Shown piece after piece: positions 1-64,000 of a DNA stretch of 64,000 nt. Origin of the DNA: Trypanosoma brucei (taxonomy: Eukaryota); assembly GCA_000002445.1 (NCBI GenBank), contig CP000071.1, positions 1,216,001 to 1,280,000 on the forward strand. Direction: 5' to 3'. The position numbers and the translations under genes are program-made. Numbering within the stretch: the stretch's first letter is position 1; each line of letters begins with the position of its first letter. The notes beneath the pieces are model-generated. The model did no database searches. It saw only the letters and a program-made list of their open reading frames with translations, and had not been told where the DNA came from.

Positions 1-1648
1 GGTCCTCATGCACCTGGAACTGAAGCTCGTCTACACACAGAGATTCATTGAAGGAAATGTACTGACAATCATCCACACACTTCACCATGCAGAATGGTGA
101 TAGGTGATCCCACTCCTCTTGTCGTACCAATTCATCAAGAAACTTCCGTGTCCAGTTCCATGGAGACGAGAACAACCGCTTCTGTAGTTCTTGCTTGCTC
201 CTACCAGGAGGCCCTTGGTAGTTGGTAATAAGGATGTTCTTGTCGAAGTTCTCTAGAGCTGTCAAGTTTGTCCACGTCGAAACATTTGTACCACCAGGCA
301 CGTCATTGTAACCTGGGGGGAGGAAAACAGCAAAAAAGTCATCTGTGCCGAAAGCGATCTCAACATCCCTCATAATCCACGAATACAGAGCATGCATAAG
401 TTTTACATCATCAATTGGGAACGAAGAAGCGCGAAAGGCGGCAACAGCTGTGGGTCTCGGAGGTGAAGGGGGATCCGGATTGGGAGTAATCGGCGGCGGC
501 GGCGGCGGCGGTGGTGGTGGTGGCGGTGGCGGTGGCGGCTGCACTGATGGTGATGGTGACGGCGATGCTGATGGGCTGGGAGAAGGTGATGGCGGCACCG
601 AAGGCGTGGGAGGGGGCGTTGGTGGAGGCGTTGGCGTCGGTGTATAGCCTACATCACGAATGGCATACACGGCCGTTTCTGTTGTAGCATAATACTCTTT
701 GTCATTCACCCTCAACAATGAGACAATCCGATCATAGTCCCATTTCAACATTGACTGCGCACACCATTGGGATGCTGGAGATGGGCGTTCCACCTCTAGT
801 GACATGATGTACCCCTCTCCATTGGGCTCACCGTAATAATATAGTTTATCCTCTGCTTGAGTCAGCATCAGAGCACTTTTGTAGTGCAGACACGTCACAT
901 CACCTATATCCTTACTTTTTCCAATATCAGACTCCCCAGTTTTGCTCAAATTAACCGCTGCAATCCATGAGGTGTTTTTTACGACATACATCATGTTCTT
1001 TTCTTTGCTTATTTGCATCACACCAGGTTGGAAGCCAGCGACTAGTGTAGTTACCACTGTGTTATTAGCATCCAGTGGCACATAAAGGATCTGCGAATTG
1101 CCTGTGTCGGAAATGAATAGATTCTGAGTCCCGTTCAATGTGAATGGGAGAATATCCTTCGGTTTGTTAAGGTCTTGTGGTCCATATCTGGTTACATTGC
1201 CCTCAGCATCTATTCGCCTAATACAGTTGTTATCCCTGTCTGCCACGTAAATATCATCGTTGACGCTTACAACTGAGGTGGGATTGTTGAATAGTGCATC
1301 TCCCTTGGGGCCGTCTTTATTACCACGTTGCGTCAGACTGCCTGCAATTGTATATATGCCAGTTTTGTTTACGAGTCGCACGGTGGATCCACCACCTCCA
1401 ACATCACATAAAAGTAAAGGAAAGCTTTTGTTCTTAAAGAACCCACCCACCGCCTTGAATAAGCGACCAGTACCGTTTATGCCATCCGCCTGCCCACTAC
1501 TACAGTTGATACAACTGTTGAAGAGGTTCACAATCACCTTGGTGCCCACGGTTTGGTCTCCTATAACGGGACTCACAAAACCCAGCAGCAGCAACAACGC
1601 TGCCACGAGTGCGGCCAATGCTTCCCGTGATTCAGTCCTGCCACCCAT
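1..1648 (-). CDS. Partial CDS (C-terminus runs off the window start): secreted or surface NHL-repeat-like glycoprotein with an internal polyproline/(SP)n linker; flagellum-adhesion glycoprotein (FLA1/2/3, GP72) family-like
   Basis: Minus-strand ATG at 1646-1648, preceded by an in-frame stop at 1679-1681. N-terminus MGGRTESREALAALVAALLLLLGFVSPV looks like a signal peptide. My hand translation stays open to position 1. Many N-x-S/T sequons (NCS, NGT, NKT, NVT, NGT, NNT, NTS, NLS...). Mid-protein ...PTPTPPPTPPPTPSVPPSPSPSPSASPSPSPSVQPPPPPPPPPPPPPPP... is encoded by the (GGC/GGT)n tract at about 481-545. The ORF-track +345..647 poly-Gly ORF is its antisense shadow. Family assignment is from memory of FLA proteins (NHL repeats, Pro-rich insert in FLA2/3). 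Confidence 0.6.
   Translation of the reverse strand, partial: MGGRTESREALAALVAALLLLLGFVSPVIGDQTVGTKVIVNLFNSCINCSSGQADGINGTGRLFKAVGGFFKNKSFPLLLCDVGGGGSTVRLVNKTGIYTIAGSLTQRGNKDGPKGDALFNNPTSVVSVNDDIYVADRDNNCIRRIDAEGNVTRYGPQDLNKPKDILPFTLNGTQNLFISDTGNSQILYVPLDANNTVVTTLVAGFQPGVMQISKEKNMMYVVKNTSWIAAVNLSKTGESDIGKSKDIGDVTCLHYKSALMLTQAEDKLYYYGEPNGEGYIMSLEVERPSPASQWCAQSMLKWDYDRIVSLLRVNDKEYYATTETAVYAIRDVGYTPTPTPPPTPPPTPSVPPSPSPSPSASPSPSPSVQPPPPPPPPPPPPPPPPITPNPDPPSPPRPTAVAAFRASSFPIDDVKLMHALYSWIMRDVEIAFGTDDFFAVFLPPGYNDVPGGTNVSTWTNLTALENFDKNILITNYQGPPGRSKQELQKRLFSSPWNWTRKFLDELVRQEEWDHLSPFCMVKCVDDCQYISFNESLCVDELQFQVHED
491..545. repeat. (GGC)n(GGT)n trinucleotide tract inside the FLA-like CDS, encoding poly-Pro on the minus strand
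   Basis: cggcggcggcggcggcggcggtggtggtggtggcggtggcggtggcgg read directly. Confidence 0.9.
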
Positions 1649-1692
1649 TCCTGTTGCTCCACACTGTGATTCTATCAGTCAGTCGCTATATG

Positions 1693-1714
1693 TATATATA
1701 TATATATATATATA
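1693..1714. repeat. (TA)11 microsatellite in the 5' flank of the FLA-like gene
   Basis: tatatatatatatatatatata read directly. Confidence 0.9.
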
Positions 1715-2016
1715 CCCCACGGATCTACCGTTGGGAAACAAACCTCAACCACAAAAGCGACCCATTAGCTCTGCTCAGTGAACTCACAACTCCCTTTAGT
1801 TGTCTTGTGATGATATTATTATTCACACATCAGAACAAAGAAAACAAAGGAAGCCAAAGGAAGACAAAAGAGGAGAAAGGAATCCGACACGTGAGAGAGA
1901 ACAACAGTGGACGCAGACAGACGAAAGAAAAACACAGATGCATTGAAGCCACGCATTTAGGGTTGGGGAAACATATTCAGAGTTTGAAAGCCACGCTTCA
2001 CTCCTTCGTATTTTGA

Positions 2017-2745
2017 CTAAGGCAACGCAGACCCGCCACCCGCCGGTCCCTTACCAATGTGGAGGAAATTGCAGTACTTCCCACGCCTGCAGCCCTCCCG
2101 AGTGAGGAAGAAAGTACATACCCTGCCATATGTTGCATTTCCCACGTGGCGCTCATTTCGACGGATCTGTGAGAGGCGGTAATCCTCAGAAGAGGATGCT
2201 GCACTGGTTGGGAGCAGTGGGGAACCTGCAGGGGATGGCAGTGGTGTAGCCATGTTCTGTTGATGAGCAGAGTTTCGACCACCCGCCACAACCCCTATTC
2301 CCTGTGACGGAGGGGCATGTGGTAGTGATGAGGATGCGGTACCCCCCGCACATCCGTAAGGCGGTGTGGTGCCAGTAGCGCTGTTGTGTGGCAGGGGGCA
2401 CTCCCTCATACGTCCTTCGGCATTAGCGTCCCGCGGACGACCTGAGGCTACTTGGAGTTCTATAGAGAAGGGGTCGGGGCAGTTAACGCCACAGTGTCCG
2501 TTTATGGCTGAATAGAATTCCATAAGTGCCTGATGCGCTACGTGTGTCGGTGGGCGCAGCGAGAGGACGTTAGGTGTAGCAACGGACAACACTTTCTCCG
2601 ATGATAGCGGTTGGTACGGCGAGTTCTGAATCTTGCGCACGAGGCACACTGCCGATGGGGCTGCATGCTCCACAATGTAGTTCACCATCGCTCTCGTTGT
2701 GAGTTGCTGGGTAGTTGACGTTGCTTCCGCAGACGAGATGGTCAT
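2017..2745 (-). CDS. CCCH-type zinc-finger protein (242 aa), probable RNA-binding or post-transcriptional regulator
   Basis: ORF track 2017..2745(-). The C-terminal region contains C-x8-C-x5-C-x3-H (CTFFLTREGCRRGKYCNFLH). The rest is Ser/Pro/Ala-rich and low in complexity, as is typical of trypanosomatid ZC3H proteins. Confidence 0.55.
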   Translation of the reverse strand: MTISSAEATSTTQQLTTRAMVNYIVEHAAPSAVCLVRKIQNSPYQPLSSEKVLSVATPNVLSLRPPTHVAHQALMEFYSAINGHCGVNCPDPFSIELQVASGRPRDANAEGRMRECPLPHNSATGTTPPYGCAGGTASSSLPHAPPSQGIGVVAGGRNSAHQQNMATPLPSPAGSPLLPTSAASSSEDYRLSQIRRNERHVGNATYGRVCTFFLTREGCRRGKYCNFLHIGKGPAGGGSALP

Positions 2746-2979
2746 TCAACTGCACGCGTATATACCCCCCACCCGTGCGGTTTTACAATGTTTCCGGGAG
2801 AAGAAATGAGGCTACCTTACCTTGGGATATTCACCCACACAAACGGAAATTATCAACGATCCTACCTGCTTCGGGGTGGTTCTTCACATGCATCTGAACA
2901 AACCAACAACCAGTAGCAGCACAGCAACAATGTACAACAAGTATACAATCACACCATCCCTCTTACATAGATTCTCCTT

Positions 2980-3702
2980 TTAGTCTTCCTCATCCTCTTT
3001 CCCTTCGTAACACACCTCACTTTCCTCCACTTCCTCATCGCTACTTTCCAATTCAACACCCTTTATGCAGTGCCTCATCATTGCTGCAGTTGCTTTTCCT
3101 TTGTAAATTTCGACTTCCTCTGGTTTTAGCATAAGGAAATCTCGAGCATACGATATTTTGTTGCTTTGTAGGAATACCATTAAGGAACCCAAAGTACTGT
3201 CGGCCAGTTTTTTGCTTTGAAAGACACGTTTCTTGTGCAGTTTGTTACCCTCAGCAGTAAATGTTATGGCGTCTATCTCATGGTCGTTAGCAGGGAAAAA
3301 ATCTCCGGCAGGGCACACGTGCTCACCAACGAACTTCACTAGCCTATAGTTATGATTGGGATGCACCGTAACGTTTCCAGTGTTGGGACATGGTAGCAAT
3401 AGGATAGGGGTCTCCTCATCCGTTATGTCCTGCAGCAACACACCCGCTTGTCCAAGTAGTTGCCGAAGGTTCAGGGACGGTGCGGCAGAGGGCACCTGAG
3501 TTACCCTCCCATTAATGCGGATAACAAAGTGCGCCTCCTCATCGGTTCCACACTCCTTAGATCGGCCGCGCTTGCGAGTTCCCTTAACCACTTCTTGACC
3601 CGCCAATCGTGTCATGACCTCTACCAATACCTTTAGTGATTGATCAACGGGGGAGAAAATCTTAGATAAGCACATATGGATGGCGCGAAGCCGGTGTTGC
3701 AA
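2980..3702 (-). CDS. Conserved hypothetical protein (240 aa) with an acidic Ser/Glu/Asp C-terminal tail
   Basis: ORF track 2980..3702(-). Composition is non-repetitive and protein-like, on the same strand as its neighbours. I recognise no motif. Confidence 0.5.
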   Translation of the reverse strand: MQHRLRAIHMCLSKIFSPVDQSLKVLVEVMTRLAGQEVVKGTRKRGRSKECGTDEEAHFVIRINGRVTQVPSAAPSLNLRQLLGQAGVLLQDITDEETPILLLPCPNTGNVTVHPNHNYRLVKFVGEHVCPAGDFFPANDHEIDAITFTAEGNKLHKKRVFQSKKLADSTLGSLMVFLQSNKISYARDFLMLKPEEVEIYKGKATAAMMRHCIKGVELESSDEEVEESEVCYEGKEDEED

Positions 3703-3867
3703 GAGCTAGGCCATTGATAGGGATACACTTTCCCATCTTTATTGGGTTGACAAGACTCTATGCGGGTGATTTGCTTTGTTTGCTGGTATCTTACGTTAAC
3801 ATGCTGTAGATTGGCCTGCTAGCAGGCACAAAATGTGAGTCTTCCCTTTTGCATTTACCCTACTGCG

Positions 3868-5115
3868 CTAAACGTGCCGGTCGTCTAAAAGCGTCGACCG
3901 TCGTGTTGAATGTGTTGCCAAAAATATTTCTCCACCGTCGGATGCCCTCCAAGCGTAAGTTCGGCGTGATGCCTCTTCGTAATTGCTGTCTAGTTCCACA
4001 GTTTGCCGGTGGCTATGTACATGCCAATGTGCTGACTGTTCAAGTGCTCCGCTTGTCCTCGAAAAGTCCTCCGTCTCTGTCCTGTGCGGGTGGTGTGAAT
4101 TGCGCGCGTTTGTTGAATACCGATATCTCTGCGAGGAACGGAACCCATCTGTTGCGTCCCTCGCGTCTAGCCACACTGTACTTCTTCCCTCTGGCTCCTC
4201 GACATCTTTCTGACCGTAATCTAAGGGATTGTATTGGCCCTCGTTGTTGCTGTTATCATATTCCTCATCATGTTCGTCTGCAAAACCACCATAGTTCAAT
4301 ACTTCCATTGACATGCCTGAGCTTATTCGTTGGTGGGCGTTGTTACTGCTGGTGCTTGAGGTTGGTGGTCTGTACCTCACTTGCTGAGGCGACCAAGATG
4401 GCCGTACTCCCTCTTCCGCGACAACTGTGGGCTTCTCGAGCATGTAATCCTCCACTCCCTCGTGTGGCCAGCTAGTGCTTGCTCTACTCAGCATAACAGG
4501 CGTGATACGCAAGTCCGTGTATCCACTTGTACGGGGTAGTGTGTCGGACGCCGTTGCTGGGAGCAGTATTGAGGCAGAAGAAAGAGAGGCTTCAGCTTCT
4601 CGGTGTGCGCGAGTGTGCGGTGATGGGCGGGGGCGGGCACCCGCTGCCTCATGTGCATGTCTTGGTATTGCTCGGTGCTGGCGCTGCGCATGCCTCGGGT
4701 GATAATATTGTGAGTGCTGATGTTGTGATTGTGTGGGACGGCTACTGTGTGCATGCTCCAGTGAGGCGGGTGTTGGTCTCTTCGGATGCGAGTATATCAT
4801 GCGTGGTTGCAGTATGGGAGCATCGTAATGGTAACGCAGTAGGGCGTTTTTGCTAGCCCTGTGGTACGCCATAAGTAAATTCGGGTAATCCAGCGGTGAG
4901 CAGGCACGTGCTGTGAAGGGAGTGGTGATGAGGTGAGAAATTGCGGAAGTGGGGACAGAACCGTGGTTTGGATGTTGCTGTTGGGTATGTTGTGGCCCCG
5001 CTTCGTTGTTTTCAGTGCGGACACCTGTCGCCCCACCCCATGCCTGCTCTACGAAGGATCGAAAGAGTTCTTCTGTAATCATTACTACCTTTGGTACCAT
5101 ACGCACGGGGCACAT
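3868..5115 (-). CDS. Hypothetical protein (415 aa), His/Gln/Arg/Ser-rich and low in complexity; the true start may be an internal Met
   Basis: Long minus-strand ORF in the same direction as the polycistron. No recognisable domain. The overlapping plus-strand ORFs (3849..4475, 4527..4856) look like GC-rich shadow ORFs. Confidence 0.45.
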   Translation of the reverse strand: MCPVRMVPKVVMITEELFRSFVEQAWGGATGVRTENNEAGPQHTQQQHPNHGSVPTSAISHLITTPFTARACSPLDYPNLLMAYHRASKNALLRYHYDAPILQPRMIYSHPKRPTPASLEHAHSSRPTQSQHQHSQYYHPRHAQRQHRAIPRHAHEAAGARPRPSPHTRAHREAEASLSSASILLPATASDTLPRTSGYTDLRITPVMLSRASTSWPHEGVEDYMLEKPTVVAEEGVRPSWSPQQVRYRPPTSSTSSNNAHQRISSGMSMEVLNYGGFADEHDEEYDNSNNEGQYNPLDYGQKDVEEPEGRSTVWLDARDATDGFRSSQRYRYSTNARNSHHPHRTETEDFSRTSGALEQSAHWHVHSHRQTVELDSNYEEASRRTYAWRASDGGEIFLATHSTRRSTLLDDRHV

Positions 5116-5645
5116 TCATATTTCATTATTGTTTTTTTGTTTTTCAACGCATTTGAAGATAAAGGAAGTGAAGCGCAAAATTAAGAGGATACTAGCAGCG
5201 AGCAAACCCCTATCCATCTGCCCTTCCAGTGAGGTGGGATGGTAAGCACCAACTCAACTAACGTAGAACTATTTAAAGCGACTGGGTGTTTCGGTAGCAA
5301 TCCCCCCTCGGCACGAACACCGTTACTTCCTCTCGCCACTCAACCTTCTTGTATACCACACCTTCATTACTTTTGGGTTAGTCAACTTATTATATTAGTA
5401 CGTTTTCTCTAACAACCCTCTCCTACGGTCCACAGGAGTGCACCAACATGAGTCATCCACATTTCCACGCAATCACAAAGGACTTTTCCTCACCGCAAAC
5501 TGCACAAACAAATTCGGTGTGAAGTTTTTTTTTTTTTGAGTGAAATGATAAGATGAGACAAAATCTTCAAAATAAGAGACGGTGAGGGAGGGAAACGAAA
5601 CAATCGCATCATTTGTTTGTTGTTGTTGTTGTTTTTTGCACTCCG

Positions 5646-6569
5646 CTACACGGCACCTGTGGTCACCCGGAACCGCGGGTGGCCCTTACACAAAGCCAAC
5701 CCCATCAATGTCCCAACTGCTGTTGGTTGCCAGTCATAATACGCAATACATACCGCACCTACCCAACATGCGTAGCGCAACCAACCGGTGAAACTGTTCA
5801 GTATTTGAACAGGTGTAAATCCTTGGTGAAGGTACTGCATCACAAACAGGGCAGCAACAATATCCCATGGCCCAAACTGCTTCTCCGACGTGTTGTTCGC
5901 CAACTTGTTTCCCACCCACATAATAAATCCAGAGGTAACAGCGGTAATCACACAATAAATTACGAGGCCGCGGGAACCAATTGTGGGGAGCACACTATGG
6001 CACATTGTATGAAGGAGGAGCATCGAAAATGCCGCAGAGAGAAAATTGTTCATCATAAACGAGTGCAGTAACCACGCCCAAGGTGCGAACGTGGCATCGA
6101 TACCCCAGTTATCCATCCACCACTTCTCTTCCACATTACTTCCCGTGCTGCATAGGCAGAAAGCTGTGAAGAGAATGAAGTTAAATGCGTTGGCACTATT
6201 GTATATATCCGGGAATTTCCTGATGTCTTCCTTCAAACCCTGTATATGAGAGTGTATGCCGCTAGTCGTATTGGCCCGATCCCCCCGAGGGGCTCCGTCC
6301 TCTCCTTCTGCTCCTCCCTGTGACGTCTCGTCAGCAGACCCCGCTGCCCTTTTGTGGGCCCCAACGCGCATCCATCGATGCTGTTCACTGAGCGCAGCGC
6401 CAAAAGAACAACCGCGGCCAAGAAAACGAGCGTGAACACGTGATGAAGAACCGACGTATCGCACCGATACCCAACTTTGTGATCTCATGATAACTCTTCG
6501 TTGGCCCGCAACTGCCGGAACGCACAAGAGACACCGCAACCGCAGCATTGCTTTACAGTTCGTGTACAC
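5646..6569 (-). CDS. Multi-pass transmembrane protein (up to 307 aa; start likely an internal Met, e.g. MIMRSQ or MRVGAHK)
   Basis: ORF 5646..6569(-). The C-terminal two-thirds contains several hydrophobic 20-aa segments (FNFILFTAFCLCSTG, WAWLLHSFMMNNFLSAAFSMLLL, LVIYCVITAVTSGFIMWV, IVAALFVMQYL, WVGAVCIAYY). The N-terminal 90 aa are Arg/Gly-rich and may be 5' UTR. Confidence 0.5.
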   Translation of the reverse strand: MYTNCKAMLRLRCLLCVPAVAGQRRVIMRSQSWVSVRYVGSSSRVHARFLGRGCSFGAALSEQHRWMRVGAHKRAAGSADETSQGGAEGEDGAPRGDRANTTSGIHSHIQGLKEDIRKFPDIYNSANAFNFILFTAFCLCSTGSNVEEKWWMDNWGIDATFAPWAWLLHSFMMNNFLSAAFSMLLLHTMCHSVLPTIGSRGLVIYCVITAVTSGFIMWVGNKLANNTSEKQFGPWDIVAALFVMQYLHQGFTPVQILNSFTGWLRYACWVGAVCIAYYDWQPTAVGTLMGLALCKGHPRFRVTTGAV

Positions 6570-7053
6570 AGGAAGAACCGCAAATTAGCTGACTGAGAGG
6601 GTTCGATTGCGTTACCTTTTCCCCTCTTTGTGTTCCACCGCGAGAGCCTTTTCACTGAGTATCCGTATACCTAACGGTGCAGAGGGGGAAAAATGTTGTA
6701 GATTCTTCGTTGTGTGAAAGGAGAAACTTTCTTGCCTTCCTCACACCAGCTTTCTTTTTTCTTTTTGTGCGGCGCCCTTAGCCGTTTAACGTGTGTTCAC
6801 AGGTACTTATCAACAGTAATGGACCTAAAGGAATAAACACGGGAAACGTTTCACCGCTCCTGAAGGAAAGAGACCGCCCCCCCCAAAAAAGGAAGAAATA
6901 CTGCCACCGGCAAAAAGATGAGTGCAAATCTTGTAAAGATACATGATTAGATTGGAAACATGGAAGCACAAAGTGTTTAATAAAATCAGCGCGGACCCTT
7001 TGGTTCCCCAGGAACACTATTTCGCATAGGAGTGTCAATAATTATTTTGATAT

Positions 7054-10000
7054 TTAAAAACAAAGCTTCAGTGCTTTCGCCGCTTCGTCTCGTACATCTG
7101 CTGATTTGTCTTCCACCAACAATCTCAATAAATCCAACACAACGCCATTCTTTTCTTTTTCAGTGAAGAAAGTCTTTGGCAATGCATTAGAGCCAGTGCT
7201 TCCACCACTCGCGGCGACGCCAGGAGAAATTTCGAGTATACCGTACAACTCCTTCGCCACGACCAACCGCACATTTAGCACAGGGTCGTGACCAAGTTGA
7301 TCAAACAGCGGAAGCAGAATGGATCTCTTATCGACTCCAATGCGTACAGCAATGCGCAGGAGGGAGCTCCTGCTGAGGTACGTGGCCATAGCTTTCGGAG
7401 AGTTCACAATAAGGGGCCACAAGGTGTCGCTGATAAAAACATCATCCTCGTTGTCGTAACAAAAGCGACTGCAAAGTGACTGCTTCTTCCGCAATAGACC
7501 TCCGGTGCCGCTGCCGTGGAGCGGACCACCTCTTCCCACTTCCCGCATCGCACCTGTCAGAATATCTCTGCCCCTGCTACACCTTAACTCATCACTTGAT
7601 GGAGACAGTTCTTGTTTTAGTAGGCGGCGCGCAGCTGATAGTCGTTCACACATATGAACCAACGATTCCAGAGCACTGTCCCGTACAGCCTTCACCTTGT
7701 CAAAGAGTACATCAACAAGCAGCGGAAGCAACTCCTCTTTCGCAAAACAGTGTAAAGGGTCTACCCCATCCTCGGCGAAAACTGCTCCACAGGGCTTTCT
7801 TGCACTTTCGACGTTGCGACTTTCGCGCAAACCAATCTCTAGCAGGTGTACGCTCCGTGGCGTGCGACTGACATCAAGTTCAGCAGCTGCAAGTGAGTTG
7901 GGTGCAAGGAACCTTAAGCACATCTCTGCCAAAAGTGTTGCATACTCTGCTCGATACCGCCATATTTCGTGCTTAGAAAGCCTGTTTAAGCAGGCAGTCA
8001 GTGCACCCTCGCGGAGTTCCAGTGCCTTGCCATTTCCATAACTGCCCATAATGGCCGCCAGTTTCCCAGCACCAGCGGTCCTCGTGGAGAGCAGTGCTAC
8101 CAGCTCCGATACAAGTGACAACTGCACTATTGGACTACAGTCCCCAAGCAACTCCATGAGTAGGCTAGTGGTCCTATTAAGGCAGTCTAACCAATCGGCT
8201 TTGGGAACACCACGTGGATTAAACTCACAAACGGTCACCATGGTGCTGAGCGTCCGCGACAGAACAGATAAAGCAGCAGCGGCCCCTGACCGCACACGTT
8301 CCTCCTTGTCCTGCAAAAGGCCAGCACAACACGCAAACACCACGTCAAACAGTTGCGGGAGATTCTTTGTTACCGTACTTGTAGCAAGTAGTACTTCGTT
8401 TGGGCCAGTGTTACAACTCGAAATACTTTCTTTGGCGCTGCTGCTTTTGTAGTGAACTCCAGGGCTGATGGGATCGTTGTAATAATTACCTGCCGCTGTC
8501 CCCATATCAGGACGGTTTTTATCCGCATTTTTCACACGTAGATCCTTCACCAAACCACCGGGGAACGTAAGCCGGACCATACCTTGTCCAATTGCCGTGA
8601 AAACACGTGCCGCGCATACGCCAATGACACAACGTACTTCCTCTTCCTCATCCTGAGCCATTTCTTGCAGTTCACCGTCTCCCTCCTTCGGGCCTGCCCA
8701 CAGCTCCGTGTGCAAACGGCAGAGATACACCACGCATTCCTCCACCAGTGAGGGGCCATCAATAGGATGGTGACAGCCAATGCGACAAAGCAACATGATG
8801 ATGGAGCCCGTCAACTCAGGAAGTCGCTGCGTTACCAGCCAACGTGTTTTCCAGGAAGGCGCTGAGGCCAAGTGCACGACGCAGTCACGGTAGAGGGAGC
8901 AGAGCTGCCGCAATAGCGATATCTTTTCCCTCAGCGTGAGTCGTGCGCTAGATGTCCCGTCACGCAAGAAGTCTTCTATAGCGTGCGGTCGTTGCAGCTC
9001 ATCCAGCAGTTGTTGCAAGCCATCAAGGACCGCCTCAGAAACAGTGAAGTCGCGGCAAGCGGCACTCTCAAGCATCAGCGCCGCATTGCCAATGAATGGT
9101 TGGGGCGCACTGACCTCCTTCTTTACCGATCTGCTAAAATTCCCCCTACTCTTGTTGCCACCACGGATTCCACCTTCTGGGGAGACGCCGTCATAATTAC
9201 CTCCATCCTGGTGCGGAACGAGGGGAGTGATCGCATGTCTAAAGATATTACACACGGTAAGGAAGCATAAACCAGCTTCATATGCAGTTGCCATTTTGGG
9301 ATTCGATGCGTTGGACCAGTCAAGAAGCAGGGGAAGAGAGCGAAGGATACTCACAAACAGCACGTTCGGCATTCTTTTAGCGTCCGCGGCAGTCAAACAC
9401 GCATCCCAAACGTCTCGCTGAGAGGCGGTGCATCCCGCAAGACCGAGTTGGATGGTGTGACGCCCACTGCCATCATCCACCACGGCATTTGCTGCCTTGC
9501 CAGACTTTGTATCTCCGGAGTCGCTAACATTCTTCGCACTCTCCACTTTCGCTATTGGCGAACCACCACCCCCCGACACAAAAACTTGCGCTTCAACCAA
9601 AAGTTGCATTAGCTCTTTGCAGGGTTCCTGTGTGCAACTGAGAATAGACCGCCCCACATGCGTCCTCGTCGCGACAAAGGTAAACTCCACCAGCTCCTCT
9701 ACAGAATTCATCAGGGTAGATGTGGAAACACCTCTGTTGTTTTCGTCTACGCGCATTGCCCATGTGATAGATGCGAACACATTGCTTACGCACTGCACTG
9801 CGGCGGCCACAGCCGCAACGTAACGCGACCGCAGCATTGTTTCCATAAGTCCAAGAAACATTGTCCATCGGTGATGAAACGCATCACAACGCTCACGGTT
9901 TCCCGAGTAATTAGAAGGGTCGAGGGCGGAGCTACGGGCTATCAAACTTGCTGTAACACCAGGCTCTTCAGCTCGCTCTGATGCATATTTGCAAACGTTG

Positions 10001-10791
10001 TTAAGGTAGTCAGTTATGGCCCCGCGCAGTTTACTTGCGTGAAGGTTTATCTGAAACGGATCCCACACGTCATTAGACGTACCAGCAGCGCAGTGTATAT
10101 CATTGCGGTCATTTATACGTGACCCCTCAAAGCGACCGTTCACTCCACAACGAGTGGAGTCTCCCTGCTTTGAGGTCCGGCCAAACCCTAACTCATCACT
10201 CGCCTCGCTAAAGTCATTGCTGCAAGGAGGAGTTTTTACATACTTCGCCCTCCATTCGCGAAGGTCAACACTACATTCCAGCGAAACGCCGAAGAACAGC
10301 GTTGGGATAACTACTTCAACGAGGAAGTGGCGCACGCCACTATCCGCTGACTCGCCCATGCGTGCAACAACGGGGATCAGATCCCTTATTGTTAGAGGCG
10401 AAGAGGAAGATGTGCGCAACGAGCCAAAGTCCATGACGGTTAGACCAACTGAAAAGCTGAGTTCTGCATCTTCCTCCTCCAAGCAACGCAGCAGGTATGG
10501 TACTACCTCTTGCCTTGCCCACTCTTCACCCATAGCTAACGACAGTGCCATTAGACGTCGCACCGCAGCGTACCGCGCCTGCTGCCGTTCTGGTGGCTCT
10601 TCATCAAGTTCCTCAGTTGCCCCTGCCGTAAGCGGGAGTTCGTTGAACGACTGATCGTCCGAGAACGCCAATGATCCTACGCTGCTACCGGCATGGGTTT
10701 CTCCAAAGTTGTTGACGCTGGGGTCTGAGGGTGGAAGTGGCCAGTGGATGAGGTCTTGAATGACTGAGAAGGCTACTGTGCTGTTTTCCAT
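7054..10791 (-). CDS. Large HEAT/ARM-repeat protein (1245 aa)
   Basis: ORF 7054..10791(-). There are repeated amphipathic helical units throughout. The C-terminus has HEAT-like units ending ...LLRLLVEDKSADVRDEAAKALKLCF, with PVLNVRLVVAKELYGILE upstream. The plus-strand ORFs inside it are shadows. Confidence 0.6.
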   Translation of the reverse strand: MENSTVAFSVIQDLIHWPLPPSDPSVNNFGETHAGSSVGSLAFSDDQSFNELPLTAGATEELDEEPPERQQARYAAVRRLMALSLAMGEEWARQEVVPYLLRCLEEEDAELSFSVGLTVMDFGSLRTSSSSPLTIRDLIPVVARMGESADSGVRHFLVEVVIPTLFFGVSLECSVDLREWRAKYVKTPPCSNDFSEASDELGFGRTSKQGDSTRCGVNGRFEGSRINDRNDIHCAAGTSNDVWDPFQINLHASKLRGAITDYLNNVCKYASERAEEPGVTASLIARSSALDPSNYSGNRERCDAFHHRWTMFLGLMETMLRSRYVAAVAAAVQCVSNVFASITWAMRVDENNRGVSTSTLMNSVEELVEFTFVATRTHVGRSILSCTQEPCKELMQLLVEAQVFVSGGGGSPIAKVESAKNVSDSGDTKSGKAANAVVDDGSGRHTIQLGLAGCTASQRDVWDACLTAADAKRMPNVLFVSILRSLPLLLDWSNASNPKMATAYEAGLCFLTVCNIFRHAITPLVPHQDGGNYDGVSPEGGIRGGNKSRGNFSRSVKKEVSAPQPFIGNAALMLESAACRDFTVSEAVLDGLQQLLDELQRPHAIEDFLRDGTSSARLTLREKISLLRQLCSLYRDCVVHLASAPSWKTRWLVTQRLPELTGSIIMLLCRIGCHHPIDGPSLVEECVVYLCRLHTELWAGPKEGDGELQEMAQDEEEEVRCVIGVCAARVFTAIGQGMVRLTFPGGLVKDLRVKNADKNRPDMGTAAGNYYNDPISPGVHYKSSSAKESISSCNTGPNEVLLATSTVTKNLPQLFDVVFACCAGLLQDKEERVRSGAAAALSVLSRTLSTMVTVCEFNPRGVPKADWLDCLNRTTSLLMELLGDCSPIVQLSLVSELVALLSTRTAGAGKLAAIMGSYGNGKALELREGALTACLNRLSKHEIWRYRAEYATLLAEMCLRFLAPNSLAAAELDVSRTPRSVHLLEIGLRESRNVESARKPCGAVFAEDGVDPLHCFAKEELLPLLVDVLFDKVKAVRDSALESLVHMCERLSAARRLLKQELSPSSDELRCSRGRDILTGAMREVGRGGPLHGSGTGGLLRKKQSLCSRFCYDNEDDVFISDTLWPLIVNSPKAMATYLSRSSLLRIAVRIGVDKRSILLPLFDQLGHDPVLNVRLVVAKELYGILEISPGVAASGGSTGSNALPKTFFTEKEKNGVVLDLLRLLVEDKSADVRDEAAKALKLCF

Positions 10792-11485
10792 CGTTCAGCG
10801 GTGTGACGCACCCAGGAATATGGCGAATAAGTATGGATATTATATATAAGAAGAATGAGCGTCACTGCTTACTTCACTACACCCAACCGTCCTCCTCTCC
10901 CTTTTCTATATAGAAATGAAAAAGAAATATATACTCTAGGGTAATATGTCTGTTGTTTTTCTCTGTGCACCCACGCGTTGCAAGAAATCGCGATATATCA
11001 ATTTGCCTTTTGGATTTGCCAACGTCCCCACCTCCAACTTTCTGTGTCTACCCTTACAAGCGAGTACAACAAGGCTTGTACACGATAACTTCCCGCAACC
11101 ACGCCTGCCATGAAGGTGAAAGAAAGAAAAAATGACAGAGAGCAAAGAGTAAAGGGACATGTGACATACACACGCAAAAAGAAATATCGTCTTGCACATG
11201 TGTGTGCTCATTTTGGAATTTAGCAGTGCAATCCATGCTTCCTTTTTTTTTGTTCGGCTGAGTTGTTGTGCAGGTCCTGCATTATGATAATAATTATGTT
11301 TAATCGAGCATGAAGATCCGTGATAACAGAAATAGGGCGATAGAAGGTGAGGTTTGAGCAGTGATTGACGAAACCGTGCTTTTGCATAGGTGGCACTTAG
11401 GTCCCCGAAGCGCGACAAACTTATTCGCCTCTTCGTCGTCAAAATCCCACCCCGGACGCCGCTGCTTCCGCCTTGACGTACTTCC

Positions 11486-14059
11486 TTACGATTCGTCCAG
11501 CTTGGCATACTGTATTACAAGATGTCTCCCATACAAATGCGTAGATCCGAGTGTTTGCTTTGCACGGCGAGCCTCCTCCTCCGTGAGAAATTCCACAAAA
11601 GCAAAGCCACGATGATTGTTCTCACGATGCGAGGAAAACTGGTGGCTTTTGCGGGGGAGCCGTACACTACGTACCTCACTAACGGCGGTGAATAAGTCGC
11701 GAATGTCACGTTCAGTAGCTTCAAAAGGAACGTTCTTTACGACGAGCTTTAGACCATCGCATCCCGGGGGCACATTAGAATCACTACTAATGTTTCCGTT
11801 GCTTTGACCGGCGCCCCTTCTCGAAATGACGTTGAAAACCTTCGCCACACCGTCTTCACCATCCCCGTCTCCATTACCGGCAGCTCGTGACGCCGGGGAA
11901 GCGCCGTTAATCGCAGCGGTTGTTTGCTTGCTCACAACACAAGCCAGTGTTCTTCCCGCCATAGTTCTTCCGTTCAGCCGCTGCTGGACGTAGGACATAG
12001 TGCTTGCATCGCGGAGGGTAAGAAATGCTCGTCCTTTTCCTTGTTCCAATTCCAATCGCTCCACAAACTTATCAGGTGCCCTCGCCAATCGCGGGCAAGA
12101 GTCCAACAGGAAAGTGTTGAAGTCTTCCTTCGTGGAATTAAAAGGGATGTTAGTTATAAATAGCGTAAAGTGTGGAGTACCCGCCGCCACGCCAACATGG
12201 TTGCCATCCTCGTCCACGTCATCGACCCTGCCATTCCCGCTGTGGGAAGGGACCCGGTCGTTGCAATCACCTCCGTCTTCTGCGGTAGAGAGAGAACCGA
12301 TAGGAGCCCACTCTAAAAATAACGGTGCATTTTTGAAGAGTTTATACGACAGGCGCTGGAAGGCAACTCGTGCATCCTGTTGATGCACGTAGCGGAACAG
12401 TGCGAAGGCCCCTGCCGATGGAAATGCTGTAGCTTCCAACGTCCCATATTTCAAGAACATCTTACTGAGCTGCGCCGCATATGCCGGATCGCCCAACGTA
12501 ACATTCTTCACTAAAATGGTAGTATTACTACGCGCTTTCAAAAGGTTTTCGCGTGCACTTTCCAGCAGACTAAAGTCAATTCCCTCGTCGCCCAGCACTT
12601 CCTTTATCTCTGATGTAAGATACGCCTCAGCTATTGCCGCCCGCACTGCCGCACCACGGGCGTCAACCGAAACAACAGCGTCCGCGGTTACTCCAAGTCG
12701 TTTTGCCACAGTTTCCACTGCCGTGTGACTGTTCATATACGTTGAGCTCCATGCCACTGGTGCAACACCGGATGTCCCCTCTCCCTCTTTGCGCCTGTCC
12801 TTCGCTTTCTGCCGTTTGAATTCGCTATTCCCAGCCAACCCTCCTGCGGTCTCCTCGCTCCTCTTGGCGTATGGATCCTCAGTGGCGGCTGAAACTCGCA
12901 AGAGGCGACCCATAAAGATGGCCCCTTGGCAACGGGAAAGGGCATTAACCGCATCTTCCACCCGGGCAAACTTTACGAAGGCAGCACCCTTGCTCTGTTT
13001 GGTGTCACGAGTGAGTGGTATATGAACAGCCTCCACAGGTCCGACGTGGGAAGAGGCGAACTGCTTCACATCTTCTTCGGTCGCAATAAACGGTATGTTA
13101 CCTAAGCGGATGCGGCGACTTTCCCGCACAACCTCCTCCTGGTCGTCTCTGGGAGAGGGGTTCTCAGGACATAAAAGTTGATCCTCCTCACTCTCGTCAC
13201 CTTTTTCTAGCACTTCTCCCTTTCTTTTGTCACTACCGCCACCCCCCGATGCGTCATTGCTACTGCAGGCTTGGTTAGCCGACTCCTTTGCTAAGGAAGA
13301 CAAGAAATCCATGTCACTTATTTCCCCAAGTTTCTTCTGTCGTTCAAGTGCTTTTTCCAACTCAATGTTGGGATCTTCCTGTTCCTTCTTTCCCTGTGGC
13401 TCGGCATCGCCATTCCCGCCGTCGCAATCTCCGGTTGGGGATGCTTCCGCGTCTGCGGAAAGCTCCGGCACTAGTACTTCAGTGGCCCATGTTGGTCCTG
13501 TTGTTGCTCGTATCCTTTCAGTAACGAACTCTTCTCGCCGCTTCCTCTTCTTGGCATCTTCCTCACTCTCTCCAGCACCATCCGCATTTGGAGCCTTTCC
13601 ATCTTTTGTTCCCAATTCCACATCCCTTGCACGTTTCTCGCCTATGCCCTCATATTTTATTGTTGAACTTTGATTATTCTCCTCTTGTTCTTCCTTTCCC
13701 AACTTTTTCCGCATGTTTGTCGTAACACCCACATCAGCAAGGCCCTTCGCCACATGCACCTGCAACTTGGCCTCACCAAAGTACGTTCCATCCAGGTGCC
13801 GCACGATGAAGTGGCCGCTTGCAGCGTTTCGAAATCCAATGAAAGCCATTCGGATGACGCCCTTCTCTGAAGCATCTGGCGCAGGTGATTTCCGCGGGGT
13901 TCCCCTTCCCCGTGCACCCGGTCGTGGGGCACGCTTGAGAATAACACAATCCGTTATTTCGATATGAGGCCCATCGGGGGGAAGCGACTTGAGCAGGTTG
14001 CTTCGAAGCTGATCCTCCGTACAGTTGCGTGGTAGGTTCAAAATACGTACGCGAGACAT
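11486..14059 (-). CDS. Multiple-RRM RNA-binding protein, MRD1/RBM19-like pre-rRNA processing factor (857 aa)
   Basis: N-terminus MSRVRILNLPRNCTEDQLRSNL matches the first RRM of MRD1-family proteins (MSRxIVKNLP...). RNP1-like octamers appear several times (KGAAFVKF, RGFAFVEF, GRAFLTLR, RMAFIGF). Lys/Glu-rich linkers sit between the domains. Confidence 0.65.
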   Translation of the reverse strand: MSRVRILNLPRNCTEDQLRSNLLKSLPPDGPHIEITDCVILKRAPRPGARGRGTPRKSPAPDASEKGVIRMAFIGFRNAASGHFIVRHLDGTYFGEAKLQVHVAKGLADVGVTTNMRKKLGKEEQEENNQSSTIKYEGIGEKRARDVELGTKDGKAPNADGAGESEEDAKKRKRREEFVTERIRATTGPTWATEVLVPELSADAEASPTGDCDGGNGDAEPQGKKEQEDPNIELEKALERQKKLGEISDMDFLSSLAKESANQACSSNDASGGGGSDKRKGEVLEKGDESEEDQLLCPENPSPRDDQEEVVRESRRIRLGNIPFIATEEDVKQFASSHVGPVEAVHIPLTRDTKQSKGAAFVKFARVEDAVNALSRCQGAIFMGRLLRVSAATEDPYAKRSEETAGGLAGNSEFKRQKAKDRRKEGEGTSGVAPVAWSSTYMNSHTAVETVAKRLGVTADAVVSVDARGAAVRAAIAEAYLTSEIKEVLGDEGIDFSLLESARENLLKARSNTTILVKNVTLGDPAYAAQLSKMFLKYGTLEATAFPSAGAFALFRYVHQQDARVAFQRLSYKLFKNAPLFLEWAPIGSLSTAEDGGDCNDRVPSHSGNGRVDDVDEDGNHVGVAAGTPHFTLFITNIPFNSTKEDFNTFLLDSCPRLARAPDKFVERLELEQGKGRAFLTLRDASTMSYVQQRLNGRTMAGRTLACVVSKQTTAAINGASPASRAAGNGDGDGEDGVAKVFNVISRRGAGQSNGNISSDSNVPPGCDGLKLVVKNVPFEATERDIRDLFTAVSEVRSVRLPRKSHQFSSHRENNHRGFAFVEFLTEEEARRAKQTLGSTHLYGRHLVIQYAKLDES

Positions 14060-15380
14060 GCGGTGCCGGACCGACGTGAATGGTTCTCAAAAGCAACCCG
14101 TACACTGAAGTAAAGGCGAGAAAAGAAGGCCAAGGAGGGCGACAAAACCCTTTCCCTTGTACTCAATGTGCTTGTACAGCTCCTATCACACCAGCCCTAC
14201 TAAATTCCCTATTATTTTCTCGACTTTTCCCCTCTTCCACCAGTGAAAGGGGTAACCACTTCTACACACTACTAAAAATTAACAAAGGGATATCAAACGT
14301 CCATATGTTTTTTTTGTAACAAGTGGAAGAACCGGCGGTGGCACGTGCGAGAAAGAGTAATTTTTTTTCTCCATGTTGAAACTAAGTTCTTAAAATCTTC
14401 ACCTCGGTGTGACTCGTTTGAAACCCAACCGACGTGATTTGGCTGTAAGCTGTCTATTTTATGATTTTTCTCGCGTACCCACTCATACGCATACCGATCT
14501 GAAAGTACACAAAATGTGGGCGAACATCGCATCATGTCACTTTTTCCCTTCCTTTTTATCCCTTCTATTCTTCCTGCGCAGGTTGGGAAACATAGCGTCA
14601 ATTAAGTAGGCGTTTGCACTCTTCACAATCCAGCCCCTCCCTGCAAGGTCCGTCCCGGCACATATACGGGGCGGCAAGATACGGTGCTGCCTTTAACCAA
14701 GATCCACTAGGGCAACTCAGTCACTCAACTCGGAGTTGCCAGAAACATAACTCAACGACTCGTTTTGTTTTTTTTTTGTCAATATTCATTCGCCGCACCA
14801 AACATAACTGCCTGCAGCCATTTGCTTCCACCTTCCTCACCTCAAGCAAAATAGAGGAAAGGAGGAGAACTAATAGCGGACCCTACACGTATCCACCCGC
14901 GACCAATACTCCGGTGAGAAGGGTTGCAACCCCGCGACGTCGGGGTAGGTGAAAAGAAAGGCAGCGCAACATGAGAAGCTAACCACGTAGAAGAACGACC
15001 TCATCAATAAAATTACCAAAATGATTTTGCCAATAAACGTAGGCACATTCTCCAAACCCATTTTGTACCAGGCGAGCTAGTCGTCACGACTGATGTTGTA
15101 GATCAATTTTCCTGACTGCGCCTAATGTCCTCCTAGTCTACCTGGTTACTGACTCGGCAGAGAAATCACCAAAAGGTAAACAACCACCGGAAAGAGCAGA
15201 ACGTGACAAAAAAGAAACAAACAAAGATAAGCAGAAGACGACAAAAGGGGCTGAAACACGTATCATATTGATGTTCCACAGATTTATATGGAGAAAAATA
15301 ACAGTCGATGGCCAACGCCTCACCCCCTCCTCCCACCGGACCCATCAGCCAAAGTAACTCGCGTATCTCGTGACTTAATT

Positions 15381-16139
15381 TCAAACAACTGACAAATCCT
15401 TCCGTTTTCTCTTTCCCAGAGGTGCGTTTGTATTCTCACGACGGTAAAATTGCTGAAGCAGTACCACCGCCTCCTCCGCCCTATAACCACCGCAGCTTTC
15501 ATATCCAATTAGTGCAGCATCCTCACCACTACAACCCTTGTAAGAGTTGTGTACGGAAAGGACGGTACCATTCCCCCCAAAACGGGGGTTAGTGCAACCG
15601 AAGTAGACCTTCCGCACACGGTTGTATAAAAGCATTGCAGCACACATAATACAGGGCTCCACCACTACATACAGAACATAATCCGCAAGGTCCTGTGAAA
15701 CTGCTCCGCAGTTGCCTCCTCCTCCTATATTTTCACTCGTCCCTGCTGTCGCTTGTCGCAGGAGTTCCTCCACTGCAACAAACTCTGCGTGGGCCAACGC
15801 ATGTCCCTTCCTGTTGGTAGCGTTACGTCCTCGTGCCACAATTAACTTTTGTAAGGCCAAATCATCTCCTGCTTGTGCCTGAGCAGCGGTGGAGGAATCC
15901 GCTTTTACCAACACACATCCAACCGGTACTTCACCTTCTTCTAATGCACATGTTGCTTCCTTTAGAGCAGCCTGCATAAAGACATCACAATACACAACAC
16001 TTTCATTCGCCTCCGCTGTACCTTTTAAATTTGTGTCCTTGCCTGTATCTTGCACCATTGGTGCTAAAGAATAAGTGAATAATAATAATAATAATAATTG
16101 AGCAACACAATCAATAAAAGAGAAAGAGGTGGGAACCAA
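15381..16139 (-). CDS. ADAT2: tRNA-specific adenosine deaminase, ADAT2/TadA-like (cytidine-deaminase fold); the probable real start is Met28 at 16058
   Basis: The zinc-binding deaminase motifs HAEFVAVEE (H-A-E) and PCIMCAAML (PCxxC) are both present. The Lys/Arg-rich C-terminal tail (RRENTNAPLGKRKRKDLSVV) is what I recall of trypanosome ADAT2. The annotated N-terminal 27 aa include LLLLLL encoded by the (AAT)7 microsatellite at about 16076-16098, so the downstream ATG (16056-16058, MVQDTGKD...) is the more likely start. Confidence 0.7.
   Translation of the reverse strand: MVPTSFSFIDCVAQLLLLLLFTYSLAPMVQDTGKDTNLKGTAEANESVVYCDVFMQAALKEATCALEEGEVPVGCVLVKADSSTAAQAQAGDDLALQKLIVARGRNATNRKGHALAHAEFVAVEELLRQATAGTSENIGGGGNCGAVSQDLADYVLYVVVEPCIMCAAMLLYNRVRKVYFGCTNPRFGGNGTVLSVHNSYKGCSGEDAALIGYESCGGYRAEEAVVLLQQFYRRENTNAPLGKRKRKDLSVV
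16076..16098. repeat. (AAT)7 microsatellite at the 5' end of the ADAT2 ORF
   Basis: aataataataataataataat read directly; it is in frame as a Leu run on the minus strand. Confidence 0.9.
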
Positions 16140-16215
16140 ATTAAAAAAAAAAAGTGTAGAGCGAGTTGAAAGAAGATTGGCATCTCACAATAACAACCGT
16201 GTGTGTGTGTATTTG
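16140..16215 (-). promoter_or_regulatory. Probable polypyrimidine tract and SL acceptor region upstream of ADAT2
   Basis: The plus-strand A11 run (ttaaaaaaaaaaagtg) and purine-rich flank make a T-run and pyrimidine tract on the minus strand immediately 5' of the ORF. Confidence 0.3.
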
Positions 16216-19200
16216 AACTAGGAAAGACGTGTAGATGCCGAGCACAAACCATCCCTGCTAAGATCCAACAAAGTTTGACAGCGTATTGGTTGACGGGAAT
16301 ATAACTTTGTTGAGTTACAAGAGGGCGAATCGTAGATGCGTAAAAGTACGTGTGAAGGGAGGAAGTTTATAAATAAATAAATTATTGTATTTATAAAATT
16401 GTTCCGAGAGGGAGGCTACGAAGGTAGGTAAAAAAGCAAACGCATCAAGTAATATCAACTGCACCATTGTTCCACATCCAAGCTGTCCTTTTTGCTTCCT
16501 CCTTCCATGCATCTGTTCACTTCTTTCATTATTTAATTTTTTTTAGTATATAAATAAACATACGAAAAAATGTTCTGTCCTCCGTTCCGAATGTTTTCTT
16601 TTTTTTTTTTTCATGCGCTTCATCTTTCAGTTGCTCCTTGCCTCCCTTTTCCTTCCCGAGTTTTTTTTTCCTTTTCCTTTTTTTCTTTTTTAACTTTCCT
16701 TCGGTTCTGCTGCAGCGCCAATAGTACAATTACGGGAGACGTACTCTGCAGGCTTCACCGCCATCTCCGTTGAATCACCCACAGTAAAAATTGAAGGTAA
16801 TCTATGAGTAGCGGAGACGTTAACGGGGGGAAAAAAAGAAAAAAAAACAGTAGTCTACAAGGAAGAGTTTAATGCTTTGATGAAGTATACAAATATCCTC
16901 GAGGTTAGGTTTGTTGTAGAGTCTTCTTTCCATCGTCATGATTCCAAAAGTATCACTCTCTTTTCTTTTCTTTTTTTTCTCTGCTCTCCCTTGGGTTTTA
17001 CCGGGTGTGAGAAAAAAGATGGATGAATCACTCAAACAAATGAATGACGGACGAATGGCTACTGCCACACTTCCTTTTCAACCACCACAACACTTGAAGG
17101 GATAATCAAAGAAGTCAAACAAATGCACAAACACAAACACAAGCACATAAACGAAACAATAACAACACAACTATGAACGTATTCGAAATGTAATGCATCG
17201 ACATGACTGATTGCAAAAGGGATATTCGGTTCAAAGGACTGGAAATGACAAGGAGAGTCAACAAACAAATAACCGATCGAAAAATTAAGAAGAAAAGAAA
17301 AAAAAGACAGGAAAACAACGCCATATACCGAACTGTTTTGTGTCTAAAAGAGGGGAAACCATAATATATATATATATATATATATATGTTCTCGTCGTAC
17401 ACTTTACATTCTTTTTTTGTTTTCATTTTATTTCACTATACGCTGCTTTCTTTTGTCACTCCTTCACTCCTAATCCAGCTCCCACACGCAGTAGTGTTGC
17501 AGCGCCGTGCATACATAAATAAATAAATATATATATAAATAAATAAATATATATATATATATATATATTAATATATAAATGTACGTAAACTTCTGGTGCT
17601 GCTGCTTCTTTTTCTTTTTTCTTATTCTTTCGTCCAAGTGTCCTACATAACATAAACAAGGAAAAAAAAAGGAGGGTAAAAGTATGGAGTGAAATTAATA
17701 TAAATACACACAAAAATAAGGAAAGGAGGAGTCGGGGGGAAGGGAAAGGAGGAAAACAAAAAAAAAAAAAAGAAAAGAAAAAGCATTACGATATACTAAA
17801 TCTTTCTCTCTTTAGATACTTCCTACCCTTCACATCTGTACACGCAAGGACATATATGTTCGACACATACATAAATCAAAATAAATAAAAAAAAACAAAA
17901 AAAAACAGAACAGATCAGTCGCTCACAGATTGTTATCATCTGCATTATGTGCTTCGACACTAACACGTTTTCAGTGCTTCCCAAACTGGAAAAGAAACGT
18001 GTTAGTGTCTCTCTTTTTTTTTTTTAAAAAAAAATGTACAATAAAGTAAACACAATAATAACAGCAGTAACAGTGAACAGCGCAATATATGATGAGGGAA
18101 GGAAGGAGGATAAGGAGACATTATCTAAGCATTGTTATTAACACAGTAGTGGAGGCGCTGAAATAAAACTGTATAAAGCAACTATACGCATCATAAATAT
18201 TGAAACATGTTTCAGAAAGAGTTATGTGATTTTTTTGTTTTTTGTTTTTTTAAACGTCTCGTTTCTTCATTATTTCACCACACCTTTCAAATACACACAT
18301 GCACACATGCCCGTATCATCATACATCACAGGAGCGTGTACGACTGTGTCTTGACGGAGTTATTTTCTCCGCATTTCTCATCTTCTCGTTCCACCAACAA
18401 AAAAGTTTCACTCCTTCCTGTGTTATTTATTTATTTACTTATTTTCCTCCTCCATCCATCAGCATTCCACTGTGCAAGAGGAGAACAGACGTCTAATAAT
18501 GGATAAAGAAAGGGGAAGTAAATATAAACAAAACAAACAAACATTATTTGATTATGTTGACGCAAGGTAAACGAGGAGAAAACAACCGAAGGTGTGAGGA
18601 CCGGAAATAACTCTTGACATTATGTTGCTTAAAAATCTGCAACTCCACACGCTTCATATAATGCACTTATATAAATAAATATATAAATATATATTGTGTG
18701 CATACACGCATGCATGCATTTCCCTCGTCTATTTGTTCTTCTTTTTTTCTTTTCGAATTTTTAATATCATTTTTTTATTTTATTTTTTTTTAAAAATTTC
18801 TCCCACCTCCTCAGCTCCGCTTCGCAAGCGACGAAATTATGATATAATAACATTTACTCCCCAGTAAAAATGTTATATGTTTGACGGTTTGCATGACCTG
18901 CACCCGGGCGAAAGGAGCGGTACGCCACCGGCTGGCACGTGGGCGCTTCGGCTTTTGGTTCCATCACACCGCGGCGAACACCAGCCGGTGCAATTTGTTT
19001 TTTTATCGGTTCAGTTGGTTGTTTTTCTGCTTCTTCCTCCTTTTCTTCTGCTCTGTAATCGACACCACCTCCCTGCTCCACACCATCATCCATTTCAATT
19101 ACGACGCCGTAATATTCATCTTGTGCTTCAACATCTTGAGAGGGATGATGTTCTGCAGTGTTATTATTAACTCCATAATGTTGGAAGGAATGATCTGCTG

Positions 19201-22200
19201 CCTCTTCTTCATCTAATTCAGCTCCGTCTTCATCCTCCGTGTGGCAATACTGTTGCTGTTGATGTTGATATTGATATTGATGTTGATGTTTTTGATTACA
19301 CACCCCTCGTATGGGTTCATTATTTTCCTGCTCACCTTTTCTGTGGTCGAATATTTTACCTCCAGCGTAGGCTCCTTGTACGCATGTTGTGTCCCATTTA
19401 AGATCTCCCTGTCCCATCAATTCCTTCATGGTATTTCCACCATTATGTTCACGGTAAAGTCGGCTCTGACGGACACACGGACGCTCGCCGAGTACATTTC
19501 CCTGATTTTGAGTGAGTGAAGGACCTCCCAAATGCCTATGGCCGCTCATTTGTTCCTCTTCACCTTCTTTTTCTTCTTTTTCGTTTTTTTTTCTCCTCCT
19601 TAACTTTTTTACTTTTACTCTTCTTCAACTATCTTTACTTTGGTGACGGTGATGATATATATATATATATTTAAAAAAATGACACTGAAGTGATCTAGTG
19701 GTGAAAGTACTTTTTTTTTTTTTTGGGGGGGGGTGCGTGTGTGCGTGTTTGTTTGGGAATATTTCTAACCTGTACGTTCGCTGACTGTCTTAATATATAT
19801 ATATATATTTTCAGTTCAGTGTTGTGTTGTGCTGCACTACGCTTCCTTTTTTATTTTATTTTATATGCGCAGTTTTCGCTCTCTTCTCGGGTTTGATGGT
19901 GAATATGTCTACTGTTGCAAGAGCTTCTGTTGTCGTCTGTTGTTGTGTGAATCTTGTGCTAGTAATACTAAAAAAAAAATTAATATTATTTCCTCTCCTG
20001 TTTCCTTTCCTTTCCCTTTTTTTAAAAACAAACTTTTTCTTCGTTTCTTTCTGCCGTTGTTACTGTAATCGTTACTGCTTCTCTCCTGTTTTTTTTGTTC
20101 TGAACGTAACTCAACAAAAAAAAAAGAATGGGAAAGAATGAGAATAAGAACATACACGTGAAGAAAAAAAAAGAAAATAAAACAAAACAGCAACACATCA
20201 AAGCAAAGCCAAGTAAAGAGAGGAAGCGTTAATTATTTTTGAACATACACAAAAATTGAGAAGGAGAAGAAGGGGGAAGGGGGGAATCAAACAAACAAAA
20301 GAAAAAGAAAAGGGAGACAAGGAGGCAGGAAAAAAAAAAGGAACGGCGCCTAATTTTTAAAAAAAAACAACAAAATAACGAATATGACGTTGTTGTTAAG
20401 ATTAGATATTATTAAATATTATTAGTTATAATAATAATATTATTATTATTATTCTTCTTTTTCCTTTTTGATGAAACTTGACAGCGTGTGAGTGCATGTA
20501 GCATCAGATGACGAAACGGAGTTAAAGCTCCAATGAGCAAAAATAAATGAAGAGGGTAAACGAAGGGAACGAGGGAACTAAAAATATAAAGTGAGAACAA
20601 AAACAAAAACGAAACAAAAAAAAGCGAAACGAACAAACACACGCATACACAGGTAAAATAAATTAAAACGAAACAAAACAAAAAAGGGAGAGAAGAAAAA
20701 GAAAGAGAAGAAAAAGAAAGAGAAGAAGGGAAAAGTGTCAGACAGTCACACCACCAAATAGTCAATACGTGAATAAATGTACATAAATGTATAAATATAC
20801 GTGCAGAGATATGTAACGTGCGGCAAATTTAATTGTAAAGTAAAATGTATAAATATGTAAATGTACGTATGCATACGCGTAAATATGAATATATATATAT
20901 ATATGAATATCCTTTCAAATATATGTGGATGTTTTTTTTTGTTTTGCTTTTTGTTATATTTACTTTCACTACTTAATCACGTATGCCCAACGACGAAACA
21001 CTTGCTGCTGGGCAACAGGGGAGGGGGGGGGGAAAAAAACGGTAGCGCGTCACTTGAACTTATTTGATGATGGTGTTCTTCTTTTTCTTTTCTCTTCATA
21101 TTTACTTCCGTTAATTACCCTCTCAGGGTTTCTGCTTTCTTTTTTCTTTCTCGAATTTTCCTTCTTTTTTTTTTGTTGAATTCATACTATTTTCTTTGTT
21201 TGTTTCCTTTACCCCCTCGTGTTTTTTCTTTATTTCTTTATTTTTTTTTAAAAAAAGAAAAAAAACACAACTCTGCTAGATTATTATTATTATTACTGTT
21301 AATTACCATTGTCACACGTGTGTGTGTGTTTGTGTGTTTGTTTTCTTTTTTTCTTTTTCTTTCCTTTCCTTTGTTTATTTTCTCTTTTGAATGGACTTTC
21401 AGCCCATACGAATTAGAAGAGGTGAATAAATCACACCTTCAGCGTAAGTGTTAAATAAAAATAAATAACAAGAGAGATGAATGAGCGAGCTGAAAAGAGG
21501 GAAAAAGTTATTTTACTTTTTTACTTCATTTTGAGTGCGTGTATGCATATGTTTGCTCTTTCTGTTTGTAAGATCATATAAATTGTATACCCATTGTCAT
21601 GAGTTCTAATTCACATAACTTCACTTATTCTCATTTCACAACACATATTCATAAAACATATAAACATATAAATATATAAATATAAATAAATATATAAATA
21701 TGAATAAATAAATATATATTTTTTTCTTTTTTGAGAGAGGATATTTGAGGGGCTGCCATCTCTATAAACACTGAACATATAAATACATAAATTTTACTCT
21801 TCATAACATGAGGCGGAGCGCAACGACGTGAAAACAAATAAATAAATAAATTCATATGTACGGCGTGTTGGGGGGTAACAAACAATTCAAACAAACAAAT
21901 CGTAACGATTATTATAAATGTTATTTTAATAACAATAATAATAATGATACATACGTGTACATATATTTTTTTATGTTTATGTATATATGCACATGTGCCG
22001 TTTCTAGAAATAAGGTACAACACAAAACACACAAAAATAAGAAACCCAACGTCTTTTTTTTTGGTAGTATTTCTACTATTGTGCTTTAATCTTTTCTTTT
22101 TTAAAAAAAAAACCAAAAAAAAAAACACACACACACACAACAAAACATCCCCTACTTATTTATTTTCATTTTATATCCTTCCGCCCATTTCCATCTTTTT

Positions 22201-23234
22201 CTTTCTTTTTTTCTTTCCTTCTTTTTTTTTTTTCCTTTTTCCTTATTTAAAGTTGATATCTGTGCCCCGTTACTCTTCTATTTCTCTTTTTCTTTCCCTA
22301 ATGCAGATGAGGACAAGCAAAAGAGAAAACAAAGACATGCTCACAGATATAATCCTTTTTCTTTTTTCCTTTTCTTTTCCTTATTTAATTTTTCTTTCTT
22401 AAATAAATAAATATATATATATATTTATTTATTTATGTTTTTCTTTTATTTTTTCACTTTCCTTTTCGAAAAATATAAATGTGGGACCGACCATTCAAAC
22501 AAACAAATATTACCATAAAACAAAATCATTGGTATCGGATAATTATTATTTACCACTTGTGTGTGACCGTGGCAGTAGTAACTATTTACTGTTAATATAA
22601 AACCAAACACTAAACATAACAGAAGGGTGGAGAGGGGAGGGGGAGGGAGGAGAGAGGGGGAAGAAAAAAAAAAGAAAAAAGAAGGGAGCAAAAACATATA
22701 CACACAAACAAACAAAAACACCAAAAAGAGAGAGAGAGAAAAAAAGAAAAAAAAAGAAAAGAAAAGAAAAGAAAAGGAAAAAGTTCTGACGTGTCCACCT
22801 CCACCTCCATCTCCATCTCCACCCCATACATTTACACACATATTATAAATAAATGCAAATAAATATAAATATTAAATAAAATATTACCGTATCCCCTGCA
22901 GCTTATACGATGTAAGCAAGGAGTTGGTAAATTTATTACAAGATATAATCAATTGCTTCAGTCATTTCGCTCTTCATGAATACATTCGCCCGCAAGCCTC
23001 ACTGCTTTTGATACTAAAGACTTAAGAGCATAACAAAAATAAAAATAAAAACAACAAAAATGAAGTCATGTCATCATCATCTTATTCTTTCTTTTAAAGC
23101 TTTCTTTCTTTTTGTTTGTTTGTTTGTTTGTGTTTTTTTTTCCCCTTCCCACCAGTTATATCTCCTGCGGTGTACGGGAGATGACGTAATATATAAATCG
23201 TTAAGTCAAATATAACTGGTTTCAGGAACGGTGC

Positions 23235-23259
23235 GTGTGTGTGTGTGTGTGTGTGTGTG
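23235..23259. repeat. (GT)12 microsatellite
   Basis: gtgtgtgtgtgtgtgtgtgtgtgtg read directly. Confidence 0.9.
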
Positions 23260-24149
23260 GGAGGGGGAACAAAATATATACAAAAGCACGTAAGCAATAG
23301 CGGAATAAGGAGAAACTCACACGCACATTTCATCAATACACTAAAGGCACATATTTTAAAATTAAATAAATACAAGAAGAATGGATGATAAACAAAACAT
23401 ATGAATGGAAAGAGGAAATGAAAAGAATAAAAACAAAAAAGAAAAGAACGAAATTCAGTTTTTATTTTTTTTCCCCCTTCTGCATACATTCTTCGCTCAT
23501 TGGTGATGATTGCATCCATCACAACTTCTTCAGAGGCATTTATATTCCGCTTTATTTAATGCTATTTGCGAAATTATTTGTGCTTTACGAATGCCGCGAC
23601 AGGAAAAAAAAAAGAAAAAGATTACGACACTCCACCTTGTTTTTTTTTGCTCACAAGGAGCAGAAATTATGTTGTGACAAATATGATGGATATACCCTCC
23701 TCTGAAAGTGTGAAGTACACAAATATAAGAGAAACAAGAAAAAAAAGGGGGGGAACAAAAAAAAAACTAAACTAAAACTGAAAAAAAAGAAAAAAAACAC
23801 ACACAAACACACAAACACACAAACACATAAACACACAAACAATAGGCCAAAAAAAAAACACATATATATTGGCATTGATATGACCAAATATATTGTTAGC
23901 CTAAAGGCAAGGAAGTAATTGAAAGAACCAAATAAAAAAAGATAACGTATGAAAATAAATACAAAAAAAATGGGGGAAATATAAGCAGTCAAATACACAA
24001 ACCCGTTTCACAGGAAGGGGAAACGAAACAAAATGGAATGAAACGAAAGAAACTTCAGCAAAAGGGGAATATATCGTTGATTTGTAGATTATTTCATTTT
24101 TTCCCTTCCTTATTTAAAAGAAAAATACATCTCTGTGTAATATAATGTA

Positions 24150-24175
24150 ATATATATATATATATATATATATAT
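24150..24175. repeat. (TA)13 microsatellite
   Basis: Read directly. Confidence 0.9.
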
Positions 24176-27076
24176 TACAAAAGTTGTGGCGTTCTAATGC
24201 TTTGCTTTCACATCCTTCTCAAATATATAAATATTAACCATTAGCTGATCAACTGTTTTAATTATTTGTTCGTATTATATTTTTGTTCTTCATATAATAC
24301 ACCGTATTTTCATTCATTTATCATGTCATATGCGATGAAATGCCCAAAATATCATGGGGAAAAAATGAAAAATAAAAAAGAAAAGTGATATGAATAAATA
24401 ATTATATACCGTAAAAAAAAAAAAAAGACAAAAACAAAGAAAAAAAAGGAGAAGGTAAAGAAGAGAAGAGGAAAGAGGAAAAAAAAACAAAAACAGCAAC
24501 AATAACAACAGCAAAAGCGGGAGAGGAAACATAAGCATTATTTTCCCACACTAAATAATTTGACGCCGCGAGAAGGCACCAAAAAGCAACATCATCATGA
24601 AGATCAGCTAAATTAAAAAAAAAAACAATACAAAAAACAACGCCACCACCCACCCCCATCAGAAAAAAATGTGTGAATGATATCGTGAAGCGCGGAGACT
24701 CGCACAAGAAAAAAAAAAACGACCCAACAAAAAAAAAAAATGGAAAAACACTCACACGAGCAGTAAAAAAAAAAATTAAAATAAAAAGAAGGTCAATAAT
24801 AAACAAAAGAAAGGATAGAAAAAGGAAAACCAACCATATGTAAAATGAAGTGCGTAAAGAAAAAAGGAAAAAGAAGAAACCCCGTCAATATGAATATAGA
24901 AAACCAAACAACGTAAAAAGGAAGAAACTGAGAGGCGAAACAATATCACTATAAAACAAAACCAAAACAAAACAAAAGATAATAAAACGGAAGAAATGAT
25001 TGAAAGGAACTGGGCGATCTGCATTAAAATGACGGTAGGAAGTCGCTCACACTTCAATTATTTAACTCGAAATTCAATACCCCACGGCCTTTTGTATTTT
25101 TATTTTTCTTCCCTCCCCCCTGTTCTACAAAGCGGAGGCAACACAAACACAAATACAAACACGAATACAATAAAATAAAATAATAATCAAAGGAAAAACA
25201 AAAGCAAGAAGAAGAAAAGATGAAGAAAGGAAAAGACAGCGAGAGAGAAAGAGAGGTAAAGAGAAGGATAGGAAAAATGTTGGGGACACCTTTCAGGCAC
25301 ACACAAAAACAAAACAAAAGCAAGAAAGGACAGAGCAGCAGAAAGGGAAATGAGAAACAAAACATATTTTTTTTCTTTTAAAAAAAAAGCCTGCCCGACC
25401 TTCCTTACCGTATTCCGTTTTTATTAACTTTTTTTAAAATTTATTTTCGATTTATATTTCTTTATTTTCTTCCTCCTCCTCCTCCTCCTTGTTTTCACAC
25501 GTCTCCAACAACAAAACTGAGGTGGCGGGGGATTTGAAAAATTGCACGTGTTCAAAACCGAAAAGCGAAGATCCGGTAAAATCAGAACCCAAAAACTAAG
25601 CAACAAAAAAAAGGGAGGGATTAAAAAAAGAAAAAAAATTGTTATTTTGAAATGGGCGTGAAATGATCGAACACTCAAGGGGAACACTTTGGAATGGAAA
25701 AAAAAAAAGAAAAGAAAAAGAAGTGATTGCTCTAAAGAAGCACAAGATGGTGTCAAAATGACCTTTCAAATCCCCTTCCGTTCCCATTTCCAACATAATA
25801 ATAACAACACATGCGGACGCGACAAAAAAAAGGAAAGACAAAAAACAATAATAAAGAAACCAACAACAAAAAGAACTAAAAAGTAATTTTCATATTGTTA
25901 TTTCATTTCCCCCAAATGTGCCGTGTTTGTCAATACAACTGCCCCTTCTCTCTGCACTGCCTCATCACTCATTCTTCATTTCTTCTTCTTTGTATTATAT
26001 TATATATATATATATATATATTTTCTTTGATGTCAGTTCCCCATTGACCCCAACCCTATAAAAATATATTTGTTTGCTCCCTTCTTTTTCTTTTCTTTTG
26101 TATTTAACTTCGCTCTCACACCAGAGGGTGTGATATGGATATGGAAAGGTAAGACAAACAAACAAGAAAGAGGACCAAGAGGAAACAAAAAGATGAAACC
26201 CCCAATAATAATAATAGTGGTGATGATGGTAGTAGTAATAAAAATAATAACGGCATATAACTTATATTTCGTTATTACTGTTATTATCACTACTACTACC
26301 ACTATTATTTTCCTTTTCTTTTTTACTTGTCTTCCCACACATACATATATACACACACAAAGACAGCCACTTCTGTCATACCCTCCCTTTCTCTTTCATC
26401 TCTGCAACTTCCTGCAAGAAATCACAGAAAAAAAAGAAGAAAAGCACGAAAGAGACAATTTAATAGTAGTAATAATATTTGTTACTGTTTTTTTTTTTAA
26501 AAAAAAGAAAACTCAACTAAGTGAATGAAAGAGTCGTTTTTTTCTTCCTCTTTTTATTTTTTTTTTGAACTCCGCCAAGCGACAAACTTCAACACGGGTT
26601 GTTTCGATGGGGGAAAGTGGGGAAAGGGTAAAAAAACTGATGGTCCAAAAAAAGTAACCCAAGTAAGAAAACGCACAAAAAAAAATCACGAAAAAGAAAT
26701 ATGCTCCGTGCCATGTGGGCTAGGGATATTTTTCCTCTTTTTTTTTTCTTCCTTTGACTCGTGTCTCTCTTCTTTTATTTTTTCTTGGTTTTTGGTTTAT
26801 TATTTTTTTGTTTTGGTGCATTTTGAATCATATTTCTTATTGCACCAGTAGCACCTCTCTCTTATTTCACATCCTGCTTTCCTCTCCATTTTCAAAAAAA
26901 AAAATCTACCCACAGGAAAGCAAGAATAAATGAGTGAATGAACAAACAAACAAACAAACATATATATATATATATATATGTTGTTCGCCCTTATGCCACT
27001 GGGCCCACACCCATGTTCCGTAACTTCTCAGTTTCTCTTGTTTTTTTTCTTTCATTTTAAGCCTTATCTTTTGCAT

Positions 27077-28960
27077 TCACCCCTTATGTTGCGTTACCAC
27101 GGTGGCCTCATGTACTTCTTCGAGCCATCGGCGTACAAATGTGTGTATTTCCCGTCGCTGCTCTCCCGCCTCATCGGATCCCCTCCGCCAGAAATGAGGA
27201 GAAGCGACCTCATCACTCCCTTGATTGCGGGTCCACATATGCTGAGAGCAACCACCATGAGACATACGTGCCGTTTCCCGAGTTACTGTTGGGTAATTGC
27301 CAAACACTAATGGAGCGTCGTGGGCTGGAACTTGGTTAGAAATATCATACGCCGCCCGAGCCTCCTTGATGTGTTTCGATACAGCGAGTGAGTTTTCTTG
27401 CTTTGCTTTTAACTTCTCAGCATAAACAAACTCCTCGAATGCATATGATGCAGGGGGTTTTGCATTACCGATACGAGCAAAACTCACGTGTTTGGAATCA
27501 GTAGTAGAAGATGATGGCAGTAATTGCAGTGGTGCTTCCTCCTTATGAGGCATTGTGAGAAACTCAACAGGAAATGCCGGATCTGCTTCGCCACCATCAG
27601 TTACCACCGTTACCTCCCGCTCCCCGTCCGAATCTCCATCTGTTGAGGAGCAGCGGTTTATTAACGTTAGGAAACGTTGCACGTTTTCGGACGTTTCGGG
27701 TGGTTTTAAGCCCTTCATACCCATTCCGAAGCAACAAGAGCTGGTAGTAACGATGGAAAGTGCATCAAACACTTTGTAATCTTGATGGTAATCATCATCC
27801 AACCCTACGTAAAACTCGGGACGGTACTCATCCGATCCATCTCTCGCATCACAGTGCAAAGGGCGTTCATACAAGCAATAAGTGCATTCCGCGGTCCTCC
27901 TTCTACGAGGAGAGTTAACATGCTTCAAAGGAATCTCTTGCGCTTCTCCACCCCCGTACCCGCTGTCCTCCAAACAAATAAGACGTGAGCTTTGCAAAAG
28001 CGTGCCTTCCTTTATTGTGTTGGTAGTGCCCTGCAACGACTCAATAGTATTTGGCACTACCGTGGGGATGACTACTTCGCTACCAATTCCAATATATTGT
28101 TTAGATGCATCCTCATCACCATACTTACGATTTGTGTCGTTGGATCCTAAAGTTATGTACCCAACTGTTCGACTGTGGCACGTTTCAGAATTCATCATCT
28201 GCTCGTGCGTGCTATACAGAGTTGGATCTGTTACACTCCCCAATCCGTCCTGAAGTGGCCCGAGTTGTGGGATGGAAGTGGAGAAATCCATATCACCGTG
28301 GGTAGTGCTATTCACTACACTTTCAAATTGTGGGAAAAATGAGGTACACGGCGGTGCTCTATACATTAACAGTCCCTGGGGTACATTTGTTTGCTCCTGG
28401 CGAATATTTGCTCTTGCGGTGGTTACCGCTGAGTGCCATCCATGGTGAACCGTAAGGTGCAGACTGTGGTTTCCCTGTCGATGGTGAATAACACTAGAGA
28501 AATGACCCTCTCCCTGTGGCTGAAGTTGTTTACACTCTCTTAATCCCTGAGTATTTGTTTTTTGGGGCACTCGCTCAGCTGCTGTCCTTGCTGCAGACCA
28601 ATCCCAACGTATGCTGGGACTCTGCTTACAAGGGCTGTCGGTGTCACCGACGAAGTTTGGGAGTTGAGACCACGAAAAAGAAGATTGCTGCATTTGTTGC
28701 ATGATGGGTAGGGTGCTGCTTCGTACGGTTGTTCCTTGTGTTAGTTCCAACATATCCACTGGAAACAACGCGCTGCTGCTAGCTTCCTTATCGGGTCCCT
28801 TCGGTTCCAACATTTCTTCTTTTTTTGTTTTAGATTTGTTATTACTCTCCTCTACCATTTTGTCACCGCTAGAGTGGCGATGCGGACCTGGCCAGTGGGA
28901 GCGTGTAGGGAAACGGCACATGAAGTGCTGCTCAACCAACGATGCAAATAGATCTAGCAT
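27077..28960 (-). CDS. Hypothetical protein (627 aa), Ser/Thr/Gln-rich with no recognisable domain; isolated between two long ORF-free tracts
   Basis: ORF 27077..28960(-). Composition is complex and non-repetitive, unlike the surrounding low-complexity DNA. It runs in the same direction as the unit. I found no catalytic or RNA-binding motif by eye. Confidence 0.6.
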   Translation of the reverse strand: MLDLFASLVEQHFMCRFPTRSHWPGPHRHSSGDKMVEESNNKSKTKKEEMLEPKGPDKEASSSALFPVDMLELTQGTTVRSSTLPIMQQMQQSSFSWSQLPNFVGDTDSPCKQSPSIRWDWSAARTAAERVPQKTNTQGLRECKQLQPQGEGHFSSVIHHRQGNHSLHLTVHHGWHSAVTTARANIRQEQTNVPQGLLMYRAPPCTSFFPQFESVVNSTTHGDMDFSTSIPQLGPLQDGLGSVTDPTLYSTHEQMMNSETCHSRTVGYITLGSNDTNRKYGDEDASKQYIGIGSEVVIPTVVPNTIESLQGTTNTIKEGTLLQSSRLICLEDSGYGGGEAQEIPLKHVNSPRRRRTAECTYCLYERPLHCDARDGSDEYRPEFYVGLDDDYHQDYKVFDALSIVTTSSCCFGMGMKGLKPPETSENVQRFLTLINRCSSTDGDSDGEREVTVVTDGGEADPAFPVEFLTMPHKEEAPLQLLPSSSTTDSKHVSFARIGNAKPPASYAFEEFVYAEKLKAKQENSLAVSKHIKEARAAYDISNQVPAHDAPLVFGNYPTVTRETARMSHGGCSQHMWTRNQGSDEVASPHFWRRGSDEAGEQRREIHTFVRRWLEEVHEATVVTQHKG

Positions 28961-29473
28961 GGATATGTAATTATATATGATTATATATATATTTTTTTTT
29001 CTTTTTTTTCTTTATATATATATATATACGTATATGTATTTATATATACTATGTGAAAAAATATGTTGTCGTATCCCTCACCCCCTCTCTTTACTAAAAG
29101 AAAAAAAAAGGTGGGTACCAATTCGTCCCTTCGAAATCAAATGGGGTAAAACAAGCAAACAAACAAAAAAGAAGAGGCAGAACAGAGAGTGCGTAATAAC
29201 AGGTTTCGATGCAAAGAGTATACAAGTGGCAAAACCTCAATTTTACTCCCCCCCAAAAAAAAAAATAATAATTCCAAATTGGAGATTCCACTGAAACAAC
29301 GACACCAAAAATAATCTTGGGGCGCTCATTCCGTGCACCACATCTGAAAATATGACATTTATATATGCACTTATATTTGTAAGAAATTGAGTGAATTTGA
29401 AAGGATGTTATAGGGTAGAAGATTACCTACCAGAATTATTTCAGGTGCCAAACCCACCTTAATCATTCCTCTT

Positions 29474-29504
<31 letters not shown>

Positions 29505-32500
29505 TATTATTATTATTAGTATTAAAATATCCCTTTTGTTGCGTCCGCATGTAAATGTAGAAGTTTACAATTACTCACAGTACATCACTCCCCCGATGTT
29601 TCCAGTTGAATCGCCTGCCACCGCATTAAACATACAAATTCATTTGTACCCCGGTCAGGAATTGAACAACAACAACAAGTCACCATATTTCTTTAGCTTC
29701 TAACATATTTTTTCCTCTTCTTTTCTTAATGTTGTTTTGAGATACCCAACGTCACGTAACGTCTGCCTTAAAGAACACATTTCATTCCCGAGCAGCGCCT
29801 TCCTTTTTTAAAAAAAAATTTTATAGGTAATCCAAAGGCGCATTGCAACAGTCATTTTATTTCCTACGATTTTCCCTTGACACTCGCTATTGAAGGTGAC
29901 ATGATTTTAATCACTAAGAGATAACTAACGGACACGGAGAAAAACAAAAAAAAAGAGGAAAGAATATGAGTGTGATAAAGAATTTCTTGTAAAAAAAAAA
30001 GGAAAAGAAAAGAAATGCAACAAAACCCAAATTATTCATCAATCAATAAACCGATTTCGTCAACGCGATCAGCGAGTTTAATAACAAAAGGAAAAGTGAA
30101 GGGATGAGGCAGACGGAATAAATAATGACAAATAACAGTAATGAAAACACAACCATAAGACTGTGTGACAACCGCGGCAAAAAAAAAAAGAATTGAAATG
30201 AAACAAACATCCAAAACACCAACAAAAAAAGTACCAACACCAACTGCGAACCGGGGAAGAAAGGCGGAGTGAGAAAGGCACACAAACAAACACACACAAA
30301 TACATACAAATATAAATAAATAAATAAATATATATATATAACGATGAAAGTGCAGACTAGTATTCTGGGATATATCACCACTTCCATGAATGAAATAATT
30401 TTTAAAAAAACAACGAGAAATTGTCATCGCTCAGCCATTGAAGACGATGCTCACCGCTAACAAACAAGAACAACAACAGAACGAGAAAGAAAAGAAAAAA
30501 AAAGAACAAATTACCTCAAAGTATTAAATATATAATTTGTAACATGAAAACAAGAACAAAAAGGACTGGGAATGAACACAAGAGAATAGAAACGAAAAAA
30601 AAAGATAACATCACCGTCAATCACTCGGACCACAATAATAGCGAATAAAGCAACTGCGAACGGATGAAAAGAAACAGGAGAAGAAAAATAAAAGGGATAG
30701 CTGCAGCGTACCAGCAGTAATTCAAAAAGGAATGGTCAGCTTAAGGAATAAAAGGAATAATCATAATAATATCACTCACCATTAGCGGACGTGCCGTGTA
30801 TTTCTTGTACCGGCTCGCCAACTTTCCTTTTCTTTCCTTTCCTTTTGTTCTTTTTTTTTCCCCCCCTTTTATTCGTTCTCAATTTGTTCTTCCAATGCCT
30901 ATAATTAAACACGTCACTACCAGTTCGCGTGTTTATTTCATACGGTTCATTGACTCTCTTCTTTTTCATTTCTCTCTATTCTTTTCCCCCTTACTTTCTT
31001 TTTTCTTTTTTTTTCTTTCATGCGCTTCATTTTCTCTCCTTCATTCATTCTGATCGCGCCCACTCTTTTCTCCTTCCCCCCTTCCCTCTTTTTTTTCTTT
31101 TTTAATCCTTTTTTTAAATTCTTCTATAATAATATATAAATATTATTTTTACTTCTGAACGTGTGCGGTACCGTCCTGCAATTTCGCATTATCAATTCTT
31201 TCACATTACTTTCCCTCTTTGTACCTTTCTTTTCTTTTCTTTTTAAAGACACTCTACCTTATATTTGCTGCTTCTTTCACTACTTTAGTCTTTCAAATTT
31301 CCTTTTAATATTTCATTCAGGTTGCTCATCTTGCAACCAACGTTTATTTTCTCGCCGACACAACAAAAAACAACAAAAAACAAAAAGAACTTACGGCGCT
31401 GCCACTTTCATTTTTTTTTTCCCCCCCACCTCCTCCCGCTTCTCATATCTCACACCCTTTCAACATGCCGTTATTGCAGCACATCAAGGAGCCCACTTCA
31501 TTCTTCATTCTTTATCCTTCTCTTCCTTTCTCCTACAAATGATAGCCAAAATAGAAATTAAAAAAAAAAAGAAAAAAAAAAGAAAACAGAACAAATAATT
31601 CAACAAACTTGGGTTGCCTCTTTTCTTTATGTTTTATTTGTTCTTTTAATTCTGCTTTATTCATTTATTCAAATCATTCTCTTTTTTTTTTGTTTTTCTC
31701 CTCTTCTTTTTTGTTTTTTTTTTTAAATAACCGCGACTGCTCATCACCTCACGCATCTCTTCTTAATGTTTTTTTTTTTTGCCCCCCCCCTCCAAAAACA
31801 AAAAATCCTTCAACCCCGTTATGTTTCCTTTCTTTTCTTCATTCCCAATCGCGTCACACCTCAATGCAAAAACAGTGAGAAAAAAAAGGAAAAAAAGGAA
31901 AAGGAAGCAAAAAAAAAAAAAGAAAACAAAAAGAAAACAAGACACAAACGCCAATGTTGCGGCCGGAAAGGTCCATGTGGCAGCAACAACAACAAAATGA
32001 AGAAAACAAAACGAAACAAAAAAACACAAACAAACAAACAAACAAAAAAGAAAAATAAATGGATGGAGATGTTGTGTAGAGTGATGGAGAGCTAATCGGG
32101 CCGTTATGCAATAACATTTTTTTTTTTTTAAAGCCGAGAAAAAAAACAAGAAAGAAAACAAAACTGTTTAGAGGAAGGAAGCGGAAGATGAGAAAAAAAA
32201 ACAAAAAAAAGTGAGGGACTTTTAACGGACCAAATGACAAGAAGGAGCGCGTTCGTAACTGGGAGGACCCGCTTCTATTCTCTAACATGTGAACTCCTTA
32301 CGGGGAGGAAAGAGAAGGTGATAATAATAATAATAATAATAAATCAAAGAGGGGGAAATCACAGAGAGAGGAGGAACAACAACAACAAAAAAAAAACAAC
32401 AACACCGCACCGGAAGGGAGGAACTCAAAAAGTAAAAACAAAAAACAAAAAAGGCACCAGCGGCATCTCCACAGCACCAACAGGAGGCGAGCGCGCAACA

Positions 32501-32876
32501 ACGAGGTGAAGAAAGGGTGGAACAGGATTTTTTTTTAAAAAAAGAAGGAAGTCAGGCCGTCAGAACAAGTCAGGGATGCGGCAGAGGTGTCATATATTAC
32601 ACTGCTATGAGGTTCATTATTTAATTATAGTGTCTACTTCATTTCCCTGTACACACAAACCTAACCTCAACGTACCCAACTAACCAAACACCACTGGAGA
32701 TCACCGTAAACAAAAAAAAAGGTACTGGAAAGCAACAGCGCCCCCTGCAAATTCGCCAGACGAAAAAAAAAAGAGAAGCACAGAACTTCAATGACATCAC
32801 AATGAACATTTTCCCTCTAATCTATTTCCTTTTGCCCACTCGGACCCTTGCTTTTCCTTTTTCTCCTCTTTAATGC
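28961..32876. other. Second ORF-free AT-rich low-complexity tract (about 3.9 kb)
   Basis: Only low-complexity short ORFs. It contains the palindromic (AAT)n(ATT)n tract at 29475-29526 and long A/T homopolymers. Confidence 0.75.
29475..29526. repeat. Palindromic trinucleotide tract (AAT)n·(ATT)n, potential hairpin or cruciform
   Basis: aataataataataatactaataataataa|ttattattattattagtattaaaat. The right arm approximates the reverse complement of the left, centred near 29503/29504. Confidence 0.7.
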
Positions 32877-34136
32877 TCAACTTTTCCATATACCACACGT
32901 ATTATCCTTCGATCCCGTTAATATTGTGTCTCCCTCATAGTTGAAAGCACACGAAAATATCTCATCATTATGCCCCGTAAGCGTTTGTAAATTCTGCCCC
33001 GTTTCCACGCTCCACACTCGACACGTCTTGTCATTTGCAGCCGAAATAATTTTTGTGCCTTGTGGGTTGAATTGAACCTTCGAAATCTCCCCTTCGTGCC
33101 CCACCAGACTTGCGACGCAGTTAAATGTCGCCGTGTCGTATACACGCGCCGTTGCATCTGCACTAGCCGTTACAATTTGGGATCCCGATGTGCTGAAAGC
33201 AACGTCAAGAATTTCATCCGTGTGCCCACGCAGCGTTGAAACACACTGTCCACTGCCTACATCCCACAACTTACTCGTGCGGTCAATGCATCCTGTGACG
33301 CAGAGGTTCCCAGCAAAGTTAAATTGCGTGGAGGAAATCTCCGCTCGATGGGAGCTCAATGTGTGTACGCATTTTCCCGTCCGCACATCCCACAACTTCG
33401 CAGTGGTGTCGAAACTACCAGTGAGAATGAGATCCCCATTCGTGTTAAAATTTAGTGAGACGATTTCTGCGGTGTGGCCGAGTAGTGTGTACAATTCTTG
33501 CCCTGTTTCAACATTCCACACCTTTGCCGTGTAATCCATTGAACCTGACGACAAGTGTGTGCTCTGGGGGTTGAAACTCATGCACACAATTTCCGCCATG
33601 TGTCCCGCCAGCGTGCAGTAGCACTGAGCTGTCCGTGCATCCCATATCTTACATGTTTTGTCGAAACTCCCTGTGGCTACTCGGTTGCCGTACGGGTTGT
33701 TGAACGAAACAGAGTAAACAACGTTTCGATGTCCCTCAAGAGAAACAATTTCATTGCCCGTGGCCGTGTCCCATACCTTACAGGTGCGGTCATAACTTCC
33801 TGTGATGAAAGAATCACCGCCTTTATTGAAGGCACAGTTGGTCAGTGGCAGCATGTGCGCTCGGAGAGTCTTGAAGAGGTAAAACGTTTGGTTGTTGTTG
33901 TAACCCGCACGAAGTTTGTCCACCAGGCGTTGCAGATACGTGACAATCTGCGGCAGAAGATTCATGGAGAGCAGGGGCTCCTCCTTGATTATTTCTGCGG
34001 CCAAGAGTTCTAGATTGGTGTTTGGCGTCAGCGTGAGTAAATCTATATGCTTCTCGCCCACCTCCCCAACGGAGGTCTCATATTCCAACGTTATTCCCGG
34101 AGGGTAGTATCGCAGCAAGAAGGAACGAAGCCGCAT
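32877..34136 (-). CDS. DAW1: WD40-repeat dynein assembly factor DAW1 / ODA16 (WDR69) homolog (419 aa)
   Basis: The N-terminal region [20 protein letters not shown]...[81 protein letters not shown] matches, almost block for block, the ODA16/DAW1 sequence I recall ([74 protein letters not shown]). Eight or more WD repeats with GH...WD spacing follow. Confidence 0.8.
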
Positions 34137-34350
34137 GGGTTCAGTAAGTGGATGTGGGGGAAGAGTTAAACGAAGTCGGATATAAATATATATAAAGTAA
34201 ATGAGATTAAACCTTGAAGTAGCTAATCAACAACAAGTGACTGCTTTTTCTATACTTTAATATATGTACGTATATATGTTGCTCCTATAGAGTTAGAAAT
34301 AACACAAAACAAGAAAAAGGATGGTGCGAAAGTAACAGAAACCTTTCCAT
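34137..34350 (-). promoter_or_regulatory. Probable trans-splice acceptor and polypyrimidine-tract region upstream of DAW1 (kinetoplastid SL addition, coupled to upstream polyadenylation)
   Basis: The plus strand is purine-rich here (ggatgtgggggaagagttaaacgaagtcggatataaatatatataaagtaaatgagattaaacc), which makes a pyrimidine-rich tract on the transcribed minus strand, with AG dinucleotides just upstream of the ATG. I could not map the exact acceptor. Confidence 0.3.
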
Positions 34351-35194
34351 TTAAGTGTGAGCGAGAGATACAACATATGTCCATCCTCGTCGTAACGCGT
34401 AGTAACAGTGGAGGGAACCGTAAATAATCACAGAAGTAGCAGTAGGTGTTGTGGTGGGCAGTTTCTTTTTTTGCTGTTGCGTATTTGAAATATATGCTTT
34501 AAGACCCACTTGACATCCTTCCTTCACCAGCAGATCCCACAGGTGAAAAATGTGCTTCGACCTAAACACGTCGCGCGCTGCAGGTTCATCAGGGAGGTGC
34601 CAGGTGTCTGTGTATGCAGAAGAAACGAAAGAATGAAGACGGCAACGAAATAAAGATAGAGATGAGGAGCCGAACAAAAAAAAAAAAAAGCAGTCGATAC
34701 GACAAGAAAGAAAGGAGAGGCAATAGCCACAACCATCCTCGCTGAATATCTACCACTCCGCAACATATACAATCCTGAATCCTCACACACCGGCATGAAA
34801 TCAGCGCTTGTAAGAGTGCATCTCGGGTTGGAAGAGAACAGGTGACGTTGCCTGCCACGACGCAAATGGAAAAAAATGACACTAAACTGAGTGGGAGAGA
34901 CGGATACAAATACACTTCCACATCGCTGGCACTCGAAGCGTCATACTTGTCAAGAAAAACAAAGAAAGCCATCTACGAAATCAACGAAATAAAAATACTT
35001 CGTTTGGTTTCTCTTCCTCCCTCCTCTCTTTTTCTTTATTTCAGGGATCAAACACACATGGGCTGCGTCACTTGGTCTTTTTGCGGTTTAACATAATCAC
35101 AACTTCCGACCTCCCCTCCCCTTCCTTCAATGTCTCTTCCTGAAACAACAGCACACACTGCTTCTTCCCTACTATCGCAATAGGGCACTTCACA

Positions 35195-35872
35195 TCAAGA
35201 AAGATCATACGCGGCTTCGTCGGCGTCTTCGTCTGGAATGGATTCCCTCTCATACGCCTCATCGGCATCCTCGTCATCAACAAATAGTTCCTTATCCATT
35301 TGCCATAAGTCCCAACCACGAAGTTTGCCCTCGCCGGCTTTCGCCTTCCGCACACGAGCGGCATCCGCCTCGGCTGCCTCCTGTCGCTTGGCCGCTTTCC
35401 AGGCTTGAAAACTTTCCTCCGTAACGGGTGTGAGATCACTGCGCCCCTTCAATGCTTCACGTTCCGCCTCCAGCTGTTCCTCTAATCGGCGCTCATCGTA
35501 TTGCACCTCGTCAAAGTCCTCTGGTCTGAACAGGTATTCATCAGGGGCGCAACCGAGATTTTTGTCGACCTCTTCACCTTCTGCGTTGTTGGCACTTTCC
35601 TCTTGCTTCGATTTGTCCTGTTTATTGACGGTAGAAACGTCCTTGAAGAGGCGAGCCATCTCCATCTCGAAGGCCTTCTTCTCCTCACGGGCCTTTCGTT
35701 TTGCTTCAAGATCCTCATTACGCTTACGGTCATTGGGGTTTCCTTGATTGACACTTTTGGAAATGGATTGAATGTAGGACTGTACCTTCGAGCTTCTGTT
35801 CTTATTCTTCAACCCAAACGTTTTGTCTTCGACAATCTTTTCCCGCTTCTTCTGCTCAGCCTTCTTGCCCAT
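35195..35872 (-). CDS. DRG-family regulatory protein (DFRP1/ZC3H15/TMA46)-like protein lacking the CCCH zinc fingers (225 aa)
   Basis: N-terminus [25 protein letters not shown] matches ZC3H15 (..[23 protein letters not shown]..). The C-terminal block [32 protein letters not shown]...[11 protein letters not shown] matches the DFRP block [30 protein letters not shown]...DDDEEADDTRY. The ORF has no cysteines, so the two C3H1 fingers normally between these blocks are absent. Confidence 0.6.
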   Translation of the reverse strand: [225 protein letters not shown]

Positions 35873-36920
35873 GTTAACTTGCTCTTAATCGTTTTCTTTT
35901 TGTTGCTTTTGGCAGGTGCTCCGGTTGCTGAAGTTTGTAACAAATGTCTCCACGCCGCCCTACCAATTACTATGTTGCACCCTCTATTAACAACAACAAC
36001 GCAGATTCGCAAATCAAAAAGAACAAAAGGAGGAAGCGAATCGAATTAATTAATTCCGGAAGCACTGTGTAACCGCCTGTAGGCCGCCGCTGCGCCCACC
36101 AAACCTCCTGTGCATGTTTGCATTAGGGAGGGTAGAAAGGGACTGGAGAAGTGACGCTTACTTAAAAGAAGGGTAAACCACATTACTAGTCTCCTCTCAA
36201 AAAAGAAAAAGAAAAATTGTGTTTTTCGTTGTACCCCGTCTGCACATGACTAAACTAAGAAGCAGTTCGGAGCTTCACTCTCCTCTGGAAATTCCAATTG
36301 CATTTCCCCATGTGCTCGGGTACCTCCCACCAATCACTGATCTATGATAAATGTGTGAAGATATAGATGCAACCCGACAGACTAATTTCGTCTGCCTTGG
36401 CATGTACCTTCCCCTTTGCTTGGGGCTGCCACTGCTCCCATTGGTAGTTTCAAATCAATGAGCAAGTGGACAGCAAAAATAAACTTTCTCCCCTCCTCCA
36501 CATTCAAATATTTGTATAGGATGTGTAAGAGGAAACGACGGTGCGCAGAAGCGCACCCGCCCGCGGAATACACGGGGCGGGTGAGAATCCCACGACACTT
36601 GAGTGTGATGGTAAGTGCATGGCACTGCTAATAAGATAGAAAAGAGAAAAGTGGGCAAGAAAACCCAGCGAAGGAGGTGTGAATCATTTATTCACTCCTT
36701 TCTTCTTTTCCATTCCCCCTACACTCCTTCTCATATATCTTTTCACCCTTCTATACTGGCGCATATTCAGCATTTTCTATAGATCTGTTGGACCCACCCT
36801 CAGGTAGGGTCGCGAGAGAATGGAAAGGAAGCGTTGAAACAAACATCACTGACCAAAAATAAAAAAAAGAAGGGGAAACAAAACAATAACCACCCGAAAC
36901 AAGATACGATTACTCAACAC

Positions 36921-39900
36921 TTAACGCCGTACTCTCTCGAACCAGCGATCTTCATCTCCTATGATATCCGAACTGTTGGAAATTGCAACACGGCCTACAC
37001 GTCTTACCCCGGAAGTACTTCGGACTCTTGGACGAGTAGTCAATTCGGCCTCCGCCTCTTCATCGTCGTAGCTCACTTCCCTAACAGCCGCGTCTCCTTG
37101 TAGACGCGAGGGCGATGGTTGAGGTGACGATTGGAACGATGGTGATGGGGGGCGTCTAGTGGGTGGAGTCCTTCTTATCGGCCGCCTAACCGCTTCCTCT
37201 TCCTCTTCTTCTATTTCATCCACCTCATGATTCATGACGGGGGGCGCAGGTCTGCGGGTGATGTAACCCCTTCGTGGAACTGGGGCTGGTGGTATCTCAC
37301 TTGAAGGTACGCTCCGGAACGAGTCAGGTACAAACTTTCGATCGGGTTGAGATGAAGGGCGACGAGGAGCTCCTTCAACACCGTCACCACCCCTCTCCAT
37401 AGCTTGAAGTCGATCCCGTTGCTCCCGCCCACGCGTTGGTGGCGGGCCTCCTCTTTTTCCATTTGCACTCGCAAACAGAGGTTGTTGTGGCCTCTTTTTC
37501 GCTTCGTGGAACTCTGCTTGCTCGTTCACCTGCTCCTCCTCGACTTCTTCGTACTTTACCTCTTCCTCATCAACCGCTTCTCCATCCGCCATCTCGACCT
37601 CCTCCTCCTCCTCCTCCTCCTCCTCTTCCACTTCTTCCTCTTTCATGGCGGTACTCCTGGAGGGCGGTGACCTCGACTTTCCACCCCTTCCTGATTTAAC
37701 CACAACCTTTGTTTCTTCACCTTCCATTTCGGTTCCCTGAAGCGTATTGCCCACCGTCTGGGGAATTTGGGAACTACCATGTTTTGTTGACGAATCCCTT
37801 GAAGCAATACCCCGTCGTGCGGGTGCCGCTATCTCCTCCATTTCGTCAAAATCATCATCATCGTCAGCCTCTGGGAGTAACTGTACAAGCGTTGGCGTAA
37901 GCAGTGCCTCGAGGTCGTCACGGTTGGTCAGAATGTCGTGAACCACAGAAACATCAAACTCCTCTATGGCTTCCACAAGACTAGAGACACTCTCGCACTG
38001 AGCTATTGCATTCGCAAGTCCTAGCGGTTCAGCAAGCTGATAAAGACGCTTTTTCTCTGCCACTGAGAAAGGCCCTTCGGTGTCAATACTAACAATGGAT
38101 GTGTTTGCGTTACTCATGGCAGTTGCTCTGTTGGTTCCACTGCCGCCGCTAATGGAAGTGGCCAAAATGTGGTAATGCACGACGTTTACACGGGTTAGAA
38201 TCTGCTGATCAAGCACGTGAAGCACCCCAAGCATCGCCTCAGCAAAACGACAACGAATGTCTTCTTCACGAACAGAACTCTTGAGAGATGTTTCGTATAA
38301 GTGCAGCGTGGTTCCCATCAATGCGACGACACTACACCCCGAGTTGAAGTCAATTGCCGGCCGAATGGGCGTGAAACGACACTTTTTATTCGCGAAGAAT
38401 GCTGTAAACGCCTTAACGGCTTCATCAACCTTTTCCGCCGTCATGTCAGTTACGTTTTTACCACGCCGGGACCGGTACGGACGCCGATCAGATGAGAGAA
38501 GAGGAAAACCAAACGGAGGTACATCACGCACATCAACCGTAACGGGATGCCCACGCGAAATGGTACGCAACAAAACAGCAGCGTGTATTAGTGCCTCTAC
38601 ACCCTTTTCTTTGTAGAATCGGACGGACGCCACGTCGGCTGTGGAGGCCTCACGCGCTTCTGCGTAGCTGTTATACGCAGCCCACACCTGCTTCAATGCG
38701 GCAATCTCCGCCGTATCGTTACGCGATAAACTTGTCGAACTGAAGGCACTATAAAGGGCGAACGGATCCACCTGGGAAATCTCGTCGTCGATTGGTATGA
38801 CGAAGCCTCTCTTCTCGTCCTCCCTAACGTCCGGTAGATGCAGATAGCCATCTGCACTGCTAAACTGGTGAAGCATCAGGGCGGTAAGGCGCGCTAAAGA
38901 CTCTCTCTCTTTCTTGTTGGGCGGTGAAACAGTTGTTGCGGATGCGGTCGCAGCATTTTCGCCACGCTGCTCCTCCTCGACATCGGCATTGTGGTGTCTA
39001 CCTTTTTTCTGCGGACTGTCATCAGTGCCCCTCTTCTTATGTCGGACTCTCATCGCCTTCGGGTCGGAAGCTTCCGCTTTCACATTCTCCGGGGTCGCTA
39101 CCGGATTCAAGTTTCTATTGCCCCGCACGTATGGGGCGGGAGCAAACTCCTGCTCTGTCTCCTCCAAGAGGCGTGCGATCTCAGCATCCTCATCTGTATG
39201 TACAGTCTCAGCAGCCTTCTCATTTTTCTTGCTATTGCTTGCGGCCGCAGCCACTTTATCTTCCTCTCCCTCCCCGAAACCCTCCCCAGCAGCCAACTCT
39301 ACTTGTCTCGCATGCCTCTTTCCTCTGTTCTTCGGTGACTTGTTAAACTTGTTACCAGAGGCATCAGTTTTGTCTTCTCCCTCCTCGGTTGCTGACGCCG
39401 CACTCGCTTCTTGGCTTTTGTTCTCTCTCTTCTCTCCAGCAGCTTCACTAGCTGCAGCTGCCACAGCCCCTGGGAGTGCCGCCTGCATCCCCGTGATAAG
39501 TGGTGCGAGTATTTTCCTGTTGCCCTTATTCGCTACGAACTCTTCAATTACAGCAGCCTGTATTGTTTTTGTTAACCACATAATCACCTGGTCCTTCTGT
39601 GACTCAGCAGGTTGCCGTGCCATCGTGGCATACGCTTCTTCTAAAACGCCCCGGGTATACATCGACACAGGAACTCGCTCCCGGTTCTCATCCCAACGAC
39701 CCACCGTCGTTATACCCGCAAGACGGAGCGCTCGCGCGTCTTTGCACACCTGATAGCGTTCCGAGGCAAGAACGACATCCAACCATTCGCGGCGGCCGCG
39801 TAAGGCCGTAAGTTGTCGCCGTGGGACCATTGCGACAAAATCAAGCATGGACACGTCCTCAACATCAGAGGCGCCGGAATCAATCAACAGCTGTACGACA

Positions 39901-40271
39901 CCCCGCAACGTGTCAGTACGTATACCACTCCCACCGGGTTCTAGTTCAGGAATCAGTACCTGTTCGATTGAACACTGATGCGGCAATGTGTGCGGAATGT
40001 TACCGCCATTAGTTGGGGTCATATTTGAAGACGTGGAGTGGTAACGAAAGCTTCCACTTAGGCCCGTAGCACATAAGCTTCTGCGTCGTAATCCATTCGT
40101 CACAGTGGTGAGGAGTCCAACGCACGCCACATGTTTTGGGGCCAGAGAAACAAGATTACGGCGAAGCATGGCTTTTGTTCGTTCTACTCCCCTCACACTT
40201 TTAAAGGCTCCGGTTCGTTCCACTGTGTGTGATCCGGTTTGGTTTCCAGGACACGTGGAGTTGAAAACCAC
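36921..40271 (-). CDS. Large conserved hypothetical protein, paralog A (1116 aa as ORF; probable start at the internal MLRRNLVSL...), with acidic poly-Glu and Arg/Pro-rich C-terminal regions
   Basis: ORF 36921..40271(-). It shares three modules with the downstream gene 41778..46847: an N-terminal block (LLIDSGASDVEDVSMLDFVAMVPRRQLTALRGRREWLDVVLASERYQ...ARALRLAGITTVGRW), a central block (PPFGFPLLSSDRRPYRSRRGKNV...AFFANKKCRFTPIRPAIDFNSGCSVVALMGTTLHLYE...RFAEAMLGVLHVLD) and a C-terminal block (LEALLTPTLVQLLPEADDDD). The internal MLRRNLVSLAPKHVACVGLL... looks like a mitochondrial presequence. The (CCT)n tract at 37598-37626 encodes poly-Glu. Confidence 0.6.
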   Translation of the reverse strand: MVFNSTCPGNQTGSHTVERTGAFKSVRGVERTKAMLRRNLVSLAPKHVACVGLLTTVTNGLRRRSLCATGLSGSFRYHSTSSNMTPTNGGNIPHTLPHQCSIEQVLIPELEPGGSGIRTDTLRGVVQLLIDSGASDVEDVSMLDFVAMVPRRQLTALRGRREWLDVVLASERYQVCKDARALRLAGITTVGRWDENRERVPVSMYTRGVLEEAYATMARQPAESQKDQVIMWLTKTIQAAVIEEFVANKGNRKILAPLITGMQAALPGAVAAAASEAAGEKRENKSQEASAASATEEGEDKTDASGNKFNKSPKNRGKRHARQVELAAGEGFGEGEEDKVAAAASNSKKNEKAAETVHTDEDAEIARLLEETEQEFAPAPYVRGNRNLNPVATPENVKAEASDPKAMRVRHKKRGTDDSPQKKGRHHNADVEEEQRGENAATASATTVSPPNKKERESLARLTALMLHQFSSADGYLHLPDVREDEKRGFVIPIDDEISQVDPFALYSAFSSTSLSRNDTAEIAALKQVWAAYNSYAEAREASTADVASVRFYKEKGVEALIHAAVLLRTISRGHPVTVDVRDVPPFGFPLLSSDRRPYRSRRGKNVTDMTAEKVDEAVKAFTAFFANKKCRFTPIRPAIDFNSGCSVVALMGTTLHLYETSLKSSVREEDIRCRFAEAMLGVLHVLDQQILTRVNVVHYHILATSISGGSGTNRATAMSNANTSIVSIDTEGPFSVAEKKRLYQLAEPLGLANAIAQCESVSSLVEAIEEFDVSVVHDILTNRDDLEALLTPTLVQLLPEADDDDDFDEMEEIAAPARRGIASRDSSTKHGSSQIPQTVGNTLQGTEMEGEETKVVVKSGRGGKSRSPPSRSTAMKEEEVEEEEEEEEEEVEMADGEAVDEEEVKYEEVEEEQVNEQAEFHEAKKRPQQPLFASANGKRGGPPPTRGREQRDRLQAMERGGDGVEGAPRRPSSQPDRKFVPDSFRSVPSSEIPPAPVPRRGYITRRPAPPVMNHEVDEIEEEEEEAVRRPIRRTPPTRRPPSPSFQSSPQPSPSRLQGDAAVREVSYDDEEAEAELTTRPRVRSTSGVRRVGRVAISNSSDIIGDEDRWFERVRR
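37598..37626. repeat. (CCT)n trinucleotide tract encoding poly-Glu in paralog A
   Basis: cctcctcctcctcctcctcctcctcct, in frame as EEEEEEEEE on the minus strand. Confidence 0.9.
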
Positions 40272-41777
40272 ACCGGGCCTATCCGTCGCACCCTCGTTCC
40301 TCCCTTTTTTTTCTCTTTAAAAGGATGGAAGATGTATTGATAAGAAATGTTTGTCTACTGTATGCGCAAAAAAAAACACATATAGAAGGAGAAAAGCGGA
40401 GAAGGAGAACGATCGTAACGCGGCCCTCATAGTGGGTACAGTGACAATCACAAGAAAAAAGCGCGTGCTCCCAACAAGGTATATACTTTTGTACAAGTAG
40501 TGTATGACAAAAAGGGGGTGGGGATAAAACAGAATCACATATGGGAGTGGAATAGAAGAAAGGATGAATGACCCAAACATAAGACGGAGGAGAGGGGAAC
40601 ACCAAACAAAGAAACAAGCGAATGAGAAAAAAAATACAAAAAGTAAGGAAAGTGGTCGTATGCAACAGGACGGGCGGGCCCTCACCCCAGTCGCCGTTTT
40701 CTCTATCCTTCGCACCCTTTTCGCTTTCCCTCATTGGGTCAAACCATCGCCGTCATGCTTTTTCGTTGATTGAAAATCCATTTAGACACTTATGAACGTA
40801 AATAAATATATTTATATATATCACAACGTCGCGCACATACTTATAGAAGGGGCATGCGCCTTTAAGTGCGGTTACTGGCACCGCATGACCTGGCTTCCTC
40901 TCACTCAGTGGTCACTGCGGTAGCTCTGCAGTTGGATGACACACAGGGGGGGGGGGAAATAGGAGGGAGAACTCTGCGTAAAGATCCAGCACCACCTTGC
41001 GTAGGCCAAACGACACGACATCGGCCTTCCAGGCGTAAACGAACTCATAAAAAGAAAAGATTAATCCACGTTGCGAATATATAAAATGACATGAATACGG
41101 AAAGAGATCTAACAAAGGAAGCCACGTACCTTTCACTTCATTACTCACTTGTCTTTAATTTTAATGCATCTATGAAACTTGCGTGGCGGTTGCGCCGCAC
41201 GGCCACACACAGCAAACTGCCGTCTTGGTCACGAAGCGCACGCAAGCCAGGGGAACAACTGGTATCTGCTTCCAAAGGCAGAAACCGGCGAAGAATACCA
41301 AAGTAATACTTAAAGTAATAACAATAAGTGCATCAGTGATAGGTCCATCAAAAGAAAAACTAGGACGAAACACTGCTTAGACGTATCACCCTTCCTCTAT
41401 CGTTCTATTTACGTATGCGTTCATCATGTTGTAGGTTTGCGGGTCTGCACTTACATACTCCGTGCGTAAGTCTGCACACGACAATGTGAAGTAATGCAAC
41501 GAAGCTGGGCGACCATCAGGAAGTCACGGGATAAGGGAAAGATACAATTCAAGCAATCGGTCGAGAGCCGACACTACCAAATGAAGTAAAGTGAAACCAA
41601 AACTCTGAGCTCAGGTAAGTAAATGCAGCAAAGTATGCAAACATCATACGAGGTAAGGAAGAACACACTGCAGTTTTTACGGTGGTGCGATGCGAAGTCC
41701 AGCACTGTTTTCTTACCACCTTCTACTCTGTTCCACACTGCTATCAGTAAACGTTCCGTGGGAAAACGCCAAGAAGC

Positions 41778-44700
41778 CTAAACCATACGCAGCGCTGATT
41801 TCTTCTGCTTTTTCTTCGCATTCTTATCTGTCTTTGATGCAGCCGCCACGCTTGCACGTGATGTAGTGCGCTTGGCTGGTTTTGCCAATTCCCTTGATTT
41901 GTTCCTTCCACGCGATGAGGCCGCTGTGGTGGAGGATGAGGAAGAGGACCTTTTCGGTGTTACTGACTGTACAGTCCTCTTTAGATTTGCTTGCTGCTGC
42001 TTTGGCTTCTTTTCTGGCACATTTGAACGCTGGAGAGGCTTTCTGCCTCTTTTCCCGGTAACAGCCTTGGTGCTACTACCCTTCCCGTCAGTACCACTAC
42101 CGCTGCCGCTACCACTGACCCTGCCTCTACTTCTACCTCTACCTTTGTTATCCCTAGTTGCCTGTTCTACGTCGCTTTGTTCCTCCACCTCTACCTCTTC
42201 TACTTCCACCACCTCTATCTTTTGGCCACTAACTTTTCCGCGCTTCACCTCTTCCTGCACCTTCTTAAGTTCTGCAGCTGGCTCCCTTGCGGTACTAGTA
42301 GCCCTGTTCCCCATGGCACTATGCGTTACGCTGGAGTTACTTTTCCTATTGAATGGTAAAGGGGCTGTAATCACTGCAGGTCGGGAAGTCGAGGCGCTTG
42401 GGTACGCAGCAATGGGGGCTGTCGCGCTCGACCTATCACTCTCTTGACTGGAAGCCGCCGCCGGAGTAACGATATCATGCAGCCACGCCAGTGCATCTTC
42501 TTGAGAAGCCGTGGCCGCTGGATGCGGTGTATTCTCGACGGCAGGTATGCTGCTACTAATAGGATTTCCCACTGCTACACTTTCCATTGAGGCTGTTGTT
42601 GCTGATGGGTCCTGTGCAGGCGTTGCGGGATACTCCTGCGCACTACTGGAGAAGGCGTCATTCATCATAGCCTCCAACAACTCTGCTGAATCTTGTATAG
42701 GATCACCGCCAACAAAATCATCGCCGGTAGGGGCATCGTGAGGTACGGCAGCACCGCTTTCCACTCGTTCCATCTCTGGTCTCCGTGATCCCTCGTGCTC
42801 ATCATCAAGTATGTCCACCATCAGGGCATTTGGTGGGAGCACTTCCGCCCGGTATGGTGGCAGAACGGTGGCATCTGGAACCAGCTGCATAAGCGTCGAC
42901 GACAGCAACGACTCGAGTTCTGCCTGGGAGGCCACCACATCTTGATGGACATGGACGTGGTAAACGCTTTCTAACTCGTCCAGAATATCATTAAGGGTTC
43001 GGAACTCCTTGTCGATGCCAAGGATCTCCTGCAAAACGCGTAGCCGGTCAATGACACTATCTTCAAACACAGCACTCAAGTCTAAGAAGTAGGGAACAAT
43101 GGGGACAGGTGTCGCGGTGAACATCTCATCTGTTGTCAGCACCGACACCCGACTATTCGCCCCTTCACCACCGTTGCTGACGCCACCCATGCCGCTATTT
43201 GTAGATGATGCTTGATCCACGGAAACAACACTAACATAGTGGACTGTTTGTATCCGATGTTGTGGCAGAATATTCTTCTCAATGCAGTGCAGAACACCAA
43301 GCAGAGCTTCCGCAAACCGATAGCTGATATTGCGAAGCGCTTCCGTCGTGGTGACCAAGTCGTACAATGCCAACGTTGTGCCATCAACAAAAACAACATC
43401 ACACCCACCGTTCAACCCCACTGACGGTCGGAACGGGAAACGCTCTAGTAGTGTATTTGCAAAGAACGCCCTGTACGCCGATCCAGCTTTTCGGACAGTC
43501 TCTGGTGTCGCTTTCATAATGGTCGGTATTGCGCTTCCCCTTTGTTTGGATCTTGTTGGTGAGGCAAGTAACGGGAACCCATAAGGAGGAATCTTAAGGT
43601 TCAGGTCTATCTGCACCCCAGAAACTGCTACGGCGCGTAGAAGCAGCGCCCCATGCAGAAGCACACGCAATGCATCACGTTTGCGCACGCTTGTTGTACC
43701 CATCGGACTCACAACGGCACAGTACTCAGCCCACACTTCGCCCCAAGCCCTTACGATGGGTGTCTCCCGAGGGGATTCCAAGGGATCCTGATGAGAAAAT
43801 ATGGTAAAGAGCGCAAATGGATGGACTTGACAGGCTGTGTGGTTGTAGGGAACGATGAGCCCGTCCCGTTCATCCTGCAGCGTCGTATCGACGTCTCTGG
43901 TTAGGTACCCGGTAGGACTGCTTAACTGCCGCTGTAGAAGTTCTACAAGTCGCATCCGCGCTTCAGGCGGATTCCGCAGAAGGTAATTTCGCTGGGGCAG
44001 GTCCGCAAAAAGTTCGCTCGGGACATAGCTTCGAAGCAGGGGATGTGTGCCACTCCATTGCATCAGCCGTGGTGCACCACCTCGCAAGTCCATAAGCGCG
44101 GCACGCCCGGACCAGAAGACATCCAATGTGTAACCCAACAACCCCGGACAGTTCTTTAGCACCTCGTACATCAGACCAGAGAAACCAAGTCGGAAGCGCT
44201 GGTGGAGGGCGTGCAGCACGGAAACCAGTGGTAATACACGCAGTCGTTGCTGTAATCCGATGCCACTTGCTAAAGGGACAAAATAGCGCCGAACAGGGGC
44301 GTCAGCGTGAACGAGAAGGACCTTGCTCACATGATGTCCCGTAAAAACCATGTTCAGCTGCCCTAGCGCAACCGTCACCTTTGACAAAGCGGTCTCCACC
44401 ATATCTTGTGTAAACTGCTGTTCGTGTTGCGCGTGATGACCAACCCCGGAAGGCGCTGGGGATGGAATGCCTGCAGCCTTTATGTCACTGGCCGCACCCT
44501 TTTCGACGTTTTGAGGTGAATGGTATTGGGGATTCTGTGGCACTCCAACCCCCATCGTTGCTTCACCCGCTGACAATTGGAGTGTACTGTTTGTGTCCAT
44601 GCTATTCATTAGGCCACCAGGATACGTCAGCTGAGGGATGTGGTGCTCCATGCAGTCCAGTACTCGATCGATGTCATCCACAAGAATCGCGTGCAGCGGC

Positions 44701-46847
44701 GGTGGTGCACCTTCGCAGTGACCTCGGATGCGGATACGTTTCTGGTATAGTTCCCACGACCAATTGTTGCGGTTGGCCCACCACATGACGGACTGCGGAG
44801 CGCGGGTGAAAATTTCCTCTGTCCGAACAAGGTAAGGACAAGAGGCAAGAGCGACACGAAACCAGAAACGCGGGGCGAATGCCAGTGGGTGATCATCCAG
44901 TCCCGGTGCAAACGGTGTGGTGGACCCACTATAGCGTACAGTGATGGCGGTCCTACCGCTTTCTGCCATACGTTTCGAGAGGCGCTCAAGAACGGAAGTC
45001 TTGCCGCACGAGTGCCCCGCCTCAACGAAATGGAGCTGCTTCGACGCGGACGACGACATATAGTAGCCGCTCAACACGGAGAGTAGACGCTCCTCCACAA
45101 GCTTCCCCGCACCAAAAAGTTGCTGCAAACCCAGAGCCTCTGCTGCACTAAATCCTTTACCCAGTCGATCGGCACCCTTAATGGCGTCAAACAGTGTGGT
45201 ACGGGCTACACGTATGGTATGACGCTTCAGCCTGTGAAGGACGGAAAAATACTCATTCTGCACGGGGTTTCCCTGCCAGAGCTCGGGAGATGAGGACGGT
45301 TGCGGACTGCCACACCACTCACCGAGGGTCACGTTATAGTTTGTGCTACCTGTGAGGAAGACTCCACCTGCCAAAGTGGGAGCCGCCACATCCAATGCCG
45401 ATGGTGCGTTCCCGCTCACAATCATACTGTTACCACCGGGGTGCGCCCCTGAAAACCTCGTGCTATCCGAGTGTGTGAACATCTGGGTACTCATTGCAGT
45501 GCTAGGGCTAAACCCCCACTCGCCGGTGTTATGAAAAACAAAATAGCGTACGGGGATACTCTGCAACTGCAATGCCGATGCAGTCTGTCGCAGCAGGCCG
45601 GGAAGACGCTCCAGTGCGAGAAATCCGTAGTCCCGCAATGGGTGTAACTCCTTTGGCATATTGGGAGCTTGTGTCTCCAGCACCCTTAACATGGCATCAC
45701 TTAGAGTTGCATATGCTTTTTCGCGAATTTCTGCTTCAGCCTGCGGGTCGAGAGAAGCTTTCATCGCCTCATTGTCTTGTGCACCCATGTGCCGCTGCAT
45801 CATGTATTCCCTGCGCACACTTGCTATCACCTTCTTAACTAGACGGTGGTAGTGTTCTAATGTGCATATGTGCCCCGTTGAAGCGCCGTCAAATCCAATA
45901 CCGCCGCTCTGCAACATTGCATGGTTAGCTGGTATATTCAGTGAATCGAGGATAAATTTACCAATAATGTCAGCAGCCCACAATACCAGCGTATCCTCCA
46001 GCATGTTACTTGTATTTACAAGTTTAACCACCTCGTCTACGTACGTTTCGACGCTTTTATCCACGGCGGCATCCAGTAGACTGCGTGTACAGGAAGAAAC
46101 TTTTACCAGGTTGGGCTGCTCTGCCCACTGATAAAGTGTTGTGATGCCCGCCAGCCGCAGCGCCCTCAGATCATAATGTGGCGACTCCAATGAAAGACGG
46201 GAAACCTGTTTGTAGTGTGAGCTCTCCAGCAACCATTCGAGCCATGATCTCTTCCCATTGAGTGCCGCAAGCTGCCTTTTGGGCTGCATAGATGCAAAAT
46301 CCGTCAGGGAAACGTTTTCCACCCCCTCCGCGTTGGGGTCAATGAGAAGCCGCACAATATCGGGCAGCATCTCGGCTGCAAGGGATTCATCCGCTTTAAT
46401 GATATCTCCAATGCGTGTATCTAGTGTGGGGCCTGTAAGCACTGGCATTCGACGAGTGGCGGTGGCACGCATTGGCCCACATTGGGCCGCTGTGCTCTGC
46501 AGCACGCCAACGTTCTCCGGCATGATTCGTGCGCCCGCTCCCACTCTACTTGCCTCTTCCTCCATCATGGTAATGCTGAGGATGCCATCTAACTCTGTGG
46601 ATGAAGGCATACTCAACGGGGGTATGGAGGGTTTAACATTTAACATTGACGGCGGCACTGGGGTTGATGCTGCCGGTTTCGTTGTCTGTGCCCCACGGAA
46701 CCATGGTAAATGCGGAACACTATTTCCAGGAGGTGTGTAAGAAATCTTCCCCAAACTTCCAGTGTTATGCACCTGGTGTCTCATCAGTCCAGAAGTCCAT
46801 TGAACCGGCACCGCGATGACCGGCGAGATGACACGACGTCGCAGCAT
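41778..46847 (-). CDS. Large conserved hypothetical protein, paralog B (1689 aa), with a predicted P-loop NTPase (Walker A) insertion and an RG/KR-rich basic C-terminal tail
   Basis: ORF 41778..46847(-). It is homologous to paralog A over the N-terminal (LLIDPNAEGVENVSLTDFASMQPKRQLAALNGKRSWLEWLLESSHY...LRALRLAGITTLYQW), central (PPYGFPLLASPTRSKQRGSAIP...AFFANTLLERFPFRPSVGLNGGCDVVFVDGTTLALYD...RFAEALLGVLHCIE) and C-terminal (LESLLSSTLMQLVPDA) modules. Between them is a roughly 500-aa insertion containing VEAGHSCGKTSVLERL, which fits [AG]-x4-G-K-[ST]. N-terminus MLRRRVISPVIAVPVQW... may be a mitochondrial presequence. The C-terminus is GRGRSRGR...KKKQKKSALRMV. Confidence 0.6.
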   Translation of the reverse strand: MLRRRVISPVIAVPVQWTSGLMRHQVHNTGSLGKISYTPPGNSVPHLPWFRGAQTTKPAASTPVPPSMLNVKPSIPPLSMPSSTELDGILSITMMEEEASRVGAGARIMPENVGVLQSTAAQCGPMRATATRRMPVLTGPTLDTRIGDIIKADESLAAEMLPDIVRLLIDPNAEGVENVSLTDFASMQPKRQLAALNGKRSWLEWLLESSHYKQVSRLSLESPHYDLRALRLAGITTLYQWAEQPNLVKVSSCTRSLLDAAVDKSVETYVDEVVKLVNTSNMLEDTLVLWAADIIGKFILDSLNIPANHAMLQSGGIGFDGASTGHICTLEHYHRLVKKVIASVRREYMMQRHMGAQDNEAMKASLDPQAEAEIREKAYATLSDAMLRVLETQAPNMPKELHPLRDYGFLALERLPGLLRQTASALQLQSIPVRYFVFHNTGEWGFSPSTAMSTQMFTHSDSTRFSGAHPGGNSMIVSGNAPSALDVAAPTLAGGVFLTGSTNYNVTLGEWCGSPQPSSSPELWQGNPVQNEYFSVLHRLKRHTIRVARTTLFDAIKGADRLGKGFSAAEALGLQQLFGAGKLVEERLLSVLSGYYMSSSASKQLHFVEAGHSCGKTSVLERLSKRMAESGRTAITVRYSGSTTPFAPGLDDHPLAFAPRFWFRVALASCPYLVRTEEIFTRAPQSVMWWANRNNWSWELYQKRIRIRGHCEGAPPPLHAILVDDIDRVLDCMEHHIPQLTYPGGLMNSMDTNSTLQLSAGEATMGVGVPQNPQYHSPQNVEKGAASDIKAAGIPSPAPSGVGHHAQHEQQFTQDMVETALSKVTVALGQLNMVFTGHHVSKVLLVHADAPVRRYFVPLASGIGLQQRLRVLPLVSVLHALHQRFRLGFSGLMYEVLKNCPGLLGYTLDVFWSGRAALMDLRGGAPRLMQWSGTHPLLRSYVPSELFADLPQRNYLLRNPPEARMRLVELLQRQLSSPTGYLTRDVDTTLQDERDGLIVPYNHTACQVHPFALFTIFSHQDPLESPRETPIVRAWGEVWAEYCAVVSPMGTTSVRKRDALRVLLHGALLLRAVAVSGVQIDLNLKIPPYGFPLLASPTRSKQRGSAIPTIMKATPETVRKAGSAYRAFFANTLLERFPFRPSVGLNGGCDVVFVDGTTLALYDLVTTTEALRNISYRFAEALLGVLHCIEKNILPQHRIQTVHYVSVVSVDQASSTNSGMGGVSNGGEGANSRVSVLTTDEMFTATPVPIVPYFLDLSAVFEDSVIDRLRVLQEILGIDKEFRTLNDILDELESVYHVHVHQDVVASQAELESLLSSTLMQLVPDATVLPPYRAEVLPPNALMVDILDDEHEGSRRPEMERVESGAAVPHDAPTGDDFVGGDPIQDSAELLEAMMNDAFSSSAQEYPATPAQDPSATTASMESVAVGNPISSSIPAVENTPHPAATASQEDALAWLHDIVTPAAASSQESDRSSATAPIAAYPSASTSRPAVITAPLPFNRKSNSSVTHSAMGNRATSTAREPAAELKKVQEEVKRGKVSGQKIEVVEVEEVEVEEQSDVEQATRDNKGRGRSRGRVSGSGSGSGTDGKGSSTKAVTGKRGRKPLQRSNVPEKKPKQQQANLKRTVQSVTPKRSSSSSSTTAASSRGRNKSRELAKPAKRTTSRASVAAASKTDKNAKKKQKKSALRMV

Positions 46848-47322
46848 CCGCAGGTGGGCGCTCTATGATTTGCGTACTTGCGAACCAAAATAGGTGCGGT
46901 CGTTTCAACTAATTAATGACGATCTTCACGATGGATATACACATATACCATTATCATTTTTTTTTGTAGCGTCGGTATAGGTCGACGCGGAAAGAGAGAA
47001 GGAGGTTGAGGTGAGGAACAAAGAAAAGGAAAGTGTTTGCGAATAAGAATCCAAGTATTTAGTGGTTCCGTGTACCAAAGATCTTAGAAAAGAAGGGATA
47101 CGCGACGGTACACCACAAGCGTACCCGGCTACGCGCACAAGGACACCCAGTTCAGTTATTCCCCTTTACTACCATCCTCACTGATGCACCAGTGTCACGA
47201 GCTTAGGGAATAAACAGAAAATCAAGTACGATATATGTAACAGAGGATGGAGGCGGTCACAACAACAACACCGGAAAACAAAAAAAAACAAGGACTGTTC
47301 ACCTCCAGTCCAGCAATGGTCA

Positions 47323-48753
47323 TTACAAAACGAACTTGTACGGCTTTCCGCTCATACCAGGAGCAATCACCTCAGCATTCTCCCAAATTTCCGCAGCCCT
47401 TTCTTCGTCCAGTCGAGCTTCTTCGATGCGACCCAACGCTTCGCGTGCCTCAGCACGGAGTTGAAACAACGTCGCACACCGCTTCTGATTAACAAATCGT
47501 AATGCCCTTGTTAAATCGTCTTCAGCACGGTCGTATGATTTGAGTTTGCAATACACCATACCGCGGGCAGCGAGGACGGCTCCAATCGCCTTGCGATGCC
47601 TTTCTTTCTTAAGATCCGCTCCTTCATTGATGAAACTCATGCACGCCGTTAGGGACTTCAGGGCTCCTGCTGGGTCATCTTCATACACTTGTATTTTAGA
47701 CCGGGCGTACATTGCCATAACAAGTGCCATAAGCTTGTCGAACTTCGCATGCATATCAACACCAAATTTTTTCTGAATGTGTGCCCGCACCTTTGGGTGC
47801 TCCAACCATTTTTGAAAGAGGTCGATGTCCCGCATGTAGCGATTCACAAATTCGTGCGCTTTCTTGTAGTCCTGATTTTCTTCAATGATCATATGCGCAC
47901 CGTGCAGCAGGCCCCAGTGCACGAAACCATTGAACTCCTGCCGCTGCTGGATGTTTTCCTGCCCCTCACGTTGCGGTTGAAGGAGGTAATCCACTTGGTC
48001 CTCAACAAGTAAAGGGTTACCAAATGCTTCTAACCGCCGTCTGTCCTCATCAACAGCCTTCTGGATGTCAAACATAACTTGTCCATCCACAAAACCCTCG
48101 TCATCAATCTCATCCACTGCGGGATCGAAGCTTGGTGGCGGAACAAACCGACGGGTTTCATCAAACACCTCATCAGCCATATGAAAATCCGGATTGAGGA
48201 AGAAGTTATCGCCAGCATAACTCAGCTCCAACGGCTTGTCAGGGCCGTGCACCTCTTTCATTTCCGGCACAAACATGCCATCAAACTTCTTCTTGTTTTT
48301 GTCTAGCGGAGAAGCAAACATTCTCCCCGACCAGTTTTGATTTTCCTCCGGCCACCAGCGCGCCATTTCAGACTCCGATTGCTCCGGCAATGGCTCTTCA
48401 CCACGCCGCTGGGCATCTGTTGCCCGTTGCTGCTGTTGACGCCGCTGCTCAATGGCAACTGCCTCGCTCTCCCTTCTGGTGTTGTACTGCACACCACCGG
48501 GAGTTGCTGCAGGGGTTGTTGGAGGTGGTCGGGGCGGTGGATTTTGGGACGTCATGCGGCTCGGGACGGAACCACTTGTACTACTGCTTACACCTTCACG
48601 GCCAGATGCATCTTTGCAATCACATAAACAAATACGTGTCAAACTGCAGGTTAAACGCTTCTGCAGAGTGTTGACTAGCACTGGTGTTAACCCCCTCTGT
48701 CTGATGCGGTGGTTGAACCACATAAACTTGTCGCGCCGTTTGTGCCAACGCAA
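47323..48753 (-). CDS. Hypothetical protein with a C-terminal TPR-like helical domain (up to 476 aa; start possibly the internal MTSQNPP...)
   Basis: ORF 47323..48753(-). The C-terminal 200 aa are helical-repeat-like (KAIGAVLAARGMVYCKLKSYDRAEDDLTRALRFVNQKRCATLFQLRAEAREALGRIEEA). The N-terminal 60 aa (MRWHKRRDKFMWFNHRIRQ..., Cys-rich) look non-coding. Confidence 0.5.
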   Translation of the reverse strand: MRWHKRRDKFMWFNHRIRQRGLTPVLVNTLQKRLTCSLTRICLCDCKDASGREGVSSSTSGSVPSRMTSQNPPPRPPPTTPAATPGGVQYNTRRESEAVAIEQRRQQQQRATDAQRRGEEPLPEQSESEMARWWPEENQNWSGRMFASPLDKNKKKFDGMFVPEMKEVHGPDKPLELSYAGDNFFLNPDFHMADEVFDETRRFVPPPSFDPAVDEIDDEGFVDGQVMFDIQKAVDEDRRRLEAFGNPLLVEDQVDYLLQPQREGQENIQQRQEFNGFVHWGLLHGAHMIIEENQDYKKAHEFVNRYMRDIDLFQKWLEHPKVRAHIQKKFGVDMHAKFDKLMALVMAMYARSKIQVYEDDPAGALKSLTACMSFINEGADLKKERHRKAIGAVLAARGMVYCKLKSYDRAEDDLTRALRFVNQKRCATLFQLRAEAREALGRIEEARLDEERAAEIWENAEVIAPGMSGKPYKFVL

Positions 48754-49640
48754 AAATATCCGTCAGTGGTCTAAGGTGGCAAAAACCGGGGAAGGCGCAA
48801 CAAATTCTGCCTCCGCCTTCGCAGTACCGAAATAAGTTCCTCCCCACCCCACGGATGATGCCCCCACAACTGAAAACTTGAGTTAAAAAGTGAGTGAAAA
48901 GAGAGAAAGGGATTAACAGATGTGGTATGATATGATGCGTAACATACGCAAAGGCTGATATAAAGCGTAGAAGGAAGCATCTGCGAAACGTGGCAGAGAC
49001 CAAGTAAACCAACATTATGTACTAGAGATAGCGATACTGAGGCTGCACAAGCGCATCGCTACGGATTCAAAAGTTTTTTTTTAAAAAAAGGAGAAAAAAG
49101 GGAGCGAGTTAACCCCCCCTTCCCCTCAAGAGGCACCTGGTCCCTGAAGACCAGTGAATGAGCAGAAAGAACTGAATGTTGCTCAGTTTCTCCTCCCCCT
49201 TTCATCCATCTCGATTATTTCGTGACCCCGATCCCGCTCACAAAACATTGTCGCTCACTAAGGAACGTCTCAAAATTTATGCGCCCTGAAACTTCATTTC
49301 TGCCCCCTTCCCTCACCTAGGGGAACAACAGCCCCGGGTGAATAACAGGAAGTGTTAAATTGTACGCCAGTTTGCAGCACAAACAATGCCAATGATTTTT
49401 TGAAGCGTCGCATAAAGTTAAAACGAAAAAAGAAAACATGACAAAATACAATTTTAGTAGGAATAACAACCCCACCTTATTTATTTTAAAAAATTATTAA
49501 GAGAAAAATCACCAGCAACAAAAGAAGCAAAACATATGAAAAGCAAGATACCACATCCCCATATACTGATGGCAAATGTGCAGACTTCGAATTACTCTAC
49601 AGATTTCATTTATGTTTTAACAGCACAGCCGGCTACTAAC

Positions 49641-49642
<2 letters not shown>

Positions 49643-49686
<44 letters not shown>
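49643..49686. repeat. (AT)22 microsatellite
   Basis: Read directly. Confidence 0.9.
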
Positions 49687-49691
<5 letters not shown>

Positions 49692-49935
49692 TTGGAACTT
49701 CACGCACATATGAGGATGCTCACACACATTTGGCACCCACTGAGACCATCGCCTACCGAAAACCTGCACGCCTTCCTCCAAAAGTTCGCTTTGTTTTGCT
49801 TCCCCCTCAACAGACCCGTTCCCCTTTAGCACGGAAACGACCACTTCGTTTAAGTTAATTATGGTGAATGCACCGTGGAAACAATGAAGAAAAAAGAGCC
49901 ACGCCAAAACAATAAAAGAACCAACTAATCTGAAA

Positions 49936-49937
<2 letters not shown>

Positions 49938-49975
<38 letters not shown>
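49938..49975. repeat. (AT)19 microsatellite
   Basis: Read directly. Confidence 0.9.
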
Positions 49976-49978
<3 letters not shown>

Positions 49979-50034
49979 TTTATATACGTATACTTATCGG
50001 AAATTCCAAGACCCTGCTTCGCTCGAAAAGTTCC

Positions 50035-52854
50035 CTAAGCGGTAAAGGAAGGAGTAACAGTTTGTGAAGGAGTCGACAGGGAAAGGACTGCAGCCTCATA
50101 AAGAGAGAGAAGCACCATAAACTGATCCACTCTCAAGCGCTTCGTAGGTTCTAGTTCTAGAAGACCAGCTATCAGTCTCTGCATATGCAGCAGTTCTTGT
50201 GAATGTCTCGGCAGCGTGGGCATTACAGCTGCCCGTTCAGCAGCCTTTACGTAACAGTTTTGTGTGTGGTCCACATCAGACCGGCACTTTGGGTTTTGGC
50301 ATGGAGGATACAACCGCCGAGAGTACATCAGTTCGTATAATGTCGCCCCAAGGCTGTAACAATCGGTGGCGCGGCTACACATTTTGTGTTTGAGCGCGCG
50401 AAGGTCCATATAATCGTAGGTGCCAATAGCCCCCTTTACTCTATCACTATTTTTTGGCCCCACTATGCGACAATTACCAAAGTCACTCAGATAAAAAATA
50501 TATGGGCCGGGAACTGAATCACTCTGTGACCATAGTGCTGCCGGCTCCGTGGCCGGTCGACCTGAGGAGCCCAGTTGCGTCCCCGTCCCTAATGTACATT
50601 GCGTTTGTTCATATTGCTGTTGGGAATACTCTTGGGAGCACATACTTTTGCGTCTGTAAAGGATATTACTTGGCTTAACATCAAGATGCAAGATCCCAAA
50701 TTCGTGCATTGCTTGCAGTACCGTACCAACGCAAAAGCCAACGTCCCTGACGGCATCTGTGTTATGAGGAAAGTTTTCCAGGTCCCCATCGCACAAATCT
50801 GTTACAAGAAATATGGTTGCATCACACCGCATCGTATCCTCCGTGGTTATGGTCAAAAACCGCGGTAATCTCACACTTTCACCTTGTTTACCCCCATCCA
50901 AACTCCCGTTCACGTCACTGTTTGACCATTTCTCTCCGTATTCATCTTCCCTTCCATCAGGTAGTATTCGTTGCGCCTGACACAACTGTTCCCCCTGTGG
51001 GACAAGTGATCCTTGCCATTTCACGGAGATTGCGACATCGGGAGGAAGACACTCTTGGCCCTGCACAAAGAAGGCACTATGGAGTGGAAGAACGTATGGG
51101 ACTCCGTGCTTTCCCAAAAAGCGCATGACGACGACTTCGCGCAAAGTAGAAAGTGCATCGCTAACGCTGCCTCGACTCTGCAAACTTAAAGGACACGACT
51201 TCACAGCGACAACATCTCCTCTCAACGTACGGCAACGCCATACGAACCCAAAACTACCCTCGCCAACATATTCAACATCCTTGAACGCACCCCAGAACAC
51301 TCCTTCTTCAAGACAGTATTTTTTTGAAATGACGTGTTCCACTGCCTCATAAAACGATTCACGAGTAAAGGTTGTGTGAAATAACGGACGCAACTCTTCT
51401 ACAAGACGAGTATCTCTCAAAGTGCTGAATTCGTGATCCACCGGCGTACTTTCACTCACTGCTTCCGCACTACTGACCTTCATTGTGCTCGACATAACGG
51501 AGAAGCTATTCAAATCAACGGGTTTACACCGTTCAGTAGGAAAAAGGAGATCCAATATACTACCCGTTGGTGAAAATGTTTCTTTCCATTGGGGACATGT
51601 TGATGGTTTTGGCTCCGGCGTGTGGTTTTCAGGGGAAGGCAAATCCTCGGCGAGGCAATCGCGCGGACCTCCTCCATTCGCCGTGGCGGTGACGAGTTGG
51701 GCTGCCCCTGTCGCTGGTGTCTCTGCTCTGCTGCTACTATCACTATCACTGTCATCAACAAGGATGTATTCTCTGCCACCACTACTGGCACATGAGCAAT
51801 AGCTTTGGCACGTCGCAAAAAGATGATCATCAGAAAATGCAATGGACGATTGTTGCGTGGAAGGTAGAGGCGGTAGTGGTGACGCCGTATTTGCTGCAGC
51901 TCCTCGAAGGGTGACTTTTGTGGTGTGGTCTTCATCAGACGATGCATAGCTATCATCACAAATAGTGTAGTTGCTTGTAGATGAACTTCCTCCGCGCGGA
52001 CCCGTTCCATGGGCACGTAGAGGTTCTTTGCGCTCGCGAGGCGTTTGGTCAAGCACCCCTGAAGCGGCATACCGACACTGGTTTTCTCGAAGCTGTTCAC
52101 CGCGGGTGAATGATGGTGCATTATGCTCTCCCCTGGCAGTAGACCAAGTGCCGTGCGATTCCTCTGACCTCCCCGGAAAATATGACGTCGTACATAGCGC
52201 ATCCTCAGCATCGTCGACGTCTTCGAAGGAAATACAATGCCCTTTCGAGGGCTTGGTGAGTCTTGTGGTTGTTATATGCCGGACAGGGGCAGCTAAATGG
52301 CGGTCGACTGTGGTGGAAGTGGCACTACCCACACCCTTCACCCAGCCCATTTTGCCATATGCAGGACTAATCCCAGTGTTGGCGACTAAAGCGTTACTGC
52401 AACCAAAACTACCGCTACTCCCCTCTTCCTCACGTGCTGAGAGGCGCTCTGCCACATACGCGATGGGGCGGGGTGAAGTATTAGAGTTTTGAGCGGTACC
52501 CCTGCAATCTCTGAACCGGTGATGTGAGGTCATCATAGCACCCCAGCCGTCCACACATGACCCCATGCGATGAGGCATGAACCTCGATACTGAAGGAGTT
52601 CCGGCCCCAATTACTGATGGTCGCACATTATGGGAGGATACAACACCGCTTCCACCTGCTGCAGCTCCTACTGATATTGCTATTTCTGGATTTGACAGAA
52701 GTGACTCCCTACCCGACACCTCATTCGGTACGGCTTCATTGTCGTCACTGCAACTGATACTCCAGCTGCGTTCACGATTCCGTTTGGTTTGACGTAATCC
52801 CATCGAGGAGTTCGCTGTTGAGGTACCCCCCTGTGGTCGTCTGATTTCACTCAT
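50035..52854 (-). CDS. Atypical Ser/Thr protein kinase with a long Ser-rich N-terminal extension (939 aa)
   Basis: The kinase subdomains sit in the C-terminal third: Gly-loop YVGEGSFGFVWRC, β3 Lys VAVKSC, catalytic loop LHLDVKPSNILY (HLD rather than HRD), DFGNCRIVG, and a G-T-Y-D-Y-M activation segment that lacks a canonical APE. There are large inserts between subdomains. Confidence 0.75.
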   Translation of the reverse strand: MSEIRRPQGGTSTANSSMGLRQTKRNRERSWSISCSDDNEAVPNEVSGRESLLSNPEIAISVGAAAGGSGVVSSHNVRPSVIGAGTPSVSRFMPHRMGSCVDGWGAMMTSHHRFRDCRGTAQNSNTSPRPIAYVAERLSAREEEGSSGSFGCSNALVANTGISPAYGKMGWVKGVGSATSTTVDRHLAAPVRHITTTRLTKPSKGHCISFEDVDDAEDALCTTSYFPGRSEESHGTWSTARGEHNAPSFTRGEQLRENQCRYAASGVLDQTPRERKEPLRAHGTGPRGGSSSTSNYTICDDSYASSDEDHTTKVTLRGAAANTASPLPPLPSTQQSSIAFSDDHLFATCQSYCSCASSGGREYILVDDSDSDSSSRAETPATGAAQLVTATANGGGPRDCLAEDLPSPENHTPEPKPSTCPQWKETFSPTGSILDLLFPTERCKPVDLNSFSVMSSTMKVSSAEAVSESTPVDHEFSTLRDTRLVEELRPLFHTTFTRESFYEAVEHVISKKYCLEEGVFWGAFKDVEYVGEGSFGFVWRCRTLRGDVVAVKSCPLSLQSRGSVSDALSTLREVVVMRFLGKHGVPYVLPLHSAFFVQGQECLPPDVAISVKWQGSLVPQGEQLCQAQRILPDGREDEYGEKWSNSDVNGSLDGGKQGESVRLPRFLTITTEDTMRCDATIFLVTDLCDGDLENFPHNTDAVRDVGFCVGTVLQAMHEFGILHLDVKPSNILYRRKSMCSQEYSQQQYEQTQCTLGTGTQLGSSGRPATEPAALWSQSDSVPGPYIFYLSDFGNCRIVGPKNSDRVKGAIGTYDYMDLRALKHKMCSRATDCYSLGATLYELMYSRRLYPPCQNPKCRSDVDHTQNCYVKAAERAAVMPTLPRHSQELLHMQRLIAGLLELEPTKRLRVDQFMVLLSLYEAAVLSLSTPSQTVTPSFTA

Positions 52855-53509
52855 TATCCTACAAATACCGCCCTTGACTTATTAATAGTTGGTCACCTCC
52901 TCCTTACTTTCACTTTTCCACTGAGGCTCCTTACCCACAGGTGATGAAACTTATAATAAGGGTAAGGAAGAACATGGGATAGCGGCAACAACATTAAAAA
53001 TGTTGCGAAAGTAAAAAAAAAAAAGGACGGTGCGCAGTGGACGGCTCTCCGCTTACACGAGTTCGCCCACGGGCAACGGAACCAAGGAAAGAACTCTACT
53101 AAAAAAAAAAACAGCCTGTAAACAGGGCAGTGAAAGTCCTCATAACTCTACACACACCCACGCATGCACACACCCACAAACCAATAAACTCGAAGCACCG
53201 CAACTGCAATGGAACAATATGGAAAAAACAAACAAATATGGAAGGAGAATTCGAGTAGCAAGGGCAACAGCGAAGGCACCGCACAAGCGGGTATGTGGAT
53301 GTACGCACCTCTCTCTCCCTCTCTTTCTCTACCATGCAACAAAACAAAATGATTTAGATGAGAACGTGCCAGACATTGTGAAGTTATGGAAACAACAGCG
53401 GGAAGAAGCGTGGGGGCTCGCATGTATGGTTTAAAAAAAAAAAGCTCCTGGGAGAATACATATCCACATCTGTGGTTGCCTCCGTGTAAAACCCCAAATA
53501 GACCTTGGC

Positions 53510-55435
53510 TTACGTGGAGGATCCCCAAGCAGCATCATATGTCTCGAGTAGCCACTCCAGCTCCATGCAGCTCAAATCCGCACACACGGCACCACTAAGT
53601 TTCTGCAATTGACTTTCCACGTGTAATAAATGATGGCAGCCACCGCAGGAGCAGCAGCTACAAGCCTCAAGTTGGCGCTCAGTCTCGTCGTTCGGTGCGC
53701 CATGGCGTTGCTTTACGTAATACAACAATTCAAGAGGCAACGTAAAAGCATGGGGAACGGTGAGTCGTTGAAGAGCCCACAAGGCTCTAACTGAAAGTGC
53801 CGCATCATCACAATCTTCTCCCATAGTCGAGTGATGGAGAAGGAGTTGCAATTCCTCTGTTAGCGAAGTCTCAAATACCCCGCGGTCGTCGGTGTTAAAG
53901 GAGATATTAGCCATAGTCGTCTTATACCCTTCTTCATTGTCGGAGGTTTCCTTCCAGAATATCAAACGACGCTTCACCCGGCACCTCATGGCTTCAGCGA
54001 GCTGCACACTGTCCAATAAAATATCGATAAGTCGTGGCGTATTTTCCCTTACGTCCTCAACATTACGCCCCCACTCTTGTTGCTGGGCGGACATTATTTG
54101 TGTCAAATGATGTTTCTCCACGGAAGAATACCCACCAGTGAGAAGATTACTTGACAGGCACAATTCGATAGGATCATACCGCGCTGTTATAGTCTTGAGG
54201 TTCGCAGGATCTGTGAACACGAGGTGGCCCCAGCGATCGGGGGCAAACCCAACTATTTCGGTGAGTTCTGCCGTATCCGGCTTCTCACCGGCGTGAATCG
54301 TAATCCCAAGCGGCGAACGGTTGGTAACAACCCCGCCATTCCCGTCCCGACCCCGTCGAACTTCGCTCAGTGCGGGAACGAATTCAGTAAAAGAGTTTTT
54401 GCCGCAATAACCGGAGAAATCCATTCCAGTCACCCAACATGTTCGTCTAATCACATCCCACAACCGCGACTCCACGTCTGATATGGCTGAACCGTCCACT
54501 ACGCCGGAAGTGCGGCATTCCGCGCACATTTGCCGTTCGCTTTCGAAGAAGTTTTCCAGCTGCTCGTGTTGCAGTTTCTTGGCAAGAAGCGCTACCTCCA
54601 TCGCCACTTCACCACCATGGCTTCGGTTTAGAGACACGAGAAGTCGAACATGCATTCTGTGCTGGAGATGATAGCGGAGTTTGCCCCACCACTTCAATCC
54701 CATATCCTCACTGGAAGTGCCTCCATCAAAAAATGACGGGTATAACCGCTGGAACTCGGCCCACCACTCAGTGGTTGGTGATTCACTTATAGGAAGGAGG
54801 TTTCCAGTGTCAAATGCCACCAACCCGCCATTTAAAATGTGCTGAACGGTAGAAGTAACCGCCTCCAGATATGCTTCTTTACTGACGCACTCCGAGTTTA
54901 CGGAAGCCACTGAGGCGGCAGCAGTTTTATAAAGCTTCTCCCGCAGCGATGTCCGTATCTCAAGAAGAACAATATTTTCTGCTGCAGAGTGCAGAAGCAA
55001 ATCCTGCACAGCCATCCGCGTGAATGCGAGGTTGTTTACCACCTTATATATATTATCAAACACAGTAAAGCAGTACTTCATTCGTTCGCTCGGTGAATCC
55101 AGTTGTTTGAGTCCTCCTTCTCCGCTCTTAAAATTTCGCGGATGTAGCTCTGCATCAACATCCTCTGAAGAAGTTGCATCTTCCTCGCGTTTTCCCTGCG
55201 CCGCACGTTGTAATTCTTCCATGTGAGAAAGCAGTGGAGTGCTGATACTCCCGTTGAGGTGGCAATGCAAGTCAACTTTTGGAATGGCAGAAGCATCAAT
55301 TTCATCACAACTACCAACCCTCTGCGCCCAAGCACGTGCAAAGTCATATAACCGCCCCTCCATTCCGATTTCGGTGCGTCCCAAGAAATTGGCCTCTCTG
55401 TTGAGCCGTTTATTCCAAATGGTGTGAACTAACAC
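53510..55435 (-). CDS. Adenosine/AMP-deaminase-fold (metallo-dependent hydrolase) protein, adenosine deaminase-like, with large insertions and a Cys/His-rich C-terminal tail (641 aa)
   Basis: ADA-family motifs in the correct order: VDLHCHLNGSIS (HxH...G-S), ITIHAGE (HAGE), LCLSSNLLTG (compare ADA VCPWSSYLTG) and ISFNTDDRGVF (compare ADA YSLNTDDPLIF, the catalytic Asp pair). The C-terminus is ...CSCCSCGGCHHLLH... This is a different fold from ADAT2 upstream. Confidence 0.7.
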   Translation of the reverse strand: MLVHTIWNKRLNREANFLGRTEIGMEGRLYDFARAWAQRVGSCDEIDASAIPKVDLHCHLNGSISTPLLSHMEELQRAAQGKREEDATSSEDVDAELHPRNFKSGEGGLKQLDSPSERMKYCFTVFDNIYKVVNNLAFTRMAVQDLLLHSAAENIVLLEIRTSLREKLYKTAAASVASVNSECVSKEAYLEAVTSTVQHILNGGLVAFDTGNLLPISESPTTEWWAEFQRLYPSFFDGGTSSEDMGLKWWGKLRYHLQHRMHVRLLVSLNRSHGGEVAMEVALLAKKLQHEQLENFFESERQMCAECRTSGVVDGSAISDVESRLWDVIRRTCWVTGMDFSGYCGKNSFTEFVPALSEVRRGRDGNGGVVTNRSPLGITIHAGEKPDTAELTEIVGFAPDRWGHLVFTDPANLKTITARYDPIELCLSSNLLTGGYSSVEKHHLTQIMSAQQQEWGRNVEDVRENTPRLIDILLDSVQLAEAMRCRVKRRLIFWKETSDNEEGYKTTMANISFNTDDRGVFETSLTEELQLLLHHSTMGEDCDDAALSVRALWALQRLTVPHAFTLPLELLYYVKQRHGAPNDETERQLEACSCCSCGGCHHLLHVESQLQKLSGAVCADLSCMELEWLLETYDAAWGSST

Positions 55436-56379
55436 GGTTGTATTTGGTCAAACAGTTTAATAATAAATGTTCCCTCCTTCGATCACCTTCACCTTCAATG
55501 CTCACTGGTTGTGCGATATCAAATGATCCACTTTTCGCCAATGTTTATGTGTAGGACCCCTCTGCGTACACCTGTTCCGCCACTGCAGGAAGAGGAACAA
55601 TGCTTTAAAAAAAAAAAAGCAACAAACCGCTCACGCGATACCACGCCTCAGTTTTTAAGAGATGTTGGAAGCGGGACAAAGACAAAACACGGGAAAGAAG
55701 GGCGGATGTTTGGGTAAGCACTAACGCGAGGTACGGCAGTGTACGGCCGGCAAATTCCGAAGGGAAGTGATCGCATATCAACTGTAACAAAACCTGGTGG
55801 TGGCACTTCTTTTAGAAATAGCACAGTCCACCACGAAGAATGTTAAGAAAGAAGTGTTAGTGATAAGCGATGGGCAGTCAGTCGAACCAAAGCTGAAGCA
55901 GAACCGATGGAAGGAGGACCTGAGGAGACAACATTAACAATACCACCGACTACCCCCATCCCCCCACAACATCGGGGTAACTTTTAATATGTGCACGACG
56001 GCAAAAAAAAAAAGGGGGGGGGAAATTGTGAACATTGAGACAAAACCTATGTGCCACCAACGCTTAAACCCCACTCTTTCCCTTCATTTCATTTCCGCTC
56101 CATCCACCTTCCACAGAAACCGCCTCGTTCAGTAATCTCAGACCCCCTCCTTCTTCTTCCTCTCCTCCCTCTCCATATTCTTTCTTACCCACCCTTCTTT
56201 CTCCCCATCCATGTTTCGTTGTATCACCTTCTTCTCTTTCACACGCATTCATATTTCAATACCATCGCTCCTTTTCCTCTCCATCCCCATCCCTCTCACC
56301 TCCAACCTCACGCCCTTTTCTCCTCTTTTTTCTTTTTATTCTTTGCTTGTTTTCCAACTCCCATCACATTCATCGTTGT

Positions 56380-56754
56380 TTAGTGGCCACCGCCGCCAAC
56401 TATACGAAAGATTTGGTTCGAGATGTACCACTGACTTCCTTCCTGGGCCAAATGAAAAACATCATTGAACTTCAGAGGATGGCTCTCACCCTTCAGCAGT
56501 ACTTCACCATTCACCACGACAAGGACACCACCGCTGAGTGATGGGTGACAATCGATATCTTCTGTCTTAAAAAGTGCTTCATCAAAGCTTAGGTTGGCGA
56601 AACGGGCCATAATATTCTCACCCCCTTGGATTTGCTCACCAACCCAAGTCATGAGGGAAGTTGGGCGATACACACCAGCAAGTTGCGTGCGGTTCTTTGA
56701 GAAGAACTCGTAGTACTGACGGATGAATCCCGTTCCAATCTCTTGAAAGGACAT
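56380..56754 (-). CDS. NTF2: Nuclear transport factor 2 (NTF2), 124 aa
   Basis: MSFQEIGTGFIRQYYEFFSKNRTQLAGVYRPTSLMTWVGEQIQGGENIMARFANLSF... aligns with the NTF2 sequence I recall (..FVQHYYQLFDNDRTQLGAIY...[25 protein letters not shown]...). The size is right. Confidence 0.8.
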   Translation of the reverse strand: MSFQEIGTGFIRQYYEFFSKNRTQLAGVYRPTSLMTWVGEQIQGGENIMARFANLSFDEALFKTEDIDCHPSLSGGVLVVVNGEVLLKGESHPLKFNDVFHLAQEGSQWYISNQIFRIVGGGGH

Positions 56755-57503
56755 TGTTTGTTGTCTATTTCAGTCTGTGATTTACACCACTCTTAATGTT
56801 TGACTTCTTATTGGTCTTTTTTCCTTTTCAAAAAAAAAAAAAACAAACCTCGCTTCAATTAATTCTTCTTTTGTGTTGTTTTTAGCTTGCCTGGAGGTAA
56901 TAGCAACGGCAGCAAATGTTTAAAATTGGCGTGGGCAGAAGAAGGGAAAAGAAGCAACAACACTTACGCACTGTAGACTCACTAAAGATAACCATCACAA
57001 CAACAACTAAAATGACTCTCTCTCTCTTTCTCTTTATTTATTTATTTTTGCCTCCTTTTCCTTTAGCATATAGAACCCCCTCCCCTCACTATGCAGAGGT
57101 CATTACAGTTATCCCACCATACAAATTTAATCGAATAATAGACACACACAGTAATCATGTGCACAGCACCCACCTGCGGTACAACAACTCATTCCACCAA
57201 ATCGATCCTGCAACGTTTTCTCATCCTTCAATTCTCTCATTGCCTCTTTCTTTGATTTTACTGCTTGCTAGCGCTCACAACATAAGGACAAGAGCAGCGC
57301 TTTTGGATTAACCGTGCATCCCCACTCGTCACGGTTTGTTACCAACGAACATGGAACTATAAATAACCTCAACCACCGTCTCACAATGAAAAATAAAAAA
57401 CGGCAACGCGAGCACCTGAAGCTCTATCGGCCATTCTTACTTTTGTATTTGTGTGGGTTTATGTATGAAAAAGAGGAATGAAATAATGTCTGCTTGTCAC
57501 CAC

Positions 57504-58079
57504 TCATTCCTTTCTGTGCCGGTTCTTTGGGTTTGCGTACTCTTCTATTGATAACCAACCATTTGCTTCTGCTTCAGCAAATGCCTCCGGGAATGCAGCC
57601 TTTTCCCAACGGAGGTAATTCACTACTTGGCGTTGCAGTTGCCGTGGATTTAATTGATAGGGATTTAACTTTCTGTCCAATGACATGGCCTTGAAATCTG
57701 TTTGGTGCTTGCGTATGAGGTTTGCCATCGTGACGGCCTCTTCTTCGCTGATACGCCTGACCTGTAGTGTTCCTTTACGTTGCTGTCGCAGTTCCTCCAA
57801 TTCATTTTCCTCTTCGAGCCGCCGTGTGGGTTGCGACGGTTCATCCACTATTTTTTTTGGTGTAATGCTCGGATCTTTTGCGAGTCCGAGACTCTTAAAG
57901 TTGCTGGAGGCGGTACTGAAGCGCTTAAAATACTTTTTGGTGAAGTAATTGTTAGATCCGGCCTTATCAATTTGGTGAAGATGGGCGAAGCGGCGCTTGA
58001 GATATTTCTTTCGTCCACTGCGCGTGATCGGAATATTTTTCTTCGCCTTCCCCTTAGGTGTCACCCTAATTCGCCCCAT
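57504..58079 (-). CDS. Basic nucleolar protein, NOP16-like (191 aa)
   Basis: Lys/Arg-rich N-terminus (MGRIRVTPKGKAKKNIPITRSGRKKYLKRR). The C-terminal block TMANLIRKHQTDFKAMSLDRKLNPYQLNPRQLQRQVVNY resembles the NOP16 block LIDYVRYMVENHGEDYKAMARDEKNYYQDTPKQIRSKINVY. Overall similarity is modest. Confidence 0.45.
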   Translation of the reverse strand: MGRIRVTPKGKAKKNIPITRSGRKKYLKRRFAHLHQIDKAGSNNYFTKKYFKRFSTASSNFKSLGLAKDPSITPKKIVDEPSQPTRRLEEENELEELRQQRKGTLQVRRISEEEAVTMANLIRKHQTDFKAMSLDRKLNPYQLNPRQLQRQVVNYLRWEKAAFPEAFAEAEANGWLSIEEYANPKNRHRKE

Positions 58080-58096
58080 GCTTCCTTCCTTCCCCG

Positions 58097-58124
58097 AATA
58101 ATAATAATAATTATTATTATAATT
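58097..58124. repeat. Palindromic (AAT)4·(ATT)3 tract
   Basis: aataataataataa|ttattattataatt read directly, immediately upstream (on the minus strand) of the NOP16-like ATG at 58077-58079. Confidence 0.7.
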
Positions 58125-60523
58125 ACTACAACAACGATTGCTGATGTCTCTGCGTTTGTCACTTTTCTTTTTGTTTTGCCGTGTGAGTTTAACTCACTTG
58201 CACCCTTCTCCCGTGTAGCAGATTAGCCGCTATTCCTTTCCCCCTTTTAATTATGCACAATAGCACATGCATAATGGGGACGAAGTGAAGTAAAAGATTA
58301 AGAAAAGAAAAAAAATTTAAAGGGAGGAGTTAAAAAAAAAAGATGTGAAATAAATGCAATGTGTGTAGTTTGTTATACACCATAACTTATTCAAAGCTAC
58401 CGCCATGCGGTTTCCCGCCATCATTTGACGGGCTTTTTTTTTTTGAGCCGCCGATTATTCGATGTTAGTTAAACATTCTTTTTTTTAAAAAAAAATCTGT
58501 GTTCAAACGCACATTCAACATCCCTGCACTCTGTGTTTTCTCCCGCTTTCTCATAACAACCACTAGTGGACCCACTGAAGAAAAACAAAATAAAAATAAG
58601 AAAAAGGAAAAGGAAACGAACAACAACAACAATAATAATAATAATACATAATTTCCCCCCTTAAAAGTAGTGTGTCGCCAACACTAATAATTGAGGTAAC
58701 CGTATCTATCACATAGATAATGTTACTGCAATATGAGAAGGCGAAAAAAAGAAAAGAAAGAAAGAAAGAAAAAAGTGTCGAGAACAGCAATTCAATGCAA
58801 TGCAAAGTAGTCGATCGTGTAGCACGCGGCAGCTGAGTGACGAAAGACAAGGTGTAATAATAATAATAATAATAATAATGACAAATGAAATATTTCATAA
58901 AATGAAAAAGAAAAGAAAACAACAACAACAAAAACAAAAAGGATCACTGAAGAGACGAGCAGGCGCTTTCACATGCTTTCACAATTGCATGAAAATATTA
59001 ATACAAAAACAAAACAAACAAATAAATATATACTGAAGACTTCTTTCAGTATACGTGATCACATGACATAAACCAATTAACAACGAGTACCTCAAAACAA
59101 GAAAAAGAAAAAAAAAAGAAAAACGAAAGCTGTAAAAGTGTGCAGCCAAGTAAAGAATTTATTCTATACTTTTCTTCTCTTTTTGGAAAATGTATAAGAG
59201 GAAGGAAAAGGGAGTCGGGGAGAGGGGAAGTGAATTAAAAGAAGTGACAACGAAACAAACAAAAAAAAAACAGCAACACAGTATACCCACTGTGAAGGTG
59301 AAATATGTTACAAAACAATAATAATGACAACAACAGGCTGCGAGTGAGTTCCCCTCCATCATCCTTTAAAAAAAAATGAATAATTTCATGCAGCAGAATT
59401 CAACCCAAAAACATATTTGTTTTCTTTTTATTTTGGATTTCCCCCTCCAGTTTCTTTCATATTTCCATGTTCCCCTTGTTGGTAAAACTCTGCACATGTT
59501 CATTATTTTGTTTTGTGTCATTGGTCGGAAAAAAAAACGCAAATAAGTCAAATAATCCCCTATCTCCTGAAAAAAAAAAGAAAACAGAACTTCAAGATGA
59601 GAAATAAAAGAAACGGTGGGGTAAAACGGAATGGAAGCCACTAAAACCCTCCCCCCTTTTTTATCATCGCAGCCAATAGAGCAAACAGACAAAAGAAAAC
59701 ATGGAAGGAAACGAGACATAAAAAAAAAACAAAAAAAAAAAATAGCTTCAATATTCATTTGCGCATGCAAACAATACAGGCGCCGCAAGTCTTTCTTCAC
59801 GTGGTCTCTTCTTCCCTTCCTTTTTTTTTGCAATATAAATTCTCTTCCCCTCTTCCTCCTATCAATGTACCCAAAGCAAACAAACACACAAATAAACAAA
59901 CACGTATATGGCATCAATAATATATATATATATATATGTATATTCATTTACACTGACACATATTTATATATGTGGATACAGATATATGCATGTATATATA
60001 AATATGTATATGTATATTCATGTGCTTGCGTGTAGTTTTTTTTAAATAAAAAACATATTTATACCCCTTCATCTTTTAATATATATATATATATTTGATC
60101 TGACCCTTCAGTTCTTTCAGGTCATTTTACTCAGTTAAACAATGTAAAAGATGAGCATCTCAACACCTAATGCCTTCCCTTTACTTTTCCCCCTTCACTT
60201 TAACTTTTTGCGTCTCACAAAGAACATACATTAGCATTAGGGGACAGCGGTACAACAACAACAACAACAATAATTAAAAAAACCCGCTGCCAATATGGTC
60301 AACTAACTAACCAACTAACCTTAAGAAAAAAAAAGAGAGCAAGCGCATGCCGAGAAAAAGTAGAGTGAACGAAGAAGAGAAATCCCAACAAATAATAATA
60401 CATGTATAACAATCATCATCATCATCATCATCTCGCGCATGAAACTAAGAAGAAAGGAGAACTCGAAACCTGTGGTCGTTGGAGGTTGCAGTAGCCACTA
60501 ATGATCGCGCAAACACAAGAAAG

Positions 60524-62560
60524 TTAATTGCGATAGCAACCGCGCATGGTTCGTGCTGCCTCTGCCTCTGCGTACTGCGACTGTTTCAACTGCGCTTGAC
60601 GCCGCTTAACCGCTGGGAACAAGTCAGATATGGCAGCACCCACTAAGGAATCCGCAAAGTGTGGTAACACCGTGCTGTACCTATTATTTGACTCTACCGC
60701 CGCCATGTAACGCTCGACATTTTCATGGAAACGGTTAACGACGCCGCGGTCGGACTGAGAGCAACGACGGCGGCCGCTATGAAATAATGCTCGCTGCTGT
60801 TGATGCTGATGCTGATGCAACTGGAACTGCTGCTGCCTTTGTGAAATGTCACTGAACTTCCCTAAGGCTACTTCGCCACTAATTTTCGGTATCTTCTCCT
60901 CTACTCTGCCATCTACACCCACACCAACCTCCCATGTCCCCAACCTTGTGCAGCGCCGCCACTCTGCCGATGTGTCCAGTCCATCACATGCCCGTTCTGC
61001 ATCCATGGGCATGGCGCCACTTCGCATAGAGTGATTTTCCGTCCGTCTGGCGCTTGTAGCAATCTCCGGTGTTGTGCTATCACCGCCCCTTCGGTGTTCA
61101 CATGAACTGGGTTCATGCTTCACGTGCTGCCCACGTCTCTTCCTGAGAGGGTTGCGATCTCCTCCTTTTACACGTGTGGATGCATTATAATCTACATCTC
61201 CTTGTGATGGTCGGCCCTCTTCACTGTGAGTTACCTCGTGTCTTAAGAGAGACGAGCAACTGGGTTGCTGCGGTGACAACAATGGCACGTCACACCGGTT
61301 AACCACCATACCTCGACCAAAAAAGTTCTTACTCCCCTCTTGGCGTTGGGACGGAGGCAAAATGTGCACGCCATGTCCGCTGCGATTTGTTTTTACGTTG
61401 CAACTCGCGCTCCCACTGCTGTTGGCGATGGCAAACTCTCTTCGGGTTATGGGAGGTACGGGTGAATGAACTTCGTCCTTCCGTGGAGGATACCACACCG
61501 TGTCGAAACCCATACCGAAGCTGTTATCCGCCTCGTTACTGTTCTCGATTGCATCCACTAGCAAAGTGGAATTCCACGACAATTGGCGCGCTGGGCTCGT
61601 CGTCCTCACGTTTTGTGACGGAATTGTGGTACCTAACTGTTGCCTCAGGAATCCCATCGCTTGCTTCCGTTCTTGACTTTGCACATCAAAAGAACGACTG
61701 AGTTGGTCTTCCGTTAGTGCATTTGCAAATATGTCAACGTGACTGGACCCTTGTGCCACAGGAGTGGAGCTGTAAGCCTCTCTACTCAACTCGCACCCCC
61801 ACATACCGCCACCTGCAGCCGGGTTAGACGTCATCAAAATATCCGTTGACAGCTGAACTAGCGGTGTCGGTGTGTTGGCATCGGTAGAGTGATCCCCACG
61901 AACACTAGAAACGGGAAGTGAAGTGTCCTCGTCACGTGTCGCGTTCTTCTTACCGCCTCCAGTTTCACTTCCAGATGTGTTTTTGCTTTCATACTCGCCG
62001 CAAGCATTGGACAGCTCGCCACGACGCGTCAACACACGACCAGGGACACACGCTGGAGTCTCATGCGAGGAATTGCCACCTATCTTCCAGTCCTCACAAC
62101 CGTTGCCCACTATGTGACGGTATCCCTCGAGCAATTCCTTTAACTCCTGCTCGACAGAGAGCAAATCGTTGCTGGCGCACAACGAGCCAGATGAAGACAA
62201 TGCAGGGGAATCAACGTTACCACGGCTAGCGCGTGATACTACAATCGGTTTTGTGTCAAACCGTTCGGTGGTATGAGTTACACTGATCCCTTTTTTCATT
62301 CCTGGTCGCCTCCATTCACATTGCTCCTCACGGCCCAGCTGCTCAGTACCGTGACCTCTATTGCTTGATGAGTGAAGCCGCAACTCTGGTGACGGAATTT
62401 GACACCCGTACACGCCGTCGCGGCACCACCCTTGAAGATGCTTTTCATCCTCTTCAATACGCCTTTCCATGGCGCTTTTTCGCCCTCTTATGTAGTTCTT
62501 ATCAATACTTACCTCCACTTGCACGTACTCTCTCCTCCCCTCTCGCGCCCGTTCTACCAC
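60524..62560 (-). CDS. Hypothetical Ser/Arg/Gln-rich protein (678 aa), no recognisable domain
   Basis: ORF 60524..62560(-), in the same direction as the polycistron and non-repetitive. It contains a His/Gln run (QQFQLHQHQHQQQ) and the N-terminus is Arg/Glu-rich. Confidence 0.5.
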   Translation of the reverse strand: MVERAREGRREYVQVEVSIDKNYIRGRKSAMERRIEEDEKHLQGWCRDGVYGCQIPSPELRLHSSSNRGHGTEQLGREEQCEWRRPGMKKGISVTHTTERFDTKPIVVSRASRGNVDSPALSSSGSLCASNDLLSVEQELKELLEGYRHIVGNGCEDWKIGGNSSHETPACVPGRVLTRRGELSNACGEYESKNTSGSETGGGKKNATRDEDTSLPVSSVRGDHSTDANTPTPLVQLSTDILMTSNPAAGGGMWGCELSREAYSSTPVAQGSSHVDIFANALTEDQLSRSFDVQSQERKQAMGFLRQQLGTTIPSQNVRTTSPARQLSWNSTLLVDAIENSNEADNSFGMGFDTVWYPPRKDEVHSPVPPITRREFAIANSSGSASCNVKTNRSGHGVHILPPSQRQEGSKNFFGRGMVVNRCDVPLLSPQQPSCSSLLRHEVTHSEEGRPSQGDVDYNASTRVKGGDRNPLRKRRGQHVKHEPSSCEHRRGGDSTTPEIATSARRTENHSMRSGAMPMDAERACDGLDTSAEWRRCTRLGTWEVGVGVDGRVEEKIPKISGEVALGKFSDISQRQQQFQLHQHQHQQQRALFHSGRRRCSQSDRGVVNRFHENVERYMAAVESNNRYSTVLPHFADSLVGAAISDLFPAVKRRQAQLKQSQYAEAEAARTMRGCYRN

Positions 62561-63759
62561 CCCTTACTTGTTTATTCCCTTCTGAAGAAAACAGTTTTTT
62601 TTCCCTCTTCCCCCCTTCGATTTGTTATGACGCCTATATGCTATTACTACTTCTTTCTCACAAATGATTTCTTTGATTGGTTCCGCTCACGCGTCGACGC
62701 CGAACTCCCGATGGATGTGAGCACACACACGCACACACACACAAGCGGGAGAAAACTGACGGGAAGGTCCCTTGTCTCCTCTTGATGCGGTTGCTGCCGG
62801 TTCGGACAGCTTTCGTCGGTGCACGTCGCAGCTGAAAAATTATAGGTTGGAACCGGAGGCAAATGCACCGTGAAAATGTCCTGCGAGTGAGCCAACCGAT
62901 GAGCTAAATGCAGCTACAGTCAAAAACGCTTGATGTGTCTAATATATATTATTGCTCTTTTCTAGTGGATATGACCACAGAGCTACCTATTTCCTTTTTA
63001 CCCTTTTACTGTTTCCCTCCAAAAGGCACTTTAATGAAGAGCAGTAAGTTCATTGGAGGGTAGGAAACAGGACGGAAACCCCCATAAATGTGGAACACTC
63101 AAAAAAGAAAAGTGCAAAGTAGAAGACTTATAGCCAGGTGAAGTCACACGCGTGGAAATTTGCCAAGGACGTTATGACAAGTGCCTCCTATCCATGAACT
63201 TAACTTTTCAAAAATGCTTCTCTTTTTGTTTCATCCCAAACAAATGCATAACGAGCAGACCCCTGGAGCAACAGTGTTCCAATTTGAATCTTTTATAGTA
63301 CACATGGAAACACACGAAAACGTCTCAGACGAGCTGCAGCTTGGTGGACAAAGAAGTGATATTTGGTCACCCTTCGAATACAAACCGTCTCCCAATCACA
63401 AGCACAAACACAAACACAAACACACACGTATGGGCCTCCCTGTTCACTCACCTGCATCTACATGAGAAACTCACCCACAAACCACTTGTGGACAACTCAC
63501 ACCGACAAATCGTGGTTTTATAAGTATGTTGGTGGGCGAAAACAAAACAAAATACATAATTGTACAAAGGTATGAGCCAACACCCAACCAATATAGTGGT
63601 CAGTAAGGTATCAGGAATCCACCTCTACAAACAGTGGTCAACGCATATCTCATTCCTTTCCCTCTCTAAGGGGGAACTGGAAGAGAAGTCGGGGGTGGGG
63701 TCAAGGGAAGAAAACAAAGTAAAAAGGAAACAAAAAGGAAAACACAACTTCTGAAGGTG

Positions 63760-64000
63760 TCACGAGTCTTCTCTGTACGTACAATATACGCTGTCTAACT
63801 CCTCATCACTATCATCAGTGTCCCTCATAATATTTTTGACTACCAACAACGCGGCGGCGCCAGGAAGCGATGTCCTGCTAAAGCACCAGCTAATAACATC
63901 GCGGGATTTTTCCTCTAGCACCTCAATTCGCCGCCGATCATGTTCACATTGCAACATCGTCGCCCGCCACTCATCGACCCATAGTTCCACGGCCACCTCT
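63760..64000 (-). CDS. Partial CDS (C-terminal 80 aa; the N-terminus lies beyond the window end), acidic tail
   Basis: The minus-strand frame is open from the window edge (…EVAVELWVDEWRATMLQCEHDRRRIEVLEEK…DSDEELDSVYCTYREDS*) to the stop at 63760. The ORF track's 'M' at 63996 is actually a GTG codon, so the ORF is edge-truncated. Confidence 0.35.
   Translation of the reverse strand, partial: EVAVELWVDEWRATMLQCEHDRRRIEVLEEKSRDVISWCFSRTSLPGAAALLVVKNIMRDTDDSDEELDSVYCTYREDS

What the first reader, a model, noticed from the sequence alone, without database searches (positions are those of the whole stretch)
16140..27076. An 11-kb ORF-free, AT-rich, low-complexity tract inside a unidirectional polycistron
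Every flanking gene is on the minus strand, so this is not a strand-switch region. Yet about 11 kb carries no credible ORF in any frame. The ORF track shows only poly-F/L/K junk peptides. The tract is a mosaic of homopolymers, (TA)n, (GT)n, (CACACAAA)n, (TCC)n and G-runs at roughly 25-30% GC, against about 50% GC in the neighbouring genes. Trypanosome intergenic regions are normally 0.3-2 kb, so this is an outlier. It could be a very long 3'UTR of the 627-aa gene at 27077-28960 plus a long 5'UTR of ADAT2. It could hold one or more unannotated long non-coding RNAs or processed small RNAs. It could also be a decayed repeat or assembly-problem region.
Basis: seen in the sequence. Interest (0 to 1): 0.6.

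Follow-up and report, generated by a model that had tools for sequence, protein, structure and literature searches.

The report
Overlooked gene plus long trypanosome 3'UTRs
The supposed 11-kb gene-free tract on Trypanosoma brucei chromosome 8 holds an annotated, conserved 231-aa gene, and the rest is already annotated as two long, low-complexity 3' untranslated regions (6.8 kb and 2.7 kb), so it is an extreme case of something ordinary and known.

Summary
The window is T. brucei TREU927 chromosome 8, Tb927_08_v5.1:1,216,001-1,280,000. The tract is AT-rich (GC 33%, not 25-30%), rich in microsatellites, and lies in a minus-strand polycistron. It is not ORF-free. The minus-strand ORF at 18854-19549 (231 aa, GC 47%) is Tb927.8.4190. 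It is identical to XP_847250.1, conserved across kinetoplastids, and syntenic between ADAT2 and the 627-aa gene in T. vivax, T. cruzi, T. melophagium and Leishmania.

The remainder is already annotated from nanopore direct-RNA, spliced-leader and poly(A) data (Trenaman 2024). 20258-27076 is the 6,819-nt 3'UTR of Tb927.8.4200, and 16160-18853 is the 2,694-nt 3'UTR of Tb927.8.4190. Polypyrimidine tract and AG acceptor positions fit both annotated ends.

I found no hidden gene, Rfam RNA, tRNA or dispersed repeat. An independent T. equiperdum assembly reproduces the tract colinearly at 98.3% identity, so it is not a mis-assembly.

The 6.8-kb UTR carries 21 internal polypyrimidine tracts. Tb927.8.4200 mRNA rises about 7-fold on DRBD18 depletion. 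This fits the known class of DRBD18-controlled long-3'UTR mRNAs such as RBP10 (7.3 kb). Verdict: already known, low interest.

The parts
15381..16058 (-). ADAT2 CDS (Tb927.8.4180), the downstream flank. The real start is the ATG at 16058; the TTG at 16139 listed by the ORF tool over-extends it.
   Evidence: Pfam cytidine/dCMP deaminase domain. A 225-aa gene call in T. equiperdum. ATG seen in the sequence. Tb927.8.4180 is named in the ADAT2/3 structure papers.
16059..16159 (-). Processing region between the poly(A) site of Tb927.8.4190 and the ADAT2 start. A pyrimidine-rich stretch on the sense strand spans about 16152-16066, the first AG is at 16065/16064, and the ATG follows 6 nt later.
   Evidence: Read directly in the sequence. 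The annotated 3'UTR end is at 16160. Splice-site use is inferred, not shown.
16160..18853 (-). Annotated 3'UTR of Tb927.8.4190 (2,694 nt; GC 0.348).
   Evidence: The UTR feature Tb927_08_v5.1:1232160-1234853 (-) in Trenaman 2024 Supplementary Data 1 abuts the stop codon at 18854 with an offset of 1,216,000. The same offset fits four further annotated 3'UTRs, five in all (Tb927.8.4190.4200.4210.4220.4260).
18854..19549 (-). It is a kinetoplastid-conserved protein with an invariant N-terminal block of about 70 aa and a C-terminal RPGAG-ANRQTYNIFTGE motif.
   Evidence: ORF listed. Homologues found in 40 clusters, from T. congolense to Leishmania, Phytomonas and Angomonas. Exact match to XP_847250.1/AAZ13184.1/Q57W16. 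Published cloning primers for Tb927.8.4190 map to both ORF ends. There are 0 substitutions in 696 nt against T. equiperdum, compared with 0.9% in the flanking UTRs.
19550..20110 (-). Predicted 5'UTR of Tb927.8.4190 (about 560 nt, purine-rich on the sense strand).
   Evidence: Inferred from the first AG (20111/20110) after the polypyrimidine tract. This was not checked against spliced-leader reads.
20111..20257 (-). Inter-mRNA processing region. A U-rich pyrimidine-rich stretch on the sense strand spans 20185-20113 (longest uninterrupted run 20177-20160). It lies 73-145 nt downstream of the annotated poly(A) end at 20258 and is followed by the AG acceptor.
   Evidence: Sequence and polypyrimidine tract scan. 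The spacing matches the published rule of a tract 80-140 nt downstream of the poly(A) site and 10-40 nt upstream of the splice site.
20258..27076 (-). Annotated 3'UTR of Tb927.8.4200 (6,819 nt; GC 0.314). It is low-complexity and carries 21 internal sense-strand polypyrimidine tracts of at least 15 nt, including 61 nt at 22783-22723 and 56 nt at 20735-20680.
   Evidence: UTR feature Tb927_08_v5.1:1236258-1243076 (-). Composition and polypyrimidine tracts. No conserved coding sequence, Rfam family or repeat family. Colinear in T. equiperdum OVI with 0.91% mismatches and 25 small indels.
27077..28960 (-). CDS of Tb927.8.4200 (627 aa), the upstream flank. It is a hypothetical protein and a candidate post-transcriptional activator.
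   Evidence: Exact match to XP_847251.1/Q57W15. Published primers map to both ORF ends. It ranks 10th among 'increase expression' hits in the tethering screen. Its mRNA is up 2.87 log2 on DRBD18 RNAi.

Best explanation
The tract is not one feature. Read in the direction of transcription (minus strand), it contains:
- the 6.8-kb 3'UTR of Tb927.8.4200 (27076 down to 20258);
- a 150-nt processing region with a polypyrimidine tract and AG acceptor;
- a 5'UTR of about 560 nt, then the 231-aa CDS of Tb927.8.4190 (19549-18854);
- the 2.7-kb 3'UTR of Tb927.8.4190 (18853-16160);
- a 100-nt polypyrimidine tract and acceptor region just upstream of the ADAT2 start.

The AT-rich, homopolymer- and microsatellite-rich sequence is the normal texture of trypanosome UTRs. 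Pol II transcribes the whole unit polycistronically. Mature mRNAs are cut out by coupled trans-splicing and polyadenylation, directed by polypyrimidine tracts.

The 6.8-kb UTR most likely works as a post-transcriptional control platform for Tb927.8.4200. It carries many internal polypyrimidine tracts that could serve as cryptic processing sites. In procyclic forms DRBD18 would mask these sites, so the distal poly(A) site is used and destabilising elements are retained. When DRBD18 is lost, shorter and more stable mRNAs accumulate.

Shown: the gene, the UTR annotation, the polypyrimidine tract layout and the DRBD18 response. Inferred: that the DRBD18 response acts through poly(A)-site choice at this particular locus.
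For: Identity and coordinates:
- The 231-aa and 627-aa ORFs exactly match consecutive TREU927 proteins XP_847250.1 and XP_847251.1.
- Published cloning primers for Tb927.8.4190 and Tb927.8.4200 map to both ORF ends.
- Five annotated 3'UTR features abut window stop codons with one offset, 1,216,000.

The gene is real:
- Homologues occur across Kinetoplastea (E = 1e-59 for T. congolense, down to Leishmania, Phytomonas and Angomonas).
- Synteny is conserved: upstream gene, this gene, ADAT2, RRM protein, HEAT protein in T. vivax, T. cruzi, T. melophagium and T. rangeli; in Leishmania the conserved part is upstream gene, this gene, ADAT2, followed by amino-acid transporter genes.
- There are 0/696 substitutions against T. 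equiperdum, versus 0.9% in the flanks.

UTR annotation:
- UTR features are listed.
- Trenaman 2024 revised 4,703 of the 3'UTR annotations using nanopore direct RNA plus spliced-leader and poly(A) reads; whether these two were among them is not stated.

Anatomy and exclusions:
- Polypyrimidine tracts and AG acceptors sit at the published distances from both annotated UTR ends.
- No other conserved coding sequence was found by blastn or by six-frame tblastn against syntenic loci.

Regulation:
- Tb927.8.4200 mRNA is destabilised by DRBD18.
- It rises 2.87 log2 (FDR 2e-32) on DRBD18 RNAi in procyclic forms. It is listed beside DRBD12 and Tb927.1.1500, which also have very long UTRs.
- There are 21 internal polypyrimidine tracts.
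- DRBD18 is known to bind long, polypyrimidine-tract-rich 3'UTRs and to promote distal poly(A) sites.
Against: - I could not inspect RNA-seq, spliced-leader or poly(A) reads myself. The UTR ends rest on a published annotation table.
- I cannot tell whether these two UTRs were among the 4,703 that were manually revised.
- The predicted 560-nt 5'UTR of Tb927.8.4190 is long for T. brucei (median 82 nt), so an alternative acceptor may be used.
- The locus is not named in the main text of either DRBD18 processing paper, and their supplementary tables were not readable here. Alternative polyadenylation at this gene is therefore an inference.
- In the reporter assay one internal fragment (window 24248-25017) gave no reads in the positive screen. 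Only the CDS-proximal 1.4 kb was enriched. The function of most of the UTR is untested.
Confidence: 0.9

Rival explanations
1. The 6.8-kb stretch is not, or not only, a single 3'UTR. Internal polypyrimidine tracts would drive trans-splicing and polyadenylation, producing one or more independent non-coding transcripts (lncRNAs). Tb927.8.4200 mRNA would then mostly end proximally.
For: - There are 21 sense-strand polypyrimidine tracts of at least 15 nt, each followed by an AG.
- T. brucei has 1,428 described lncRNAs that are spliced-leader-capped, polyadenylated and mostly intergenic.
- Many of these overlap UTRs or alternate with UTR isoforms.
- The neighbouring spacer has such an lncRNA, KS17gene_6341a.
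- DRBD18 loss raises Tb927.8.4200 mRNA.
Against: - The current annotation, which drew on nanopore direct-RNA data (these two UTRs may or may not have been among those revised), assigns the whole stretch to one 3'UTR.
- No lncRNA flanked by Tb927.8.4200 and Tb927.8.4190 appears in the tables I could read. Those tables list only regulated lncRNAs and were truncated.
- There is no cross-species sequence conservation and no Rfam hit.
Confidence: 0.1
2. The 7.5-kb spacer hides a degraded or frameshifted protein-coding gene, or a small unannotated one.
For: - T. b. gambiense accession numbers (CBH13448 and CBH13451) imply two extra CDS calls between the orthologues.
- T. cruzi and T. rangeli carry an extra 455/448-aa gene nearby.
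Against: - Six-frame stop-to-stop ORFs of at least 25 aa, searched by tblastn against the syntenic loci of T. vivax, T. cruzi and Leishmania, hit only the Tb927.8.4190 CDS.
- The T. cruzi 455-aa protein has no tblastn match anywhere in the window.
- No 300-nt window outside the CDS exceeds GC 0.40.
- All ORFs there encode poly-F/L/K low-complexity peptides.
- The substitution and indel rates are those of non-coding DNA.
Confidence: 0.03
3. The tract is an assembly artefact or the relic of a repeat array or transposable element.
For: - The sequence is low-complexity.
- The T. equiperdum contig ends at the (AT)10 repeat at 26960-26979.
Against: - The independent T. equiperdum OVI assembly is colinear over 16144-26979 at 98.3% identity. 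The length is essentially the same, and the only indels are microsatellite-sized.
- T. vivax has a 6.3-kb spacer at the same position.
- With low-complexity masking, the tract has no match elsewhere in itself or the window beyond one 33-nt hit. Without masking there are only simple-repeat matches of at most 80 nt.
- Tandem Repeats Finder finds only short arrays.
Confidence: 0.01

Closest known systems
RBP10 (Tb927.8.2780) 7.3-kb 3'UTR and DRBD12 (Tb927.7.5380) long-3'UTR mRNA of T. brucei
   Same: - Multi-kb 3'UTR (6.8 kb here) in a Pol II polycistron.
- Riddled with low-complexity sequence and internal polypyrimidine tracts.
- The mRNA encodes a candidate regulator of gene expression.
- mRNA abundance responds strongly to DRBD18 depletion.
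   Different: - For RBP10 and DRBD12, shortened isoforms after DRBD18 RNAi and regulatory sub-regions were shown by northern blots and reporters.
- For Tb927.8.4200 only the abundance change and one reporter-positive proximal fragment are documented.
- Tb927.8.4200 has no recognisable RNA-binding domain.
Generic trypanosomatid inter-CDS region (3'UTR, polypyrimidine tract, AG acceptor, 5'UTR)
   Same: - Same architecture and same composition. [quoted passage not shown]
- Poly(A) end upstream of a polypyrimidine tract, 73-145 nt at the Tb927.8.4200 end and only a few nt at the Tb927.8.4190 end.
   Different: Length only: 6,819 nt and 2,694 nt, against a genome mean of 622 nt and a median of 388 nt.
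T. brucei lncRNAs embedded in or alternating with UTRs (KS17gene_* set; grumpy)
   Same: AT-rich, non-coding, sense-strand, flanked by polypyrimidine tract and AG signals. One such lncRNA (KS17gene_6341a) lies in the adjacent spacer.
   Different: No discrete transcript is documented inside this tract. No snoRNA or other structured RNA was detected.

Membership tests
Protein-coding gene Tb927.8.4190 (kinetoplastid-conserved hypothetical protein) | Intact sense-strand ORF whose product matches the annotated protein | tested here: met
   The ATG-to-stop ORF at 18854-19549(-) is identical to XP_847250.1/Q57W16. Published primers map to both ends.
Protein-coding gene Tb927.8.4190 (kinetoplastid-conserved hypothetical protein) | Orthologues in other species at the syntenic position, with protein-level conservation | tested here: met
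   40 homologous clusters and 42 invariant columns in a 15-species alignment. The same gene order is found in T. vivax, T. cruzi, Leishmania, T. melophagium and T. rangeli.
Protein-coding gene Tb927.8.4190 (kinetoplastid-conserved hypothetical protein) | Purifying selection relative to the flanks | tested here: met
   0/696 substitutions and 0 indels against T. equiperdum, compared with 0.90-0.91% and 3.7 indels per kb in the flanking UTRs. The T. b. gambiense allele differs by an in-frame 4-aa deletion.
Trypanosomatid mRNA 3'UTR | Starts at the stop codon of a sense-strand CDS and contains no conserved coding sequence | tested here: met
   Both UTR features abut stop codons. There are no blastn or tblastn hits outside the CDS.
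Trypanosomatid mRNA 3'UTR | Ends roughly 80-140 nt upstream of an active polypyrimidine tract, followed within 10-40 nt by the AG acceptor of the next gene | tested here: met
   The annotated end at 20258 is followed by a polypyrimidine tract at 20185-20113 and an AG at 20111. The annotated end at 16160 is followed by a tract at 16152-16066 and an AG at 16065. Use of these sites is inferred.
Trypanosomatid mRNA 3'UTR | Continuous sense transcript coverage from the CDS to a poly(A) cluster | not testable with these tools
   This rests on the published nanopore, spliced-leader and poly(A)-informed annotation. I did not view the reads.
DRBD18-controlled long-3'UTR mRNAs | Long 3'UTR containing internal polypyrimidine tracts | tested here: met
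   6,819 nt with 21 polypyrimidine tracts of at least 15 nt.
DRBD18-controlled long-3'UTR mRNAs | mRNA abundance changes on DRBD18 depletion | tested here: met
   From the literature: destabilised by DRBD18, and logFC +2.87 with FDR 2e-32 in procyclic DRBD18 RNAi.
DRBD18-controlled long-3'UTR mRNAs | Shift to proximal poly(A) sites on DRBD18 depletion, and DRBD18 binding to the mRNA | not testable with these tools
   The supplementary tables of the two processing papers are not held. The locus is not named in their main text.
Strand-switch, transcription start or termination region | Flanking genes on opposite strands (or a tRNA or other Pol III gene at a unit boundary) | tested here: not met
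   All genes are on the minus strand, and there are no tRNAs.
Known structured ncRNA locus (snoRNA cluster and similar) | A match to an Rfam family at its gathering score | tested here: not met
   0 hits at gathering score in the window. Only sub-threshold hits driven by simple repeats appear in the E-value scan. Rfam coverage of trypanosome snoRNAs is limited.
T. brucei lncRNA (spliced-leader-capped, polyadenylated, over 200 nt, non-coding) | A discrete transcript with its own spliced-leader and poly(A) ends inside the tract | not testable with these tools
   The Guegan 2022 tables are not held. The partial DRBD3-paper tables list none flanked by Tb927.8.4200 and Tb927.8.4190.

The most novel reading that the evidence does not exclude
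The 6.8-kb UTR may be a salivarian-specific expansion. The spacer is 7.5 kb in T. brucei and 6.3 kb in T. vivax, against 1.2 kb in T. cruzi. It could act as a developmental switch. Regulated use of its many internal polypyrimidine tracts would both tune the level of the candidate post-transcriptional activator Tb927.8.4200 and release independently spliced-leader-capped, polyadenylated non-coding fragments with functions of their own.
Probability: 0.12. Interest if true: 0.35.

Novelty: already known. Interest (0 to 1): 0.08.

Why it matters
It matters mainly as a correction. The "gene desert" contains an annotated, conserved gene, and the rest is annotated UTR, so nothing new needs explaining.

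What remains of value is modest. Tb927.8.4200 encodes a top hit of a genome-wide tethering screen for activators of expression. It carries one of the longest 3'UTRs in the genome and is among the mRNAs most strongly repressed by DRBD18. It would therefore be a good additional test case for 3'UTR-length control in trypanosomes, a mechanism already described for RBP10 and DRBD12.

Tried and rejected
- Rfam at gathering score (whole window) and at E-value threshold (tract): nothing beyond sub-threshold miRNA-like hits driven by simple repeats.
- tRNA and tmRNA scan: none.
- Tandem Repeats Finder: only short microsatellites.
- Self and within-window blastn: no dispersed or decayed repeat family.
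- blastn and six-frame tblastn of the tract against syntenic loci of T. vivax, T. cruzi and Leishmania: only the Tb927.8.4190 CDS is conserved.
- Relic of the T. cruzi 455-aa gene in the window: none.
- Pfam, strict and lax, for Tb927.8.4190 and Tb927.8.4200: nothing except poly-Q noise.
- PDB sequence search for both proteins: nothing.
- AlphaFold2 on a 39-sequence alignment of the Tb927.8.4190 family: mean pLDDT 52 and mostly disordered, so I ran no fold search.
- Homologue search for the 627-aa protein: the word-based candidate stage saturated and returned only the T. brucei-group cluster.
- T. congolense locus: not on record.
- lncRNA catalogue tables (Guegan 2022) and DRBD18 processing tables: supplements not held. 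KS17gene IDs neighbouring 6341a are not in any searchable text. The nanopore lncRNA paper's supplement does not mention these genes.

Full report
**1. Observation**

- The interval 16140-27076 is AT-rich. Its mean GC is 0.332 and 300-nt windows range from 0.25 to 0.40. Neighbouring coding sequences are 0.47-0.49.
- It is dense in short simple repeats:
  - 64 A or T homopolymers of at least 8 nt;
  - ten (TA)n loci;
  - (GT)12 at 23235;
  - (ACACACAA)5 at 23799-23841;
  - (TCC)6 at 25471;
  - two G-runs.
- All gene-sized ORFs in the window are on the minus strand, so this is the interior of a polycistron.
- The composition, repeat and strand parts of the observation therefore hold. The stated GC of 25-30% is a little low.

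**2. The central claim fails**

In fact a minus-strand ATG-to-stop ORF of 231 codons lies at 18854-19549. It coincides with the only GC island in the tract (0.45-0.49) and its peptide is not low-complexity junk.
- A homology search returned 40 clusters, from T. congolense (54% identity, E = 1e-59) through T. vivax, T. cruzi, T. rangeli, T. grayi, Leishmania, Leptomonas, Phytomonas and Angomonas.
- The alignment shows an almost invariant N-terminal block of about 70 residues and a C-terminal RPGAG-ANRQTYNIFTGE motif, separated by a variable low-complexity linker.
- Exact-sequence look-up shows the ORF product is the annotated T. brucei TREU927 protein XP_847250.1/AAZ13184.1/Q57W16. The 627-aa flank is the next accession, XP_847251.1/AAZ13185.1.
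- Cloning primers published for Tb927.8.4190 and Tb927.8.4200 (Erben 2014, Table S6) map exactly to the starts and stops of the two ORFs. Gene identities are therefore direct, not inferred.
- Against T. equiperdum OVI the CDS has 0/696 substitutions. The flanking non-coding DNA has 0.9% substitutions and 3.7 indels per kb.

**3. What the rest is**

- Supplementary Data 1 of Trenaman et al. 2024 (PMC11405848) lists UTR features on Tb927_08_v5.1, minus strand:
  - Tb927.8.4190: 1232160-1234853;
  - Tb927.8.4200: 1236258-1243076;
  - Tb927.8.4210: 1246067-1248876;
  - Tb927.8.4220: 1250383-1251194;
  - Tb927.8.4260: 1264995-1266034.
- With a single offset of 1,216,000, the upper end of each feature lands one base below a window stop codon (18854, 27077, 32877, 35195, 50035). 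The window is therefore Tb927_08_v5.1:1,216,001-1,280,000.
- In window coordinates, 16160-18853 is the 2,694-nt 3'UTR of Tb927.8.4190 and 20258-27076 is the 6,819-nt 3'UTR of Tb927.8.4200.
- Trenaman et al. revised or added 4,703 of the 3'UTR annotations on nanopore direct-RNA reads plus reads carrying spliced-leader or poly(A) sequence. Whether these two UTRs were among those revised is not stated.
- The genome-wide 3'UTR mean is 622 nt and the median is 388 nt. The 5'UTR median is 82 nt.

**4. The sequence anatomy fits**

- On the sense (minus) strand, the annotated end at 20258 is followed by a U-rich pyrimidine-rich stretch at 20185-20113 (longest uninterrupted run 20177-20160) and the first AG at 20111/20110.
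- This matches the published rule: a polypyrimidine tract 80-140 nt downstream of the poly(A) site and 10-40 nt upstream of the acceptor.
- It predicts a purine-rich 5'UTR of about 560 nt for Tb927.8.4190. That is long for T. brucei and is an inference.
- The annotated end at 16160 is followed by a polypyrimidine tract at 16152-16066 and an AG at 16065. The ADAT2 ATG is at 16058, not at the TTG at 16139 that the ORF tool lists.

**5. Rivals tested**

- *Hidden gene.* blastn of the tract, and tblastn of all 295 stop-to-stop ORFs of at least 25 aa, against the syntenic loci of T. vivax, T. cruzi and Leishmania hit only the Tb927.8.4190 CDS.
- *Structured RNAs.* There were no Rfam matches at gathering score and no tRNAs. 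The E-value scan gave only sub-threshold hits driven by simple repeats.
- *Repeat relic.* With low-complexity masking, the tract has no match to itself or the window beyond one 33-nt hit. Unmasked hits are simple repeats of at most 80 nt.
- *Mis-assembly.* The independent T. equiperdum OVI contig CZPT02001116.1 is colinear over 16144-26979 at 98.3% identity, with only microsatellite-scale indels. T. vivax also has a 6.3-kb gene-free spacer at the same place.

**6. Comparative picture**

- Gene order is conserved: upstream gene, Tb927.8.4190 orthologue, ADAT2, RRM protein, HEAT protein.
- The Tb927.8.4190-to-ADAT2 spacer is 1.9-2.8 kb in every species examined.
- The upstream spacer varies:
  - T. 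brucei: 7.5 kb;
  - T. vivax: 6.3 kb;
  - T. melophagium: 3.1 kb;
  - Leishmania: 2.3 kb;
  - T. cruzi: 1.2 kb.
- The 627-aa protein is a fast-evolving orthologue of the T. vivax 625-aa and T. cruzi 645-aa proteins. Only its N-terminus and a mid-region motif are conserved.

**7. Likely function of the long UTR**

- Multi-kb 3'UTRs are a known, if rare, class in T. brucei. RBP10 has a 7.3-kb UTR with several independent regulatory regions. DRBD12 mRNA is 8.4 kb. Tb927.1.1500 has a 7.9-kb UTR feature.
- The Tb927.8.4200 UTR carries 21 sense-strand polypyrimidine tracts of at least 15 nt.
- Its mRNA is destabilised by DRBD18. It is the 19th most up-regulated transcript (log2FC 2.87, FDR 2e-32) on DRBD18 RNAi in procyclic forms, listed beside DRBD12 and Tb927.1.1500.
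- DRBD18 binds long, polypyrimidine-tract-rich 3'UTRs. It blocks internal processing sites and promotes distal poly(A) sites, so that destabilising elements are retained.
- By inference, the same mechanism operates here.
- The encoded protein ranks 10th among 'increase expression' hits in a genome-wide tethering screen, between PABP1 and ZC3H36. This fits the pattern that regulators carry long regulatory UTRs.
- In the reporter assay, the CDS-proximal 1.4 kb of the UTR was enriched in the positive screen (log2FC 3.4). An internal fragment gave no reads.

**8. What stays open**

- I could not view reads or the lncRNA catalogues.
- Internal processing that yields shorter isoforms or lncRNA-like fragments is plausible. 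The adjacent spacer does carry the lncRNA KS17gene_6341a, and many T. brucei lncRNAs are UTR-embedded.
- That would be a variation within a known phenomenon.

**9. Verdict**

The finding is explained by existing annotation: one overlooked gene and two long 3'UTRs. Novelty: already known. Interest: low.

Noticed in passing
window 28961-32876: This is a second long ORF-free, AT-rich spacer (3.9 kb). [quoted passage not shown] The DRBD3 paper places an lncRNA, KS17gene_6341a, between Tb927.8.4210 and Tb927.8.4200.
   Followed up: partly
window 55436-60523: This is a third long inter-CDS spacer (5.1 kb, GC down to 0.33 at 58-60 kb), between the ORFs 53510-55435 and 60524-62560. It is probably another long UTR.
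   Followed up: no
L004 5029-6396 (T. cruzi); L007 8062-9408 (T. rangeli): T. cruzi and T. rangeli carry an extra 455/448-aa gene (61% identical to each other, faint MTHFR hit) downstream of the WD40 gene: in T. cruzi it sits between the WD40 gene and the Tb927.8.4200 orthologue, in T. rangeli directly upstream of the Tb927.8.4190 orthologue. It has no tblastn trace in the T. brucei window, and no match in the T. vivax and T. melophagium loci fetched. T. rangeli seems to lack the Tb927.8.4200 orthologue at this position.
   Followed up: partly
window 18854-19549 (-): The Tb927.8.4190 family has an unusual two-part conservation. About 70 N-terminal residues have 18 or more invariant positions across Kinetoplastea, and there is a C-terminal NRQTYNIFTGE motif. 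Between them lies a hypervariable Q/E-rich linker, which is expanded in the T. brucei group. There is no Pfam or PDB match, and AlphaFold2 predicts mostly disorder. The literature reports it as a Pam16 co-IP partner, as transiently down-regulated in slender-to-stumpy differentiation, and as cloned in the Erben 2014 tethering study (its primers are listed there; screen result not seen).
   Followed up: partly
window 19550-27076 (T. b. gambiense orthologous region): In T. b. gambiense DAL972 the two orthologues are CBH13448 and CBH13451. This implies that two further CDSs were annotated between them. They are probably spurious low-complexity ORFs of the kind listed.
   Followed up: no
window 16058-16139 (-): The mechanical ORF for ADAT2 starts at a TTG at 16139. 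The real ATG is at 16058, only 6 nt after the first AG following the polypyrimidine tract. This predicts an exceptionally short 5'UTR.
   Followed up: partly
window 26960-26979; L001 position 1: The T. equiperdum OVI contig ends exactly at the (AT)10 microsatellite about 100 nt downstream of the Tb927.8.4200 stop codon. It is an assembly break at a simple repeat, not a structural difference.
   Followed up: yes
window 10936-11508 (-): A 190-aa ATG ORF with no Pfam hit overlaps the start of the 857-aa RRM-protein ORF by 23 nt. I did not check whether it is a real gene or a 5' extension artefact.
   Followed up: no

What the first reader, a model, noticed from the sequence alone, without database searches (positions are those of the whole stretch)
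36921..46847. Tandem divergent paralog pair sharing three modules; the downstream copy carries a P-loop NTPase insertion
The adjacent 1116-aa and 1689-aa minus-strand ORFs share colinear N-terminal, central and C-terminal blocks, for example ...LRALRLAGITT..., ...P(P/Y)(F/Y)GFPLL(S/A)S...AFFAN...G(C)xVV...GTTL(H/A)LY...RFAEA(M/L)LGVLH..., ...L(E/S)(A/S)LL(T/S)(P/S)TL(V/M)QL(L/V)P.... This looks like an old tandem duplication followed by domain gain or loss. Paralog B has a central insertion of about 500 aa containing a Walker-A-like VEAGHSCGKTSVL. Both have Arg-rich, presequence-like N-termini, acidic poly-E stretches and basic RG/KR tails. I cannot assign them to a named family by eye. They may be a kinetoplastid-specific pair of organellar or nucleic-acid-associated proteins.
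Basis: seen in the sequence. Interest (0 to 1): 0.6.

Follow-up and report, generated by a model that had tools for sequence, protein, structure and literature searches.

The report
Kinetoplast replication paralogs; one carries AAA+ ATPase
These are two already described neighbouring Trypanosoma brucei genes for mitochondrial-DNA (kinetoplast) proteins, and the larger one, recently shown to be needed for kinetoplast DNA replication but reported to have no recognisable domain, contains a very divergent AAA+ ATPase domain of the ORC/Cdc6/TnsC type.

Summary
The window is T. brucei TREU927 chromosome 8. The two minus-strand genes are Tb927.8.4230 (A, 1082 aa from the annotated ATG, 119 kDa, pI 5.4) and Tb927.8.4240 (B, 1689 aa, 184 kDa, pI 8.3). 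They share two colinear blocks by BLASTP: an N-terminal block (46% identity, E 5e-21) and a C-terminal module of about 350 aa (32% identity, E 4e-44).

The paralogy is already published. A sits at kDNA antipodal sites and is a proximity partner of DNA ligase k-beta (2020 paper). B is a kDNA replication factor (2026 preprint), and its authors found no domain in it.

A most likely lost this module; B did not gain it.

Sequence profiles find no Pfam or PDB family. The folds of the shared modules and any ATPase activity remain untested.

The parts
41778..46847 (-). Paralog B = Tb927.8.4240 (1689 aa, 183.9 kDa, pI 8.3), a published kDNA replication factor.
   Evidence: ORF. Exact match to XP_847255.1/Q57W11. 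The preprint links Q57W11 to Tb927.8.4240. Mass and pI.
36921..40169 (-). Paralog A = Tb927.8.4230 (1082 aa, 119 kDa, pI 5.4), an antipodal-site protein and proximity partner of ligase k-beta. The listed 1116-aa ORF (to 40271) starts at an upstream GTG that is an artefact of the bacterial ORF rule.
   Evidence: PMC7314023.
46758..46847 (-). B N-terminus MLRRRVISPVIAVPVQW..., resembling a mitochondrial presequence.
   Evidence: Sequence. MLRRR is conserved in orthologues. Organellar location is published. The cleavage site was not tested.
45933..46382 (-). B shared N-terminal block (aa 156-305), including LRALRLAGITT.
   Evidence: BLASTP E 5e-21. Alignment of A and B orthologues. No Pfam or PDB match.
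45288..45932 (-). B-specific conserved region (aa 306-520), absent from A. Fold unknown.
   Evidence: Conserved among B orthologues. No counterpart in A.
44109..45113 (-). B AAA+ ATPase module (aa 579-913). Predicted elements in order:
- N-terminal helix
- beta1 605-610
- P-loop
- alpha1 616-629
- beta2 634-638
- helical insert 654-704
- beta3 720-724
- disordered loop 742-801
- beta4 831-837
- beta5 852-857
- four-helix lid 863-913
44997..45020 (-). Walker A AGHSCGKT (aa 610-617).
   Evidence: G615 and K616 are invariant, and residue 617 is T or S, in all 13 homologues.
44673..44690 (-). Walker B AILVDD (aa 720-725).
   Evidence: D724 is invariant. D725 is D in the kinetoplastid sequences and E in the metagenomic homologue (MILIDE). 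It lies at the end of predicted beta3.
44445..44624 (-). Variable, low-confidence loop (aa 742-801) inserted inside the ATPase module between alpha3 and the helix before beta4.
   Evidence: Unalignable among orthologues. pLDDT below 50.
42870..43964 (-). B shared C-terminal module (aa 962-1326), containing PPYGFPLLAS, AFFAN, GCDVV, GTTLALYD, RFAEALLGVLH and TLMQLVPD.
   Evidence: BLASTP E 4e-44. 14-sequence alignment of A and B orthologues. No Pfam or PDB match.
41781..42230 (-). B C-terminal basic K/R/S-rich tail (aa 1540-1689; 37 K+R). Probably binds DNA non-specifically.
   Evidence: Composition. K/R-rich tails are present in all orthologues. The preprint predicts residues 1464-1689 to be disordered. 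DNA binding is inferred, supported by B's enrichment on an 8-oxoG DNA bait.
39633..39923 (-). A shared N-terminal block (aa 83-179 of the 1082-aa protein).
38904..39632 (-). A charged low-complexity linker (aa 180-422; 38 K+R, 40 D+E), occupying the position of B's ATPase region. The first ~40 residues still align with the end of B's N-block.
   Evidence: The profile of B's ATPase region finds nothing in A.
37866..38903 (-). A shared C-terminal module (aa 423-768).
36924..37865 (-). A acidic tail with a poly-E run and an R-rich end (aa 769-1082; 72 D+E, 49 K+R).
   Evidence: Acidic E-rich tails also occur in the A orthologues of L001 and L002.

Best explanation
The region holds the tandem paralogs Tb927.8.4240 (B, upstream in the direction of transcription) and Tb927.8.4230 (A), both imported into the mitochondrion and located at or near the kinetoplast DNA antipodal sites.

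Shown:
- They share an N-terminal block and a C-terminal module of about 350 aa, neither with a detectable relative outside this family.
- B carries a very divergent AAA+ ATPase module between them, with conserved Walker A and Walker B motifs. Its predicted fold is closest to DNA-bound switch or loader ATPases (TnsC, MuB, Orc/Cdc6, DnaA) and to STAND NTPases.
- A has a charged disordered linker at that position.
- Published work shows that B is needed for kDNA replication and that A is a proximity partner of ligase k-beta.

Inferred:
- The ancestral protein had the full architecture, and A arose by tandem duplication followed by loss of the ATPase region.
- B works as an ATP-regulated, DNA-associated switch or scaffold. 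Nucleotide binding at K616/T617 would control its assembly on minicircle or maxicircle DNA, helped by the basic tail. It would thereby control recruitment of replication and repair enzymes at the antipodal sites and disk rim.
- A is an ATPase-less adaptor that uses the same shared modules to hold ligase k-beta there, possibly pairing with B.
For: - Identity: exact protein matches, with masses and pI equal to the published values.
- Paralogy: BLASTP E 4e-44 and 5e-21.
- Tandem order: kinase, TPR-like gene, B, A, DFRP_C gene. This order is conserved in two divergent contigs.
- Motifs: Walker A and B are conserved in all 13 homologues, down to 22-34% identity.
- Structure: AF2 model with core pLDDT 80-94. 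The element order is beta1, P-loop, alpha1, beta2, helices, beta3 (Walker B), alpha3, beta4, beta5, then a four-helix lid.
- Foldseek: the top 50 hits are nearly all AAA+ proteins (RFC, ORC, Hda, TnsC), with a few other P-loop and unrelated chains lower down; probability up to 0.99 but best E only 0.02.
- hhalign to a MuB profile aligns Walker A through Walker B in register, P 2.9e-4. Controls with the other two modules give P 0.14-0.3.
- A lacks the module.
- A distant metagenomic homologue has the ATPase joined to the C-module.
- The preprint reports only a B orthologue in Paratrypanosoma.
- Function: RNAi of B causes kDNA loss that is rescued in a kDNA-independent background, and B has a dynamic antipodal and rim location. 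A is at antipodal sites and is more than 100-fold enriched with ligase k-beta BioID2. B is enriched on an 8-oxoG DNA bait.
Against: - No Pfam, NCBI-style or PDB sequence model reaches significance. The best are nSTAND_NTPase5 at 0.047 and AAA_16 at 0.12.
- Foldseek E-values are all above 1e-3 and TM-scores are low, 0.25-0.31.
- The model rests on only 13 sequences. A first model from 7 sequences failed, with pLDDT 34.
- I could not inspect coordinates, so strand order, sensor 1 and the arginine finger are not established.
- The beta4 tip residue T836 is A in several homologues.
- Walker B is DD, not DE, in the kinetoplastid sequences. This fits a slow switch, but also a non-hydrolysing relic.
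- A 60-residue disordered loop interrupts the domain.
- No ATP-binding, ATPase, oligomerisation or direct DNA-binding data exist.
- The direction of change (loss in A) rests on few taxa of unknown identity.
Confidence: 0.6

Rival explanations
1. The P-loop module of B is a structural relic (a pseudo-ATPase). It keeps the fold and perhaps binds nucleotide, but does not hydrolyse it. B would then act purely as a scaffold through its shared modules and disordered tails.
For: Walker B is DD rather than DE in all kinetoplastid sequences. No invariant sensor-1 residue or identifiable arginine finger was found. A long disordered loop lies inside the domain. The paralog A functions at the same place with no ATPase at all.
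Against: G615, K616, residue 617 (T or S) and D724 are invariant across sequences that share only 22-34% identity overall, and D725 changes only to E in the most distant homologue. That argues for selection on nucleotide and Mg binding. From general knowledge, DD Walker B motifs are normal in working STAND switches such as NB-ARC proteins.
Confidence: 0.25
2. B gained the ATPase region by insertion after the duplication. The ancestor would then resemble the shorter paralog A.
For: The module lies between two shared blocks, as an insertion would.
Against: A distant homologue (L003) has the ATPase continuous with the start and core of the C-module. The literature reports only the B type in the early-branching Paratrypanosoma. 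In A the position is filled by fast-evolving low-complexity sequence, typical of a decayed or replaced region.
Confidence: 0.15
3. The module is a P-loop NTPase of another class (RecA/SF1-helicase-like, or kinase/GTPase-like), not AAA+.
Confidence: 0.08
4. The similarity blocks and the Walker A are chance products of composition.
For: Both proteins are rich in low-complexity sequence. By my estimate, a lone [AG]xxxxGK[ST] is expected about 0.1 times in a protein of this length.
Against: Composition-adjusted E-values are 4e-44 and 5e-21. The blocks are conserved across orthologues of both paralogs. The motif is invariant in all homologues, lies in the correct structural context, and has a Walker B about 105 residues downstream.
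Confidence: 0.01

Closest known systems
Tb927.8.4240 and Tb927.8.4230 as described in PMC7314023 (2020) and bioRxiv 10.64898/2026.01.05.697628 (2026)
   Same: They are the very same genes, by exact sequence identity. The papers already state the paralogy, tandem position, synteny across trypanosomatids, kDNA and antipodal-site location, the ligase k-beta proximity of A, and the kDNA replication phenotype of B.
   Different: The papers report no domain or motif in B apart from a disordered C-terminus. Here a conserved Walker A/B pair and a predicted AAA+ fold are assigned to aa 579-913. The difference between the paralogs is explained as presence or absence of that module.
Initiator and target-selector AAA+ ATPases: archaeal/eukaryotic Orc1-5 and Cdc6, DnaA, and the transposition proteins TnsC and MuB
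   Different: There is no significant sequence match to any of their Pfam models. No arginine finger or sensor 2 was identified. No winged-helix domain was demonstrated. B has a 60-residue disordered loop inside the domain, is mitochondrial, is much larger, and carries lineage-specific N and C modules.
STAND NTPases (AAA_16, NB-ARC/CED-4/Apaf-1, NACHT, Avs)
   Different: The Pfam scores are far below the gathering thresholds. No repeat sensor domain (LRR, WD40 or TPR) follows. Nothing links B to immunity or cell death.
Prokaryotic 'ATPase plus C-terminal restriction-endonuclease-like domain' proteins (Arch_ATPase with DUF234; AAA_14 with DUF4143). This is recalled from memory and serves only as a lead.
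   Different: In T. brucei the pattern is not intact: B has D...DLV and A has S...ETS. There was no Pfam hit to DUF234, DUF4143 or any PD-(D/E)xK family. The fold of the C-module was not predicted here.

Membership tests
AAA+ / ASCE P-loop ATPase superfamily | Walker A GxxxxGK[ST] directly after a buried beta strand and before a helix | tested here: met
   AGHSCGKT at 610-617, between predicted beta1 (605-610) and alpha1 (616-629). GK[ST] is invariant in 13 homologues.
AAA+ / ASCE P-loop ATPase superfamily | Walker B hhhhD[DE] at the end of beta3 | tested here: met
   AILVDD at 720-725, at the end of predicted beta3. DD in the kinetoplastid sequences, DE in the L003 homologue.
AAA+ / ASCE P-loop ATPase superfamily | Five-stranded alpha/beta core followed by a C-terminal helical lid; structural similarity to solved AAA+ proteins | tested here: met
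AAA+ / ASCE P-loop ATPase superfamily | Sensor 1 polar residue at the tip of beta4, and arginine finger or sensor 2 arginine | tested here: inconclusive
   T836 is T in Trypanosoma but A in several homologues. R868 (RLRVLPL) is invariant and lies in the lid, but its role cannot be assigned without coordinates.
AAA+ / ASCE P-loop ATPase superfamily | Significant match to a curated sequence model (Pfam AAA, AAA_16, Cdc6-type and similar) | tested here: not met
   No family reached its threshold. Best results: YqeC 0.008, nSTAND_NTPase5 0.047, AAA_16 0.12. The PDB profile search gave nothing below E 0.6.
AAA+ / ASCE P-loop ATPase superfamily | Nucleotide binding and hydrolysis | not testable with these tools
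   This needs recombinant protein or Walker-motif mutants in vivo.
Initiator clade (Orc/Cdc6, DnaA, TnsC, MuB) | Initiator-specific helical insertion between alpha2 and beta3 that contacts DNA | tested here: inconclusive
   Four predicted helices (654-704), carrying the most conserved sequence of the module (RFWFRVALASCPYLVRTEE), lie between beta2 and beta3. Equivalence to the ISM was not checked in 3D.
Initiator clade (Orc/Cdc6, DnaA, TnsC, MuB) | DNA-binding domain (winged helix or HTH) after the lid | tested here: inconclusive
   Only sub-threshold Pfam votes for winged-helix families in the C-module: HTH_43 at 0.03 and HTH_NWD1 at 0.19. No structure is available.
STAND NTPases | NBD-HD1-WHD core with a GxP motif and a C-terminal sensor repeat domain | tested here: inconclusive
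Tb927.8.4230/4240 kinetoplastid kDNA protein family | Sequence identity to the published genes and conserved synteny | tested here: met
   Exact matches to Q57W11 and Q57W12. The gene order is conserved in L001 and L002.
PD-(D/E)xK nuclease fold (considered for the shared C-module) | Catalytic D ... (D/E)xK motif on adjacent strands | tested here: not met
   B reads GCDVV...LYDLVTT and A reads GCSVV...LYETSLK. Only the metagenomic homologue has D...EAK. The fold itself was not tested.

The most novel reading that the evidence does not exclude
B is the ATP-driven DNA-bound switch of the kinetoplast replication machinery, a mitochondrial, lineage-specific counterpart of Orc/Cdc6 or of the TnsC/MuB target selectors. 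It would polymerise on free or newly reattached minicircles, and on maxicircles, at the antipodal sites and disk rim, and license or position ligases, polymerases or topoisomerase there. The ATPase-less paralog A would be its partner adaptor for ligase k-beta. The shared C-module would be a degenerate nuclease-like DNA-binding fold inherited from an ATPase-nuclease ancestor.
Probability: 0.25. Interest if true: 0.75.

Novelty: new member of a known kind. Interest (0 to 1): 0.45.

Why it matters
kDNA replication has many enzymes with known activities. It has no known nucleotide-dependent organiser of the antipodal sites.

The 2026 study that established Tb927.8.4240 as a replication factor could offer no mechanistic handle, because no domain was recognised. 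Assigning an AAA+ switch-type ATPase, with identifiable Walker residues K616/T617 and D724/D725, turns 'conserved hypothetical' into a directly testable hypothesis through point mutants, ATPase assays and DNA-dependent oligomerisation.

It also gives a rationale for the two paralogs: one with the motor or switch, one without.

The family is restricted to kinetoplastids. Only 10 hits were found among 1.84 billion representative proteins. That is relevant for parasite-specific biology.

Tried and rejected
- Word-indexed homologue searches with sub-regions returned almost nothing. The B central region gave two T. rangeli fragments. The A C-module gave no hit, not even itself. A orthologues were therefore taken from neighbouring genes on Logan contigs.
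- The first AF2 run (7 sequences, aa 520-965) gave pLDDT 34 and was discarded.
- The AFDB50 fold library was unavailable.
- Pfam, PADLOC and PDB sequence or profile searches of the ATPase region, the C-module and the N-block gave no significant family.
- hhalign against a DnaA domain III profile matched only the P-loop (P 1.3e-3, probability 18%). The genuine DnaA-MuB pair itself scored only P 9.6e-3, so this shallow-profile test is insensitive.
- I considered a helix-hairpin-helix reading of the N-block (LRLAGITT). It has no database support.
- I considered a PD-(D/E)xK reading of the C-module.
- I first guessed that the pair might be the RNA-editing MRB8170/8180 paralogs. This was rejected, because the exact matches are Tb927.8.4230/4240.
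- The organisms behind contigs L001-L004 could not be named.
Full report
**Identity and observation**

The region holds two long minus-strand ORFs, at 36921-40271 and 41778-46847. Exact-sequence look-up identifies them as T. brucei brucei TREU927 chromosome 8 proteins. These are XP_847254.1/Q57W12 (1082 aa, starting at Met35 of the listed ORF, window 40169) and XP_847255.1/Q57W11 (1689 aa). A 2026 preprint links Q57W11 to Tb927.8.4240 and names its neighbour Tb927.8.4230. The computed masses and pI are 119.0 kDa / 5.4 and 183.9 kDa / 8.3. These equal the published values.

BLASTP with composition adjustment gives two colinear HSPs:
- A117-213 vs B156-261: 46% identity, E 5e-21.
- A457-802 vs B962-1326: 32% identity, E 4e-44.

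**What was already known**

PMC7314023 (2020) found Tb927.8.4230 as the only specific BioID2 partner of kDNA ligase k-beta. It localised the protein to the antipodal sites and noted its homology to the adjacent Tb927.8.4240.

The 2026 preprint (10.64898/2026.01.05.697628) recovered Tb927.8.4240 in a genome-wide kDNA-loss screen. It reports:
- RNAi causes kDNA shrinkage and loss. The growth defect is rescued in a kDNA-independent background.
- The protein moves between antipodal sites, disk rim and nabelschnur.
- The pair is syntenic across trypanosomatids. Only the larger gene is found in Paratrypanosoma, and neither is found in Bodo.
- No domain or motif could be found apart from a disordered C-terminus.

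A DNA-lesion pull-down study lists Tb927.8.4240 among the proteins enriched on an 8-oxoG bait. None of these texts mentions a Walker motif or an ATPase.

**Conservation of the pair**

An exhaustive HMMER search with a profile of B 520-965 against 1.84 billion representative proteins found only 10 proteins. All are B-type homologues or fragments, so the family is lineage-restricted.

For two divergent B homologues (about 30% identity in the ATPase core) I retrieved the contigs. Both show the same gene order as the window: protein kinase, a ~450-aa gene, B, A. L001 also shows the DFRP_C gene that follows A in the window. Compare the window neighbours. The downstream genes are clear A orthologues. 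They have LQLAGLTT, PPFGFPLLSSD, GCSVV...TLHLYETS and TLLSLLPEE, plus acidic E-rich tails. The tandem pair is therefore old and stable. The organisms could not be named.

**The P-loop module**

B has AGHSCGKT at 610-617 and AILVDD at 720-725. Thirteen homologues were compared: Trypanosoma, Leishmaniinae, Angomonas, three divergent Logan sequences and a metagenomic protein, P0026. In all of them GK[ST] is invariant. It is preceded by a hydrophobic stretch (LHFVEA). The hhhhD[DE] motif is conserved about 105 residues downstream, as DD in the kinetoplastid sequences and DE in P0026.

Further conserved elements are MVFTG (832-837), RLRVLPL (868-874) and YEVLKNCPGLLG (894-905). From my knowledge of the families, these resemble the beta4, hxLxPL and GxP elements of Cdc6/AAA_16/STAND proteins. 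So does the LFGxxKLVEDRL helix before Walker A.

Sequence models do not recognise the region. There is no Pfam hit at threshold; the best results are YqeC 0.008, nSTAND_NTPase5 0.047 and AAA_16 0.12. The PDB profile searches returned nothing significant: best E 0.61 with the 7-sequence profile, and thymidine kinase via the P-loop at E 1.7 with the 13-sequence profile.

**Structure prediction**

A first AF2 run with 7 sequences failed (pLDDT 34). With the 13-sequence alignment of B 565-938, the model reached mean pLDDT 64.7 and pTM 0.60. Core blocks scored 80-94, and the low values were confined to the variable loop and the termini.

The order of elements is: helix, beta1, P-loop, alpha1, beta2, a four-helix insert, beta3 (Walker B), alpha3, a disordered loop (742-801), a long helix, beta4, helix, beta5, and a four-helix bundle.

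Foldseek returns the same kinds of proteins (RFC, ORC, TnsC, Hda) with probabilities up to 0.99. Its best E is only 0.02 and TM-scores are low.

As a check independent of AF2, I built MuB and DnaA profiles from fetched homologues and ran hhalign:
- The B profile aligns with MuB from Walker A to Walker B in register (84 columns, P 2.9e-4).
- It aligns with DnaA over the P-loop only (P 1.3e-3).
- The N-block and C-module profiles score P 0.14-0.3.
- The genuine DnaA-MuB pair scores only P 9.6e-3.

This test is therefore insensitive, and its support is modest. The NTPase call stands, refined to a divergent AAA+ module of the initiator/STAND kind. Sensor 1, arginine finger and ISM equivalence remain open.

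**Loss or gain**

A profile of the B ATPase region finds nothing in A. At that position A has a 243-residue charged low-complexity linker.

The metagenomic homologue on L003 aligns with B from the lid into the C-module (B 856-1094, E 5e-10). A frame-shifted continuation carries the C-module core, GCDVVHVDGATVRLYEAKT...LLGLWDCIV. The ATPase and the C-module are thus contiguous in a distant relative.

Together with the published B-only state of Paratrypanosoma, this favours an ancestral full-length protein and loss of the ATPase in A. The few taxa available leave this at roughly 75-85% in my judgement.

**The shared modules**

Alignments of both modules across A and B orthologues show strong shared motifs. 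They have no Pfam or PDB relatives, even at E 10.

The C-module core has a pattern compatible with a nuclease-like helix, three strands, helix, strand unit. The L003 homologue has D...ExK, but both T. brucei paralogs lack the intact motif.

**Mechanism**

Shown:
- Identity and paralogy of the two genes.
- Conserved Walker motifs and a predicted AAA+ fold in B.
- Absence of that module in A.
- From the literature: kDNA location, the replication phenotype, ligase k-beta proximity and lesion-DNA enrichment.

Inferred:
- B is an ATP-regulated, DNA-associated switch or scaffold. Nucleotide state would control its assembly at antipodal sites and the disk rim, with the basic tail providing non-specific DNA affinity.
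- A is an ATPase-less adaptor using the same modules.

The main rival is that the P-loop is a non-hydrolysing relic.

**Verdict**

The pair itself is already known, and the finding is largely ordinary in that respect. The useful new element is the domain assignment for a protein whose recent characterisation found none. It is a new, very divergent member of a known superfamily, and the claim can be tested directly with Walker-motif mutants.

Noticed in passing
window 40170-40271: The 1116-aa ORF listed for paralog A begins at a GTG 34 codons upstream of the annotated ATG. The annotated start gives MLRRNLVSL..., which mirrors B's MLRRRVISP... The extension is an artefact of bacterial start-codon rules.
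   Followed up: yes
L003:88-2359 (JGI metagenome 3300046002): A distant homologue has its ATPase ORF (88-1704) followed by a +1-frame ORF (1730-2359) that continues the C-module. This is either a frameshift or assembly error, or a real split. Its C-module core carries an intact D...ExK pattern (GCDVV...LYEAK) that both T. brucei paralogs lack. The reading frame is open to the contig start, so the protein is probably longer.
   Followed up: partly
L001:16974-21143 and L002:16810-20010 (Logan SRR22803237, SRR29674549): Very divergent, unnamed organisms carry both paralogs in tandem, with the same flanking genes as T. brucei. If any of them is an early-branching trypanosomatid or a bodonid, it would push the duplication earlier than the literature proposes.
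   Followed up: partly
window 16000-32000: This is a long low-GC stretch (0.30-0.40 against about 0.50 elsewhere). It has only two long ORFs (18854-19549 and 27077-28960, neither with a Pfam hit), short AT-rich tandem repeats and pyrimidine-rich shadow ORFs. It looks like unusually long intergenic or UTR sequence within one minus-strand transcription unit.
   Followed up: partly
window 38914-39753 (+) and 41866-42447 (+): Long plus-strand ORFs lie antisense to the two genes. Their translations are low-complexity S/A/L/F-rich and are shadows of the coding strand, not genes.
   Followed up: no
window 15381-16139 (-): A 252-aa ORF has HAEFVAVE ... PCIMCAAML. By eye this is a cytidine/tRNA-adenosine deaminase zinc motif, possibly the ADAT2-type tRNA deaminase. 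I did not scan it.
   Followed up: no
window 35195-35872, 47323-48753, 50035-52854 (all -): The flanking genes are a DFRP_C (DRG-family regulatory protein) gene, a 476-aa protein with weak TPR hits, and a 939-aa protein kinase. The kinase on one side of the pair is also found in L001 and L002, and the DFRP_C gene on the other side in L001; their ~450-aa intervening genes show no TPR hit (a DnaJ hit in L002).
   Followed up: yes
B aa 140-156 of the ATPase profile vs A aa 126-142: The strongly conserved RFWFRVALASCPYLVR in B's ATPase insert weakly resembles RREWLDVVLASERYQVC in the shared N-block of A (hhalign E 0.24). This is probably chance.
   Followed up: no
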